A DNA stretch of 64,000 nucleotides from Malacoraja senta. Lineage: Eukaryota. Made by a program: the position numbers and the translations under genes. Location of the stretch: NCBI GenBank assembly GCA_038087875.1, contig JAXLNO010005687.1, positions 62,001-126,000 on the forward strand, written 5' to 3'. The notes under the pieces were generated by a model. It did not search any database and had not been told where the DNA came from. It saw nothing but the letters and a program-made list of their open reading frames with translations. This document shows positions 1 through 64,000 of this stretch, in pieces; within the stretch, counting starts at the first letter, position 1, and every line of letters begins with the position of its first letter.

Positions 1-1095
1 GGCTTCTGGTAGGAAATAGACTGTAAAATGAATAGAATGATGATATTTAACCAAGAGAGCTGTGGGGAAAATAACCCGTTATAAAAATTGAGAAGAGGCA
101 AAGGCTAGATGACACCATTTTCAGGAAGGTACAGGAGCAAAGACATTGGGAGTTTGGGTTGTGTACAAGTTTTCTGGGAGAAATATGAGGAGGCTGTCAA
201 TACAAACTGATCTTTGATTTTATAAAATATGTTATAAATTGCATCAGTTACAAAAGATGTGCCAGAGCTTTATTCAAAATTGGTAGTATCTGAAAGAGTA
301 TTATTGCCAATTCTGGGTATGACATTTTAGGGAAGTTCAAGATGTTGGAAAATATTCAAATATCATTAATGGCAATGGGGGCCAATGTGATGAGAGGGAA
401 ACCAGAGAAACTGGGATTACTTTATTTTACTAAGAAGAAAGTTTGCATGAGATTTAACAGGTGTTCAAAATCCAGATGATTTGTAGAGCAAGTAAGGAAA
501 ATCTGTTGCTTACTGCAGGAGGATTAAAATCACATGGTACTGATACAAGCAAAACAAATCAATGTAATATAGGGGATAATTACATTTAGGGAAGAGCTGT
601 GAAGGTCTGGAATATACTGTCGGAATGGTGATAACGGATTCTCTAATTTTATCAAACATATGTTTTCATTCTGAGACGTGTAGTTATGAAAGTTTAATAC
701 AAAATATTGGCATTCACAATGAAAAGCTGGTCCATTTCCTTGGAGAATACCATTTAACATGTATTCACTATAAATGGATGTACATGCTTTATCTTTCTCT
801 TAGTTTGGTGATATGGGTTGGTAATCCTATTACTTTTGTGACAAAATCTCTGGGGCCATCCACATGCAGACACTTCCATAATCATCTCAAGATGTTGAAC
901 TTGATCAGACAGATGTTGAAAATTTACAAAATAAGGTCATAGAGATATAGCGTGAAACAAGCTCTTTAGTTCTACTCATTCATGCCGACCAAGTTGTCTA
1001 TTTGATCTGGTCCTATTTGGCTGGGTTTGGTCCATATACCTCTAAATCTTTCCTATCTGTGTGCCTGTCTAAATGTCCCACCTATCAAGCTTCAC

Positions 1096-1460
1096 AATAG
1101 AAATAGATGCAGGAGCAGGCCATTTGACCCTTTGAACCAGCACCGCCATTCAATGTGATCATGGCTGATCATCCCCAATCAGTAACCCGTTCCTGCCTTC
1201 TCCCCATATCCCCTGACTCTGCTATTTTTAAGAGCCCTATCTAGCTCTCTCTTGAAAGCATCCAGAGAACCGGCTTCCGCCGCCCTCTGAGGCAGAGAAT
1301 TCCACAGACTCACCACGCTCTGTGAGAAAAAGTGTTTCCTCGTCTCCGTTCTAAATGGCTTCCTCCTTATTCTTAAACTGTGGCCCCTGGTTCTGGACTC
1401 CCCCAACATCGGGAACATGTTTCCTGCCTCTAGCGTGCCCAAGCCCTTAACAATCTTATA
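1096..1460 (-). mobile_element. CR1 (HER1-like) LINE 3' end fragment
   Basis: ORF 1179-1442 matches the CR1 ORF2 C-terminus (LGESRTRGHSLRIR...FFSQSVVSLWNSLP...FKRELD). It is followed by the CR1 3' tail that recurs many times in the window. Confidence 0.8.
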
Positions 1461-1461
1461 T

Positions 1462-2110
1462 TTCTTTTTAAATTTTTATTGGAAGTATTGTACAGTGCAG
1501 TGATCTCAAACAAACATAAAATTATACATTTCTTGTACCACTTCTTATTTTAAACTTTAAAAAGGATAGAAAGAGTTAGCAGAGATAGTAAGTGAGTGAG
1601 TGAAAGAGTGGTCCAGGGAAACCCATAGGGACCTAAACCACAAGAAACAGTTAAAAAAACAAAAGAAGGAACAAGAAAAAAAAGTAAAATAAGATAAGAC
1701 AATATAAAAGGGATGTACCTAATTCATATCTTTACTCACCCCTCACCAGGTCCTGAAACCATTTATTATCAACATTTTGTTGCACCCTATATTTGTAATA
1801 AGTCGATAAATGGAGACCAAATCTTTAGGAAATGGCCTGGTATTGAAAGATCAAAAAGAATAATGCACCAGCCGGGACTGTTGTCCTCATGTATCGGATT
1901 TGTCTTACACAAGTGGCAATTCCCAAATGGTACTGCAAATAGCACAGGGCATGTTCACAGTGACTGTTCACACTAACACTTCCTTGATCTGCAAGTGTGT
2001 TAATGTCAAGCAGTCCACATCAGGAAAAGAGATATGAGTTGGCATGATGGCTAACTTCATGTATTAAAATACCAAATCTTCTTCAACCCCATGAAATATG
2101 AAAATATTAT
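1462..2110 (-). mobile_element. Decayed L1-clade LINE 3' end
   Basis: The T-rich run at 1462-1478 is a minus-strand poly(A). The minus strand encodes KIWSPFIDLL*, like the C-termini of the L1 copies at 25055 and 28877. The 5' boundary is approximate. Confidence 0.55.
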
Positions 2111-2754
2111 ATATCGTGACTAAATTCCTTGCTTTTGTTGTTGTTTATTTTTGCTGGTAAGATGAGCAGATTGCACATATTTAATTGGCAACCAACCACC
2201 AACTTCCAAAATTATCTGTTATTTATTTCTGATCCAGGGATCTTTGTTTAAGAGTGAAATTGGAACTAATGACCATGTTTTTGACAGTAGAAATAATGAT
2301 GAGCCTGTCATCTTGAGAGTGCCTCCCATTTTAATTTATCTGCCCTCACTTTTATTTTCAAACTTAATGGTAAATAATTCATGCTCAGTGAAATGCCCCC
2401 CTGGGTTTTTTTTGTGGAGATTGTTTTAGTTTCTTCCTGGTGTGGTGTTGGAGTTTGAGGTTTGATATTTGGCTATGTAAAAGAATAGCATTTTTTTTCC
2501 ATCTTCCTCACCTGACTATCACAGTGACTTCCAATAGTTTTTGTGCCTGAGGGTCCAAGTGGGAAAGGGAGGTTCCGTGTTTCCATAAGTTAAGTATAAA
2601 ATGGAGGACTGAGAGAGTTATCTAATTTTCTGTGTGATCTCTACATAAGTAGGTTAGTTTGATCTTGTCCGGCAGAATTTCCAGTTTGTGAAGGGCTGCT
2701 GCTGTTTGAGTCTTTATTATTATTTCTAAGGTCCTCCAGAAAATTCACTATGTG

Positions 2755-2965
2755 TAGGAAGGAACTACAGATGCTGGTTTAAACCGAAGATAGACACAAA
2801 AAGTTGGAGTAACTCAGCAGTTCAGACAGCATCTCGGGAGAAAAGGAATAGATGATGTTTTGGGTCAAGACTGAAGAAGGGTCTCAACCCGAAACGCCAC
2901 ATTTTCCTTTACTCCAGAGATGCTGTCTGACCCGCTGAGTTACTCCAGCTTTTTGTGTGTATCTC
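2755..2965. repeat. Head-to-head inverted pair of Penelope-derived short repeats (palindrome)
   Basis: The left arm (gatagacacaaaaagttggagtaactcagc...agcatctc) is the reverse complement of the right arm (gagatgctgtctgacccgctgagttactccagctttttgtgt). The centre is near 2870. Confidence 0.7.
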
Positions 2966-4594
2966 CAGAAAATTCACTAATTTGGGATTTAATGCTGCAC
3001 TATAAAGAGGTACTGTGTGGTAGCTCTTCCATAAGTTATTATAGTCTTTAAAAATGTGTTTTTTTTACAACAAACACTGATTATAATTGGACCAGTTTCT
3101 CTGTTTTATCACATGCATCATCGCAGATTGTTCATGACAACATCTTCCTCCTATCCATTCAACTTTATTGTCTTATGTACAAGTATGGATACAATAGAAA
3201 TCTTGCTTGCATTCATTCTTCATATTTTTAGTGAAATGAAGACATTGTTACAGTATTCACAATTTCTGCCAGTTGTTGGTGAACCAGTGAGTCAGATGGA
3301 GTTTGAAATTGGCAACATATTGTTTACATTAAAATATTAAATTGAGCACAATATCAACTCCTTCATTCATTATTGTATAAGGTATTAGCATGAACCCGCC
3401 ATTCTATCATAAGTGCCTGACTGCCATTCACTCAGATCATGGCTGATCTTTTACCTCAGCCATTTTTCTGCAACAACCCCACACCCCTTGATTTGTTAAC
3501 ATCCAAAAAATGTCTTGATGTATTTTTCTGGATTGCATTCTGTGTTGAATCATTCACAAGCCTTTTAGACAGAGATTTCTAAAAATTCACCGTCCTCTGA
3601 AGACATTTCTTCTCAATCCTGAATGGACAATTTCATTTTAGAATGACCTCGAGCTATGGAAATATATCTCCGCATTTACCTTATCAATCCACGTGAAAAT
3701 GTTGTACATTTACTTCTCATTCTTCTGAGCCCTCGTGGGCATAGGACCAGTATGCTTTATTTCATCTTGCAGAGCAACCCTCCCATGCCAGTAATTAATA
3801 TGATCAGTCCTCATTGCATTTCAAACATACCCTTCCTTAAATGGAGAGACCAGGCCTGTACACCAATATTCTAAGTGTGTTCTCAGCAGGACCGTGTCTA
3901 ACTTGAGGCAGACTTCTCAACTACAGTACTTGAATCCTCTTGGAGACACAAGAAACTGCAGGTTGTCATCTTGAGTAAAACACAAAGTGCTGGAGGAACT
4001 CAACGGGTCAGACAACATCTGTGGAGGAAATGGACAGGTGTTGTTTTGGGTCTGGCCCCTTATTCAGACGGACTCAAATTCACTTGCCTTCCTTAAATGC
4101 GTGTGTGTACCTGTATAGGAGGCGGTGACCATAATTTGATAAAAATTCAACCTGGAATTTGATAGGGAGAAGATGACATTGGATGTGTCGGTTTTACAGC
4201 TGAGCAAAGGTGACTACAGAGGCATGAAGGAGGAGCTGGCTAAAGTTGATTGGAAAGGGACCCTAGGAAGAACAACGGTGGAAGAGTAATGGCAGGAATT
4301 TCTGGGAATAATTCAAAAGTCACAGTATTTGTTCATTCCAAAGAGGAAGAAAGATTCTAAAGGGAGAATGAGGTGCATGTGACTGACAAGAGAAGTCAAA
4401 TACAGCATAAATGAAAAGGCATATAACATTACAAAGATTACTGGGAAGCCAGAGGATTGGGAAGCCTTTATTCCTCTCTTGTGCACCAGTTATGCTAATT
4501 TGGAGTACTTTATTATCTGTGAAATGCTTTAAAATGTCCTTAGACAGTGGAAGGTAGTTATACAATATGAATTCATTCTTTCTTAAAATTTGGA

Positions 4595-4888
4595 ATCTAG
4601 AGGTACAGTGCGGAAAATGGCCCTTTGGCCCACCACGCCATTGCTGACCAACGATCACCCTGCACACTAACCTACACACCTACATACACCAGAGCCAATT
4701 TTACAACTTACCAAAGCCAATTAACTTACAAACCCACATGTCCTCGGAGTGCAGGGAGAAACTGGAGCACCCAGAGAAAACCCACGCGGTCACAGGGAGA
4801 ACGTACAAACTCCGTACAGATTGCGCCCATAGTCAGGATTGAATCCAGGTCTCTGGCACTGCAAGGCAGCAACTCTGCTGCTGTGCCA
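4595..4888 (-). mobile_element. HE1-type tRNA-derived V-SINE
   Basis: Reverse-complement A/B-box head, V-SINE core (ggagtttgtacgttctccc...gggttttctc) and CR1-like tail. Confidence 0.75.
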
Positions 4889-6504
4889 CTATGTTGCCCT
4901 GTTCTTACAAGTTCACTGATTTAATTGGAGAACATTGCAAAACAGCCCACCACTTGGAGCAGGAAATACAAGAACAACTTCTGGATTTCCACACTAAATT
5001 ATACAGGTACACAGTTCAGGTGTTGCAGTCTGATTTTCTGGTATGTACTGGTGAGTATTGTAGCAATCGGCAAAGGTGCTGCATATAGGAGCAGCTTGGT
5101 GAACATCTGAAAGGGAAACATTGGTTAATATTCAGACTGTGACTCTTCCAAACAATGTACAACCTATGAGTCTGGGTCTGAAGAAGGGTCTCAACCCAAA
5201 ACGTCACCCATTCCTTCTATCCAGAGATGCTGCCTGAGTTACTCCAGTATTTTGTGTCTATCTCCGATGTAAACCGGCATCTGCAGTTCCTTCCTACATA
5301 AACTATGTATAATCTTTCCATGCAAAACAAGAAAATCTAAGTTATCCTAAAGTCTTTGCATGACTTTTGTTGTCTTTATAAAAAGTACTGGCTCTTAGCT
5401 TTAATGGCTGAAGGTAGCAAGTGTACAGATACATCTAGTTTTTCCTTTTGCATTCCATCTCCCATATATCCAGTTCCCTCAGCAGCAGCGTATGTAATCA
5501 GTGGCACACGCTGGTGAAATGCACAAAGCAATCAGGATCATTGGACCTCATCATTTGAAACAGGGAGAGCCAGAGACTTTGTAGCCCCAAACTAAAAAAC
5601 GAATTATTCAACACTGTGATCTCCTGCAGTTGTTTTCAATTCCAAAAGAGCCTGATAATAAATGCATTGGTAATCACCTCTGTCATGCAAGGAGTACAAA
5701 TGCATAGAAAAGGAATTAAAATGCTGGTATGTGTTACTTTTTCTGCTTTTTATTTTTGCATTAGAATAAATTTAAGTTGTATTCTTCCCCAATATATTTA
5801 ATATTGATTTGTAGTACAGTCATTAGTAACTGTGAATTTTCCCTATATCTTTCCTGAGCAAACTGAAACTAATCTTATTTTGCTCTACTTTTCACCAATT
5901 GTATTCAATTTTATGATTATTTATTAATTCAGTTTAGTCCAACAAACTATTGAAGTTACTTCTGTATAATGAACATTATATAAAAATAGAATCCCTGCCT
6001 TGGATGTTTCCTCTCTCTATCCAGTCATTTTGTCTTGAACTTTGTTTCTTCATTTTTCATTTTTGGATCTGGGTATTGCCAGCAATGTCAGTATCAATTC
6101 TTCACCCATAATTTACTTTGGGAAGATGGTGTAAACCACCTTCTTGAACCACTGATGAAGAACAGTGATGATCAACCTTCTGATGAAGAACAAGCTATAT
6201 ATTTTCAGATGAACATGGTACATTACTTGGAACAGAACCTTCAGGTAGTATTGTAGCCATGGACTTGCTCCCCTTGTCCATCTTGTTGGTAGAGATTACG
6301 GGTTTGGAAGATGTTTCCAGAGTAACCTGGGCAAGTAACTGGTGCATAGTTTCAGATGGTGCACACTGCAGCCACTGTGCTTGGAGGTGGAGGGAATGAA
6401 TGCATATTTACTGTGGATAATGCGATGGCAATGAGGTGGCTTGCTTTGTCTTTGTTGGTGTTGATCTACTTGAATTTTGTTACTGCCTCACTCCTCCAGG
6501 CAAG

Positions 6505-6625
6505 TGTAAAATATTCCATCCGTCATAGTGAGGCCACACGCAAATTGGAGGAACAGCACCTCATATTTCGCTTGGGCAGCTTACAAGCATGCGGTATGAA
6601 TATTGATTTCTCTCATTTCAAGAGA
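6505..6625 (+). mobile_element. Penelope-like element fragment (C-terminus of GIY-YIG endonuclease)
   Basis: Encodes EATRKLEEQHLIFRLGSLQACGMNIDFS. The same sequence recurs at ~36235-36325, ~11070-11140 (minus) and ~50470-50570. Confidence 0.7.
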
Positions 6626-6675
6626 GTCGTCTCTGACATACCAAATCTCCACAATCTTTTCAGGAAGTAGAGGCA

Positions 6676-6990
6676 TTAATGGGGTTTCTTTATAATCGCA
6701 TCAGTGTGCTGGGTCCAGGAAAGATCTTCAGAGATATGCACGCTCAGGAATTTGAAGCGTTTGACTCTCTCCACCATCATCCCATTTGTATAAGACAGTT
6801 TGTGGGTTCTCATCCTTCCTTTTCCAAAGACCACAATCAGTTCCTCGCTCTGACTGACATTGAGGGCAAGGTTGCTGTGCTGGCACCATATGGTCAGTCG
6901 GTCGATCTCCCTTCTATACTCTGACTCATCACCATCTGCAATTCGGGCAACAACAATGAACTTGAAGATGGAGTTTGCATCACATGATTG
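6676..6990 (-). mobile_element. Rex1/Babar-type LINE RT fragment
   Basis: DGDESEYRREIDRLTIWCQHSNLALNV...FKFLSVHISEDLSWTQHTDAIIKK matches the post-YADD region of Rex1/Babar RTs. Confidence 0.7.
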
Positions 6991-7795
6991 GGTGGTAGTG
7001 TAAGTGGCTTTTCTGTGAACAGGGTATGTCTGACCAGTTTTCCACATTTTCCATAGGGTAGTAATTTTCCAGCTCATTGAAAGAGACTTACTTGAAGCAC
7101 AGCTAGTTATGAAGCACAGCTATTTTATACCACAGTTGGTCAGACATGATTAAAAATCCACATATTCTTGCCTCAGTTCTCTTTGTGCAGCAAACTGTAA
7201 TTGATGATTGTTCTTGTGGATGCATAATTGAGGAATGACCACAGGAGTAGGTCCTTTGCTGCAATCATCCCTGTGCTCCTCGTGATCTCTTGCCAACATA
7301 GCTTATCAAGATCATCTTGTTTGTCTAGATTCTCTTTTAATGCAATGTATTAATCATCTCAGCAGTCCCATGTTGTATCAAATGTCATATTCTCTGGTTA
7401 ACATTTATATATCATTTTAAGCTATATCAGATAGCTAATATGTTTCAACAAAACGTTAAGAGGGAAAAGTTTTAAAAAAAAAGAAACTTTTAATTAAGCT
7501 GCTGGAAATAACTCTATATCTCTAAGTTCACTGTACCCCTTTTCATCTCTATTTGATGTTGAGCTTTTTCTCAAAAACAATAGGTTGCTCTGTTGTAAAA
7601 TCCAGGCTCTCCTGATTTCCCTATTTTACTACCATTTAAATGGCCATACTATCATTTTCCGGTGCACTCAGTTATGCCCATTATTTCCCAGTTTTTAAAT
7701 GTAGTGCTATCCAAGAAGTAATGATAGCTGCATTTATTATGGCAAATTAGTAGCATAGTTGTCATAAAGAATAAGGGTAAATAACTACTGTCTTA

Positions 7796-8125
7796 AAGCC
7801 CTGTCCCATGGTACGAGTTCATTCCAAGAGCTCTCCCGAGTTTGCCCAGATTCGAACTCGGAGATTTACAGTAATGGCCACTCGTCGGTGCTCGGGGCTC
7901 TCGTGGACATTTTTCAACATGTTGAAAAATCTTAACGAGTCTTCCCATGCTTACCTGCCGTTAGCGAGTCTTCCCGAGTACCTGCCGTAAGCGTTACGAG
8001 CCCCTAAGAGACGTCCCCGAGCTCCGACGTACCCGCTACGTTCATTCTCCGTGCTTACCACTAGTTTGATTTTTTTTAAACTCGGGAGAGCTTTTGGAAT
8101 GAACTCGTACCGTGGGACAGGGCTT
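7796..8125. mobile_element. MITE (PIF/Harbinger- or Kolobok-like), copy 1
   Basis: 47-bp TIRs with 2 mismatches (aagccctgtccca...). Flanked by TTA/TTA (7793-95, 8126-28). Non-coding interior; a second copy is at 61534-61849. Confidence 0.8.
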
Positions 8126-8819
8126 TTAGGGCATTGAATGCTTCACTTCTCCAGTTGGAGTGTCGCAGAGAATAAAAAATGAGACACTAAACAAATACTG
8201 CCCAATAATTTCCAAATGCTTTGACTGTGTATATTTTATACGGCTGGGTTTTCCCTTCCCTTCCCTTCCCTTCTGATGAGCAGTAATAGTATTAAACTGT
8301 TAGTCACAATATCTATGTAAGAGATCTGAATGGTGTCAAGTTGGGAAAAGGGGAAGTACAACGAGGTCTGGGGTCCTGGTTCATCAGTCACTGAAAGTAG
8401 CATGCAGGTACAGCAGGCAGTGAAGAAATCTAATGGCAAGTTGGCCATCATAACAAGAGGATTTGAGTATAAGAGCAAAGAGGTCCTTCTGCAGTTGTAC
8501 AGCGTCCTGGTGAGACCACACTTGGAGTTTTGGTCTCAGTTTTGAAGTGTGGGAGGAAACCAGAGACCCAGGAGAAAACCCACGTAGGTCATGGCGAGAA
8601 TGTACAAACTGCGTACAGACAGCACCCGTAGCCAGGATTGAACCGAGGTTTCTGACGCTGCTAAGCAGCAACTCTACCGCTGCGCCACCGTGCCATCAAT
8701 GCTCCCAAAGCTACAGGATGAAACTTGTGGAATAAATTCAAGTGCAACACCTGCTGTTACTTTAATTTCAGAAAATGCACTAAAGATATATACTTTTTTT
8801 TTGTCTATCTACTTATAGA

Positions 8820-10365
8820 AAAATAGAAACATAGAAAACAGGTGCAGGAGTAGGCCATTCGGCCCTTCGAGCCTGCACCGCCATTCAATATGGTCATGGC
8901 TGATCATCCAACTCAGTATTCTGTACCTGCTTTCTCTCCATACCCCCTGATCCCTTTAGCCACAAGGGCCACATCTAACTCCCTCTTGAATATAGCCAAT
9001 GAACTGGCCTCAACTACCTTCTGTGGCAGAGAATTCCAGAGATTCACCACTCTCTGTGTGAAAAATGATTTCCTCATCTCCGTCCTAAAAGATTTCTCCC
9101 TTATCCTTTAACTGTGACCCCTTGTTCTGGACTTCCCCAACATCGGGAACAATCTTCCTGAATCTAGCCTGTCCAACCCCTTAAGAATTTTGTACGTTTC
9201 TATAAGATCCCCCCTCAATCTTCTAAATTCTAGCGAGTACAAACCGAGTCTATCCAGTCTTTCTTCATATGAAAGTCCTGACATCCCAGGAATCAGGCTG
9301 GTGAACCATCTCTGTACTCCCTCTATGGCAAGAATGTCTTTCCTCAGATTAGGAGACCAAAACTGTACGCAATACTCCAGGTGTGGTCTCACCAAGACCC
9401 TGCACAACTGCAGTAGAACCTCCCTGCTCCTATACTCAATTCCTTTTGCTATGAATGCTAACATACCATTCGCCTTCTTCACTGCCTGCTGCACCTGCAT
9501 GCCTACTTTTAATGACTGGTGTACCATGACACCCAGGTCTCATTGCACTCCCCTTTTCCTAATCGGCCACCATTCAGATAATAGTCGACTTTCCTGTTTT
9601 TGCCACCAAAGTGGATAACCTCACATCCACATTATACTGCATCTGCCATGCATTTGCCCACTCACCCAGCCTATCCAAGTCACCTTGCAGCCTCCGAGCA
9701 TCCTCCTCACAGCTAACACTGCCCCCCAGCTTCGTGTCATCTGCAAACTTGGAGATGTTGCATTCAATTCCCTCGTCCAAATCATTAATATATATCGTAA
9801 ATAGCTGGGGTCCCAGCACTGAGCCTTGCGGTACCCCACTAGTCACTGCCTGCCATTGTGAAAAGGACCCGTTTACTCCTACTCTTTGCTTCCTGTCTGC
9901 CAGCCAGTTCTCTATCCACATCGATACTGAACCCCCAATGCCGTGTGCTTTAAGTTTGTATACTAATCTCTTATATGGGACCTTGTCGAAAGCCTTCTGA
10001 AAGTCCAGATATAACACATCCACTGGTTCTCCCTTATCCACTCTACTAGTTACATCCTCGAAAAATTCTATAAGATTCGTCAGACATGATTTACCTTTCA
10101 TAAATCCATGCTGACTTTGTCCAATGATTTCACCACTTTCCAAATGTGCTGCTATCCCATCTTTAATAACTGATTCTAGCAGTTTCCCCACTACCGACGT
10201 TAGACTAACTGGTCTGCAATTCACCGTTTTCTCTCTCCCTCCCTTTTTAAAAAGTGGGGTTACATTAGCTACCCTCCAATCCTCAGGAACTACTCCACAA
10301 TCTAAAGTTTTGAAAAATTATCACAAATGCATCCACTATTTCTGGGGCTACTTCCTTAAGTACAT
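8820..10365 (-). mobile_element. 5'-truncated CR1 LINE (RT domain and 3' tail), frameshifted
   Basis: ORFs 9574-10224 ([42 protein letters not shown]) and 9108-9527, plus the (catagaaa)n tail at ~8820. Confidence 0.92.
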
Positions 10366-10809
10366 TGAGCCAAATGTACATTGTACATTATATTGTACAT
10401 TGAGCCAAATCACTCTATTTCCTTTTATTAAACAGATTGACAATCTGCAGAAGGGATTAATCCATGTGGCTCTAGCTGCTTGTCTTAGGCTTATTAGAAA
10501 TACTGGACAGGAGTATGAATGCAGTTTCGTAGGACAGTTTAATTTTAGCCCTAGCCCTTAACCTGCATTGCTTGATGAAAATATTTCAAATCTTGTCTCA
10601 CAACGTAATTCTACAAATCCTGAGTTTTTTTTATTAGTTCAGGTTTGCAGTGGACAGCTTTCCATGCGTGGTTTTGTAACCTGCTCACTTGGTGTCATTT
10701 GAAACCCATTCCTGATTAATTCAGAACTATCATGCCTCCTTGAAGATGGACACAAAATGCTGGAGTAACTCAGCAGGACAGGTAGCATCTCCGGACGGAA
10801 GGAATGGGT

Positions 10810-10837
10810 GACGTTTCGGGTCGAGACCCTTCTTCAG
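10810..10837 (-). ncRNA. Minimal type-I hammerhead-ribozyme-like motif within a Penelope-derived repeat (best-preserved core)
   Basis: The minus strand reads CTGAAGA-A-GGGT-CTCG-ACCC-GAAAC-GTC: a CUGANGA box, 4-bp stem II, GAAA box, ACGT palindrome and GUC triplet. Activity is untested. Confidence 0.6.
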
Positions 10838-11899
10838 ACTGATGTCAAGGGAGAGGGAGATACATAGATAAGGAAGAGTAAGGTGTGAAAACAGGACAAA
10901 GGGGATGTGGCTCAAGGAAAATGTAGAATAGATCATTGTTAACTGGGAGAAGTTAACAACAAAGCAAACAGAGATAAAATGTAGTCAGAGACAGTCAGAC
11001 TGGTCGGAGAACTGGGAAGGGGGAAGGATGGAAAGTGAGGGAAAGCAAGGGTTACTTGAAGTTAGAGAAGTTCATGTTTATACCGCTGGGGTGTAAGCTG
11101 CCCAAGCGAAATATGAGGTGCTGTTCCTCCAATTTGCGCTGGGACCTCAGTTGTCCTCAAGATGATGTACTCCCAAACTGTTGATGTGTCATTACGCCCA
11201 GGATTTTGACTCGTCAGAAATGGTGATATATTTACAAGTTTGCTTGCAAGGGTGACTTAGACCTTTGTCTTGTCCCTCAGATTTCTGTTCCAATGAAGTT
11301 CAACTTGAGAAAGTGAATAGACAGTGGTTCAGCAGTAGGGTTGCTGCCTTACAGCACCAGAGACTCGGGTTCAATCCTAACTATGGATGCTGTCTATACT
11401 GAGTTTGTTCGTTCATGCTGTGACCACAGGGATTTTCTCCCACATTCCAAAGATGTGCAGACTTGTTCATCAGTTCATGTCATTGGAGCAGAATCAGGCC
11501 ATTTGGCCCATCGAGTCTACTCCGCTATTCAATTATGGCTGATATATCTTTCCCTCTCAACCCCATTCTCCTGCCTTCTCCAATAACCCTTGACATCCTT
11601 ACTAGTGAAAAATCTGTCAATCTCCACCTTAAAATTACCTAATCTGTAGCAATGAATTCCACAGATTCTCCATCTTCTGACTAAATAAATTCCTCTTCAT
11701 CTCCTTTCTAGAGATACATTATTTTATTCTGAAGCTATGCCATCTGGCCCTAGACTCTCCCACTAATGGAAACATCCTCTCCGTATCCACTCACTTAAGG
11801 CCATTCAGTATTTGGTAAGTTTCAATTTATAGTAGATGCTGGAAATCTGTCCTGCTTTGCTGGTGTCCCATGGAGCTGATAGACCTAATTTGAATCTGC

Positions 11900-12560
11900 C
11901 CTCATTACAATGTACGGTACTTTAATGAGGTACATGTACTGAGGTACAGTGAAATTCATTTTTGTATACAGTTCAGTACAAGTATCACTATACATCAGAG
12001 AAGCATCTCAGATACATTACAAATGTTATGCAGTAGAACACAGAGACGGTATACAGAGTCGCCAGTTTGGCACCATTTTCAAGTCCCAGCCTTTGTAAGT
12101 GCAGGGATCTTGATCTGACCATGAAGGTCTGTTGTCCTGGCCAAGTGTAGCTGTTGATTTCCTCTGCCTCTGCTCCACTGCTGTTGACGGCGTCCGGTAC
12201 ACGTGCTCGACCTTTTCGAGCGGCGCCCTGCCCAGCCGTGCCCCAGGCTGCTGCAGGGCCTCCAGCGGCCCACTCCACCATTGAGACGGTGACTTCCTCC
12301 TCCTGCGGTCTGCTTACCGACCGTCCAGGTGGGTTCCTGTGGGTCCTTGATCCATGGCACAGGTCCTCCGTCATTGGTGGGCAAGACCCCGGTCCCCGGG
12401 GGATGGGCTGGGCCTACCGGGCAGGTCCCTGGTCTGTGGCGGGCAGGCTGGGCCGACCAGGGAGATCCCTGGTCTGCGGCGGGCGGGCGGGCTGGGCCTA
12501 CCAGGCAAGTCCCCGGTCCCCGGCCTACAGTGCGGGTCCCGGGATACATTTGCAGGTTTG
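11900..12560 (-). mobile_element. GC-rich non-coding interspersed element with an internal ~40-bp tandem repeat
   Basis: Abrupt GC/CpG-rich block with 3-4 copies of gggctgggcc(t/g)acc...ggtccc(c/t)ggtc at ~12385-12540. Class is unknown. Confidence 0.4.
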
Positions 12561-14106
12561 AAAATCATGCTTCAAACACGATGAAGATGTGTTTTCAATT
12601 TAAATTTGGGAATTTGCCTGCAGAAAGATGGTGCAATGACACCTCTTTCATTTCACATGTTGACATTTGCATCTGCATCCAAGATCAAAAAGTCGAATAT
12701 TCCCCCTTTTTGACTGTCTTAACACCTGTCACAGGCTTGGTCTGATGCCCTTGAATGTTCGACCAATAGTGGTGTAAGCAGAGCATTTTTGAAAATGGAT
12801 TTGAAGTGCCTCCAGGACACCAATTGCTGGAACATGGATAGCTGACGTTTCAAGTCGTGACCCTTCTAACCTCTCCACAATACATGGCCTTGCTGTTCTC
12901 AATGCTATTTCCGTATGGTGTTTAACACAGAAAAAATCTGCCATTAACTGAGGGAGGAGAGAGAATAGTAATGAGTAGGCGGTACAAATGAATTTCAAAA
13001 GACTGCTGGCTTTGGCAATATAGATATTAATATTTTACACAAGTTGTCGGTTTAACATTAACATGTATCAAAATTGATCACCTTTAGAGGCACTTCTTGT
13101 TTTTGACGGAAAGCCCACTGTTGTCTTTAGTTCCAGACAAGGATAGATTATCCTGTGGTCCTGAAATCATTGTTAAGATGATGTGCTCAGCTGCTTATGA
13201 TGTACTGTGATGCTTCATAGGAAACAGAGCAATCATCAAATGGATTAAAGCTTACCTCGGTAGCTGATTTTTTTTTTGCACTAGCATTATAGTTATTAAG
13301 TCATTGATTTTTTAAAAATCATTTACAGGCCGTTAAACTGCTGCAAGTAAAAAATCATCATTCTCTTGTTGGTACATATAACAATTAAACAATTGTGAAT
13401 TGATTCTGCTGGCAATGCACTAAGTCTCTTCATACTCGTGTTTAGACTTTAGCATGGGAACAGGCCTTTCGGCCTACCGAGTCCGTGCCGGGCAGCCCTC
13501 ACCCCATACATTAGCACTATCCTACACATTAGGGACCATTTACAATTTACAGAAGCCAATTAACCTACAAACCTCTACATCTTTGGAGTGTGGGAGGAAA
13601 CTGGGGCACTCGGAGAAAACCAATGGAGTCACACGATGCACAAGCCGGTATAGAAACATAGAAAATAGGTGCAGGAGTAGGCCATCCGGCCCTTTGAGCC
13701 AGCACTACCATTCAATGTGATCATGGCTGATCATCCACAATCAGTACCCCGTTCCTGCCTTCTCCCCATATCTCTTGATTCCGCTAGCCCTAAGAGCTCT
13801 ATCTAACTTTCTTTTGAATGCATCCAGTGAATCGGCCTCCACTGCCTTCTGAGGCAGAGAATTCCACGAATTCACAACTCTCTGCGTGAAAAGGTTTTTC
13901 CTCATCTCAGTTCTAAATGGCCTAACCCTTATTCTTAAACTGTTACAGAAGGATGTAAAAGTAATTTTGTTTTAACATTGGTGGTTTTTGTTTAGTTTAG
14001 AGATACATCATGGATCAGGTCCTTTGGCCCCCGAATCTGTGCCGATTGCCCAACGATCGCCCATTAACACTAGTTCTAAGTTAACCCACTTTCTCATCCA
14101 CTTCCT

Positions 14107-14400
14107 GCGGCACGGTGGCGCAGTGGTAGAGTTGCTTCCTTACAGTGCTTGAAGCGCAGGACACCCGGTTTCGATCCCGACTAAGGGTGCTGTCTGTACG
14201 GAGTTTGTATGTTCTCGCCGTGATCGCATGGGTTTTCTCCGAGATCTTTGATTCCCCCCCACACTCCAAAGACGTACAGGTTTGTAGCTAAATTGGCTTG
14301 GTATAAGGGTAAATTGTCCACAGTGTGTGTGGGGCAGTGTTAATGTGCGTGGATCGCTGGTTGGTGTGGACTTAGTATCTCTCAACTAAACTAAACTAAA
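14107..14400 (+). mobile_element. HE1-type V-SINE, near full length
   Basis: A box GTGGCGCAGTGG (~14115), B box GGTTTCGATCCC (~14167), V core and (CTAAA)n tail. Confidence 0.85.
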
Positions 14401-15941
14401 AAATTTGGGGAAATTCTCAACTGAGGAAACTGGTGGAAACAGGTAGATCGTGCAAACTCCACACAGACAGAGCCCAAGGTCAGGATCGAACCCGGGTCTC
14501 TGGCACTGTGAGGAAACATCTCTAGCAACTCTGCCACTGTGTTGTCCTTTGCAACTGTTTCTCGGTGATATCTCACAAAATCTATGTCTCATGCCTCTTA
14601 CATTATTTATAACTGTGAGGCGTTTTAAATCTTTTATGATGAATACCAAAACAAAATCCTCCCAGTTTTACAATATTTGCCTGGCCTTGTTTGCAGGTTG
14701 CTAACAGTGAGGTGCCAACGTGCAGAGATATTTTCCTTTTGTGTTGAATATTCAATAAAGCTTTGAAAGTTGAAGGGTTTCTCAATGGAGAAAATACTGA
14801 AGATGAGAATTCCCATCCTTCAACTGTGAAGTAGTTTACTGCAGAACGTGGACTGATGCAGACAATTACAATTTGAGGACTTTAACATCATCCTCACGGT
14901 GCTGTATTTCTTCAAGTCTCATTTCCTTTCTTCTGCATTCCCATCCCTACTCTTCTTTGTCTGAAGTGCAGTTTCTTTTGCCATGTGCATAGACAACCCT
15001 AAATACAGGAGATTAAGCTATATATTTGCTTTTCTGATTGCTGGTTTAGAGAACGAGCATTGATCCCGCTCTTTTTTAATTGTGGCTTCAGGCCTAAGCA
15101 TTCACCTGCCAACTAACTGTAAAATGCAGAGGGCAAGGTCAAACACTGTGCGTTACTGACTAATACCTTTGACTCCATCAATAAGACGGCACAGTGACAC
15201 AGCTGGTAGGCATTTGCACATTCTCCCTGTGACCCAGTGGATACCCTCCGGGTGCTCAGGTTTCCTCCCACATCCCAAAGATGTGCGGGTTTGCAGGTTA
15301 AATTGTCTCTATAAATGACCCCATGTGTGTAGGGAGTGGATGTGAAACTGGGATAACATAGAACTAATGTGAACAGGTGTTTGACGTTCGGCATGGACTC
15401 GGTGGCTGACACATGTCGTGTGCTATCCAGTCAGCGGAAAGACAAGACATGATTATAATCGAGCCATCTACAGGGGCCTGTTTTCAAGCTGTATAAAAAA
15501 ATGCGTGAAGCGTTCTCCTCAAGTATGACTACCCTCGCAACTTGTTTTCATTTTGTATTTGGCACCTAATGTCTTGCAGGCTGTGATCCCAATTAACAGG
15601 TTAGAATTAGATGCAATTCAAGAGTATGTCATCACTTCTACGCTTTTCACAATATTCTCACCACTAGGTTGCACCTCAATTCCAACAAGTTTCCACTCGA
15701 GTGGAACTGAGTACCGGACAAATGGCAATCTACTCAAGAGCCAAGATGGGCCAACCTCTGTATTCAGGCTACCGAATGCACTTGACATTTACATAAGTGT
15801 ACGTTTAAAGGCTGAGTTCCATGTCATCATCGACTTGTTTTGAATGTAAATGAAGGAATGGACCATGCTGAGCATCTGCAAAACCGAGGTCCTTCATTAT
15901 CCTGGCTACATTGTACAATGCCACCCTCCATCAGAGGAGGA

Positions 15942-16907
15942 GCCGCCATCTTGGAGGAACGGCTGCTAAACAGCAGCCGTCCGTCAAATTCACTTTTTCT
16001 TTAGTTTTAGCTTTTTTTATTTCTTTGTTTGTTTGGGGAATGTTGACTTTTAATGTGGGGGGGGGGGGTAAGGGGGAAACTATTTCTGGGTCCCTACCTG
16101 GTCGGTGAGGCAGCTTTTTCTCCAGGCTGCCTCGTCGACCCGTCCTCGTGGCCTACCAGTGGGCATGGAGCGCCGTTTCCTGGCGGGGACCGCCCAGCAC
16201 CTTCAGCTTCGGTCGGCGGCACAGCGCTGGAGCACTATCGTGGAGCGGAGCGGGCGATGCCTTGCCTGGGTCGCCGCGCTGGGTCGACGCGCTGGAGCCG
16301 CCTGGTGACCGCCGACATCAACACCTCCAGGCTGCGGGTCTGCGGAGCGACCAGCCGCGGGCGGCGGCGCCGACTTTTACATCGGGAGCCTCGTGGCTCC
16401 AAATCGGCGCGGCCCTGTCGGCTTCAGGTGCCATGGACTCCGCTGGGAAACCGGCCGTTCCAGCCGTTGCGAGGACTCTCCCGATGGCCGGGAACATCGG
16501 GCCTCCGTAGAGGCAACTGTGGCGGCCTCGATGGGCCTGACTCTGGGGAGAACTGGGTTGGGGACTGGACATTGTGCCTTCCCCCACAGTGGTGGTCATT
16601 GTGGGGGGATGATTTTTGTGTGCTGTGCCTGTTAGTCTGTGTGCAAGATGGCGGTCGGAGGGGAGAGTGGACGCTGGCGCGAATTGGCTGCCGCTGCTCT
16701 CTCCTCAAATTGTGTTTCTTATTTTCTTTTTGTGCTTTTGTACTTGAATTCTGTCCTTGATTTGTGTACTGTGGTGTTTTTATATTTAATTTACTCCGAT
16801 TATGTGTTTTGTATTTTTGTGATTATATGCCTTGTAAGGTGTCCTTTGGTTTTAGAAAGGCGCCAGTAAATAAAATGGATTATTATTATTATTATTATTA
16901 TTATTAT
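15942..16907 (+). mobile_element. GC-rich non-autonomous retroelement with an L2-type 3' tail
   Basis: Begins at GCCGCCATCTTG and has a CpG-rich body. Ends gtaaggtgtcctttggtttt-agaaaggcgcc...aaataaaatgg(att)n, an L2-like tail. No tRNA head and no RT coding. Confidence 0.55.
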
Positions 16908-17329
16908 CAAAGAAAGTCTGCTCCTTGACCCGAGAGAACATGGAGTAAGGCCCATGTTTTGGGAGCCAATTCTGAAGGGAGCTGATACTTTCAATGTACA
17001 AGTGCAACGGTTGGCACTCTGAGGAAAAGGGAGCTTGATGAACAAGACAAGTTCAGAAGTCATGAGCTAACTGGAACACTCATGACATGATAGCTATGCA
17101 TTCATCTCCCAGCTAACTTCAAAATGTAGTTTCCGCAAAGGATTGTCTCCACTGAATCTTCCATCTCTCTCCATATACCCATCCAATCTATTTTTAAATG
17201 ATAAAATCGTTTAAGGGTTCCTGCTTAACTCTCCTGAATCTTAAAACACAAGAGGGGAGCCCAGAAAAGAGTTCCCTGTGTCAGTTGGTACTGAGATTAA
17301 CTACCCCTATTCAGTTAAACCCTATCCAG

Positions 17330-18147
17330 TTAAATCCTGACCAGCCTCAGATCAATACTTATCCCCAATCACCAGTTAGAGTGAACCAAATTATCAAACA
17401 ATGTAAAGAAACATATTTGGAACATTGGGATAAAGAAACCAAAAGCCAAAGCAGATTAGAATGTTACCGTGCCCTAAAAAGAGACTATAAATTGGCAGAC
17501 TATCTCTCAACTGTTAGAGACATAAAGCAGAGACAGACCCTCACCAAATACAGGCTAAGTGACCACTATTTGGCAGTTGAAAAAGGAAGACAGAAGAGAT
17601 TCTGGCAACCAAGAGAAAACAGAATATGTGGCCACTGTTTGACAGATGAGGTTGAAATGGAGGTGCACTTCCTCCTAAAATGCAAAAAAATTGATAAAAC
17701 AAGGAAAACATACTTTGACAAACTCAGTCTGGCAACCACTGATTTCAAAGAACTAGTTGATACATCAAAACTAAGAATAATCCTTGGTGAAGGAAGTACG
17801 GCACATCTTGGTGCACAATACGTAACAGCATGCCATAACCTGAGAGACGGTGAATGACCAATATGCACATATGTCGCACACATTAATTGACTAACTGACA
17901 CTAAGAAATTAATATTGAATTGCTAAACTTGCTATCCTGTTGTACTGCTTACAGCAGCAAGAATGTGTAGCAATCAATAAAGGGCTATAGGCCTATTGCG
18001 AGTTTATGTACAGGGACATATCTATCCATGCACTATACTTGTATTTATACTTATGCATTTGAAATATGTATGTCATGTTTTATACTTTGGCAATATAACA
18101 ATGTATTTTTTTTTATCATGCCAATAAAGTTTTTTAATTGAAATTGA
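17330..18147 (+). mobile_element. RTE-X-like LINE 3' fragment
   Basis: ORF 17198-17857 has YRLSDHYLAVEKGR and a C-terminal CCHC knuckle (CGHC-x8-HFLLKC). The 3' end is atgccaataaag...aattgaaattga, abutting the gap and GA repeat. Confidence 0.7.
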
Positions 18148-18354
18148 NNNNNNNNNNNNNNNNNNNNNNNNNNNNNNNNNNNNNNNNNNNNNNNNNNNNN
18201 NNNNNNNNNNNNNNNNNNNNNNNNNNNNNNNNNNNNNNNNNNNNNNNNNNNNNNNNNNNNNNNNNNNNNNNNNNNNNNNNNNNNNNNNNNNNNNNNNNNN
18301 NNNNNNNNNNNNNNNNNNNNNNNNNNNNNNNNNNNNNNNNNNNNNNNNNNNNNN
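18148..18354. other. Assembly gap (207 N)
   Basis: Run of N characters. Confidence 1.
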
Positions 18355-18357
18355 GCG

Positions 18358-18390
18358 ACAGAGAGACAGTGAGAGAGAGAGAGAGACAGA

Positions 18391-18423
<33 letters not shown>

Positions 18424-18533
18424 TGAGATAGAGAGAGGGAGAAAGACAGTTACAGAGAGAGAGAGAGAGACCAGAGGGACAGAGAGAGGGAGAGACAGAC
18501 AAAGAGAAAGAGAGAGAGACAGACAGAGAGAGA
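18358..18533. repeat. Imperfect (GA)n microsatellite
   Basis: gagagagaca-type purine tract adjoining the gap. Confidence 0.95.
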
Positions 18534-18611
18534 GTGCTGGAGTAACTCAGCGGGTCAGGCAGCATCTGTGGAGAGAAGGAATGGTGACATTTTCGGTCGA
18601 GACCCTTCTTT

Positions 18612-18924
18612 GGTTTAGTTTAGTTTAGAGATGCAGCGCGGAAACAGGTCTTTCGGCCCACGGACTCTGCGCCGACCAGCGATCACCCCGTACACTAGCA
18701 CTATCCTACGCACATTAGGGACAATTTAACAATTTTGCGGAGGCCGATTAATCTACAACCATGAACGTCTTTGAAATGTTGGAGGAAACTGAAGCACCCG
18801 GAGTAAAAACCCACGCAGGTCAAGGGGAGAACGTACAAACTCCGCACAGACGGCACCCGTAGTCAGGATCGAGCCTGTCCTCTGGCAGTGAGGCAGCAAC
18901 TGTACCGCTGCGCCACTGTGCCGC
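18612..18924 (-). mobile_element. HE1-type V-SINE
   Basis: Reverse-complement head (gcggcacagtggcgcagcggtacag), core and (CTAAA)n tail. Confidence 0.85.
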
Positions 18925-19095
18925 GCAGAATTATATAACGGTTTCCTCCGCCATAAATGCACCCAATATGTCCTAGTAATGTCCTGTTTGCCAGCTTGTT
19001 GACCCTCTGTGTTCCCCTCCTGCAGGGTTTAGGAGCCGTTGCTGTGGACGGAGAGACGGGGACGTGAGCGGCCATTTAGGGCGGCCAGGGTGCAG

Positions 19096-20514
19096 ATGAG
19101 CCCCTCCCCCCCACCCCCCATCTGCTCGGTGTGCGGGCTGAGCTTCGAGGGGCTGCGCTTTGATGGAGGACCACATGAGGGGGCACAACAAGGAGAAGCG
19201 TTATGAGTGCGACGTGTGTGGCAAGGCCTGGCAGTACCCGAGCCGGCTGGAGATCCACCGGCGGGTTCACACGGGAGAACGCCCCTTCGACTGCTCCGAC
19301 TGCGGCAAGAGCTTCAAGTCGCCGCCGGAACTGAAGATGCACAGGCGCCTGCACACCGGGGAACGACCCTACACCTGCAGCGACTGCGGCAAGGTCTTCA
19401 CCCGCTCCAGCAACCTGCTGTCCCACCAGCGCACCTACACTGGCGAGCGCCCCTACACCTGCAGCGACTGCGGCAAGGGCTTCACCCGCTCCAGCAACCT
19501 GCTGTCCCACCAGCGCTCCCACACAGGCGAGCGCCCCTACACCTGCACCCAGTGCGGCAAAGGCTTCACCCACTCCAGCATCCTGCTGGTGCACCAGCGC
19601 ACCCACACCGGCGAGCGTCCCTACACCTGCGCCCAGTGTGGCAAGGGCTTCACTCACTCCAGAAGCCTGCAGGTGCACCAGCGCACCCACACCGGCGAGC
19701 GCCCCCTACACCTGTACCCAGTGCGGCAAGGGCTTCATCCAGTCTGGCAACCTGCTGTCCCACCAGCGCACCCACACCGGCGAGCGCCCCTACACCTGTA
19801 CCCAGTGCGGCAAGGGCTTCACCCGCTCCTGCACCCTGCTGTCCCACCAGTGCACCCACACCGGCGAGCGCCCCTACACCTGCGCCCAGTGCGGCAAGGG
19901 CTTCACCCAGTCCGGTCACCTGCTGTTCCATCAGCGCACCCACACTGGTGAGCGCCCCTACACCTGCACCCAGTGCGGCAAGGGCTTCACCCGCTCCACC
20001 TATCATCTGTCCCACCAGCGGGTGCACGCCGGCGACGGTCCCATCCCCAGCCCGGTGTATGGAGAGCGCTTTGCCATGGCCTCCCACCCCCTGTCTTACC
20101 AGCGCGTGCACAAAAGTGGCCAGCCCTACGACTGCCCGTACTGCGGTGAGGAGTTTGACAGCTCGCGGGGGTTGCGGCAGCACCAGCGGACCCACGCCGG
20201 CGAGCAGCTGCTCCCACTGTAACAAGAGAGCACGGGGGCTGCGGGAGCACCAGCGGATACACACCGGCGAGACACCCTATGTGTGCGCTGAGTGTGGCAA
20301 GGGTTTCACCAGCATGTCCAGCCTGTGGCAGCACCGGCGTACCCACAGCGGTGAGCGTCCCTTCCCCTGCCCGTCCTGTGGAAAGGGCTTCACCCGACTT
20401 GACCACCTGCTGGAGCAACGGCGAGTCCACACCGGTCAGCACCCCTTCACCTACCCGCTCTGTGGCAATGCCTTTGCCCACTCCTCCAGCCTGCTTGCAC
20501 ACCGTTACTTTTAA
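19096..20514 (+). pseudogene. Multi-finger C2H2 zinc-finger gene with three frameshifts (pseudogene or consensus errors)
   Basis: Strong acceptor (ttcccctcctgcag, AG 19024-25) and ATG at 19096. There are 17 finger units with TGERP linkers spread across three frames. Shifts occur at ~19159 (extra T), 19702-06 (extra C) and ~20208 (deletion). At least five fingers lack a Cys/His ligand or are truncated. AATAAA at 20567. Confidence 0.85.
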
Positions 20515-21357
20515 ATTTGCTGAAAAACAGAAAGCAGTCAAATTTAAAAGAGAATTTTCCCAGTAGAATAAAGTTATGGAAATCTTAGAAGCTTGGTTTC
20601 TACTAATCATTGAAACAATGTATTGACAATGTATTAACATAGAGATGTATTGTCTGGGCACAGCACCATATTAGATATGTGTCTGAACTGCCTGTCCCAG
20701 CTAAGGACAAGGTAGTGGCTTTCATCCAAGTCTTACAAGCTTGTTTTAGTTCACAGACGGATGCCCATTCTGGAACCAAGATGGAAGTCATTTGAAAACA
20801 AAATGGAGTTAGTTGTCCTTCCGGAATGGGCAGCTGTACTGAAGCTGTGCCTAGATTTGAGAATAAGGCTGACATTGCAAATATATGGGTCCAGCCTCCC
20901 TTGTTTCCCTTAGGCTACGGATCTTTCACTCAGATTTAGGTGTGTTTTTTTGATAAGAAAATGTATAATTAACTTTCCTTTGTTCTTTGAGTGGAGCCCA
21001 AGAAGCACTGAGCAACATGTGTGCTCTTTATAGATCTCGCAACTCCCCCCTGGCAAATTTATTAAAATATTGCTTTGGTTTACCCTTAACAATTTTGTTG
21101 CTGTCTGCTTTCTTTAAGAGACGAACTTTGACAACTGTGCTCTTTGGAATTCTTCAGAATTAATGTTGCACTATCAATAATGAAAGAAAATGCCAACCAT
21201 CTCCAGAAATGACAAGAAATTATTCTCGCCTCCATGCATATTTGTCGCCATAGGGCAGTCGGACACCTCCCCACTACTTCAAAGATAGTTCCTGCACTTG
21301 GCAATATCGTTTGGTGTTTGGCGGCAGCAGGGCGACAGGCAGCCCGGCACCCTGGTA

Positions 21358-22230
21358 AATCACCCCATTGTGGGGGTCCGGGGGGTGGGGGGGGGTGAAG
21401 CACCCCATTGTGGGTGTCCGGGGGGTGTGGGGGTGAATCACCCCATGTGGGGGTCCGGTGGGGGGAGTGAATCACCCCATTATGGGGGTCTGGGGGGTGG
21501 GGGGGGTGAATCACCCCATGTGGGGGTCCGGGAAGGGTGAATCACCACGGTGTGTGGGTCGGGTCGGGGGTGAATCACTCCAGTGTGTGGGTCGGGGGGG
21601 GTGAATCAGCACTGTGTGAGGTTCGGGGGGAGGGTGAATCGCCATGGTGTGGGGTTCGGGGGGGGTGAATCACTCCAGTGTGTGGGTCGGGGGGGGGTGA
21701 ATCACCACTGTGTGAGGACCGGGGGGGGGGGTGAATCACCATGGTGTGTGGGTCGGGTCGGGGGTGAATCACTCCAGTGTGTGGGTCGGGGGAGGGGTGA
21801 ATAAGCACTGTCTAAGGTTCGGGGGGGTGTGAATCCCCATGGTGTCGGGGTCGGGGGGGGTGAATCACTCCAGTGTGTGGGTCGGGGAGGGGGATGAATC
21901 ACTCCAGTGTGTGGGTCGGTGGGGGGGGGTTGAATCACTCCAATGTGTGGGTCGGGGGGGGGTTGAATCACTCCATTGTGTGGGTCGGGGGGGGTGGTGA
22001 ATCACCGCTGTGTGAGGTTGGGGGGTGAATTACCCCATTATGGGGGTCCGGGGGGTGAATCACCCCATGTGGGGGTCCGGGAAGGGTGAATCACCACGGT
22101 GTGTGGGTCGGGTCGGGGGTGAATCACTCCAGTGTGTGGGTCGGGGGGGGGTGAATCACCCCATATGGGGCTGGGGGGGGTGAATCACCCCGGTGCGTGG
22201 GTCGGGGGGGGGGGGGTGAATCACCCTGGT
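21358..22230. repeat. G-rich minisatellite, ~27 units of ~31-39 bp
   Basis: Recurrent G(n)TGAATCAC-x-GTGTGGGTC units with variable G-tract length. Confidence 0.95.
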
Positions 22231-22429
22231 AGGGAGGTCGTGGTGCCGGTGCAGCATGGTCAGTGACGCTGGGTGGGTGCAGGGACCAGTCTGTCCCCAA
22301 CTCTGCTGCAGCTGACGGGGATGTTGCCGGGTTTATGGCCCCGTGTGTCCGCTGCCCGAAGCCGCGGCCCCGCTCCGTGTGTGTGTGTGTATGTGCGCTG
22401 CCGGCCCACAGCCCGTGACAGTGCGGTGG

Positions 22430-22790
22430 GAGCCAGGCCAGCTTGGGGGAGTAAGGTGGATGGGAGAGGTAGCCAGCTTGGGGGAGCAAGGGGAATGGGA
22501 GCCAGGCCAGCTTGGGGGAGTAAGGGGGATGGGAAGTTGCCAGGTTCGGGGAGTAAGGGGAATGGGAGGTAGCCAGCTAGGGGGAGTAAGGTGAATGGGA
22601 GGTAGCCAGCTTGGGGGAATAATGGGAATGGGAGGTAGCCAGCTTGGGCGAGTAAGGGGATGGGAGGTAGCCAACTTGGGGGAGTAAGGGGGATGGATGG
22701 GAGGTAGTCAGCTTGGGGTAGTAAGGGGATGGGAGGTAGCCAGCTTGGGGGAGTAAGGGGATGGGAGGTAGCCAGCTTGGGGGAGTAAGG
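22430..22790. repeat. Purine-rich minisatellite, ~31-33 bp units
   Basis: Repeats of gggagtaagggg-atgggaggtagccagcttgg. Confidence 0.95.
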
Positions 22791-22794
22791 GACA

Positions 22795-23170
22795 GGCGGA
22801 ACTAACAGCCCCGCGACAACATTGCTGCCACGAGGAGAAGCACTAACACTCACCGCCTCCCTGACCGATCTCGGTCCTGGACCACCAAGGATGCCGCTGT
22901 CGTCGACCTCCCCGCGCGGCCTCACCCGTGGCCGTTGCCGCCGACCTTCACCGACTCATCGACACCGCCGCCCCTCGCTGCCTGCCCGTTCATCCGCTGA
23001 CCGACACTTCGCCCGCGTGCCATTCCACTCCCCGTGGGCCTCGACCAGCCCTGGCCACTCCACCGCCCACCAGTGGGCTGCAGCCGTCACCTTACCAGAG
23101 TCTTACCGGGCCTGGAGTCTCCACGCTGCAGACTCTCACACCACGTGGTCTGACCATGCTGGGACCTAAT
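22795..23170. promoter_or_regulatory. CpG-rich segment, possible promoter or first exon
   Basis: High CpG density and a minus-strand consensus donor (GCG|GTGAGT at ~22848-54). No recognisable protein. Could also be repeat-derived. Confidence 0.3.
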
Positions 23171-23573
23171 CCACGCGCTCCTCCCACAGGGAAGCTCAAT
23201 AGACAATCGGTGCAGGAGCAGAGGCCATTCGGACCTTCGATCTAGCACCGCCATTCAATGAGATCATGGCTGATCATCCACAACCAGTACCCCGTTCCTG
23301 CCTTCTCCCCATATCCCCTGAGTCCACTATCTTTAAGAGCTCTATCTAGGTCTCTCTCGTAGAAACAGAAACATAGAAAATAGGTGCAGGAGTAGGCCAT
23401 TCGGCCCTTCGAGCCTGCACCGCCATTCAATATGATCATGGCTGATCATCCAACTCAGTATCCTGTACCTGCCTTCTCTCCATACCCCCTGATCCCTTTA
23501 GCCACAAGGGCCACATCTAACTCCCTCTTAAATATAGCCAATGAACTGGCCTCAACTACCTTCTGTGGCAGAG

Positions 23574-23945
23574 AATAGTAAGATTAAACGAGAACTTACC
23601 TAAGTTTGAAGTTTGATCTTTATTTTATTAGGAGTTACGTAGGTGATTACGTGAAGAACCCCGCCAGTGCGCCTGCGCGTCAATCTTCAAAGCAGCGATG
23701 TGAAATCACAAAAAACAACAACCGAAGTAATATAGTCTCATAATAAAATGAGTAATACAAGAACTTCCATCTGACCTTTATGATAGAGGGTAGGGCCATG
23801 GTGTGCACGTAATCACCTACATAATTCCTCATGAAATAAAGATCAAACTTCAAACTTAGGTAAGTTCTCGTTTAATCTTACTATTTTACTTCGGTCATGT
23901 GAGTGACTACGTGAAGATTTTAAAGCTTTGTGATTTCATGCCGTA
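23574..23945. mobile_element. Non-coding element with 80-bp inverted repeats and internal complementary segments (DIRS-like remnant)
   Basis: 23574-23653 is the reverse complement of 23806-23885 (4 mismatches). 23880-95 is complementary to 23721-36, and 23903-17 repeats 23643-57. The TAAGA...ACTTACC end motif is recalled from vertebrate DIRS ITRs. It interrupts a CR1 tail. Confidence 0.6.
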
Positions 23946-23997
23946 GATCAATCCCGGCTTCTCACTGCATTGATTGACTCGGAACGAGAATAATCAA

Positions 23998-24545
23998 TCA
24001 TGCCACCCCAACAGTGCTCAAACAGGAGTACTTATTGTCAAGGTGTACAGCCACCGGGGTACTCTCTAGTCCCTGCCTGTGCCCCTTGCCTCTCCCAACC
24101 GTGATCCACTTGCCTGCCTCCTGTGGTGTTGGAGTGACCACATCCCTGTAACTCCTCTCAATGACTTCCTCGCTCTCCCTGACCAGACGGAGGTCATCGA
24201 GCTGCTGCTCCAGGTTCCTAATACGGTCCATTAGGAGCCCCATCTCGATACACCTGGCGCAGATGTGGACGTCTGGAGGGCTATCAGACTCCATGACTTC
24301 CCACATCTGACATCCAGAACAGTAAACTGCCCTGGCCCTCATAATCCCCTTACCCTGGATACAATACATCTGACATCCAGAACAACAAACTGATACAATA
24401 TAAAACAAACTGCTACAATACAGTACAATCAGCAGGGATCTGACTCCCAATCAGCTGCACCCTCTTGTCTGCGTCCACCAATCAGCGGCTTCCTCAAACC
24501 CACTTGTTTTTGAAGTGGAACTTGGAACGTTACAGATTTAGGTTC
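23998..24545 (-). mobile_element. CR1 5' region: ORF1 N-terminus plus 5' UTR
   Basis: MRARAVYCSGCQMWEV...HICARC...RIRNLEQQLDDLRLVRESE...VVTP matches the Zn-finger/leucine-zipper start of CR1 ORF1. Confidence 0.75.
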
Positions 24546-25054
24546 CTTTTTAACTCCTACCGCTCGTGTGTAGCTCCTCCCTCTGCGATCTCTCCAACGG
24601 CTCTTTGGGCCTCTGTAAGGAACAAGCCCCGCGCTCCTTTTTATCTCCTACCGGTCTTGTGTAGCTCCTCCCTCTGCGATCTCTCCAACGGCTCTTTGGG
24701 CCTCTGTAAGGAACAGGCCCCGCGCTCCTTTTTAAGTCCTACCGGTCGTGTGTAGCTACTCCCTCTGCGACCTCTCCAACGGCTCTCGGGCCTCTGTAAG
24801 GAACAAGCCCCGCGCTCCTTTTTAAGTCCTACTGCTCGGGTGTAGCTCCTCCCTCTGCGACCTCTCCAACGGCTCTCGGGCCTCTGTAAGCAACAAGCCC
24901 CGCGCTCCTTTTTAAGTCCTACCGCTCGGGTGTAGCTCCTCCCTCTGCGACCTCTCCAACAGCTCTCGGGCCTCTGTAAGCAACAAGCCCCGCGCTCCTT
25001 TTTAAGTCCTACCGCTCGGGTGTAGCTCCTCCCTCTGCGACCTCTCCAATGGCT
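24545..25054. repeat. 90-91 bp tandem repeat, ~5.5 copies
   Basis: Unit starts (tcctac) at 24555, 24646, 24737, 24827, 24917 and 25007. Confidence 0.95.
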
Positions 25055-25653
25055 ATCTTCTCCAAAATACTTAACATTAAATTGGAACCAGATATAAAAC
25101 GGATCACTTTAGGTATGTCAGATGCCTGCTCTAAATTAACGATATTCCAAAGACGTTTCCTCAACTATGGCCTCATAACGGGGAAAAAATTAATACTCAA
25201 ATTCTGGAAACAGATAACAGTCCCTACAGTGAAGATGTGGATTACTGATGAGTCCGATACACTACATTTGGAAAATATTGGGCTTGTCTTGGCGGGAAAA
25301 GCAGATCAATTTCTTAAGACATGGTTCCCTTTTACTGAATTTCTGCAACAACAGAATGGTTAAACACAAATTTAAACCTGATGCCAGGGATAGGTGAGGG
25401 GGGAAGGTATATTTCCATCTTTTTTTTTCTTATTTCTTTTCTTTTCTCTTGCACTTCTTTGGAACCTTAGGGTCTATTTTCTAGCTTGTTCTTATTTTAC
25501 TTCTCTTTCGTCATTCTTTTCTTTTTTCTCTCTTTTTTTTTGATTTAGGTTCTAACGTTAAAAATGAAGCTGTACAATAATTGTATAAGTGTTATGTCGA
25601 TTGCCTTATCCTTGTACAATCGCTTCTAATAAAAGAAATTCAAAAATAAAAAA
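25055..25653 (+). mobile_element. L1-clade LINE 3' fragment
   Basis: ORF 25049-25363 (KKLILKFWKQ...PTVKMW...FLKTWFPF) is homologous to the L1 at 28877-30878. AATAAA and an A-rich tail lie at ~25628-25653. Confidence 0.75.
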
Positions 25654-25724
25654 CCCCACTAAAGCTGCCTTTGGTTTCAAACCGCTAAAGCTGCCTTTGG
25701 TTTCAAAACGCTAAAGCTGCCTTT

Positions 25725-26652
25725 AGACAATAGACAATAGACAAGAGACAATAGGCCATTTGGCCCTTCGAGCCAGCACCGCCATTCAATGTGATCATGG
25801 CTGATCATCCCCAATCAGTACCCCGTTCCTGCCTTCTCCCCATATCCCTTGACGCCGCTATTTTTAAGAGCCCTATCTAGCTCTCTCTTGAAAGCATCCA
25901 GAGAAACTGCCTCCACCGCCCTCTGAGTCAGAGAATTCCACAGGCTCACCACTCTGTGAGAAATAGTGTTTCCTCGTCTCCGTTCAAATGGCTAACTCCT
26001 TATTCTTAAACTGTGGCTTCTGGACTCCCCCAACATCGGGAACATGTTTCCTGCCTCTAGCATGTCCAAGCCCTTAACAATCTTATATGTTTCAATGAGA
26101 TCCCCTCTCATCCTTCTAAACTCCAGAGTGTACAAGCCCAGCTGCTCCATTCTCTCAGCATATGACAGTCCCGCCATCCCGGGAATTAACCTTGTAAACC
26201 AACGCTGCACTCCCTCAATAGCAAGAATGTCCTTCCTCAAATTAGGGAACCAAAACTGCACACAATACTCCAGGTGTGGTCTCACTAGGGCTGTGTACAA
26301 CTGCAGAAGGACCTCTTTGCTCCTATATTCGATTCCTCTTGTTATAAAGGCCAACATGCCATTCGCTTTCTTCACTGCCTGCTGTACCTGCATACATACT
26401 TTCATAGACTGATGTACAAGGACCCCCAGATCCGTTGTACTTCCTTTTCCCAACTTGACGCCATTTAAATAGTAATCTGCGTTCCTGTTTTTGCTACCAA
26501 AGTGGGTAACCTCACATTTATCCACATTAAACTTCATCTGCCATGCATCTGCCCACTCCCCCAACCTGTCCAAGTCACCCTGCATTCTCATAGCATCCTA
26601 TCACAGTTCACACTGCCACCCATCTTTGTGTCATCTGCAAATTTGCTAATGT
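25725..26652 (-). mobile_element. CR1 LINE 3' part
   Basis: ORF 25992-26591 (LVRPHLEYCVQFW, RGDLIETYKI) and a (caataga)n tail. Confidence 0.9.
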
Positions 26653-27663
26653 TAGAAACATAGACACATAGAAAATAGGTACAGGAGGAGGCCATTCGGC
26701 CCTTCGAGCCAGCACCGCCATTCATTGTGATCATGTCCCCTATCAATAACCCATGCCTGCCTTCTCCCCATATCCCTTGACTCCACTAGCCCCTAGAGCT
26801 CTATCTAACTCTCTCTTAAATCCATCTAGTGACTTGGCCTCCACTGCCCTCTGTGGCAGGGAATTACATAAATTCACAACTCTCTGGGTGAAACTTTTTT
26901 CTCACCTCAGTCTTAAATGACCTCCCTTTATTCTAAGACTGTGGCACCTGTTTCTGGACTCGCCCAACATTGGGAATATTTTTCCTGCATCTTGCTTGTC
27001 AGTCTTTTTATAATTTTATATGTTTCTATAAGATTCCCCCTCATCCTTCTAAACTCTAGTGAATACAAGCCTAGTCTTTTCAATCTTTCCTCATATGACA
27101 ATCCCACCATCCCAAGGATCAATCTCTTGAACCTACGCTGTACTGCCTCAATCACAAGGATGTCCTTCCTCAAATTAGGAGACCAAAACAGTACACAATA
27201 CTCCAGATGTGGTCTCACCAGACCCCTATACAACTGCAGAAGAACCTCTCTACTCCTATACTGAAATCCTCTTGTTATGAAGGCCAACATTCCATTAGTT
27301 TTCTTCACTGCCTGCTGTACCTGCACGCCAACTTTCAGTGACTGGTGTACAAGGACGCCCAGGTCTCGCTGCACCTCCCCCTTACCTAACCCAACCCCAT
27401 TGAGATAATAATCTGCCCCCTTGTTTTTGCTGCCAAAGTGGATAACCTCACATTTATCTATATTATACTGCATCTGCCACGCATCTGCCCACTCACTCAA
27501 CCTGTCCAGGTCACCCTGCAACCTCCTAACATCCTCTTCACAGTTCACACTGCCACCCAGCTATGTGTCATCCGCAAACCTGCTAGTGTTGCTCCTAATT
27601 CCCTCTTCCAAATCATTAATATATATGGTAAACAATTGCGGCCCCAACACCGAGCCTTGCGGC

Positions 27664-30600
27664 CAGTGGCGGACTGGCCAGGGTATCAGCTTGCCCGATG
27701 GCAATTGGGCCCCTGATGAAGTGCCCCCCCCCCTATATCAAATAAAAATGCAATAAACAAACAAACACAGATAACTGTTTTAGTAATAAAAAGGAATAAG
27801 ATGTATCTGGCAGCTAGAATTACACTGAAAGTTTAATTTTAAAAATATCCACAGTATCAACAGGGATGAACTACTTTTGAGTTAAAATTAGTCACAAAAA
27901 TTTACATTCATTCAATCTCACAGGACTTATCTTATAATAATTACTTACAATATTCTCTGATTTTACCGCTCCAGTGTGATTTTTAATTCTTTGAAAAGGT
28001 TCTCCCAATACTTAAATGACACCAAATAATAATATACTCCCAAAAAATTTCGGTTGGCAAGTGAGAAAATTTTGTATCAAAGATTTGTCCGTATTTTTGT
28101 CACACACACTTGAAAAGCCTCAGCCTGCCCCCCCCCCCCCCCCCCTTATTGAAGAGATGTTTTTAATTTTTAGTTTTTGTATATGTATAAAAGATCATTG
28201 TTGCATATAACTTCTTGTTGCATCATTCACCAGGCGGCCAGACGTGGCGTGGCTCCTTTACCATTCTTTTTATATAGTTTTTCAAGGATCGTAAAAAAAA
28301 TTATCGGTAAACAATATCCAAATCAGCTACATGTGAGTTCAAATTTAGATATTAGAAAAACGTAATTGTTACACCAGGGTAGGCTCCAGTTATCCATAGT
28401 AATTATCTGGTTATCAGTGACTGCATTGAAAATATTATATGAAAAGTTAATGAAGCCTGTTCTTCAGCATATGTGCTTAAACATAAGTTATTGTTAAAGC
28501 TATGTGAGAGGTATTATCAATATTCAGGATTTTTTCATGTATATATTCTTGTGAATCATTGTTCTCAGTGATGAACATTAAGTATCGTAAAAGTAATAGC
28601 CTTACAGATGAAACTAGTAGTGCTTGCATATCTCTCAAGGTTAACAAATATAAACCGGATATAAAATATGTGTCATCAGCGATGCAGCAGCAGGACTCAT
28701 TGATGCTAAATGTATAAAACGTCCACAATTATTATTCGGTATGTGCTTAAAGGTAATTATCTGTGAGCGACTACTTTCAGTTGTGCCAAGTAATGATGGT
28801 ACAGGACAGGGACTTTTTGATCTATTGATTGAAACATTACAGCATCTTAAAATTGACCCCCAAAAATGTTTATCTGTATTATGTTTAACTATATTACAAA
28901 GTTAGAAACTAGTATTCCAAATCTATTAAATCTAATAACACAATTTGGTCAGTTCTCAGGATATAGGATTAATTGGAATAAAAGTGAAATTATGCCAATA
29001 ACAAAATTCAACTTAAATACAATACAACAATCCCCTTTTAAAATAGTTAAAGATAAACTTAAATATTAGGAATCTATTAACTAAGACATATACCTCTTTA
29101 TTTAAACAAAATTTTCCATCCTTACTTAATAAATTACACAAACATATTCAGTACTGGAAAACACTTCCTATTTCAATGCTTGGTAGAATTAATGCTATAA
29201 AAATGATTTTCTTACCGCAACTACTATATTTATTTCAATTAATTCCGATATATATTCCAAAAAAACGTTTTCAAAAAAGTCGACTCCATTGTTTCAAGCT
29301 TTATTTGGGATTATAAGAATCATAGAATAAGTAAAAAACATTTATGGAAGTCAAAGAGCAACGGAGGTTTGGCCTTGCCAAATTTATTATTTTATTTTTG
29401 GGCAGTCCATATTAAAAACATGAATTTCTGGCTGGAAGAAATGGACCAACAACCAGAATGGTTAAGGATGGAAAAGGAAGACTGTTTACCTTTTGAAATA
29501 GGTTCGATTATATTTGCTACCACAAAATTGCATTAAAAAACCTATAAGGAAACCCTATAATACATAGTGGAATACGAATTTGGAAACAATTAAAAAGGCT
29601 TTAAAACTGAATAATATACCACTATGCCTTCCCATTGTAAATAATCCTCTATTCAAGCCATCCATATTGGATAGAGGTTTTATACAATGGAAAAATCAGG
29701 GAATTAAAAGGATTGGACATCTTTATAGGGAAGGCATCTTTCTGTCATTTCAAGAATTACAACAGAATCATGGACTACACTCAAATAACTTTTTCAGATA
29801 TTTACAAATTAGAGATTATGTTAAATCCAATACACAAGTTTATAGGACTAGGGAACCAGAAATTCTTGATGAATGTTTGAATACGCATCCTAACACTGAA
29901 AAATTAATAGCTTATATTTATAACATTCTCCTAAATAATGAGGAACCACCGATGGAACTATATATACATAAATGGGAAAATGAGTTAGGTTATCCTATTA
30001 CGAAAGATATTTGGGACGAAAGTTTACAACATATACATCAATGTTCGTTAAATGCCAGACATGCTTTAATACAATTTAAAGTCTTACACAGATTACATTA
30101 TTCCAAAATAAAACTAAATAGAATTTTCCCACATATTTCTCCTATATGTGATAAATGCCTGCACCTAGAGGCCAATTTAACACATACCTTTGCAAATTGT
30201 ATAAACATTAAAAATTACTGGACTGATATTTTTCAAATAATCTCTGAAGTTGTTAATACCAAATTGGCTCCAGACTCAAAATTAATAATACTTGGGATAT
30301 CAGAACAAAGTTTAACACTCACAACAAGCCAAAGAAACTTCCTTGACTACAGTATAATAATGGGAAAAATTAATATTAAAATTCTGGAAAGGCCCTACAA
30401 CCCCCACAATTAAAATGTGGATTGTGGAAATGTCGGAGACCCTACATCTAGAAAGAATTAGACTTGTCTTAATGGACAAGCAAGAACTTTTGTTAAAATA
30501 TGGGCTCCATTCATTGCCTATTTGAAGGGATAGAGTGGCCCAGCGCGAAAGCCCGACTGAAGCTTGAACTCAGGATTAGATGTAATTATATTTCATAACC

Positions 30601-32719
30601 TACGAACTTATCTCCTATGACGTATTATAGTTATTCATTCCACCTCTTTTTCTTTTTTGATATTGTAATTCTTCTTTCTCTCTTTTCTTTCTTCTTTCTC
30701 TCTATTTTTCTTTTTCTATCTATATAAAAAAAAAACACTAGAAGCAGAATAACTGACAATTGACAAATTTAATAATGTATGAGTGATTGATGTATATGAA
30801 AAGTTTTTTCTTCTATTATAATATGTTACTCTACATTGTAATATGTTTGCTTCTAATAAAAATTTATATCACAAAAAAAAAAATGTTTATCTGATAGCAC
30901 AGATGGCGCTGCAAGCTACTATGGCCAGTATAATGGTTTACAAAGTAAAATTGCTGATGTGGCTGATCAACATGTTCATATACAATACAATACAATACGG
31001 TTTTATTCGTCACATTGCACATAAAGTGCAAGTGAAATGGTGCTATGCCCATGTCTTGAATTTGGTGATAACTGAAACAACAAATGTTGTGAGCCTGCAG
31101 TTTCTTTTTTCAATTTGCTCCAGAATAGAGCAACTTTTGTGAAAGCATCATACAAGAGAATGGCTGTATGGATAGAAGTTGTTGGAAAACATCTAGGATA
31201 AGAAAAAAATGAAACGATTAAAGCTATTGGTGAGACCAGATGGTCAGGAAAATCCAATGCAGCAACAACTATATTTGGAAGTTTTGATGATGCCGCTGCC
31301 AGTACTTTCGTAAATCTATTGACATGATTATCAATGATACAAGATTCAGAAAAGTTTGATGCAAAAACAAAACATGAAGCAAATGTTTTACTTCAAAGTC
31401 TTCTAAAGTTTGAAACCATATTGACAGCATTTATTTACTTGTATATATTTGAAACTACAACCCCGTTATCAAGTTATCTACAGACAAGTGGGTTAGATAT
31501 GTTTACTGCATGGAGTTTGGTAGATTCAGCTACAACAAAGTTGAAGGAACAGACAAGAACATTTAATAACGTTCACAGCAAGGCTTTGGAATTTGTAAAG
31601 AAATGTAATGACAGGATTTCACAGATGAATATGGATGAAAATCAAACATTGGAAATTATTGCGTTGAAACAGCATTGCCAGTTAAGAGGCAGAGGAAGAA
31701 GAAAATAATGGCAGATGAGCTTATTGATGATAAAAAAAAATCCTCAGATTCTCTAGCTGATTTTTGAGTAAATGTGTTTAACCCAATAATGGATCGCATT
31801 GTCCAGTCACTAGAATCACGCTTTGTACAACACAAACAGTTGTATAAAGATTTGTCCTGCTTGGACCCAGCAAAGTTTAAAACTATTGCAGAGAAGGGCC
31901 TTGAAGATGAAGCATTGGAAGGTATTATTAAGCTGTTTCCACAAATCAGCAAAGATCAAGTAATATTGGAATTGTTTTCTTTTGCTTCAAACTTTGATGT
32001 ATTAAAGTTGCTTAATGATGGTGAGAATATGGATTCCAGTTGCAACAATTGTAAAATGTGCAGCACTTTCCCATCGAGTGTACTAAACATTCTGGCATCC
32101 AACAGACTTCATGACAAGGCATATGATAACCTTTATCAACTTTATAAAGTCATCTGCACACTATCAGTTACTCAAGTCCAATGTGAGAGGACATTTTCAA
32201 AGCTAAAGATCATAAAGACAAGGTTAAGAAATTCGCTGTCTGAGGAGAATTTGGAATCATACATGTTGCTAACCATTGAAAAGGAATTGTTAGATGAATT
32301 GGATGCAGAAGCAATTATTGGCAGATTCGCACAATCATCTAGCGAACACAAACGATTGCTCTTAATATAGTGGACTGCATGCAATGCTCTATTGTGCTTT
32401 TCAACTATCTGTTAATGTGTAAATTGTGCAGTAAATTATTTTAAAATATCAACCAATTACTTAAAATTTAAAAAAAAAAAAATTATAACATTCTATATTT
32501 ACATTCGGTATCTACTGCCAGTAATATGTACAGTACATGTACACTGTAATTACTAAGAACCATTTTTTTCACAAAAATTTTAAATTGTACCCTTTTTTCC
32601 ATATGTATTTTTTGAAAATATTATTTATTCGTTATGAAAATTAAATGATAGCATTGTAGTTGTGGGTGGGCCCCCTTTGTCTCCTGGCAACCAATATTTT
32701 TAGACCCAGTCCGCCACTG
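27664..32719 (+). mobile_element. Full-length but decayed hAT DNA transposon (ZMYM1-like/Tip100-type transposase)
   Basis: 14-bp TIRs (cagtggcggactgg) and a perfect 8-bp TSD CTTGCGGC (27656-63, 32720-27). Transposase remnants include DSTDGAAS, WCYAHVLNL, ETRW and the dimerization domain CERTFSKLKIIKTRLRNSL (31774-32370). Confidence 0.93.
28877..30878 (+). mobile_element. 5'-truncated L1-clade LINE inserted in the hAT transposase
   Basis: ORF2 C-terminal pieces (FGQFSGYRINWNKSE; HRLHYS...CDKC...HTF) and poly(A). A 15-bp TSD AAAAATGTTTATCTG lies at 28862-76 and 30879-93. Confidence 0.9.
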
Positions 32720-34904
32720 CTTGCGGCACTCCACTCGCCACTTACTGCCATTCTGAAAAGGACCCGTTCACTCCTACTCTTTGCTTCCGGTCTGCCAACC
32801 AATTTTCTATCCATGTCAACACCTTACCCCCAATACCATGAGCTCTAATTTTAGTCACCAGTGTCCCGTGCGGGACCTTATCAAATGCTTTCTGAAAGTC
32901 CAGGTACACTACATCCACTGGCACCCCTTCATCCATTTTACTTGTCACATCCTCAAAAAATTCCAGAAGATTAGTCAAGCATGATTTCCCTTTCATAAAT
33001 CCATGTTGACGGACTAATCCTTTTACTGCTATCCAAATGCCCCATTATTACCTCTTTAATAATTGACTCCAGCATCTTTCCCACCACCGAAGTCAGGCTA
33101 ACTGGTCTGTAATTCCCTGTTTTCTCTCTCGCTCCTTTCTTGAAAAGTGGGATAACATTAGCTACCCTCCAATCCACAGGAACTGATCCTGAATCTATTG
33201 AACATTGGAAAATGATCACCAATGCATCCACTATTTCTAGAGCCACCTCCCTGAGGACCCTGGGATGCAGACCATCAGGTCCAGGGGATTTATCATCCTT
33301 CAGTCCCATTAGCCTACCCAATACTATTTCTCGCCTAATGAAAATTTCTTTCAGTTCCTCTACCCCCTTAGATCCTCTGTCCTCCAGTACAGCTGGGAGA
33401 TTGTTTGTGTCTTCCTTAGTGAAGACAGATCCGAAGTACCTATTCAACTCTTCTGCCATTTCCTTGTTGCCCATAATAATTTCACCCGTGTCTGCCTTCA
33501 AGGGACCCACATTTGACTTTGCTACTCTTTTTCTCTTAACATCTTTAAGCTTCTTTACTCAATACTCTGACTGATGAAGGACAAAGTGCCAAAATATTTT
33601 TTGACCACCTAATATACCAGCGACTCAACCTTCAAGGAACCATGCAACCATCAACCATTCCTCTGCCCACCTGGCTAATTGATCGAGATCCTGCTGCAAT
33701 CTTTCACAACCATTTTCACTATTTGCAAATCCACTCACTTCTGTATCATCAGCAAACTTGCTAATCTTGCCCTGTTCTGTGACGTTTCACAGAGTGCTGG
33801 AGTAACTGAGTGCTGGAGTAATATTGCGAGGTCAGGCTGAGTACAGAAGTTGGGAGGTCATGTTGCAGTTGTATAAGAAGTTGATGAGGCCGCATTTAGA
33901 GTATTGTATTCAGTTCTGGGCACCATGTAATAGGAAAGATGTCATTAAACTGGAAAGGGTACAGTGAAGATTTACGAGGATGTTGCCTCAGGACTAGAGG
34001 GCCAAGCTATAGGGAGAGGTTGAGTAGGCTGGTACTCTATTTCATGGAGCACAGGAGGATGAGGGATGATCTAATAGAGGTGTATAAAATCATGATTTGA
34101 ATAGATATGGTTGAGTCTTTTGCGCAGAGTAGGTGAATCGGGGAGCAGAGGACATAAGTTCAAGGTGAAGGGCTAAAGCTTTAATAGGAATCTGACAGGT
34201 ATATTTTTCACACAAAGGGTGGTAGGTGTATGGAACAAGCTGCCAGAGGAGGTACAGACAGGGACTATCGCAAAATTTAAGAAACACTTAAACAGGTATA
34301 TGGATAGGACATGTTCGGAGAGATATGGATCAAATGTGGACAGGAGGGACTAGTGTAGATGGGACATGCTGGGCCGAAGGGCCTGTTTCCACACTGTATC
34401 TCTCTATGACTATCTATCTTTCCCTCTCAAACCCATTCTCCTGCCTTCTCCCCATTACCTCTGACACCTGTATCAATCAAGAATCTATCAATCTCCTCCT
34501 GAAAAGTGTCCATTGACTTGACCTCCACAGCTGTCTGTGGCAATGAATTCCACAGTTCACCACCTTCTGACTTAAGAAATTCCTGCTCATCTTCTTCCTA
34601 AAGGAATGTATTTTAATTCTGAGGCTGTGGCCACTGGTCCTAGACTCTCCCACTAGTGGAAACATCCTCTCCACATCCACTCCATCCAGGTTTTTACCAG
34701 GCTGGGACAGACGGCAACAGCTTCACACCGTGTCCCAAAGCTTGTGTCCTGTCCTGCTTCACCCAGGCAGCAGAGACGTTATAGGAGAGGGCAAGCACCG
34801 TCACAAAGTAGCTCACGATGGTTTGGGTAACATTCAGGAATGTCTATGCATGTCACATCATGAATATAACTGAAGAAGGGTCTTGACACGAAATATAATC
34901 TATA

Positions 34905-35150
34905 CCTTTTCTCCAGAGATGCTGCCTGACCCAGTGATTTGCTCCAGCACTCTGTGAAATGTCACCTATCCATGTTCTCCGCAGATGCTGCCTGACTCAC
35001 TGAGTTACTCCAGCGCTCTGTGACATGTCACCTATCCATGTTCTCCAGAGATGCTGCCTGACCCACTGAGTTACTCCAGCACTCTGTGACATGTCACCTA
35101 TCCATGTTCTCCACAGTTGCTGCCTGACCCGCTGAGTTACTCCAGCACTT
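34905..35150 (+). repeat. 66-bp tandem repeat derived from the Penelope-type short repeat (~3.7 copies)
   Basis: Unit starts at 34918, 34984, 35050 and 35116. Confidence 0.9.
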
Positions 35151-37374
35151 TGTGTCTATTTTCCCTTCAGCCATGTGCCCAAGCCCACTCTCCCCTCTCC
35201 TTTCCTATGTTCCTTTCCACCCATAAACCTATCTGTACCTTTACATTTCACTCCTCTTTCAAATCTGCTCTACTTATCTACATGCATTTTTCTTCTTAAC
35301 TTTTTAGTCATAGAATGATGCAGTGTGGAAACAGGCCCTTCAGCCCAACTTGCCCACACCGACCAACATGTCCCATCTAAACTAGTCCCACTCACACGCG
35401 TCTGGCCCATATCCATGTAAACCTCTCCTATCCATGTACGTGTCCAAATGTCTCTTAAACATTAGGATAGTCCCAGCCTTAACTACCTCCTCTGGCAGCT
35501 TGTTCCATATACCCACCACCCTTTGTGTGAAAAAGCTACCTCTCAGATTCCTGTTAATTTCTGAAATATTGGTCATGAATTTGATGCAAAAATGCTCCAA
35601 AATAAGGCTTAGAATGCATCAGAGAGCATCTAAAACCCCTGGACCCTGGCATCGAGGGACTTCACACTTCACGCTCATGATGTGCACAGCGCGCACATTA
35701 TTTCACATTACAATCATGCACAGCGCGCACATTATTTCACATTACAATCTTTTTGTGATCCTGTCATGCCACCCCCCTTTTTGAAAAGCTTCGTACGGGA
35801 CTGAGTTAGGAAGGCATGTTGGTGCTTTACAGGTCATCAGCCACTGTGTAGCACTGGGAGATGGTACTGATGAGTACAGTTTAGTCCTGGCACAGCAGTG
35901 TGTACTGATAGGGACAGATCTATCACTGCATAACAGAGAATGCTGGAGAAACTCAAGAGGTCAGGCAGCATCTGTGGAGGGAATGGACAGACAACATTTT
36001 TAGTTGGGACTATTCTTCACACTGATTGTAGTATGGGGGAAGAAAGCTGGAAAAGAAAGCTGCCGTCCAAAAACGAAAACTTGAATAAGCCCTTGATATA
36101 AGCCTGGCCGATTGTTTCACTGAACACCTTCACTCATTCCGCCTGGACCTACCTGATCTCCCGGTTCCCAAACACTTTACTTCCCCTTCCCATTCCCACA
36201 CTGACCTTTCAGTCCTGGGCCTCCTCTTTTGTCAGAGTGAGGCCAAACGCAAATTAGAGGAACAGCATCTCATATTTCACTTGGGCAGCTTACAACCAGT
36301 GGTATGAATATTGAGTTCTCTGACTTCGTAATCCCTGCATTCCCTCTCTCTCCATCCCTCCCCCACCCAAGTCGTACCAGCTTCAAAGTCCCTTCTCACC
36401 TAACAAACAGCTAACAATGGCCTGTTTTCTTTATCATCATTACTTTTGTGCAAATCTTTTATTGATTTGATCTATAGCTCTCTACATCACCGTCTATATC
36501 TCCCTTCCCTTTCCGCAGTCTGAAGAAGGGTCTCAAACCGAAATGTCACCTTTTCTCCAGAGATGCTATCTGACCAGGTGAGTTACTCCAGCTTTTTGTG
36601 TCTATCTTCAGTGTAAGCTATAGCTTGCAAAAGGGTGGTTAATAAATATGATGTGAATGCTGCAGTGGGATTAAACAATGTCGACAATTGATGCGTAACT
36701 GACAGGAAGCAAAACTTTTTGTAAAATATCTCCTTTGTTCTGGAGGTCCATAACAATGTTGTCACTGCCCCTGTAGCATCTGGTGCCCTCTTGTGGTCAA
36801 AGTTACAGTAATCTGGCGGTTGCTGTCCACAGATATTTTATTACAAATTTGGAACAACAAAATTGATGCTGAGTCTCATCCCGGAATGTCAATAATTTCC
36901 TCCCTCCCCACAGATGCTGCTCGACCGCTGAGTTCCCCTAGGCTCCAGCAGTTTGTTTGTTGCTCCAGATTATGAGAGGCGTAGACAGTCAGAACCATTT
37001 CACCAGTTTGGAAATGCTCAACTTTAGAGGCCAGAGCTAGAAAGTGAAAAGGGGAAGGTTTAATGGAGAAGTAGAGGGCATGTTTCTTTATACAGTGGGC
37101 GGGCGGGGGGGGGGGGGGGTGGAACGCACTGTATGGGTGGTGGTAGTGCAGATATGATAGTCGGATTTAAGAGACTTTCAGATAGGCACATGGAAGTGCG
37201 GGGAATAATAATGAATTTTATTTATGGGCGCCTTATACCGAGGTCTCAAGGACACCTTACAGAGATTTATGGTTAACATATAATCAGAATTTAAAAAATA
37301 AGTTATAAAGGCCAATATACAAATCAGGGACAGAATTCCTTCCAAAAACACAAAAAAGAAAATCAGACCATTTT

Positions 37375-37683
37375 GTTTAGTTTTAGAGATACAGCGCTGA
37401 AATAGTCCCTTCATCCTACTGAGTCCGCGCCGACCAGCGATCCCCATAAACCAGCACCATCCGACACAGGTGAGACAATTTACCATTGTTTTTACCGAAG
37501 GACAATAACTTACAAACCTGTATGTCTTTGGAGTGTGGGAGGAAATCAGAGCTCCCGGAGAAATCCCATGTGATCACGGGGAGAACGTACAAACACCTTA
37601 CTGACAGCACCCGTTGTCAGGATCGAACCCGGGTCTCTGGCGCTGTAAGACAGCAGCTCCACCGCTGCGCCATTGTGCCACCC
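37375..37683 (-). mobile_element. HE1-type V-SINE
   Basis: Reverse-complement head, core and tail as in the other copies. Confidence 0.8.
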
Positions 37684-37744
37684 CTAAATATGTTCACTAT
37701 TCTATTGCAGAATCTCCAATCTCTCCCTCAATGTCAGCAAGGTG

Positions 37745-38350
37745 AATTTGAAGGAGCTAGTTATCGACTGCTGGAAGGAAGATGGTGTACAAGCCATAAG
37801 CTTCTGGGATGCACCGCAACGGCAGAAGCAAATGACCACGGATCGCCCCACGGAACCCAACACGAATCGACCAGGCGGCCGCCGAGAACGAAGATGGACT
37901 CGGCCGGTCGCCTGCAGCCATATGTGGCGGCAGGTTTGGTTCGCCGGTGTGAAGAGCAACCCGGTGGAAGCTGCTGAGCTTGGCCCCGAAACCCGGAGAG
38001 TCGTGGAGGAGGGAGCCGCTGCCGCCGACGGACGCAAGGAATGGGCCGCTAAGAGAGGGGCTGAGGTATTACCTCCAGGAGAGGAGTTGCCTCCCGGGAC
38101 ACAGAGCCAGTTGGGCGAGGAGAGGGACGTCTGTTGGCTGGCCGAGCTGGTCGAGGGTGACGGAGGAGGCCCCCCTGGCAATAGCCTGGGGTTTAACTGA
38201 GCTTACGTGGATCGGGGGCGCTCCAGTAAATCCAACATACGGACCGGACATTGGACTTTTTCTTTTTCTTTTGTAAATACTGCCAAATTACGGCGACGGG
38301 AGCAAGAATGTCACTGTGCAGTGCATAAGTGACAATAAAGAATCATTGAA
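37745..38350 (+). mobile_element. GC-rich non-coding element with a LINE-type TGACAATAAA 3' tail
   Basis: CpG-rich body ending aagtgacaataaagaatcattgaaacattgaa. Boundaries are approximate. Confidence 0.45.
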
Positions 38351-38504
38351 ACATTGAAGTCAGAATCAATACTGTAGAAGTGCGAGTGCTGAAGTGGGAA
38401 TGGTGAAGAACTTCAAATTCCTCGGCATGAACAACCTGTTGCATTTTAGTCACTGGGGCAGTACTTTTAAAAGAATGGACGTTTAACAATCCATCTGCAG
38501 CAAT

Positions 38505-38975
38505 ATAGAAACAGAGAAAGCAGGTGCAGGAGTAGAAAATTATGGCCTTCAAGCCAGCACCGTCATTCAATATGATCATGGCTGAGCATCCAGAATCAAT
38601 ACCCTGTTCCTGCTTTCTCCCCATATCCCTTGATTCTGTAGCCCTAAGATCTAACTCTCTCTTGAAGACATCGAGTGAATTGGCCTCCACTGCCTGCTGT
38701 GGCAGAGAATTCCACAGATTCACAACTATCTGGGTGAAAGCGTTTTTCTTCATCTCATTCCTAAATGGCCTACCCTTTACTCGTAAGCTGTGACTCCTGG
38801 TTCTGGACTCCCCCCAATATCGGGAACATTTTTCCTGCATCTAACTGTCCAATCCCTTAAGAATTTTATATGCGTCTATAAGATCCCATCTCATCCTAAA
38901 TTCCAGTGAATATAAGCCCAGTCAGTCCATTCTTTCATCATATGTTAGTCCCGCCATACCGGGAAAAGAAATATT
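38505..38975 (-). mobile_element. CR1 3' fragment
   Basis: ESRTRSHSLRVKGRPF...VVNLWNSLPQQAVEA and the CR1 tail. Confidence 0.8.
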
Positions 38976-40124
38976 TTACTTTTTTATTGAACAATATCCT
39001 TGATTTTTTTGCTTTAAAAAAAAACATTCTGTTCCAGTCCCACCACAGAGATTTTTTGCTATATAATTCTTTGGCTCCTTTCCGCCTTCAATCAATTGAA
39101 AGCCAGAGTGGTAAAGACACTATTCATAGCATTGAGTATAAGAGTCAGGAAGTCATATGCTGCTTTATGGAACTTCAAAGATAGACACAAAATGCTGGAG
39201 TAACTCAGTGGGACAGGCAGCATCTCTGGATAGAAGGAATGGCTGACATTTCTGGTTGAGTCCCTTCAGGCTGAAGAGGAAAGGGAGACATGGAGATAAG
39301 GAAGTGTAAGGTATGAAAGAATGACATCAAATGAGATGTAGTTCAAGGAAAATGTAGAATAGATCATTATTAGCCAGGAGTAGGTGTGAACGAAGCATAC
39401 ATAGATAATTTTTAATCAGGGGGACAGTCAGACTGGTCGGAGAATAGAACTTCAGATAGGCCACTTTTAGAATATTATCGGCATTTCTGGTTGCCCCAAT
39501 GCAGGATGAATTTGGAAGCATGGAATTTGTGCAGAGGTGGTTTGCCAGAATGATGCACAGATTAGATATTAGCTGGAAGGAGAGGTTGGACAGACTTAGA
39601 TTGTAATCGCTAGAATGCTGGAGGTTGATAAAAGTATATAAAACTATGAGAGGCATAGATGGGATAGAGAGTCAGAATCTTTTCCACAGGGTGTAAATAT
39701 AAAGTAATGGAGAGCATAGTTTTCAGGTGAGTGGGACATGGTGTAAAGGGCCATGTATTAACAGAAGGCTCAATGAGAGATTTCTGCACTGATGTTGAGA
39801 CTGAGCTGCACATTTACACCTAGACACAACTTTAAACTGAGCTCATGTCTCTCCTCCCAGCTGAAAAAAAAGACGCATGGTATTACCTCAAATAAGGGCT
39901 GGGAAATTATTACACATGCATTGTCCAATTTTTATTACTTAAGCAATAACAGTAAAGTGGACTAAAGACAGACACAAAAATGTTAGATAGAGCTCTAGAG
40001 GCTGGTGGAATCAAGGGATACGGGGAGAAGGCAGGCATTGATTGGGGACGATCAGCCATGATCACCATGAATGGCAGTGCTGGCTCGAAGGGCCGAAGGG
40101 CCTCCTCATGCACCTATTTTCTAT

Positions 40125-40320
40125 GCTTATAAAAAGATGGAGTAACTCAGCAGGTCAGGCAGCACTTCTGGGAAAAAGGAAAAGGTGACGATTTGTGTTG
40201 AGACCCTTCCCGAAATGTCACCTATTCCTTTCCCCCAGAAATGCTGCCTGACCCGCTGAGTTACTCCAGCTTTTTGCATCTGCCTACAGTAAAACAAGCA
40301 TCTGCAGTTCCTTCCTACAC
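40125..40320. repeat. Inverted pair of Penelope-derived repeats (palindrome)
   Basis: ggagtaactcagcaggtcaggcagca...tgctgcctgacccgctgagttactcc, centred near 40205. Confidence 0.7.
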
Positions 40321-40486
40321 AGTAAAGTAGACTATCTGGTTTATCTAACACTGCAGTTTGTGGAATTGACTGCATTCTGAATTGTAAAATCATTATACTT
40401 TGAGAAACATCTATTCGGCTGTAAGATGCTATGTGAAATATGATTTTGTAATTGTTGTCCTTAAAACACCAATATAATCCCTACCA

Positions 40487-40590
40487 TAAAACCCAATCCG
40501 TAAACTGTATTCACTGGTAATTAGTGACGAGAACAAGTGGTCTCATTCCCATTGGATCTGGTTATCAGGTTTGTGTATACATGGACCAAT
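40487..40590 (+). promoter_or_regulatory. MHC-type SXY-like promoter module
   Basis: X1-like CTGGTAATTAG (~40514-24), X2 TGACGA (40525-30), Y box in TCCCATTGG (ATTGG 40551-55) and CCAAT (40586-90). They lie 100-200 bp upstream of the leader ATG. The S box (AAACCC, ~40488) is weak. Confidence 0.6.
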
Positions 40591-40693
40591 AATTACCTTC
40601 ACACCAGAGTTCTGTTAAAAACGTACAAGAGATTATGTTACTGTTGCTGCATTTACTCTGCTGGTTAAATAGTGCTGTGGGCGGCTGTTAAAC

Positions 40694-40745
40694 ATGCTTC
40701 TTTTTACCTTACTGAACACTTACGGTGTGGCCACTGTCTCCTCTG
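40694..40745 (+). CDS. MHC class I exon 1 (leader peptide MLLFTLLNTYGVATVSS)
   Basis: ATG at 40694, a hydrophobic 17-mer and the donor G|GTAAGC. Phase 1 joins alpha1 as GAT (Asp). It sits downstream of the SXY-like module. Confidence 0.75.
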
Positions 40746-43700
40746 GTAAGCAATACTGCTTCAACCTGTGAACTTTGAGGAAACAACAAAACTGATTATA
40801 TTTACTGTTGCACAGTGCCTGCGTTTGCCCTGGGTTCATTGTCTTGGATGTATTAATTGAATGATTGAATTGAATGTATTAATAATTTTGGGTAACGGTC
40901 TTTCCTTAGTTGTAAAGGCTCCTGTGGGAAGTTATATATACTATGGTTACCTTGGCAATCCATTGAACAGAAGAACTGAATACATGTAAATAATGAACAT
41001 AGAACATAGTACAATACAGCACAGGAGCAGGTCCTTCAGTCCTTCAGTCTGAAGAAGGGTCTCGACCCAAAACGTCACCCGTTCCTTTTCTCCAGAGATG
41101 CTGCCTGACCCGCTGTTACCTCAGCATTTTGTCTACCTTCGGCCCACAATGTCTGTGCCGAACAAACTAAACTAATCTCCTCTACCTGTATGTGATCTGT
41201 ATCCGGCCATTCCCTGCCTATCTATGTACCTATCTAAAAGCCTCTGAAATGTAACTGTTATATCTGCCACCATCACCACAACCACCACTGGCAGCGCGTT
41301 ACAGATGTCCACCACCCTCCACATAAAACAACTTGCTCCGCTCATCTCCTTTGAACATTGCTTCTCCAACCTTAAAGTGATGTTCTCTGGTCTTCAACAT
41401 TTCCACCCTGGGAAAAAGGTTCTGGCTGTCCACTCTGTCTGTGCCTCTCACCATGTTGTGCACTTTCATCAGGTCTCCCTTCAACCTCCAGTATACAAGA
41501 GAAAACAATCCATGTTTGTCCAATCTGTCCTTGCACTAATGCCTCAGACAGAATTCAGGTGATGTGCACTTTCAATAAAGAAGTGACTTCTGCATTAGTA
41601 GGTGTTCCACCTCTCCAAGATTTCCTCAGCTGGTGTTAGACACCCACATGATGGTAAAATTCAGCCTGCATTAAATGACCAATCAATGTTGTGTTAATGT
41701 TGTTGCCATCTTGTTGTTTGTTGCATGCTTCCTGTCCTGCAGACCCTATCCATTACCCCATCACCACTTCCCCAGAAGACGATAATGAGATTTAAGAAGC
41801 TTGAGGATAGGCACGTGGATATGCAGGGAATTGAGGGATATGAATCATCTACAAGCATGAAGAGTTTAGTTGAACTTGACATCATGATCGGCACAGACAT
41901 TGTGGCCGAACTCCAGCCCATTACACCCTTAATGAACAAAAATCTATCAATCTCAATCTGGAAATTTTCAAGCGGGCAAGATGTTCAACAGATTACAGAA
42001 TCGAGAACCAGAGGACATAGGTTTAAATTGAGGGGGGAAAGATTTAATGGGAATCTGATGAGCAATTTCTTCCCACACAATGGTACCTTTCTAACTATTC
42101 TGACATTCGTCAAGGCTTGGAGATTACAAACCTACTCGTCCTGAAAGTTTCATCCCATTGTTATCAAATGAAAGTAAATATAATGGTGTTAAAGAAGGAA
42201 CTGCAGATGCTGGAAAATCGAAGGTACACAAAAATGCTGGAGAAACTCAGCGGGTGCAGCAGCATCTATGGAGCGAAGGAAATAGGCAACGTTTCGGGCC
42301 GAAACCATATAATGGTGATGGCCATGTTGAAATAATAACATATAAAACAAAAATCCTCGGCTGTGGAGTGTTTTGGGAAGCCACATGGATTTTATCGTTA
42401 CTGTATTCCACTCTTAGCCGTCTTATGTTTCTCCTGGTAACACTGAAACAGACACTTGTAACTCTGCCCTCGGGGCCCCTTCTCACTTCACTTAAACACA
42501 TGAACTTTGACACTGTCTGGTGTGCTGCATGTAATCTTTATCACAGAACAAATACTGCTTATGCATGTGGAAACAAGAAACTGCACATGCTGGTTAATAC
42601 ACATAAAATACTGGAGTAATTCAGCAGGTCAGGCAGTATGTCTGGAGAACATGGTTAGGTGATGTTTCAGTTGACACAAGTGTAGGAAGGAAGTGCAGAT
42701 GTGTAAGAAGGAACTGCAGAAGCTGATTTAAACCGAAGATAGACAATAAAGCTGGAGTAACTCAGCGGCACAGGCAGCATCCCTAGAGAGAAGGTATGGG
42801 TGACGTTTCGGGTCGAGACCCTTCTTCTGACTGCTGATGCAGATGCTGGTTTACACCGAAGATAGATACAAAAGGCTGGAGTAACTCAGCAAGTCAGGCA
42901 GCATCGCTGGAGAAAAGGAATAGGTGGAGTTTCAGGTCAAGACACTGCATCAGACAGAGTCGGGGGTGCATATATTTCATTGTACTTTGTCATATCTCTC
43001 GGTTCTCTGTCCCCTGACTCTCATTCTGAAGAAGGGTCTCGACACGAAACGTCACCTTTTCCTTTTCTCCGGAGATGCTGCCTGACCCACTGAGTTACTC
43101 CAGTATTTTGTGTCGAGTTTCAATTTAGGCCCTGTTTATCTCAGTCTCCACCACCCCCCCCCCCCCCCCCATCTCTATGAGCTGTGTTGCAGCTGCCTAT
43201 GAGGACCTGGACTCAATCCTGATCTCTTACAACCTGGCTTTTTTTTCCCCCTGCAAACGTGTGTTTGCTATGGTTATTCCAGTTTCCCCGCACGTCCCCA
43301 AAATGCCGGGCTGAAAGGTAAATTGGCCAGTGTGAATTGGTCATGCATATGTATTAGAATTGGTGGAGGGGATGAGGGAGGTGTTAATGGGAGATTGGCA
43401 AATATTAAAAGGGTTAGCGTACCACAGGTATAAATAGGTGTTTGATGGTCACCACGAACTTGGTGGGCTAAAGGGCCTTTTATGTGCTGTACCCAGTGGA
43501 CATAAGTTTAAGATGAGGGGGGAATGATTTAATAGGAACCTGAGGCATAGCATTGTTACACAAAGGGTGGTGGGTGTACTGAATGAACTGCCGGAGAAGG
43601 TAGTTCAGGCGCGTACTATCACGACATTTAAGAATCATTTAATCAGGTACATGGATAGGATAGGCTTATAAGGATATGGGCCTCAGTCAGCTGTAGAGCC

Positions 43701-44194
43701 CACATCAATGGATATTTCTCAGGTGGAGATTAACAGATTCTTGATCAGTATGGGTTTCAAGGGTTATGGGGTGCAGGCAGGAGAATGTGGTTGATAGGGA
43801 GAGATAGCTCAGCCATGATTGAATGGCCGATGGGCTGAATGGCCTAATTATTCTCCTAGAACTTATGTACTGATGAAATACAGGCAGTGTAGATGAGGCA
43901 TGTTGGTTGGTGTGGCAAGTTGAGCCATAGGCCCTGATTCCCTGCTGTATGACTCTTTGACTTTACCTCTCTATGATTCTATAAAGTCTCCTTGACATTG
44001 TCCAGTTTCTTAATATAATAAAATATTCTTCAAATTTTGGAATATTGTAACTAGTAGAACCTATCGACATGATAGACAATAATAGATCTTTGAAGATGGG
44101 AAACAATCCAGTAGGATCATTCAATACCTCGACCATAATTGGTGGAGTAGGTATCAGAGCCCATCATGCCAACTCTTGAAGAAGGCTCAGTGGT

Positions 44195-44490
44195 GCAGCG
44201 GTAGACTTACTCGATTACAGCACCACAGACCCAGGTTGGATCCTGATTACGGATGCTGTCTGTACGGAGTTTGTCCATTCTCCCCATTACCGTGTGGGTT
44301 TTTCCCGAGATGTTCGGATTTTTCCCACATTCCAAAGACGTATAGTTTTGTAGGTTAATTGGCTTGGTCTAGAATGTAAATTGTCCCTAGTGTGTGTAGG
44401 ATAGTGTTATTGTGTGGGGGTTGCTGGTCAGTGTGGACTCGCACGAAGGGCCTGTTTCCATGCTATATCTCTAAGCTAAAAACTAAACTA
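44195..44490 (+). mobile_element. HE1-type V-SINE in MHC intron 1
   Basis: Decayed A/B boxes, V core and CTAAA tail. Confidence 0.7.
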
Positions 44491-44682
44491 AAGGCTCCTG
44501 ACCCAAATTGTCACCTGATCATTGATGCTGCCTGCCCCACTGAGTTCATCCAGCACTTGCATCTGCAGGTCCTTGTGACTCCCTTATTCAAAGTTATTGT
44601 ATTGTTATCAGTTTTAGCATTAATAACTTAGTTATTTTCAGTGAATGATACAATCATACTTATTTTTGTTAATGCATTGCAG

Positions 44683-44943
44683 ATTTACACCATCTTGCAT
44701 TTTACTACCTGTTGAACCATGGATTGAATGAGCTGCCTGAGTACAGTATGGTAGCAATGCTGGATGACGTCCAGATAGCATATTTTGACAGCACACTAGA
44801 GCGGGCTGTTCCCAGACAGCGATGGATGGCCCAGTCTTTCCCGCAGGATCACTGGGATTCAATGGCCATCACAGTTGCAGGTTTTCATGGGATTGTCAGA
44901 GGAAATGCTGAGATAGTCTACCAACAGCAACATGGTATCTCGA
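44683..44943 (+). CDS. MHC class I exon 2 (alpha1 domain, 261 nt)
   Basis: Acceptor ttgcag and donor GA|GTAAGT, phase 1-1. Sequence: DLHHLAFYYLLNHGLNELPEYSMVAMLDDVQIAYFDSTLERAVPRQRWMAQSFPQDHWDSMAITVAGFHGIVRGNAEIVYQQQHGIS. It retains H3, PEY, DD.Q, FDS, PR..W and W60. Confidence 0.93.
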
Positions 44944-45084
44944 GTAAGTGTCGTGAGCGGACCTGGGGTAGACACTCAGTGATGACACAGATGGATTTTG
45001 TTTTAGTTTTATTGTTGACACATGATTCTCTGATACACTTTTTTTGCGTTAGTCAATCACATCAAAGAAAACTATTCATAAATA

Positions 45085-45610
45085 CAATCAAACCAAACTC
45101 GTACAATAGGTAGAGCAAAGAGTGCAGAATGTAGTTCTCAGCATTGTAATGTACCAGTGCCAGAGACAAAGTCCAGTGTCTACAATGGGGTTGAGGTGAA
45201 CCCTAGCATAAGGGAGGACTGTTCAGAAACCTGATAACATAGGGGAGGAAACAGTTACTGAGTCTGGTGGTGCACGCTTTAATGCTTACGTACCTTCTGC
45301 AGGAAGAAGGAGTGACCAGAACGGGACAAATCTTTGATTATGTTGTCTGCTTTCCTGAACCAGTTGAAATACAGATGGATTCACTGGTGGGGAATCATGT
45401 TTGTGTGATCGACTGTGCTACATCTCCACCTCTCTGCAATTTCCAGCGGTCTTGGGCAGAACTCTTTCCAAACTAAGTTGTGATGCAACCTGTCAGTATG
45501 CTTTCTATGGCACATTTGTAGAAGTTTGTAAGAGTCATTGGAGATGCCGCATTTCCTTAGTCTCCTGAGGCAGTAGGGGAACCAGAAACTCTCAACCTTT
45601 TTCACTTCAG
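45085..45610 (-). mobile_element. Rex1/Babar-type LINE 3' fragment in MHC intron 2
   Basis: The minus strand shows LRRLRKCG and, after a shift, ESILTGCITTWFG...LQR motifs. Confidence 0.6.
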
Positions 45611-46687
45611 CACCATTGATGCTGTTTCAGACATTTACTCCATAACATTTTGATAGAGACACGGCCCATCGTCTATATTTAATGTGTCCTAACTGCTGAA
45701 CACACAGTCATAACAGTTGGCTGGTGATAGTCTCTTTATGGGTTAAGCATTTGATATTCAACACCAGTAATAAGTGGATGGATTGGATCATCTGTTTTGT
45801 TGGGCTGGAATGAGGGAGAAACCATTAGTTTATTTATAGCCTGATCATCTAGAGATGGGATCTTGATTTAAGCTGGTTGATGGTGACTATGAGGTATTCC
45901 CTCAGTAATAATATTGTGTTAATCCAGCATCCCCTCAATATTGGCAACAATCCTCAGAGGGTGTAGCAATCCCACACAGTGCAACAGCCTTGATGTACTT
46001 CCCATCTGCATTGCCTTAACCTTCAGACTGACCTGTTGGCTCTGTAGCATTGCCCATCTGACAATGCACTTCTTCCTCTGTTCTTTATGTACGACAGTGC
46101 AGAATCTGAGTTCCACCCTTCTGACACAGCAGAACTCCTTTAGTGTTACATCCGCAACAGTAAAGCTCCCCCCCATAACACTTGAGGTTAGTCCATGCCC
46201 TCAGTATATAGACCATGGGTCATTGAGTCACACATCATGGAAACCGGCCCTTCTGCTCACTGAATCCACATTGATCATCCATTGTGCTAAGATGGAGTCA
46301 CAGCAAACTGCAGATGCTGCCAATCTGAATTTAAAACAAACAGGAGGAACTCAACGAGTCAGGCAGCATGCTGTGGAAAAATGGACAGAAAACATATGAG
46401 ACCAGGACCATTTAGAGTGATGGGGTAGAGTGGAGAAAGCTGGAAAAGAAAAGTAGTCTGTGTAGGATAGTGTTAATATGCGGGGACCACTGGTCGGTGC
46501 GGACTCGGTGGGCTGAAGGGCCTGTTTCCGCGCTGTATCTCTGAGCTAAACCTGCTCCTGTGCTGTACAGCTCCATGTTGTGTTCTGTTATGCCTGTTTG
46601 TACCATGCTGAGAACTGATTTGTAAATTGCCTCTCCCTTCCATCCACTCTCCCCAACACAAATCCTCCACCCCTACCTCAGCCCCAG

Positions 46688-46963
46688 CTGTTTGCTTTGT
46701 GCAGGGTTTCTGCGGCTGTGAAGTGGACAGTGACAATTCCACTGATGGGTTTGTCAGACTGGGTTATGATGGGGAGGATGCCTGTGCTTTTGACAAGGAC
46801 AGAATGCGCTGGATTGCACTACGTCCAGATTTCCAGATGCTAGCAGATCGGTGGAACGTCAACACCTTCATGAACAAGTATTTCAAAGATCTCCTGGAGA
46901 AGGACTGTGTGAAATGGCTGCTGATATATCTGGAGTGTGGACAAGAAGCACTACAGAGGAGAG
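46688..46963 (+). CDS. MHC class I exon 3 (alpha2 domain, 276 nt)
   Basis: Acceptor ccccag (an in-frame alternative AG lies 6 nt upstream) and donor AG|GTATAC, phase 1-1. It has the canonical exon length, GCE (C101), GYDGED, W147 and C164-VKW...Y171. Confidence 0.93.
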
Positions 46964-47064
46964 GTATACGACGTAGGCACTCTGACTGATGGGCCAGAGG
47001 ATATCCTCTGGATAGATCAGGTGGGAAATATCATGCACTTCAGGCTGTCACTTGAGTAATTATT

Positions 47065-47353
47065 TAGTTTAGTTTAGAGATACAGCGCGGAAACCCACCG
47101 AGACCGCACCGAGCAGCCATGCCCGCACACTAACACTATCCTACACACACTAGGGACAATTTGCATTTATACCAATCCAATTAACCTACAAATTTGTACG
47201 TCTTTCGAGTGTGAGGGGAAACCGAAGATCTCGGATAAAACCCACGCAGGTCACAGGGAGAACGTACAAACTCTGTAAAGACAAGCACCCGTAGTTAGTA
47301 ACAAACCCAGGTCTCTGGCGCTGTAAGGCAGTAGCTCGACCGCTTCGCCACCC
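47065..47353 (-). mobile_element. HE1-type V-SINE
   Basis: Same family, reverse orientation. Confidence 0.75.
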
Positions 47354-48167
47354 TGTTCTACAACGTGGGTATCAGTAAATTGTCTGGCAACGTGCCTCTT
47401 AGATGGAACCAGTGGGTAGGAAGTGCAAGTGAAAGATAAATACTGTACCAGTGTCCTTTATCCACAGTCATATAGATATTCAGGAAATGGAGGAATATGT
47501 ATCTTGGTCTTATGTTTAGCACCGACCTTGTGGCCTGAAGGGTCTGTTGCTGAACTGATCAGAAACCCAATCAGATTCTCTATTTGCCTCTATTACTCCT
47601 TGGGATGGTGACATTCAATTTCCAACAGTTCTCTATTTGAAGAACTTCTTCCTCCCATTCCCTCTTGGAATATTTAGTGTTATTATTCAGCAGAGATTCA
47701 TGAACAGGTAGAAGCAATCATGTCTACAGTATCAATCCCAATGGTGAGTTATACTCCTCCATTGGGCCTGCATTCCCCTTTCATCTGTGCTGTCAGTTAA
47801 AGTCTGGAGCTAAGATAAGGAGCATGTCAGTGATATTAAAGCTAAATGTTTTGTTGTTTTGCCAGAAATGCAAAATGAAAAGAGAAAAGGCTGTAAACTT
47901 TGTGCAAGATAGAACTGCAGATGATGGTTTACACTGAAGATAGAAGATGTTGGAGTAACTCAGTGGGTCAGATAGCATCTCTGGGCATTCCTTCTCTCCA
48001 GAATGCTGCCTGACCTGCTGAGTTATTCCAGCATTTTGGGTCTAGGCTGAAAACTTAGTTCAGCCAGAGAAAAAACTCTGATTGGGAAAGTGGTGAGTTG
48101 CAGTGATCTTACAATTGAAGGCTTTTGTTCATGTCTTCACTGATTCTGACTCTTCTTACACTTGCAG

Positions 48168-48440
48168 AAACCCCTGAGGTGTTTATTGGGATTAAACGTG
48201 ATGGGTCGCAATCACTGAGACTCTCCTGCCTTGTCACAGGCTTCTAGCCACGGGCCATCGATGTAACGTGGCTGAGAGGTGGTGAGGGGGTCCATGAGTC
48301 TGAATCCAGTGATCTGTTGCCCAATTGGGATGGGACTTACCAGCTGAAGAATACAATTCAACTGAATAGAGAAGATGTGGTAAAATTCTCCTGTTACATC
48401 GAACATGCAACTCTGCTGCAGGGAGTCAATGTTCCACAGG
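48168..48440 (+). CDS. MHC class I exon 4 (alpha3 Ig-C1 domain, 273 nt) with an in-frame TAG
   Basis: Acceptor cttgcag and donor G|GTAAGT, phase 1-1. Sequence: ETPEVF...LSCLVTGF*PRAIDVTW...LLPNWDGTYQ...FSCYIEHATL. Confidence 0.93.
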
Positions 48441-48534
48441 GTAAGTGGCAAGTCAATGAGGCTGATCACTTGAGACCATAAACCTCCTGGACTGCGATAA
48501 CAGTCTCAACTCACACTCTTAACTAAGCTGTGGA

Positions 48535-49170
48535 TTTAGACTTTAGGCTTTAGAGATATGCTGCAGATACAGGCCCCTCAGCTCACTGAGTCCTCGCTGA
48601 ATAGTGATCAACCCATACATTTACACTAACCTACACAGTACGGACAATTTACAATTTTACCTAAGCCAAGTAACCTACAAACCTGTATGTCTTTGTAGTG
48701 TGGGAGGAAACCCACGCAGTCACAGGGAGAACATACAATGTCCTTGCAGACAGCACCTGTAGTCAGGATCAAACCCAGGTCTCTGGTGCAGTAAGGCAGC
48801 AGCTCTACCGCTACGCCACTGTGCCACCCATTATTAATTTGTGGTTATCTAATTGCTCATAATTATTGATTGTCAATGGAATGTGGTTTTAGTTTAAGAG
48901 ATACAGCGCAGAAACCGGCCCTTCAGCCCACCGAGTCTGCGTCAACCAGCGATCCCTGCACACTTACATTATCTTACTTATTAGGGGACAATTTACAATT
49001 ATACCAAGCCAATTAACCTACAAACCTGTATGTCTTTGGACTGAGTGAGGAAACCGGAGATCCAGGCAAAACCCACGCAAGTCCCGGGGAGAAGGTACAA
49101 AACTCTGTACAGACGGGACCCGTAGTCAGAATTGAACCGGGTCTCTGGCGCTGTAAGGCAGCAGTTCCAC
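48535..49170 (-). mobile_element. Two adjacent HE1-type V-SINEs (~48535-48829 and ~48887-49170)
   Basis: Two consecutive reverse-oriented copies with core and tail. Confidence 0.75.
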
Positions 49171-50314
49171 CGAGTGGGCAAAGCAGAGCCAAATGGAATA
49201 CAGTGTAGCAAGTGTCTGGTTTTACATTTTGGCAGTCGGAATAAAGACATAGACTATTTTCTAAATGGGGAGAGAATTGAGAAACCTGAGCTACAAAGTG
49301 GGAGTACTAGTGCAGGATTCCCAAATAGTTCATTTGCAGATTGAGTCAGTGGTAAGTAAGGCAAATGCAATGCCAGCATTCATTTCGGGGGGCGTAGAAT
49401 ATAAAAACAATGATATAATGCTGAGGATTTATCGGGCACTGGTGAAGACACATTTGGAATATTGTGAGCAGTTTTGGGCTCCATATTAGAAAGGATGTGC
49501 TGGCTTTGGAGAGGGTCGAGAGGATGTATGTCCTGGGGATGATTGATTTAACGTATGAGGAGTGTTTGAAGTCTCTGTGCCTGTGCTCATGGGATTTAGA
49601 AGGATGAGGTGGGAATCTCATTGAAACCTACCAGCAGGGCCGGATTTAGATGAAGAGAGGCCCTAAGCTGTTCCACTTGTGAGGCCCCCCCCCAATCCCC
49701 CACCCCCACGACCAGAGGAAGATGGTCCACCAGATTGACACCGATTTGCAGCCGAGCGTGGCCAATGAGATAAGGGGCTGGAAAGCTGGGCTTTATTTAT
49801 TTATTTATTGCCACTGCTAGTGTCGAGTTATTGGCTTAAAACACTATTATTCTGAAATGGAGGGCAAGGAAAATTACTGAAGTGTTGTTTAGAGACTACA
49901 GTGCGTTGTGACAGCATATGTAAGAAAGGCCTATGACAGTGTCAAAAATATTATACACCTTGCAGGGCTCTCACTTAATTTTTTTTCTCTGTTGTCAGCC
50001 GGGCAACCTTGGTAGCTTTTTAAGTTGCCAAATGACAGTTTAGGTGGTTATTTAAGATGGCTTGCATGACACGTGCGATAATGTGCTCGGACGACCAGTC
50101 AGAATTATGCTCAATGAAGCATTCACATATTATTTCTGCTTCAAATAAAGCCACAAATTAAACATATTCACCAATCAGGACATGATATATACCACAATGA
50201 CATGCAGCACAATTATAATACTGTATCTTAACTCTTTTTACACGTTGCAATGAATGCAATTTCTATTATTTCTTTCCACTTCCAAAAAAAAATGTGGTTG
50301 GATTATTCAGCGTA

Positions 50315-50775
50315 TGATCAACCTCGGTGAGACCAAGTGCAGGCTTGGCGATCGCTTCGCACAACACCTCCACTCAGTTCGCAATAACCAACCTGATCTC
50401 CCGGTGGCTCAGCACTTCAACTCCCCCTCCCATTCCGAATCTGACCTTTCTGTCCTGGGCCTCCTCCATGGCCAGAGTGAGGCCCACCGCATATTGGAGG
50501 GGCAGCACCTCATATTTGCTTGGGTAGTTTACACCCCAGCGCTATGCACATAGGCTTCTCTAATTTCAGGTAGTCCTTGCTTTCTCCCTCCTTCCCCTCC
50601 CATTCCCAGCTCTCCCACAGCCTACTGTCTCCGTCTCTTCCTTTATTTTTCATGTCATTCCCCCCCCCCCCCGACATCAATCTGAAGAAGGGTCTCGACC
50701 CGAAACATCGTCTATTCCTTCGCTCCACAGGTGCTGCCTCACCCGCTGATTTTCTACAGCTTTTTTGTCTACCAA
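50315..50775 (+). mobile_element. Penelope-like element 3' part (GIY-YIG fragment plus terminal repeat with hammerhead-like motif)
   Basis: GETKCRLGDRFAQH...PVAQHFNSPSHS...QHLIF, followed by CTGAAGAAGGGTCTCGACCCGAAAC at 50682. Confidence 0.8.
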
Positions 50776-51354
50776 TGGGATCCCACAACTGGCCACATCT
50801 TCCCATCTCCTCCCCTGTTGGCTTTCCATAGAGACCGCTCCCTCCGTAACTCCCTGGTCAATTCGTCCCTTCCCACTCAAACCACCCCCTCTCCTGGCAC
50901 TTTCCATTGCAACTGCAGGAAATGCTACACTTGGCGTTTTAATTAAGTTCAAGACAATGGGGCTGTACATTGGCCATAAGGTTGCTGCCTAAAAGTGCCA
51001 GAGACCTGGAATTGATCCTGAATATGGGTGTTGTCTGTTTGAAGTTTGCTCCTTTTCACTTTGATCGCATGGGTTTTCTTCGGGTGCTCTTGTTTCCTTC
51101 CACATTCCAAAGATGTGCAGGAACCTATTTCAGAACCAACCCTAAACGTAATATTTCCCTTTTGTCCAGAGATTCTGTCTGACCTGTTGAGTTACTCCAG
51201 CTTTGTGTGTCTATCTTCAGTTTAAACCAGCATCTGCAGTTCCTTCCTACACACACGATACTATACGATAGAACTTTATTAATCCCAGGAGGGAAATTGT
51301 GTGTGTGTGCGTGTGGGTATATATACTATGCACACACACACACACACATATATA

Positions 51355-51925
51355 TATACAATACAATTACAATACAATTTTATTTGTCTTTTGGACAAAT
51401 TTGTCATTTGGACCCCGTTGAGGTCCAAACGAAATGTCGTTTCTGCAGCCATACATTACAAAACTAAGAAGACCCGAGACACAACACAATTTACACATAC
51501 ATCCATCACAGCGCTGTGATGGAAGGCAAAAAAACGTATCTCTCCACTGCACTCCCCCCCCCCACCCCCCCGATGTCAGAGTCAAAGTGAAAGCCCCCGG
51601 CGGGCGATGGTGATTATCCCACGGCCATTAAAGCCATGCCGGTTAATGCAGGGTCGCGCACCGCGTCTTGGTGTTAGAGCCCCGGCGCGCGCTCGCAAAG
51701 TCCGGCGGCCATTCCAAGCCGCGCGGGGCGGTGATGTAAAGCCCCCCTCCAGGTGCTCTTCAACCCCGCAACTCGGGCGGGAGAAGTCGCCGCTGCGGAT
51801 GCCCTGAAAAGCGGTGTCCCACCAGGGGACCCACGGGCTTCCGGTGTTGCCGTCCGCCAGACCCGCGGTTGTAGCCTCCGAATCTCCGGGGGTCGGGTAG
51901 CAGCAGCGATTGTCTCCACCACAGC
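51355..51925 (-). mobile_element. GC-rich non-coding element with a LINE-type AATAAA/(TTGTA)n tail
   Basis: CpG-rich body; the minus-strand tail is gacaaataaaattgtattgtaattgtat. Confidence 0.45.
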
Positions 51926-54295
51926 TATAAATATACACCGTTTTGTTTTCTCGTTTATAACATTGTTTACAGAGTACTATGTTTACATATTCTGTTGTGC
52001 TGCTGCAAGTAAGGATTTCATTGTTCTAACTGGGACGTGAGAGAATAAACTCTTGACTCTTGACTTACTTCGCTAATGTGTGGGAAAGAACTAGTGTACG
52101 GGTGATCAATAGTCGGCGTGGACTCGGAGGGCTGAAGGGCCTGTTTCCACGCTGTATCTTCAAATTAAGCTAAAGACACTAAAACCAGAGGGAGTCTAAA
52201 GAAGTGTTTCTACCCGAAACGTCACCCAATTTCTTCTATCCTGAGTTGCTGGCTGCTCCATGGAGTTCCCCCGCACAATTAAAGCATGGAATAGTCTTCA
52301 CCCTACCATAGTTACCCAACCAGACGCAACTAAATTTAAGGTACCTCTTTTTTCCCCAAGAACCCTTTTTTGCTTAAGTCCAAGTCAAGAATCAAGAGAG
52401 TTTTATTGTCATGTGTCCCAGATAGGACAATGAAATTCTTGCTTGCTGCAGCACAACATAATATGTGAACATAATACAGAACAGGAGATAAAAGTTCAGT
52501 GTGTTTATATACCATAGACCATATATATACACAATAAATAAACAGATAAAATGCAATAGGCTGTTATTGTTCAGCCCTCTACCACCTCCAGTTTAAATTC
52601 CTTTTAGAATATTTATGGAGGATCAGGAAACCAGAAGCGAGAGTTACTCCAGGGAGATACTCCTGATCCAGGGTCAGGGAGTGATTCTGTGTTAGTTTTC
52701 AGCGGTTGCGGTGAGGCAGCAATGGCGGACAAATCTCCCACAATTCAAAGCGAGGGAGAAAGTGCCCAGCGCCGACCAGTTGCCGTGGCAGTGCGCATGC
52801 GCAGGGCGGCCGATGACATGCGGGCTGTGGTTGTGCGCATGTGCAGGGGAGGACGTGCTGGCCGTAGCAGTGTGCATGTGCAAGGCGGCCGGCCGTGCCG
52901 GCGGATGAGGAGCGAGCGGAGAACGGAGACCCGGACACGGAGAGTGACAGACGGAGATAGAGATAGAGAGGGGGGCCGCCCCGCCCAGAGTTGAACGGCT
53001 GGTGTCCTGCCTTGGCCGGAGGCCCCCTATATTTCAGGGCCCCAGGCTTCAGCCTATGAAGCCTAGTGGTAAATCCGGCTCTGCGAGCCCCTCCTAGATC
53101 TCCAGGCCCTAAACTGAAGCTTGTCCATCTTATATGTAAATCCGGCCCTGCCTACCAGATAATGAAATGCCTGGTTAGTTGATGGGAAAGGAAGTTTTCA
53201 GTAATGGGAGAGTCTAGCACAGCCTCACAATAAAAATACCTACCTTCAATATGGAGATGAGGAGGAATCTCTTTAGTCACAGGGTGGTGAATCTGTGGAA
53301 TTCATTGATACAAACAGCTGTGTGGGTCAAGTCATTGCATATTTTTCAAGCAGAGATTGATAGGTTCTTGATGAGTACGGGTGACAAAGGTTACAGGGAG
53401 AAGGCTAGAGAATGGGATTTAGCGGTAAAAAATCGATCTGCTATGACTGAATGGTGGAGTAGACTCAATGGACTTGAAAGGCATAATTCCGCTCCAATAT
53501 CTTATGGTCAAAATTATTCTTATGTCACCCTTAACTCACCCATCCAAATGTAGGAACAGTGGAAGCAAGATAGGCTGATCCTGGACAAGGTCTCTTATCT
53601 TCTTCCTTGGGCATCTAGCTAATTTTCTGATAGTAGTTAGTTACACAAAAGACCAACAGTGGTGCCATATTATCAGGCTGAAGTAGCAGCACCTGTTCTG
53701 TAGCTGACTTATTTGTTCCAGACAAGACCTCTGCAAAGATCTTCACACCAGGGCCAAGCTGACATGGTTAAGATTGCTGGTCAGTACAAATAGACAGTAG
53801 TGTTAATGTCTGTGTGTGCCTATGTGTGTGTGTGTGGGCTCATGTGTGTGAGACAGTGAGGGGGAGAGAGAGAGAAAGAGAGAGCATGTGTATGTGAGAA
53901 AATTAAACTCAGATATCATTGAAATATCAGCAAAGATTAAAACCTTTGAAGTTTTATCAACTATAAATGGGTTCACTTTTATTTGCTATAATAACAATCA
54001 TCAACATAAGAAAATGGCCTTGTTGACCTCTACACTGTAAATAGTCATATATTTCTGACGTACTTGATTCTTTAAATTCTTAATTAAATGCTGCAGATAA
54101 AATCTCAATACCTCAATGCTAATATGAACTTAATGATTTTTCATTGATCATTTTAAGCACATCCATCCTCTGTATAAATACTTAAATCTAAAACGTTATT
54201 ACTTTTTAATTAGATATGAACAGTGCTACTTTAATTTAGATAATAAAATCATTACAATGTTGTTATTGATCACTAAATGTTTAAAATGCACTATA

Positions 54296-56273
54296 CAGTG
54301 GCTTGCAAAAGTTTTCATACCCCTTGAACTTTTCCACATTTTGTCACGTTACAACCACAAACGTAAATGTATTTTATTGGGATTTTATGTGATAGACCAA
54401 CACAAAGTGGTGCATAATTGTGAAGTGGAAGGAAAATGATACATGGTTTTCAAATTTTGTTACAAATAAAAAACTGAAAAGTGTCGCGTGCAAAAGTATT
54501 CAGCCCCCCTGAGTCAATACTTTGTAGAACCACCTTTCGCTGCAATTACAGCTGCAAGTCTTTTGGGGTATATCTCTACCAGCTTTGCACATCTAGAGAC
54601 TGAAATTTTTGCCCATTCTTCTTTGCAAAATAGCTCAAGCTCAGTCAGATTGGATGGAGAGCATCTGTGAACAGCAATTTTCAAGTCTTGCCAGAGATTC
54701 TCAATTGGATTTAGGTCTGGACTTTGACTGGGCCATTCTAACACATGAATACGCTTTGATCTAAACCATTCCATTGTAGCTCTGGCTGTATGTTTAGGGT
54801 CGTTGTCCTGCTGGAAGGTGAACTTCCGCCCCGGTCTCAAGTCTTTTGCAGACTCTAACAGGTTTTCTTCCAAGATTGCCCTGTATTTGGCTCCATCCAT
54901 CTTCCCCCATCAACTCTGACCAGCTTCCCTGTCCCTGCTGAAGAAAAGCATCCCCACAGCATAATGCTGCCACCACCATGTTTCACAGTGGGGATGGTGT
55001 GTTCAGGGTGATGTGCAGTGTTAGGTTTCCGCCACACATAGCATTTTGCATTTAGGCCAAAAACTTCAATTTTGGTCTCATCTGACCAGAGCACCTTCCT
55101 CCACATGTTTGCTGTGTCCCCCACATGGCTTGTGGCAAACTGCAAACGGGACTTCTTATGGGCTTTTATCAACAATGGCTTTCTTCTTGCCACTCTTCCA
55201 TAAAGGCCCGATTTGTGGAGTGCACGACTAATAGTTTTCCTGTGGACAGATTCTCCCACCTGAGCTGTGGATCTCTGCAGCTCCTGCAGAGTTACCATGG
55301 GCCTCTTGGCTGCTTCTCTGATCAATGCTCTCCTTGCCCGGCCTGTCAGTTTAGGTGGACGGCCATGTCTTGGTAGGTTTGCAGTTGTGCCATATTCTTT
55401 CCATGTTCGGATGATGGATTGAACAGTGCTCCGTGAGATGTTCAAAGCTTGGGATATTTATTTATAACCTAACCCTGTTTTAAACTTCTCCACAACTTTA
55501 TCCCTGACCTGTCTGGTGTGTTCCTTTGGCTTCATGATGTTGTTTGTTCACTAATGTTCTCTAACAAACCTCTGAGGCCTTCACAGAACAGCTGTATTTA
55601 TACTGAGATTAGATTAATAATAATAATAATAATAATGGATGGGATTTATATAGCGCCTTTCTAATACTCGGCGCTTTACATCGCATTATTCATTCACTCC
55701 TCAGTCACACTCGGTGGTGGTGAGCTACTTCTGTAGCCACAGCTGCCCTGGGGCAGACTGACGGAAGCGTGGCTGCTAATCTGCGCCTACGGCCCCTCCG
55801 ACCACCACCAATCACTCACACACATTCACACACATTCACACGCAGGCAAAGGTGGGTGAAGTGTCTTGCCCAAGGACACAACGACAGTATGCACTCCAAG
55901 CGGGATTCGAACCGGCTACCTTCCGGTTGCCAGCCGAACACTTAGCCCATTGCGCCATCTGTCGTCCCGAGATTACACACAAGTGGACTCTATTTACTAA
56001 TAAGGTGACTTCTGAAGGCAATTGGTTGCACTGGATTTTATTTAGGGGTATCAGAGTAAAGGGGGCTGAATATTTTCGCACGCGACACTTTTCAGTTTTT
56101 TATTTGTAAAAAAATTTGAAAACCATGTATAATTTTCCTTCCACTTCACAATTATGTGCCACTTTATGTTGGTCTATCACATAAAATCCCAATAAAATAC
56201 ATTTACGCTTGTGGTTGTAACGTGACAAAATGTGGAAAAGTTCAAGGGGTATGAATACTTTTGCAAGCCACTG
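54296..56273 (-). mobile_element. Tc1 (DD34E) transposon, IR/DR type, Passport-like; transposase inactivated
   Basis: ~213-bp TIRs (54296-54508, 56061-56273) with inner and outer direct repeats, and a TA TSD. ATG at 55535, TAA at codon 26 (55458-60), +2 frameshift at ~54903-08. WSDE, QQDND and NPIE motifs give exactly 34 residues between D and E. Confidence 0.95.
55617..55968 (-). mobile_element. tRNA-derived CORE-type SINE with an L2-like tail, nested in the Tc1
   Basis: A box TGGCGCAATGG, B box GGTTCGAATCC, core GTGTCCTTGGGCAAGACACTT and tail aaaggcgctatataaat...(tta)n. AGATTA is duplicated at 55611-16 and 55970-75. Confidence 0.85.
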
Positions 56274-56286
56274 TATATGCCAACAG

Positions 56287-56507
56287 AGAGGGCAGTGAAA
56301 GAAGATATGAAGATTAGGATCGTGACTGGAGCTGTAATTGTTCCTCTTATTCTCCTGGGGATCATCCTTGGAATTGGTTGCTGGAAGAAGAGGAAAAAGA
56401 GAAAACCTTTCAATGAACAGGTACCAGCTGACAACAGCAGAGACCAGGAGAGGACCATGAAGCACAATCAGCTTCCTTTGGGATGCAGAGGAGGTCTACC
56501 GGAATGA
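56287..56507 (+). CDS. MHC class I exon 5 (connecting peptide, transmembrane, cytoplasmic)
   Basis: Acceptor caacag, phase 1. ERAVKEDMKIR-IVTGAVIVPLILLGIILGIGCW-KKRKKRK is a TM helix with a basic stop-transfer. The exon may instead end at the donor CAG|GTACCA (56420). Confidence 0.8.
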
Positions 56508-57240
56508 TGCCTGGATTAGTGGGGTATTAGCCACAGGGAGAAGTTGGACAGACTGGACAGTTGGATTGTTTTCTCTGGAATGTCGGGGATTGAGGGGAGA
56601 CCTGACAGTAATATATCAAACTGGGAGGAGTAGAGATAGGGTAGACCATCAGACTTTTTACCCAGGAAGGAAATATCAAATAAGAGCAGGTATTGCTTTG
56701 CAATGAGTGGCAAAGTTAAAAAAAGATGTGCAGGACAAGTGTTTTACGCCAAGGGTGGTGAGTGACTGGAATGTGCTGCTGGAGGTGGTGGTGGAAGCAG
56801 ATATGATAGTGGCATTTAAGAGACTTTTAGATAGGCACATGTATATGCAGGGAATGGATGGATATGGATTATGTGCAAGCAGATAACAATTGGTCTTGGC
56901 ATCATGTTCGGCACAAACATTGTGGGTCAAAGGGCCTGTTCTTGTGCTGTACTGTTCTATGCTCTTTATTGTATCAATGCTGACTGATGACTTTACATTC
57001 AGCCATTAATTTTTCAAATGCTGTCTTCACTGCAGTTACCCTGTGATTCCAAAGTCATACATTGCGCCACATTTTGGAATAAAAGGTCGCCTATTTGATT
57101 GATTGATACTTTATTATCACATGTGACATGTCACAGTGAAATTCTTTGCTTTGCATAACATACACAAGGTAGACATACACAAGTCACCATGTATAGGGTG
57201 TCGACACGGTTACAAAGTAATCATTACAGTCCCCAATGGT

Positions 57241-57525
57241 CCCTCTTTGTTCTCGGCAGCCCCTCCATGTTGGGTTCACCTGTGTTATCCGCAGCCCCCC
57301 CAACCCCGGGACCCTCTTTGTTCTCGGCAGCCCCTCCATGTTGGGTTCACCTGTGTTATCCGCAGCCCCAGCCCCCCCCCCCCCCCCAACTCCAGGACCC
57401 TCTTTGTTCTCGGCAGCCCCTCCATGTTGGGTTCACCTGTGTTATCCGCGCCCCCTCCCCCCCCAACCCCGGGACCCTCTTTGTTATCTTTGTTCTCGGC
57501 AGTCCTCCCATGTTGGGTCCCTCTT
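57241..57525. repeat. 71-86 bp tandem repeat with a variable C tract (~3.5 copies)
   Basis: ccctctttgttctcggcagcccctccatgttggg units start at 57241, 57312, 57398 and 57475. Confidence 0.9.
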
Positions 57526-60444
57526 TAAAATAGTTACGAAGAAGATTTATTTTCCAGGAGGTGTATGATTTGCCTGAACTTTCTATTCCAGCTGTGAAGA
57601 CAAGGTGAATGAATATTTTCTAGGTTGAGATATAGAGAATTTTAGATCAGAAATGAATCAAAAATTGCAGGAATTATGCAGTAAACTGATCAAAATCAGA
57701 TTGGACATAATGTTATTGAATGATGCAGTCTGTTCAAGGGGGCTTACAGCTGATTACTAATCTTATTTTATATAAAACATAAAAATGTTCATCTCAGGCA
57801 GAGGCCCTTTGGCCCACAATGTCTGTGGTGAACATGATGAGATGCTAAACTGATCCCATCCAACTGCAACATGATCCATATCCCTCTATTTCCTGCAGAT
57901 CAGTTTGTCGATCTAAAAGCCTCTCAAACATCATATACATATTTTGCCAGAGATAGACACAAAAAGTTGGAGAAACTCACCGGGTCAGTCAGCATCTCTG
58001 GATACAAGGCATAGGTGACATTTCGGGATGAGACCCTTGTTCAGACTCCAGAAATGCTGTTTGACCCGCTGAGTCACTCCAGCTTTTTGAGCCTATCTTC
58101 GGGTTAAACCTGCATCTGCAGTTCGTTCCTAGTTATTTTGCCACTTCTCTTTGTCACATACTGTAACCTGCATTCCTTGTTCACATACCTGATGGTGTAG
58201 TGGAGAAGTAATTGCCTTTGCATTTAATGCTTCACTCAGTGCTTCAAGTATTTGATGGGCCAGTCAACAAGGATCTTTGTTTTCAATACGAACCACGCTC
58301 TACACCACAGCTTAGATAATATTGCTTAGTTTAGTTGAGTGATACAGCATGGATGCAGAGCCTTCAGCTCATCGAGTTGATACCAACCATCCAACACACC
58401 AGTTCTATGTTATCCCTCTTTCACATCCTCTTTCGATACACTAGGGCAATTTTACAAAGGCCAACTCACCTACAAACCTGTACATCACTGAGATGTGCGA
58501 GGAAACCGGAGCACCGGGAGAAATCCCACGTGGTCACAGGGAGAACATGCAAACTCCACATAGACAACATCCCAGTACCATGTCATGTGAATATTTATGG
58601 AACATGGTAACGTATGGGGGCTGTGTTTTGTTGACCTGACAGATCACTGGTAACAATACTCATTATCAAAGCTGTGGTGTAATAGCTCTGGAAGTGTTTT
58701 ATGTGCAACAGACTGAGAATTTCATTGTTCATCCACCAGTGTCATTTCTGAATTATGAGCATTTAATAAAATACTTTTGAACAAGTTTTACCAAGACGTT
58801 AGCATGCTACACTGACCTATATACTTGTTTTGTCATTGTTAATACTACAGACAGCTATTTACTCAATCATAAGTTCATAAGATCATAAGTGATAGGAACA
58901 GAATTAGGCCATTCGTCCCATCAATCATGGCTGATCTATCCTATCCTCCAAACCACATTTTCCTACCTTCTCCCCATAACCCCCGACACCCGTTCTATTC
59001 AAGAATCTATCTATCTCTGCCATAAAAAAATATCCATTGACGGCCTCCACAGCCTTCTGTGGCAGAATTCCACAGATTCACCACCCTCTGAATAAAGAAA
59101 TTCCTCCTCATCTCCTTCCTAAAGGAGTGTACTTTAATTGTGAGGCTTTGCCCTCTGGTGAGATGCTGACACTAGTGGAAACATCCTCTCAACATCCACT
59201 CTATCCAGGCCTTTCACTATCAGGTAAGTTTCAATGAGGTTTCCCTCATCCTTCTAAACTCCAGCGAGTAGAGGCCTAGTGCCGTCAAATGCTCATTTGA
59301 ACAGAATAACAACAACTTTACTCTTCATATAACCAATTGTCAAAACTCACACCTCCACATTCAGGGACAGTCTCTTCCCAATTGTTATCAGGTAACTGAA
59401 ACCATCCTACCAACAACCAGGGTGCAGTCTTGAACTACTGTCTCCTGCATTGGAGATCCTTGGACAATCTTTGATCGGACTTTACTGCCTTTATCTTGCA
59501 CCAAACGTTATTGACGTTATTCCCTTTATCATATATCTGTACACTATGGATGGCTCGATTGTAATCATGTATTGTCTTTCCACTGACTGGTTAGCACATT
59601 TAGTTTAGTTTAGTTTAGAGATACAGGGTGGAAACAGGGTCCGCACCAATTCCCGCACACTAACACTATCCTACACACACTTGGAACAGGTTTACATTTA
59701 TACCAACCCAATTAACCTACATACCCATAGTCAAGATCAAACCCGGCTGTGTGGCACATAAGGCAGCAACTCCAGTGTTGCATCACCATGTTGCCCTTAT
59801 TGTTGTAGGATGTGCAGGGAATGGAGGTATATTATGTGCCGGCAGATAGGAGTTGGTCTTGGCATCATGTTCAACACAGACATTGTGGGCCAAAGGGCCT
59901 GTTCCTGTGTTGTACTGATCTATTGTGGTGATTGTGAAAACACATAATAATTACTTGATTGCTGATATCTTAAGTGTATTTACTAGGTACATTAAATATT
60001 CAGACAAAACTAAATTCCATTCCCGAGTCATCTAATTCCCACACCCTAGTCAGCATGAAACATCAACTTTGTTGATGTACTGATATTTATTTTCTGTTAA
60101 TATTTAACTGTGAGTTTAATGTTACACCAAATGATAATTGGCTTGTTTCCATCAGTGTTTGCAATCTGGATGACCCTGAATTTATTGCTTAGGTGTGAGA
60201 TTCATCGCAAGGACTGAGATGAGGCAGAAACCTGACTGTTACAGACTTTTTGGAGGGGTTTGCAAGATTTTGACCCAACACCTCTGAAGGCAAGACAATA
60301 TATTTACAAGCAGCCTCAACCGCACCTCAGACAGTGCCATCCAGGCACTCGTCACTGTCTGTGAAAAAACATGCCCTGCACATTTCCTTTAAACATTCAT
60401 CTTAAAGCTATGCCCTCTTGTATTTAATGTTTCCATCCATGTTG

Positions 60445-60770
60445 AGTTTAGTTTATTTTAGTTTAGAGATACAGCGTGGAAACAGGCCCTTCGGCCCACC
60501 GAGTCCGCACCGACTAGTGATCCCTGGGCATTAGCACTATCCTACACACACTCGGGACGATTTACACATACACCAAGCCAATTAATCTACATACCTGTAC
60601 ATCTTTGGAGTGTGGGAGGAAACTGAAGATCTCGGAGAAAACCCATGCTGTCATGGAGAGAACGTACAAACTCCACACGTACAGCACCCGTGGTCGGGAT
60701 CGAACCTGGGTCTCCCACGCTGCAAGCGCTGTAAAGCAGCAACTCTACCGCTGCGCCACAGTGACTGCCC
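60445..60770 (-). mobile_element. HE1-type V-SINE
   Basis: Full reverse-oriented copy. Confidence 0.85.
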
Positions 60771-61380
60771 CTGTTCTGACTATCTATCCTATCTATACCT
60801 CTCATAGTTTTATGTACTTCTATCCGGTGTCCCATCAAACTCCGGCATTGTAGCGGAAGCAATCCATGTCTGTCCATATGTTTCATGTAGCCAACACACC
60901 CTAGTTGAGGCATCATTCTTGTAAACCTCTGCACCCTTTCCAATGCCTCTACATCCTTTATGTAATGGGTCAACAAAAACTACACATAATACTCCAAATG
61001 TGGACTACCCAGCCCTATAAAACTGTATTATGACTTCCTGTCTCTAGAAACCCAAGATTCAACCCCAAGATCTCTCTGTAGATTAATGCTGTTAAGGGTC
61101 TTGCCAATGACTGTATACTTTTCCTTTACATTTGACCACTCAAAGTGTAACATACTTGCTCAAAATGAACTCCATTTGCAATTTTCTGCCCATTTCTGTA
61201 TCTGATGTATTTCCCATTGTACACTTGGGCAGCCTTCTTCACTGTTCGCAACTCCATCAATGTTGGTGGCACCTGCAAACTAACTAACCAACCCAACCAC
61301 TGGGTGGCGCCAGCAATGGCTGTCTCGCCAACAGTCTGTCTGTCCCTTCCTTCTTTGTGTTTTAACAGTTTGTGTTAAAT

Positions 61381-62225
61381 CAGGGGTTGGCAACCTACGG
61401 CCCAGATCCGGTCTGTAACTCGAAATCATCCGGCACGCAGGCGTAACACAAAACACACACAACACTTATCCGAGAGTAGTTCTCACACACACACACACAC
61501 AGCCAATTCCATATCACAATACCTGTCGACTCAAGGGCCTGTCCCACTGTACGAGCTAATTCAAGAGTTCTCCCGAGTTTCCCATGATTCGAACTCGGAG
61601 AATTACAGTAATAGCCGCTCGTAGGTACTCGGGGCTCTCGTGGACATTTTTCAACACGTTTAAAAATCTTCACGAGTCTTCACGAGCTTACCGCGTTTCC
61701 TGAGTACATGCCGTTAGCATTACGAGCCACTAAGAGACGTCCCGAGCTCCGACGTACCCGCTACGTACATTCTACGTACTTACCACGAGTTTGATTTTTT
61801 TTAAACTCGGGAGAGCTCTTGAATTACCTCGTACAGTGGGACAGGCCCTTAAATCTTTCTCCCCGTCCCTACCCTTCCACCCCCTCTTCCATCCTCCCGA
61901 CCACCCGAAGTGAAAGCGCCCCCCCCCCCACCTCGGTGCTGCGGCTTGTGTGAAACTGCAGCGGGATGAGAGCGACTTCGACAACGCTGTGCTGGAGCGG
62001 TTTCTTCGGGAGCCCAGCGGTGGACGGGCTGGAGGAAAACAAAGCATCAGCGAGGTCGGTGAGCAATTCCGCTCCGGCCACAGTGTTGCACTTTAGTCGT
62101 ATTTGTCCCTGGGGTAATTGTCTTTTTGTTACGATTTTTTAAAACTATAATGAATTAATTATTAACTATGGTGACAGATGTGGCCCTCCATCCACTCCTA
62201 TGCAGAACAAGGATGCTGACCCATG
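61381..62225. mobile_element. hAT (Charlie-like) MITE
   Basis: Imperfect TIRs (caggggttggcaacct versus catgggtcagcatcct, 12/16) and a perfect 8-bp TSD TGTTAAAT (61373-80, 62226-33). Confidence 0.8.
61534..61849. mobile_element. MITE (PIF/Harbinger- or Kolobok-like), copy 2
   Basis: TIRs agggcctgtcccactgtacgag / ctcgtacagtgggacaggccct. The interior is homologous to 7796-8125. Confidence 0.85.
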
Positions 62226-64000
62226 TGTTAAATGTATGTTTTTAGTGTTCTTTAGCTTGTTTTACGTGGGGTGGGGTGTGGGGTTGGGGGAAACCTTTTC
62301 TAATATCTTACCTCGATGGAGATGCGATTTTTTTCTGTATCGTATCTCGGTCCGCACTGCAGCCTAACATCCAGGAGTTGCCGTCCTTTGGTGGAGGCCG
62401 ACTTTTGACAGCTCCACCACGGGAGCCTGCGGAGTTACCATCACGCAGCTCACAATCTCTTTGCCAGGGATCGACCTCGGAGCTCCAACTGTGGGTGCTT
62501 GCGGATTTAACATCACGGAGCTCGCGGTCTCTGGTCAGAGACCGACCTCGGGAGCTCCAAGCCGCAGGTGCTTTGACCACCCCAACACAGGAGCTTCTAT
62601 CGCCCTGACACAGGTGCTTCAACTGCCCCGACCGCGGGAGAATAAAAAGAAAGAAGATTGGACTTTTTTGCCTTCCATCACAGTGAGTAATGTGGGAATC
62701 TGCCGTGGTGGATGTTTATGTTAACTTTTATGTCATTGTGTCTTGTTGCTTGTCTTGGGCCAGGGGTGGGATCCAGTACAGGCAAGGCCAACAACTTTAA
62801 TGACAATCAAAATAAGAATGCAAGGAAACAACAAGAGATCCAATCAGAACATAGACACAACATGCTGGAGTAACTCGTCGGGACAGGCAGCATTTCTGAA
62901 GAGAAGGAATGGGTGACATTTTGGGTCGAGACCCTTCTTCAGGCTGATGTCAGGGGAATGGGAGGTCGATAGATAAGGAAGTGTATAGATAAGGATGTGT
63001 AAGATGTGAAAACAGGACAAAGGGAATGGAGATCAAGGAAAATGTAGCAGCAAAGGAAAGAGATAAAGAAGGGAGACTCTCGGAAAAGATTGACAAGGGG
63101 GGAGATCTGCTACATAGTGAGAAGCTGTGGTAAATATATCACCTTTATTTAACAGCAAGCTGCTTCGATAAACAAATAAGTAACAAGCCAACAGATGGTT
63201 ACACTGATAAAGTTATACCAACAAGGGTGTTTGCAGGTTCAAGTGCAACATAAACTCTGGCCTTGAAGTATGATACTGTTTGGTTGGTTTCTGTGTGCGT
63301 ACACAATGAGATTCTTTACAATGTAAATCAGAATATGAAAAACGGAGAAAAAAGTAAAATATATAGATTCATTCTTGTAAAACCTTTCACAACATTTTAA
63401 AAACATTTAGAACCACTGAGTATTTCTTGAAATGTAAACACTATTGAATGAATAAACAGAGAACATTGAGCAGGATCACACAGGGATAAGCCCTAGCATC
63501 ACAACGTCTGTGCTGGCTATGTTGCCTTTACAAACTAATCCCATCTTCCTGCACATTGTCTATCCAGACTGAAGAAGGGCATCGATCCAAAACATCACCC
63601 AGTCCTTCTCTCCTGAGATGCTGCCTTTCCCGCTGAGTTACTCAAGATTTTTGTGTCTACCTTTGGTTTAAACCGGCATCTGCTGTTCCTTTCCACACAC
63701 CCCTTCATTTCCTCTCTGTTCACATGTCACGACCCAAGAGAGACAAGAGAAAGCTTCTTTAATGAAATGTCTAATTAAATGTTCCAACAACAGAACAATT
63801 ACATTATTACATGCAGCAGCCTAACAGGCCCATAAACAGAGTATAAATAGATAAACAAGATAATAATAAAAATAAAAAATAAAAGAGCCACTGTGTGGCG
63901 CGACAGTCAAAATCAATTTATTAGTTAACATAAAACATAGAGCAGTACCACATACATGCCTGTTTAAATGCCTTTAAACATTGCTATCATATCTGTTTCC

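Follow-up and report, generated by a model that had tools for sequence, protein, structure and literature searches.

The window analysed here, a 64-kb stretch of Malacoraja senta DNA, contains an MHC class I-like gene of five exons on its + strand, spanning positions 40694-56507. The exons, and the features within them on which the interpretation turns, are the following.

40694-40745, + strand: leader (signal peptide) exon, starting with ATG, 17 codons, with the phase-1 donor G/GTAAGC; placed by alignment to the little skate leader
44683-44943, + strand: alpha1 exon, 88 residues including split codons, with F7, Y9, M24, H59, M63, V67, F70, V74 and Q84, and without the N86 glycan site
46682-46963, + strand: alpha2 exon, with V95, Q96, G97, C99, C101, V114, L116, A123, L143, R146, W147, L159, C164 and Y171; alternative acceptor at 46688
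46711-46719, + strand: C99-G100-C101 motif, in which C101 is the canonical disulfide cysteine and C99 an extra cysteine of the groove floor with no invariant partner
46735-46743, + strand: N-S-T sequon of the first alpha2 hairpin loop
48168-48440, + strand: exon for alpha3 (Ig C1-set), with an internal stop codon
48245-48247, + strand: premature stop TAG, replacing the tyrosine of the alpha3 GFYP motif
56287-56507, + strand: connecting peptide, transmembrane segment and cytoplasmic tail in a single exon, an open frame that ends in TGA

A sequence-only reading of this DNA had covered the alpha1 exon, an intron and the alpha2 exon, from 44683 to 46963 only. Both exons are real, with canonical AG/GT borders, phase-1 junctions and Pfam matches, whereas the gene itself reaches from 40694 to 56507 and carries the TAG in its alpha3 exon. 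AG acceptors, GT donors and phase-1 junctions were found throughout the alpha1, alpha2 and alpha3 exons, and Pfam assigns MHC_I to alpha1 (E 1.4e-5) and alpha2 (E 6e-16) and C1-set to alpha3. The leader and the transmembrane/tail exon were located with the little skate orthologue as guide. The 17 leader residues are those of the little skate leader, amino acid for amino acid; the latter was aligned at positions 100-151 of the little skate locus L001, the same site that is matched by tblastn with shark leaders, and the donor G joined to the following AT encodes Asp, the first mature residue. The alpha1 exon is 94% identical to that of the little skate orthologue (P0001), and the transmembrane/tail exon shows a 3-codon deletion relative to little skate. 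In RefSeq models of batoids (skate, sawfish, manta and stingrays), alpha2 begins at an acceptor that precedes the strict HLA-length one by 6 nt, and so the probable start of the exon here is 46682, not 46688; the alpha1/alpha2 junction thereby gains two residues, and the groove numbering is unaffected.

The spliced frame comprises 362 codons, the in-frame TAG at 48245-48247 being its sole defect, and its organization is that of an MHC class I heavy chain: a platform and a C1-set alpha3, one domain per exon, phase-1 junctions, and both C101 and C164 in place. No paralogues were detected within the 64-kb window when it was searched with the exons of the gene itself or with UGA, UFA-like and orthologous proteins (see below), and simple motif scans of the 600 bp upstream of the leader gave no match to ISRE or kappaB elements, only CCAAT/ATTGG boxes.

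Positions in the groove were numbered according to HLA-A2 from fixed landmarks (W60, C101, YDG118-120, W133, W147 and C164), and the numbering was checked on a MAFFT alignment with classical teleost U sequences, in which these controls display the full classical set of peptide-terminus anchors (Y7, Y59, R84, F123, T143, K146, W147, Y159 and Y171). Out of these nine anchors, the window gene keeps W147 and Y171 only; at the other seven it has F7, H59, Q84, A123, L143, R146 and L159, residues that 16 shark and ray orthologues share without exception. By its anchor residues, then, the predicted product does not qualify as a classical class I molecule. The anchors are exactly those listed in the sequence-only reading, and so are the other groove residues (Y9, M24, M63, V67, F70, V74, V95, G97, V114 and L116) and the retained beta2m-contact residues Q96, G120 and D122; its proposal of a nonclassical lineage that is not of the peptide-binding type is supported, and the seven losses are fixed across the 16 orthologues. 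The disulfide cysteines C101 and C164 are kept along with the beta2m contacts. Also as read from the letters, the N86 glycan site is gone, position 86 being H with no N-x-S/T nearby, and the alpha2 NST, part of a DNSTDG segment that is conserved among the orthologues, is by prediction a relocated N-glycan site in place of the lost one. The loss and the new site are likewise invariant in the 16 orthologues.

The window gene and its shark and ray orthologues are here labelled LIN. The closest orthologue, little skate XP_055486430, is 92% identical. A word-indexed search with the little skate protein (P0001) recovered approximately one close relative per species, at 54-72% identity, with the next matches at 36% or less; the species represented include sawfish, manta, stingrays, sawshark, catsharks, zebra, epaulette and bamboo sharks, smooth-hound, basking shark and white shark. 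Most genomes examined contribute one LIN cluster representative per species, the exception being the sevengill shark, with a single cluster of 11 proteins. All 16 orthologues bear the automatic RefSeq name "MR1-like".

In a maximum-likelihood tree of 52 whole-protein sequences, LIN is monophyletic (100/100), and its internal order follows the split between rays and sharks. Its sister group is a UGA-type clade of "F10 alpha chain-like" proteins (93/82), itself supported at 100/100, and one node deeper LIN and UGA are joined by a UFA-like clade (83/81), again a separate group (100/100). Trees of single domains keep LIN together (alpha1 99, alpha2 98, alpha3 92), and the separate alpha1, alpha2 and alpha3 trees gave no sign of domain shuffling. 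Membership in UGA was rejected, the LIN and UGA-type clades being separate with 36-42% identity per domain, and so was membership in UFA, whose clade stands apart. LIN is thus best placed, on the sequences compared, as a third member of the UFA/UGA group, sister to yet clearly apart from UGA. These trees, of the kind suggested as a check on the initial reading, recover a distinct clade that is nested in neither UGA nor UFA, and hence, strictly, not in a lineage with a described ligand; the clade is already in the databases, and its sister is UGA.

Solved structures provide anchors for both relatives. Among PDB sequences, LIN scores highest against 9CH4 (207 bits), entitled "shark nonclassical MHC class I, UGA" (released 2026-03-18), and the UFA-like clade matches 8GM8 (211 bits), entitled "shark nonclassical MHC class I, UFA" (released 2024-11-27), which is also retrieved by the model of one clade member. 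An AlphaFold model of the little skate orthologue (P0001, residues 1-290; pLDDT 89), which stands in here for the window's own spliced protein and is identical to it at all 41 groove positions considered below, has a normal two-helix platform. Its best structural match is again 9CH4 (Z 28.1, rmsd 1.8 A over 267 residues, 39% identity); matches to class I chains in general score Z 26-28, and superposition on UGA and peptide-loaded chicken BF2 gives 1.8-2.0 A.

UFA and UGA have been described as CD1-like, MHC-linked and single- or low-copy, and crystal and mass-spectrometry data, cited as a personal communication, suggest that they bind lipids similar to those of human CD1d (2025 review, PMC12562908). 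LIN and UGA share the groove residues G69, F70, G76, G97, L116, A123, L159, L160 and D163, and their genes adjoin in little skate, where they encode consecutive RefSeq proteins on one contig. The two differ in that UGA retains Y7, Y59, R84 and K146 where LIN has F7, H59, Q84 and R146, and in that the LIN groove is more apolar (67% vs 50%) and contains the lone C99. The clades are reciprocally monophyletic, with an overall identity of just 37-40%, and each has shark and ray members; the split between them therefore predates that between sharks and rays. UFA resembles LIN in also lacking the anchors and having a hydrophobic groove, and it joins LIN and UGA in the alpha2 tree (99) as well as in the whole-protein tree. 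It is far more divergent, with 19% identity to LIN in alpha2 and a different alpha2 length, and has been placed in the same class Ib cluster (Verissimo et al. 2023, PMC10751288).

That cluster, located between B2M/BRD2 and COL11A2/RXRB/HSD17B8, has been reported to contain the single-copy UDA and the multicopy UEA besides UFA (Verissimo et al. 2023, PMC10751288), and it bears on the name of the lineage. In the supplement to that study, where genes are labelled "MHC-Ib" only and carry no lineage names, sawfish LOC127585976 is marked MHC-Ib within the B2M-COL11A2 class Ib cluster. In the interval from B2M/BRD2 to COL11A2/RXRB no other class Ib gene bears the name "MR1-like", and LOC127585976 directly precedes three "F10-like" class Ib genes (PMC10751288). 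The sawfish LIN member (P0151) has the same RefSeq name and is presumably this gene. LIN is single copy in sawfish, catshark and white shark, sits in the cluster to which UDA maps, and is the only single-copy lineage of that cluster left unnamed once the PDB entries anchor UFA and UGA. Because it is single copy and is neither UFA, UGA nor the separate UBA cluster, UDA is the best candidate, and by elimination we think it probable that LIN is UDA. No database match carries a lineage name for LIN, cluster look-ups returning the automatic RefSeq names only. LIN is, in any case, already in the databases and probably in the literature too; with one RefSeq orthologue in almost every shark and ray sequenced and a sawfish gene already marked MHC-Ib (PMC10751288 supplement), the initial suggestion of a possibly unassigned lineage is doubtful.

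The composition of the groove was compared over 41 standard positions, with A, V, I, L, M, F, W and C counted as apolar and hydropathy given as the Kyte-Doolittle mean:

LIN: 66-67% apolar, 5% charged, mean Kyte-Doolittle 1.26-1.35
UGA: 50% apolar, 13% charged, mean Kyte-Doolittle 0.44
UFA-like: 58% apolar, 7% charged, mean Kyte-Doolittle 0.94
Classical teleost U: 43% apolar, 13% charged, mean Kyte-Doolittle -0.08

The apolar groove noticed in the first two exons is thereby borne out against the classical controls, and it turns out to be unusually conserved as well. Judged by composition, it has the hydrophobic character of CD1-like lipid presenters. Small residues are fixed at G69, G76, G97 and A123, where classical molecules have bulk, and the summed residue volume of the 41 positions is about 6100-6300 cubic angstroms in LIN vs about 6500 in classical fish class I. 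Sequence entropy is 0.37 in the groove vs 0.66 in the rest of alpha1-alpha2 and 0.81 in alpha3, and 23 of the 41 groove positions are invariant; the window gene and its little skate orthologue are identical at all 41. Identity between batoids and sharks is 67.5% in alpha1, 72.4% in alpha2 and 57.4% in alpha3. In classical class I molecules, the pattern of conservation between platform and alpha3 is the reverse. Judged by this between-species proxy, the groove, as the most conserved part of the molecule, would lack the high allelic polymorphism that is concentrated there in classical class I.

Such conservation fits one conserved class of ligand. Since the groove is apolar and conserved and the kin of LIN, UGA and UFA, are reported lipid binders, we infer, as the best and a reasonable reading, that the ligand of an intact LIN protein would be hydrophobic, lipid-like and non-peptide. 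The cytoplasmic tail of the window gene contains no tyrosine at all, and the YxxPhi sorting motif is absent both from it and from the tails of the orthologues; this motif is typical of the tails of the lipid-sampling CD1b, CD1c and CD1d. With CD1, LIN has in common the loss of the anchors, the apolar groove, a monomorphic, conserved platform and a beta2m-type alpha3. It differs from CD1 in showing no demonstrable orthology, the single CD1 sequence in the tree set lying on a long branch, and in being MHC-linked and without a YxxPhi tail; mammalian CD1 is not MHC-linked, and the lipid binding of LIN is a prediction.

The resemblance to MR1 is of another kind. The alpha2 domain aligns with that of MR1 without gaps at about 40% identity, both molecules are conserved and look monomorphic, and the automatic RefSeq name points the same way. 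That name, as far as the sequences tell, reflects alpha2 similarity only. The alpha1 and whole-protein trees place LIN with UGA and UFA, its groove is apolar where that of MR1 is aromatic-basic, and the column that we take to be that of K43, the Schiff-base lysine of MR1, is occupied by alanine in the HMMER alignment of the little skate orthologue with MR1; the window has the same local sequence. Orthology to MR1 was rejected on these trees and this column.

Several other accounts of the groove have to be weighed against a lipid-like ligand. The groove of the intact protein might be narrow or closed and free of ligand, the molecule acting itself as a receptor or ligand in the manner of FcRn, HFE, MIC and some NK-receptor ligands. 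Many anchor-less class I-like molecules are indeed empty, a greasy invariant surface could serve helix-helix packing, and the tail without a sorting motif would suit such a role. A greasy groove closed on itself would likewise be conserved. We nevertheless regard a closed groove as unlikely, given the small residues fixed at four groove positions, the summed residue volume below that of classical fish class I, the close superposition of the model on UGA and on peptide-loaded BF2, with FcRn absent among the best 50 structural matches, and the report of lipid in the sister UGA. Very unlikely, in our estimation, is the continued presentation of peptides or lipopeptides with unconventional hydrophobic anchoring, as is known for acylated peptides in chicken YF1*7.1 and Mamu-B*098. 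Structures of YF1*7.1 bound to N-acyl amino acids and to a myristoylated peptide do figure among the best structural matches (Z 26.6-26.9), and R146, W147, Y171, N77 and Q84 are left as possible polar contacts at the ends of the groove; yet only two of the nine terminus anchors survive, the pockets at both ends are apolar (L5, F7 and L159; L116, A123 and L143), and near-invariance of the groove across the shark-ray split argues for one ligand class rather than for diverse peptides.

A small metabolite held in the manner of MR1, possibly by covalent capture, would be in keeping with the RefSeq name of every orthologue, with the alpha2 exon, which on its own finds MR1 as its best match in the PDB (63 bits, gapless, vs 52 bits for UGA), and with the invariant extra cysteine of the CGC motif at groove-floor position 99. 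It is hard to reconcile with the alanine in the K43 column, with the placement of LIN beside UGA and UFA in the alpha1 and whole-protein trees, and with a groove far more apolar than expected for ribityl-type ligands, and we hold it to be highly improbable. C99 itself is present in the window and in all 16 LIN orthologues; the position is occupied by F in UGA, L or W in UFA-like proteins and Y in teleost U, and the cysteine is missing in other groups too. That C99 might be a reactive thiol capturing a ligand covalently or in a redox-dependent way, a thiol counterpart of the lysine Schiff base of MR1, is a speculation to which we attach only a slim chance; if true, LIN would be a third, chemically distinct conserved non-peptide presenter, older than the split between sharks and rays. 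The reading that we prefer for the intact protein remains a lipid-like, non-peptide ligand.

The copy in the window is disabled by its stop codon. The GFYP tyrosine is present in 16 of 16 orthologues, and both little skate copies read TAC at this codon; a single C>G change (TAC>TAG) creates the stop. At no other LIN-invariant position does the window carry a change of its own. The product would be truncated early in alpha3, ahead of the membrane anchor, and with 193 nt between the stop and the last exon junction downstream, the transcript is probably also a target of NMD. Polarisation by outgroups assigns 11 derived replacements to the window branch and 10 to that of little skate. Between window and little skate, dS is 0.075, equal to the intron divergence of 0.075, and omega is 0.36 in alpha1-alpha2 (just 7 synonymous and 10 non-synonymous changes) and about 1 in alpha3 plus tail, on small counts. 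A long-dead pseudogene was rejected in view of the balanced replacements, the omega of 0.36 in alpha1-alpha2 and the lack of any further defect. Because nothing else in the gene has decayed, this copy is a young pseudogene or a null allele, a verdict that depends on one base in one assembly.

The gene might still be functional in the animal if the TAG arose as an error of base calling or assembly, or if the haplotype that was sequenced happens to carry a rare null allele. All exons are open save for this codon, every splice site is canonical, the window branch has no excess of derived replacements, and the groove matches that of the intact little skate orthologue throughout. Against this stand the rarity of substitution errors in modern long-read assemblies and the second little skate locus (L002), which lacks the alpha1 exon, contains a stop in alpha2 and is short of a codon in alpha3; copies of this gene, therefore, do die in skates. 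We consider a functional gene in this animal distinctly unlikely, and a disabled copy is assumed in what follows.

Taken as a whole, the window gene is in our judgement likely to be one copy, now disabled, of a conserved elasmobranch nonclassical class I lineage that belongs to the UFA/UGA group as the sister of UGA and is predicted to bind a lipid-like non-peptide ligand. An intact LIN protein would pair with beta2m at the cell surface and hold a hydrophobic, lipid-like ligand in its conserved, monomorphic groove. CD1 molecules are known to display their ligands to T or NK-type cells; the LIN ligand might be displayed to such cells in the same way, as has been proposed for UGA and UFA. Because the tail lacks a tyrosine sorting motif, loading would be expected in the secretory pathway or at the surface, not in lysosomes.

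By itself, this window adds little, as it contains a disabled copy of a lineage already known from annotations of related species and noted in the literature. The broader interest lies in the lineage. No living vertebrates with an MHC are older than sharks and rays, and UFA and UGA suggest that the presentation of lipids may be as old as that of peptides. A third sister lineage, greasier and more strongly conserved, would mean that the non-peptide branch had diversified before sharks and rays split. With one gene per species in most genomes examined, LIN is a clean target for ligand discovery and for the search for invariant T cells in cartilaginous fish.

Taken alone, the alpha2 exon of the class I gene in the window (46690-46962) scores higher against mammalian MR1 than against shark UGA (63 versus 52 bits), and its alignment with mammalian MR1 is gapless, at approximately 40% identity. 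The alpha1 domain shows the opposite preference between these two molecules, and in the domain trees, alpha2 stays with UGA and UFA, the shark nonclassical class I molecules of solved structure closest to this lineage, despite the higher MR1 score.

Two little skate (Leucoraja erinacea) loci carry copies of LIN, the elasmobranch lineage to which the window gene belongs:

L001, JAMYXN010000384.1, 100-151 and 12984-13020: sites at which the RefSeq model of the LIN locus, XP_055486430.1, is imperfect
L002, JAMYXN010000412.1, 10001-14232: second LIN copy, a pseudogene

The model at L001 lacks the leader exon, which was found about 9.85 kb upstream, and includes 12 residues of intron read-through following alpha2; when correctly spliced, the gene has a reading frame that is open throughout. 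The L002 copy is a pseudogene, in which the alpha1 exon is absent, alpha2 contains an in-frame stop, and alpha3 is one codon short; the RefSeq protein annotated there, XP_055486496.1, reads through intron sequence.

Several other features were identified in the window:

9577-10224, - strand: reverse-transcriptase fragment (RVT_1, E 5e-28)
18148-18354: run of N
19207-20511, + strand: C2H2 zinc-finger open reading frame, 435 aa (zf-H2C2_2, E 3e-22)
31774-32367, + strand: hAT dimerisation domain (E 2e-9)
54858-55445, - strand: Tc1/mariner transposase remnant (HTH_Tnp_Tc3_2, E 9e-25)

The Tc1/mariner remnant lies within the class I gene's final intron, which spans 7.8 kb in the window compared to 2.7 kb in little skate. 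The introns of this gene and the stretch immediately upstream of alpha1 are full of SINE-like repeats. The reverse-transcriptase fragment and the hAT domain are ordinary transposon debris. The zinc-finger reading frame, located in a GC-rich part of the window (18-24 kb), could represent one exon of a zinc-finger gene lying upstream of the class I gene.

Most other species show a single LIN protein, whereas the sevengill shark Heptranchias perlo has at least 11 near-identical ones on several contigs (P0155, P0253-P0262), representing either a true expansion or uncollapsed haplotigs. A separate class I clade, annotated as 'F10 alpha chain-like' (P0165-P0225), is large, multicopy and confined to sharks. 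None of the 14 sampled members retains the C101-C164 disulfide: position 101 is V, and position 164 is L, Y, F or S. This clade probably corresponds to a multicopy class Ib lineage that is already known.
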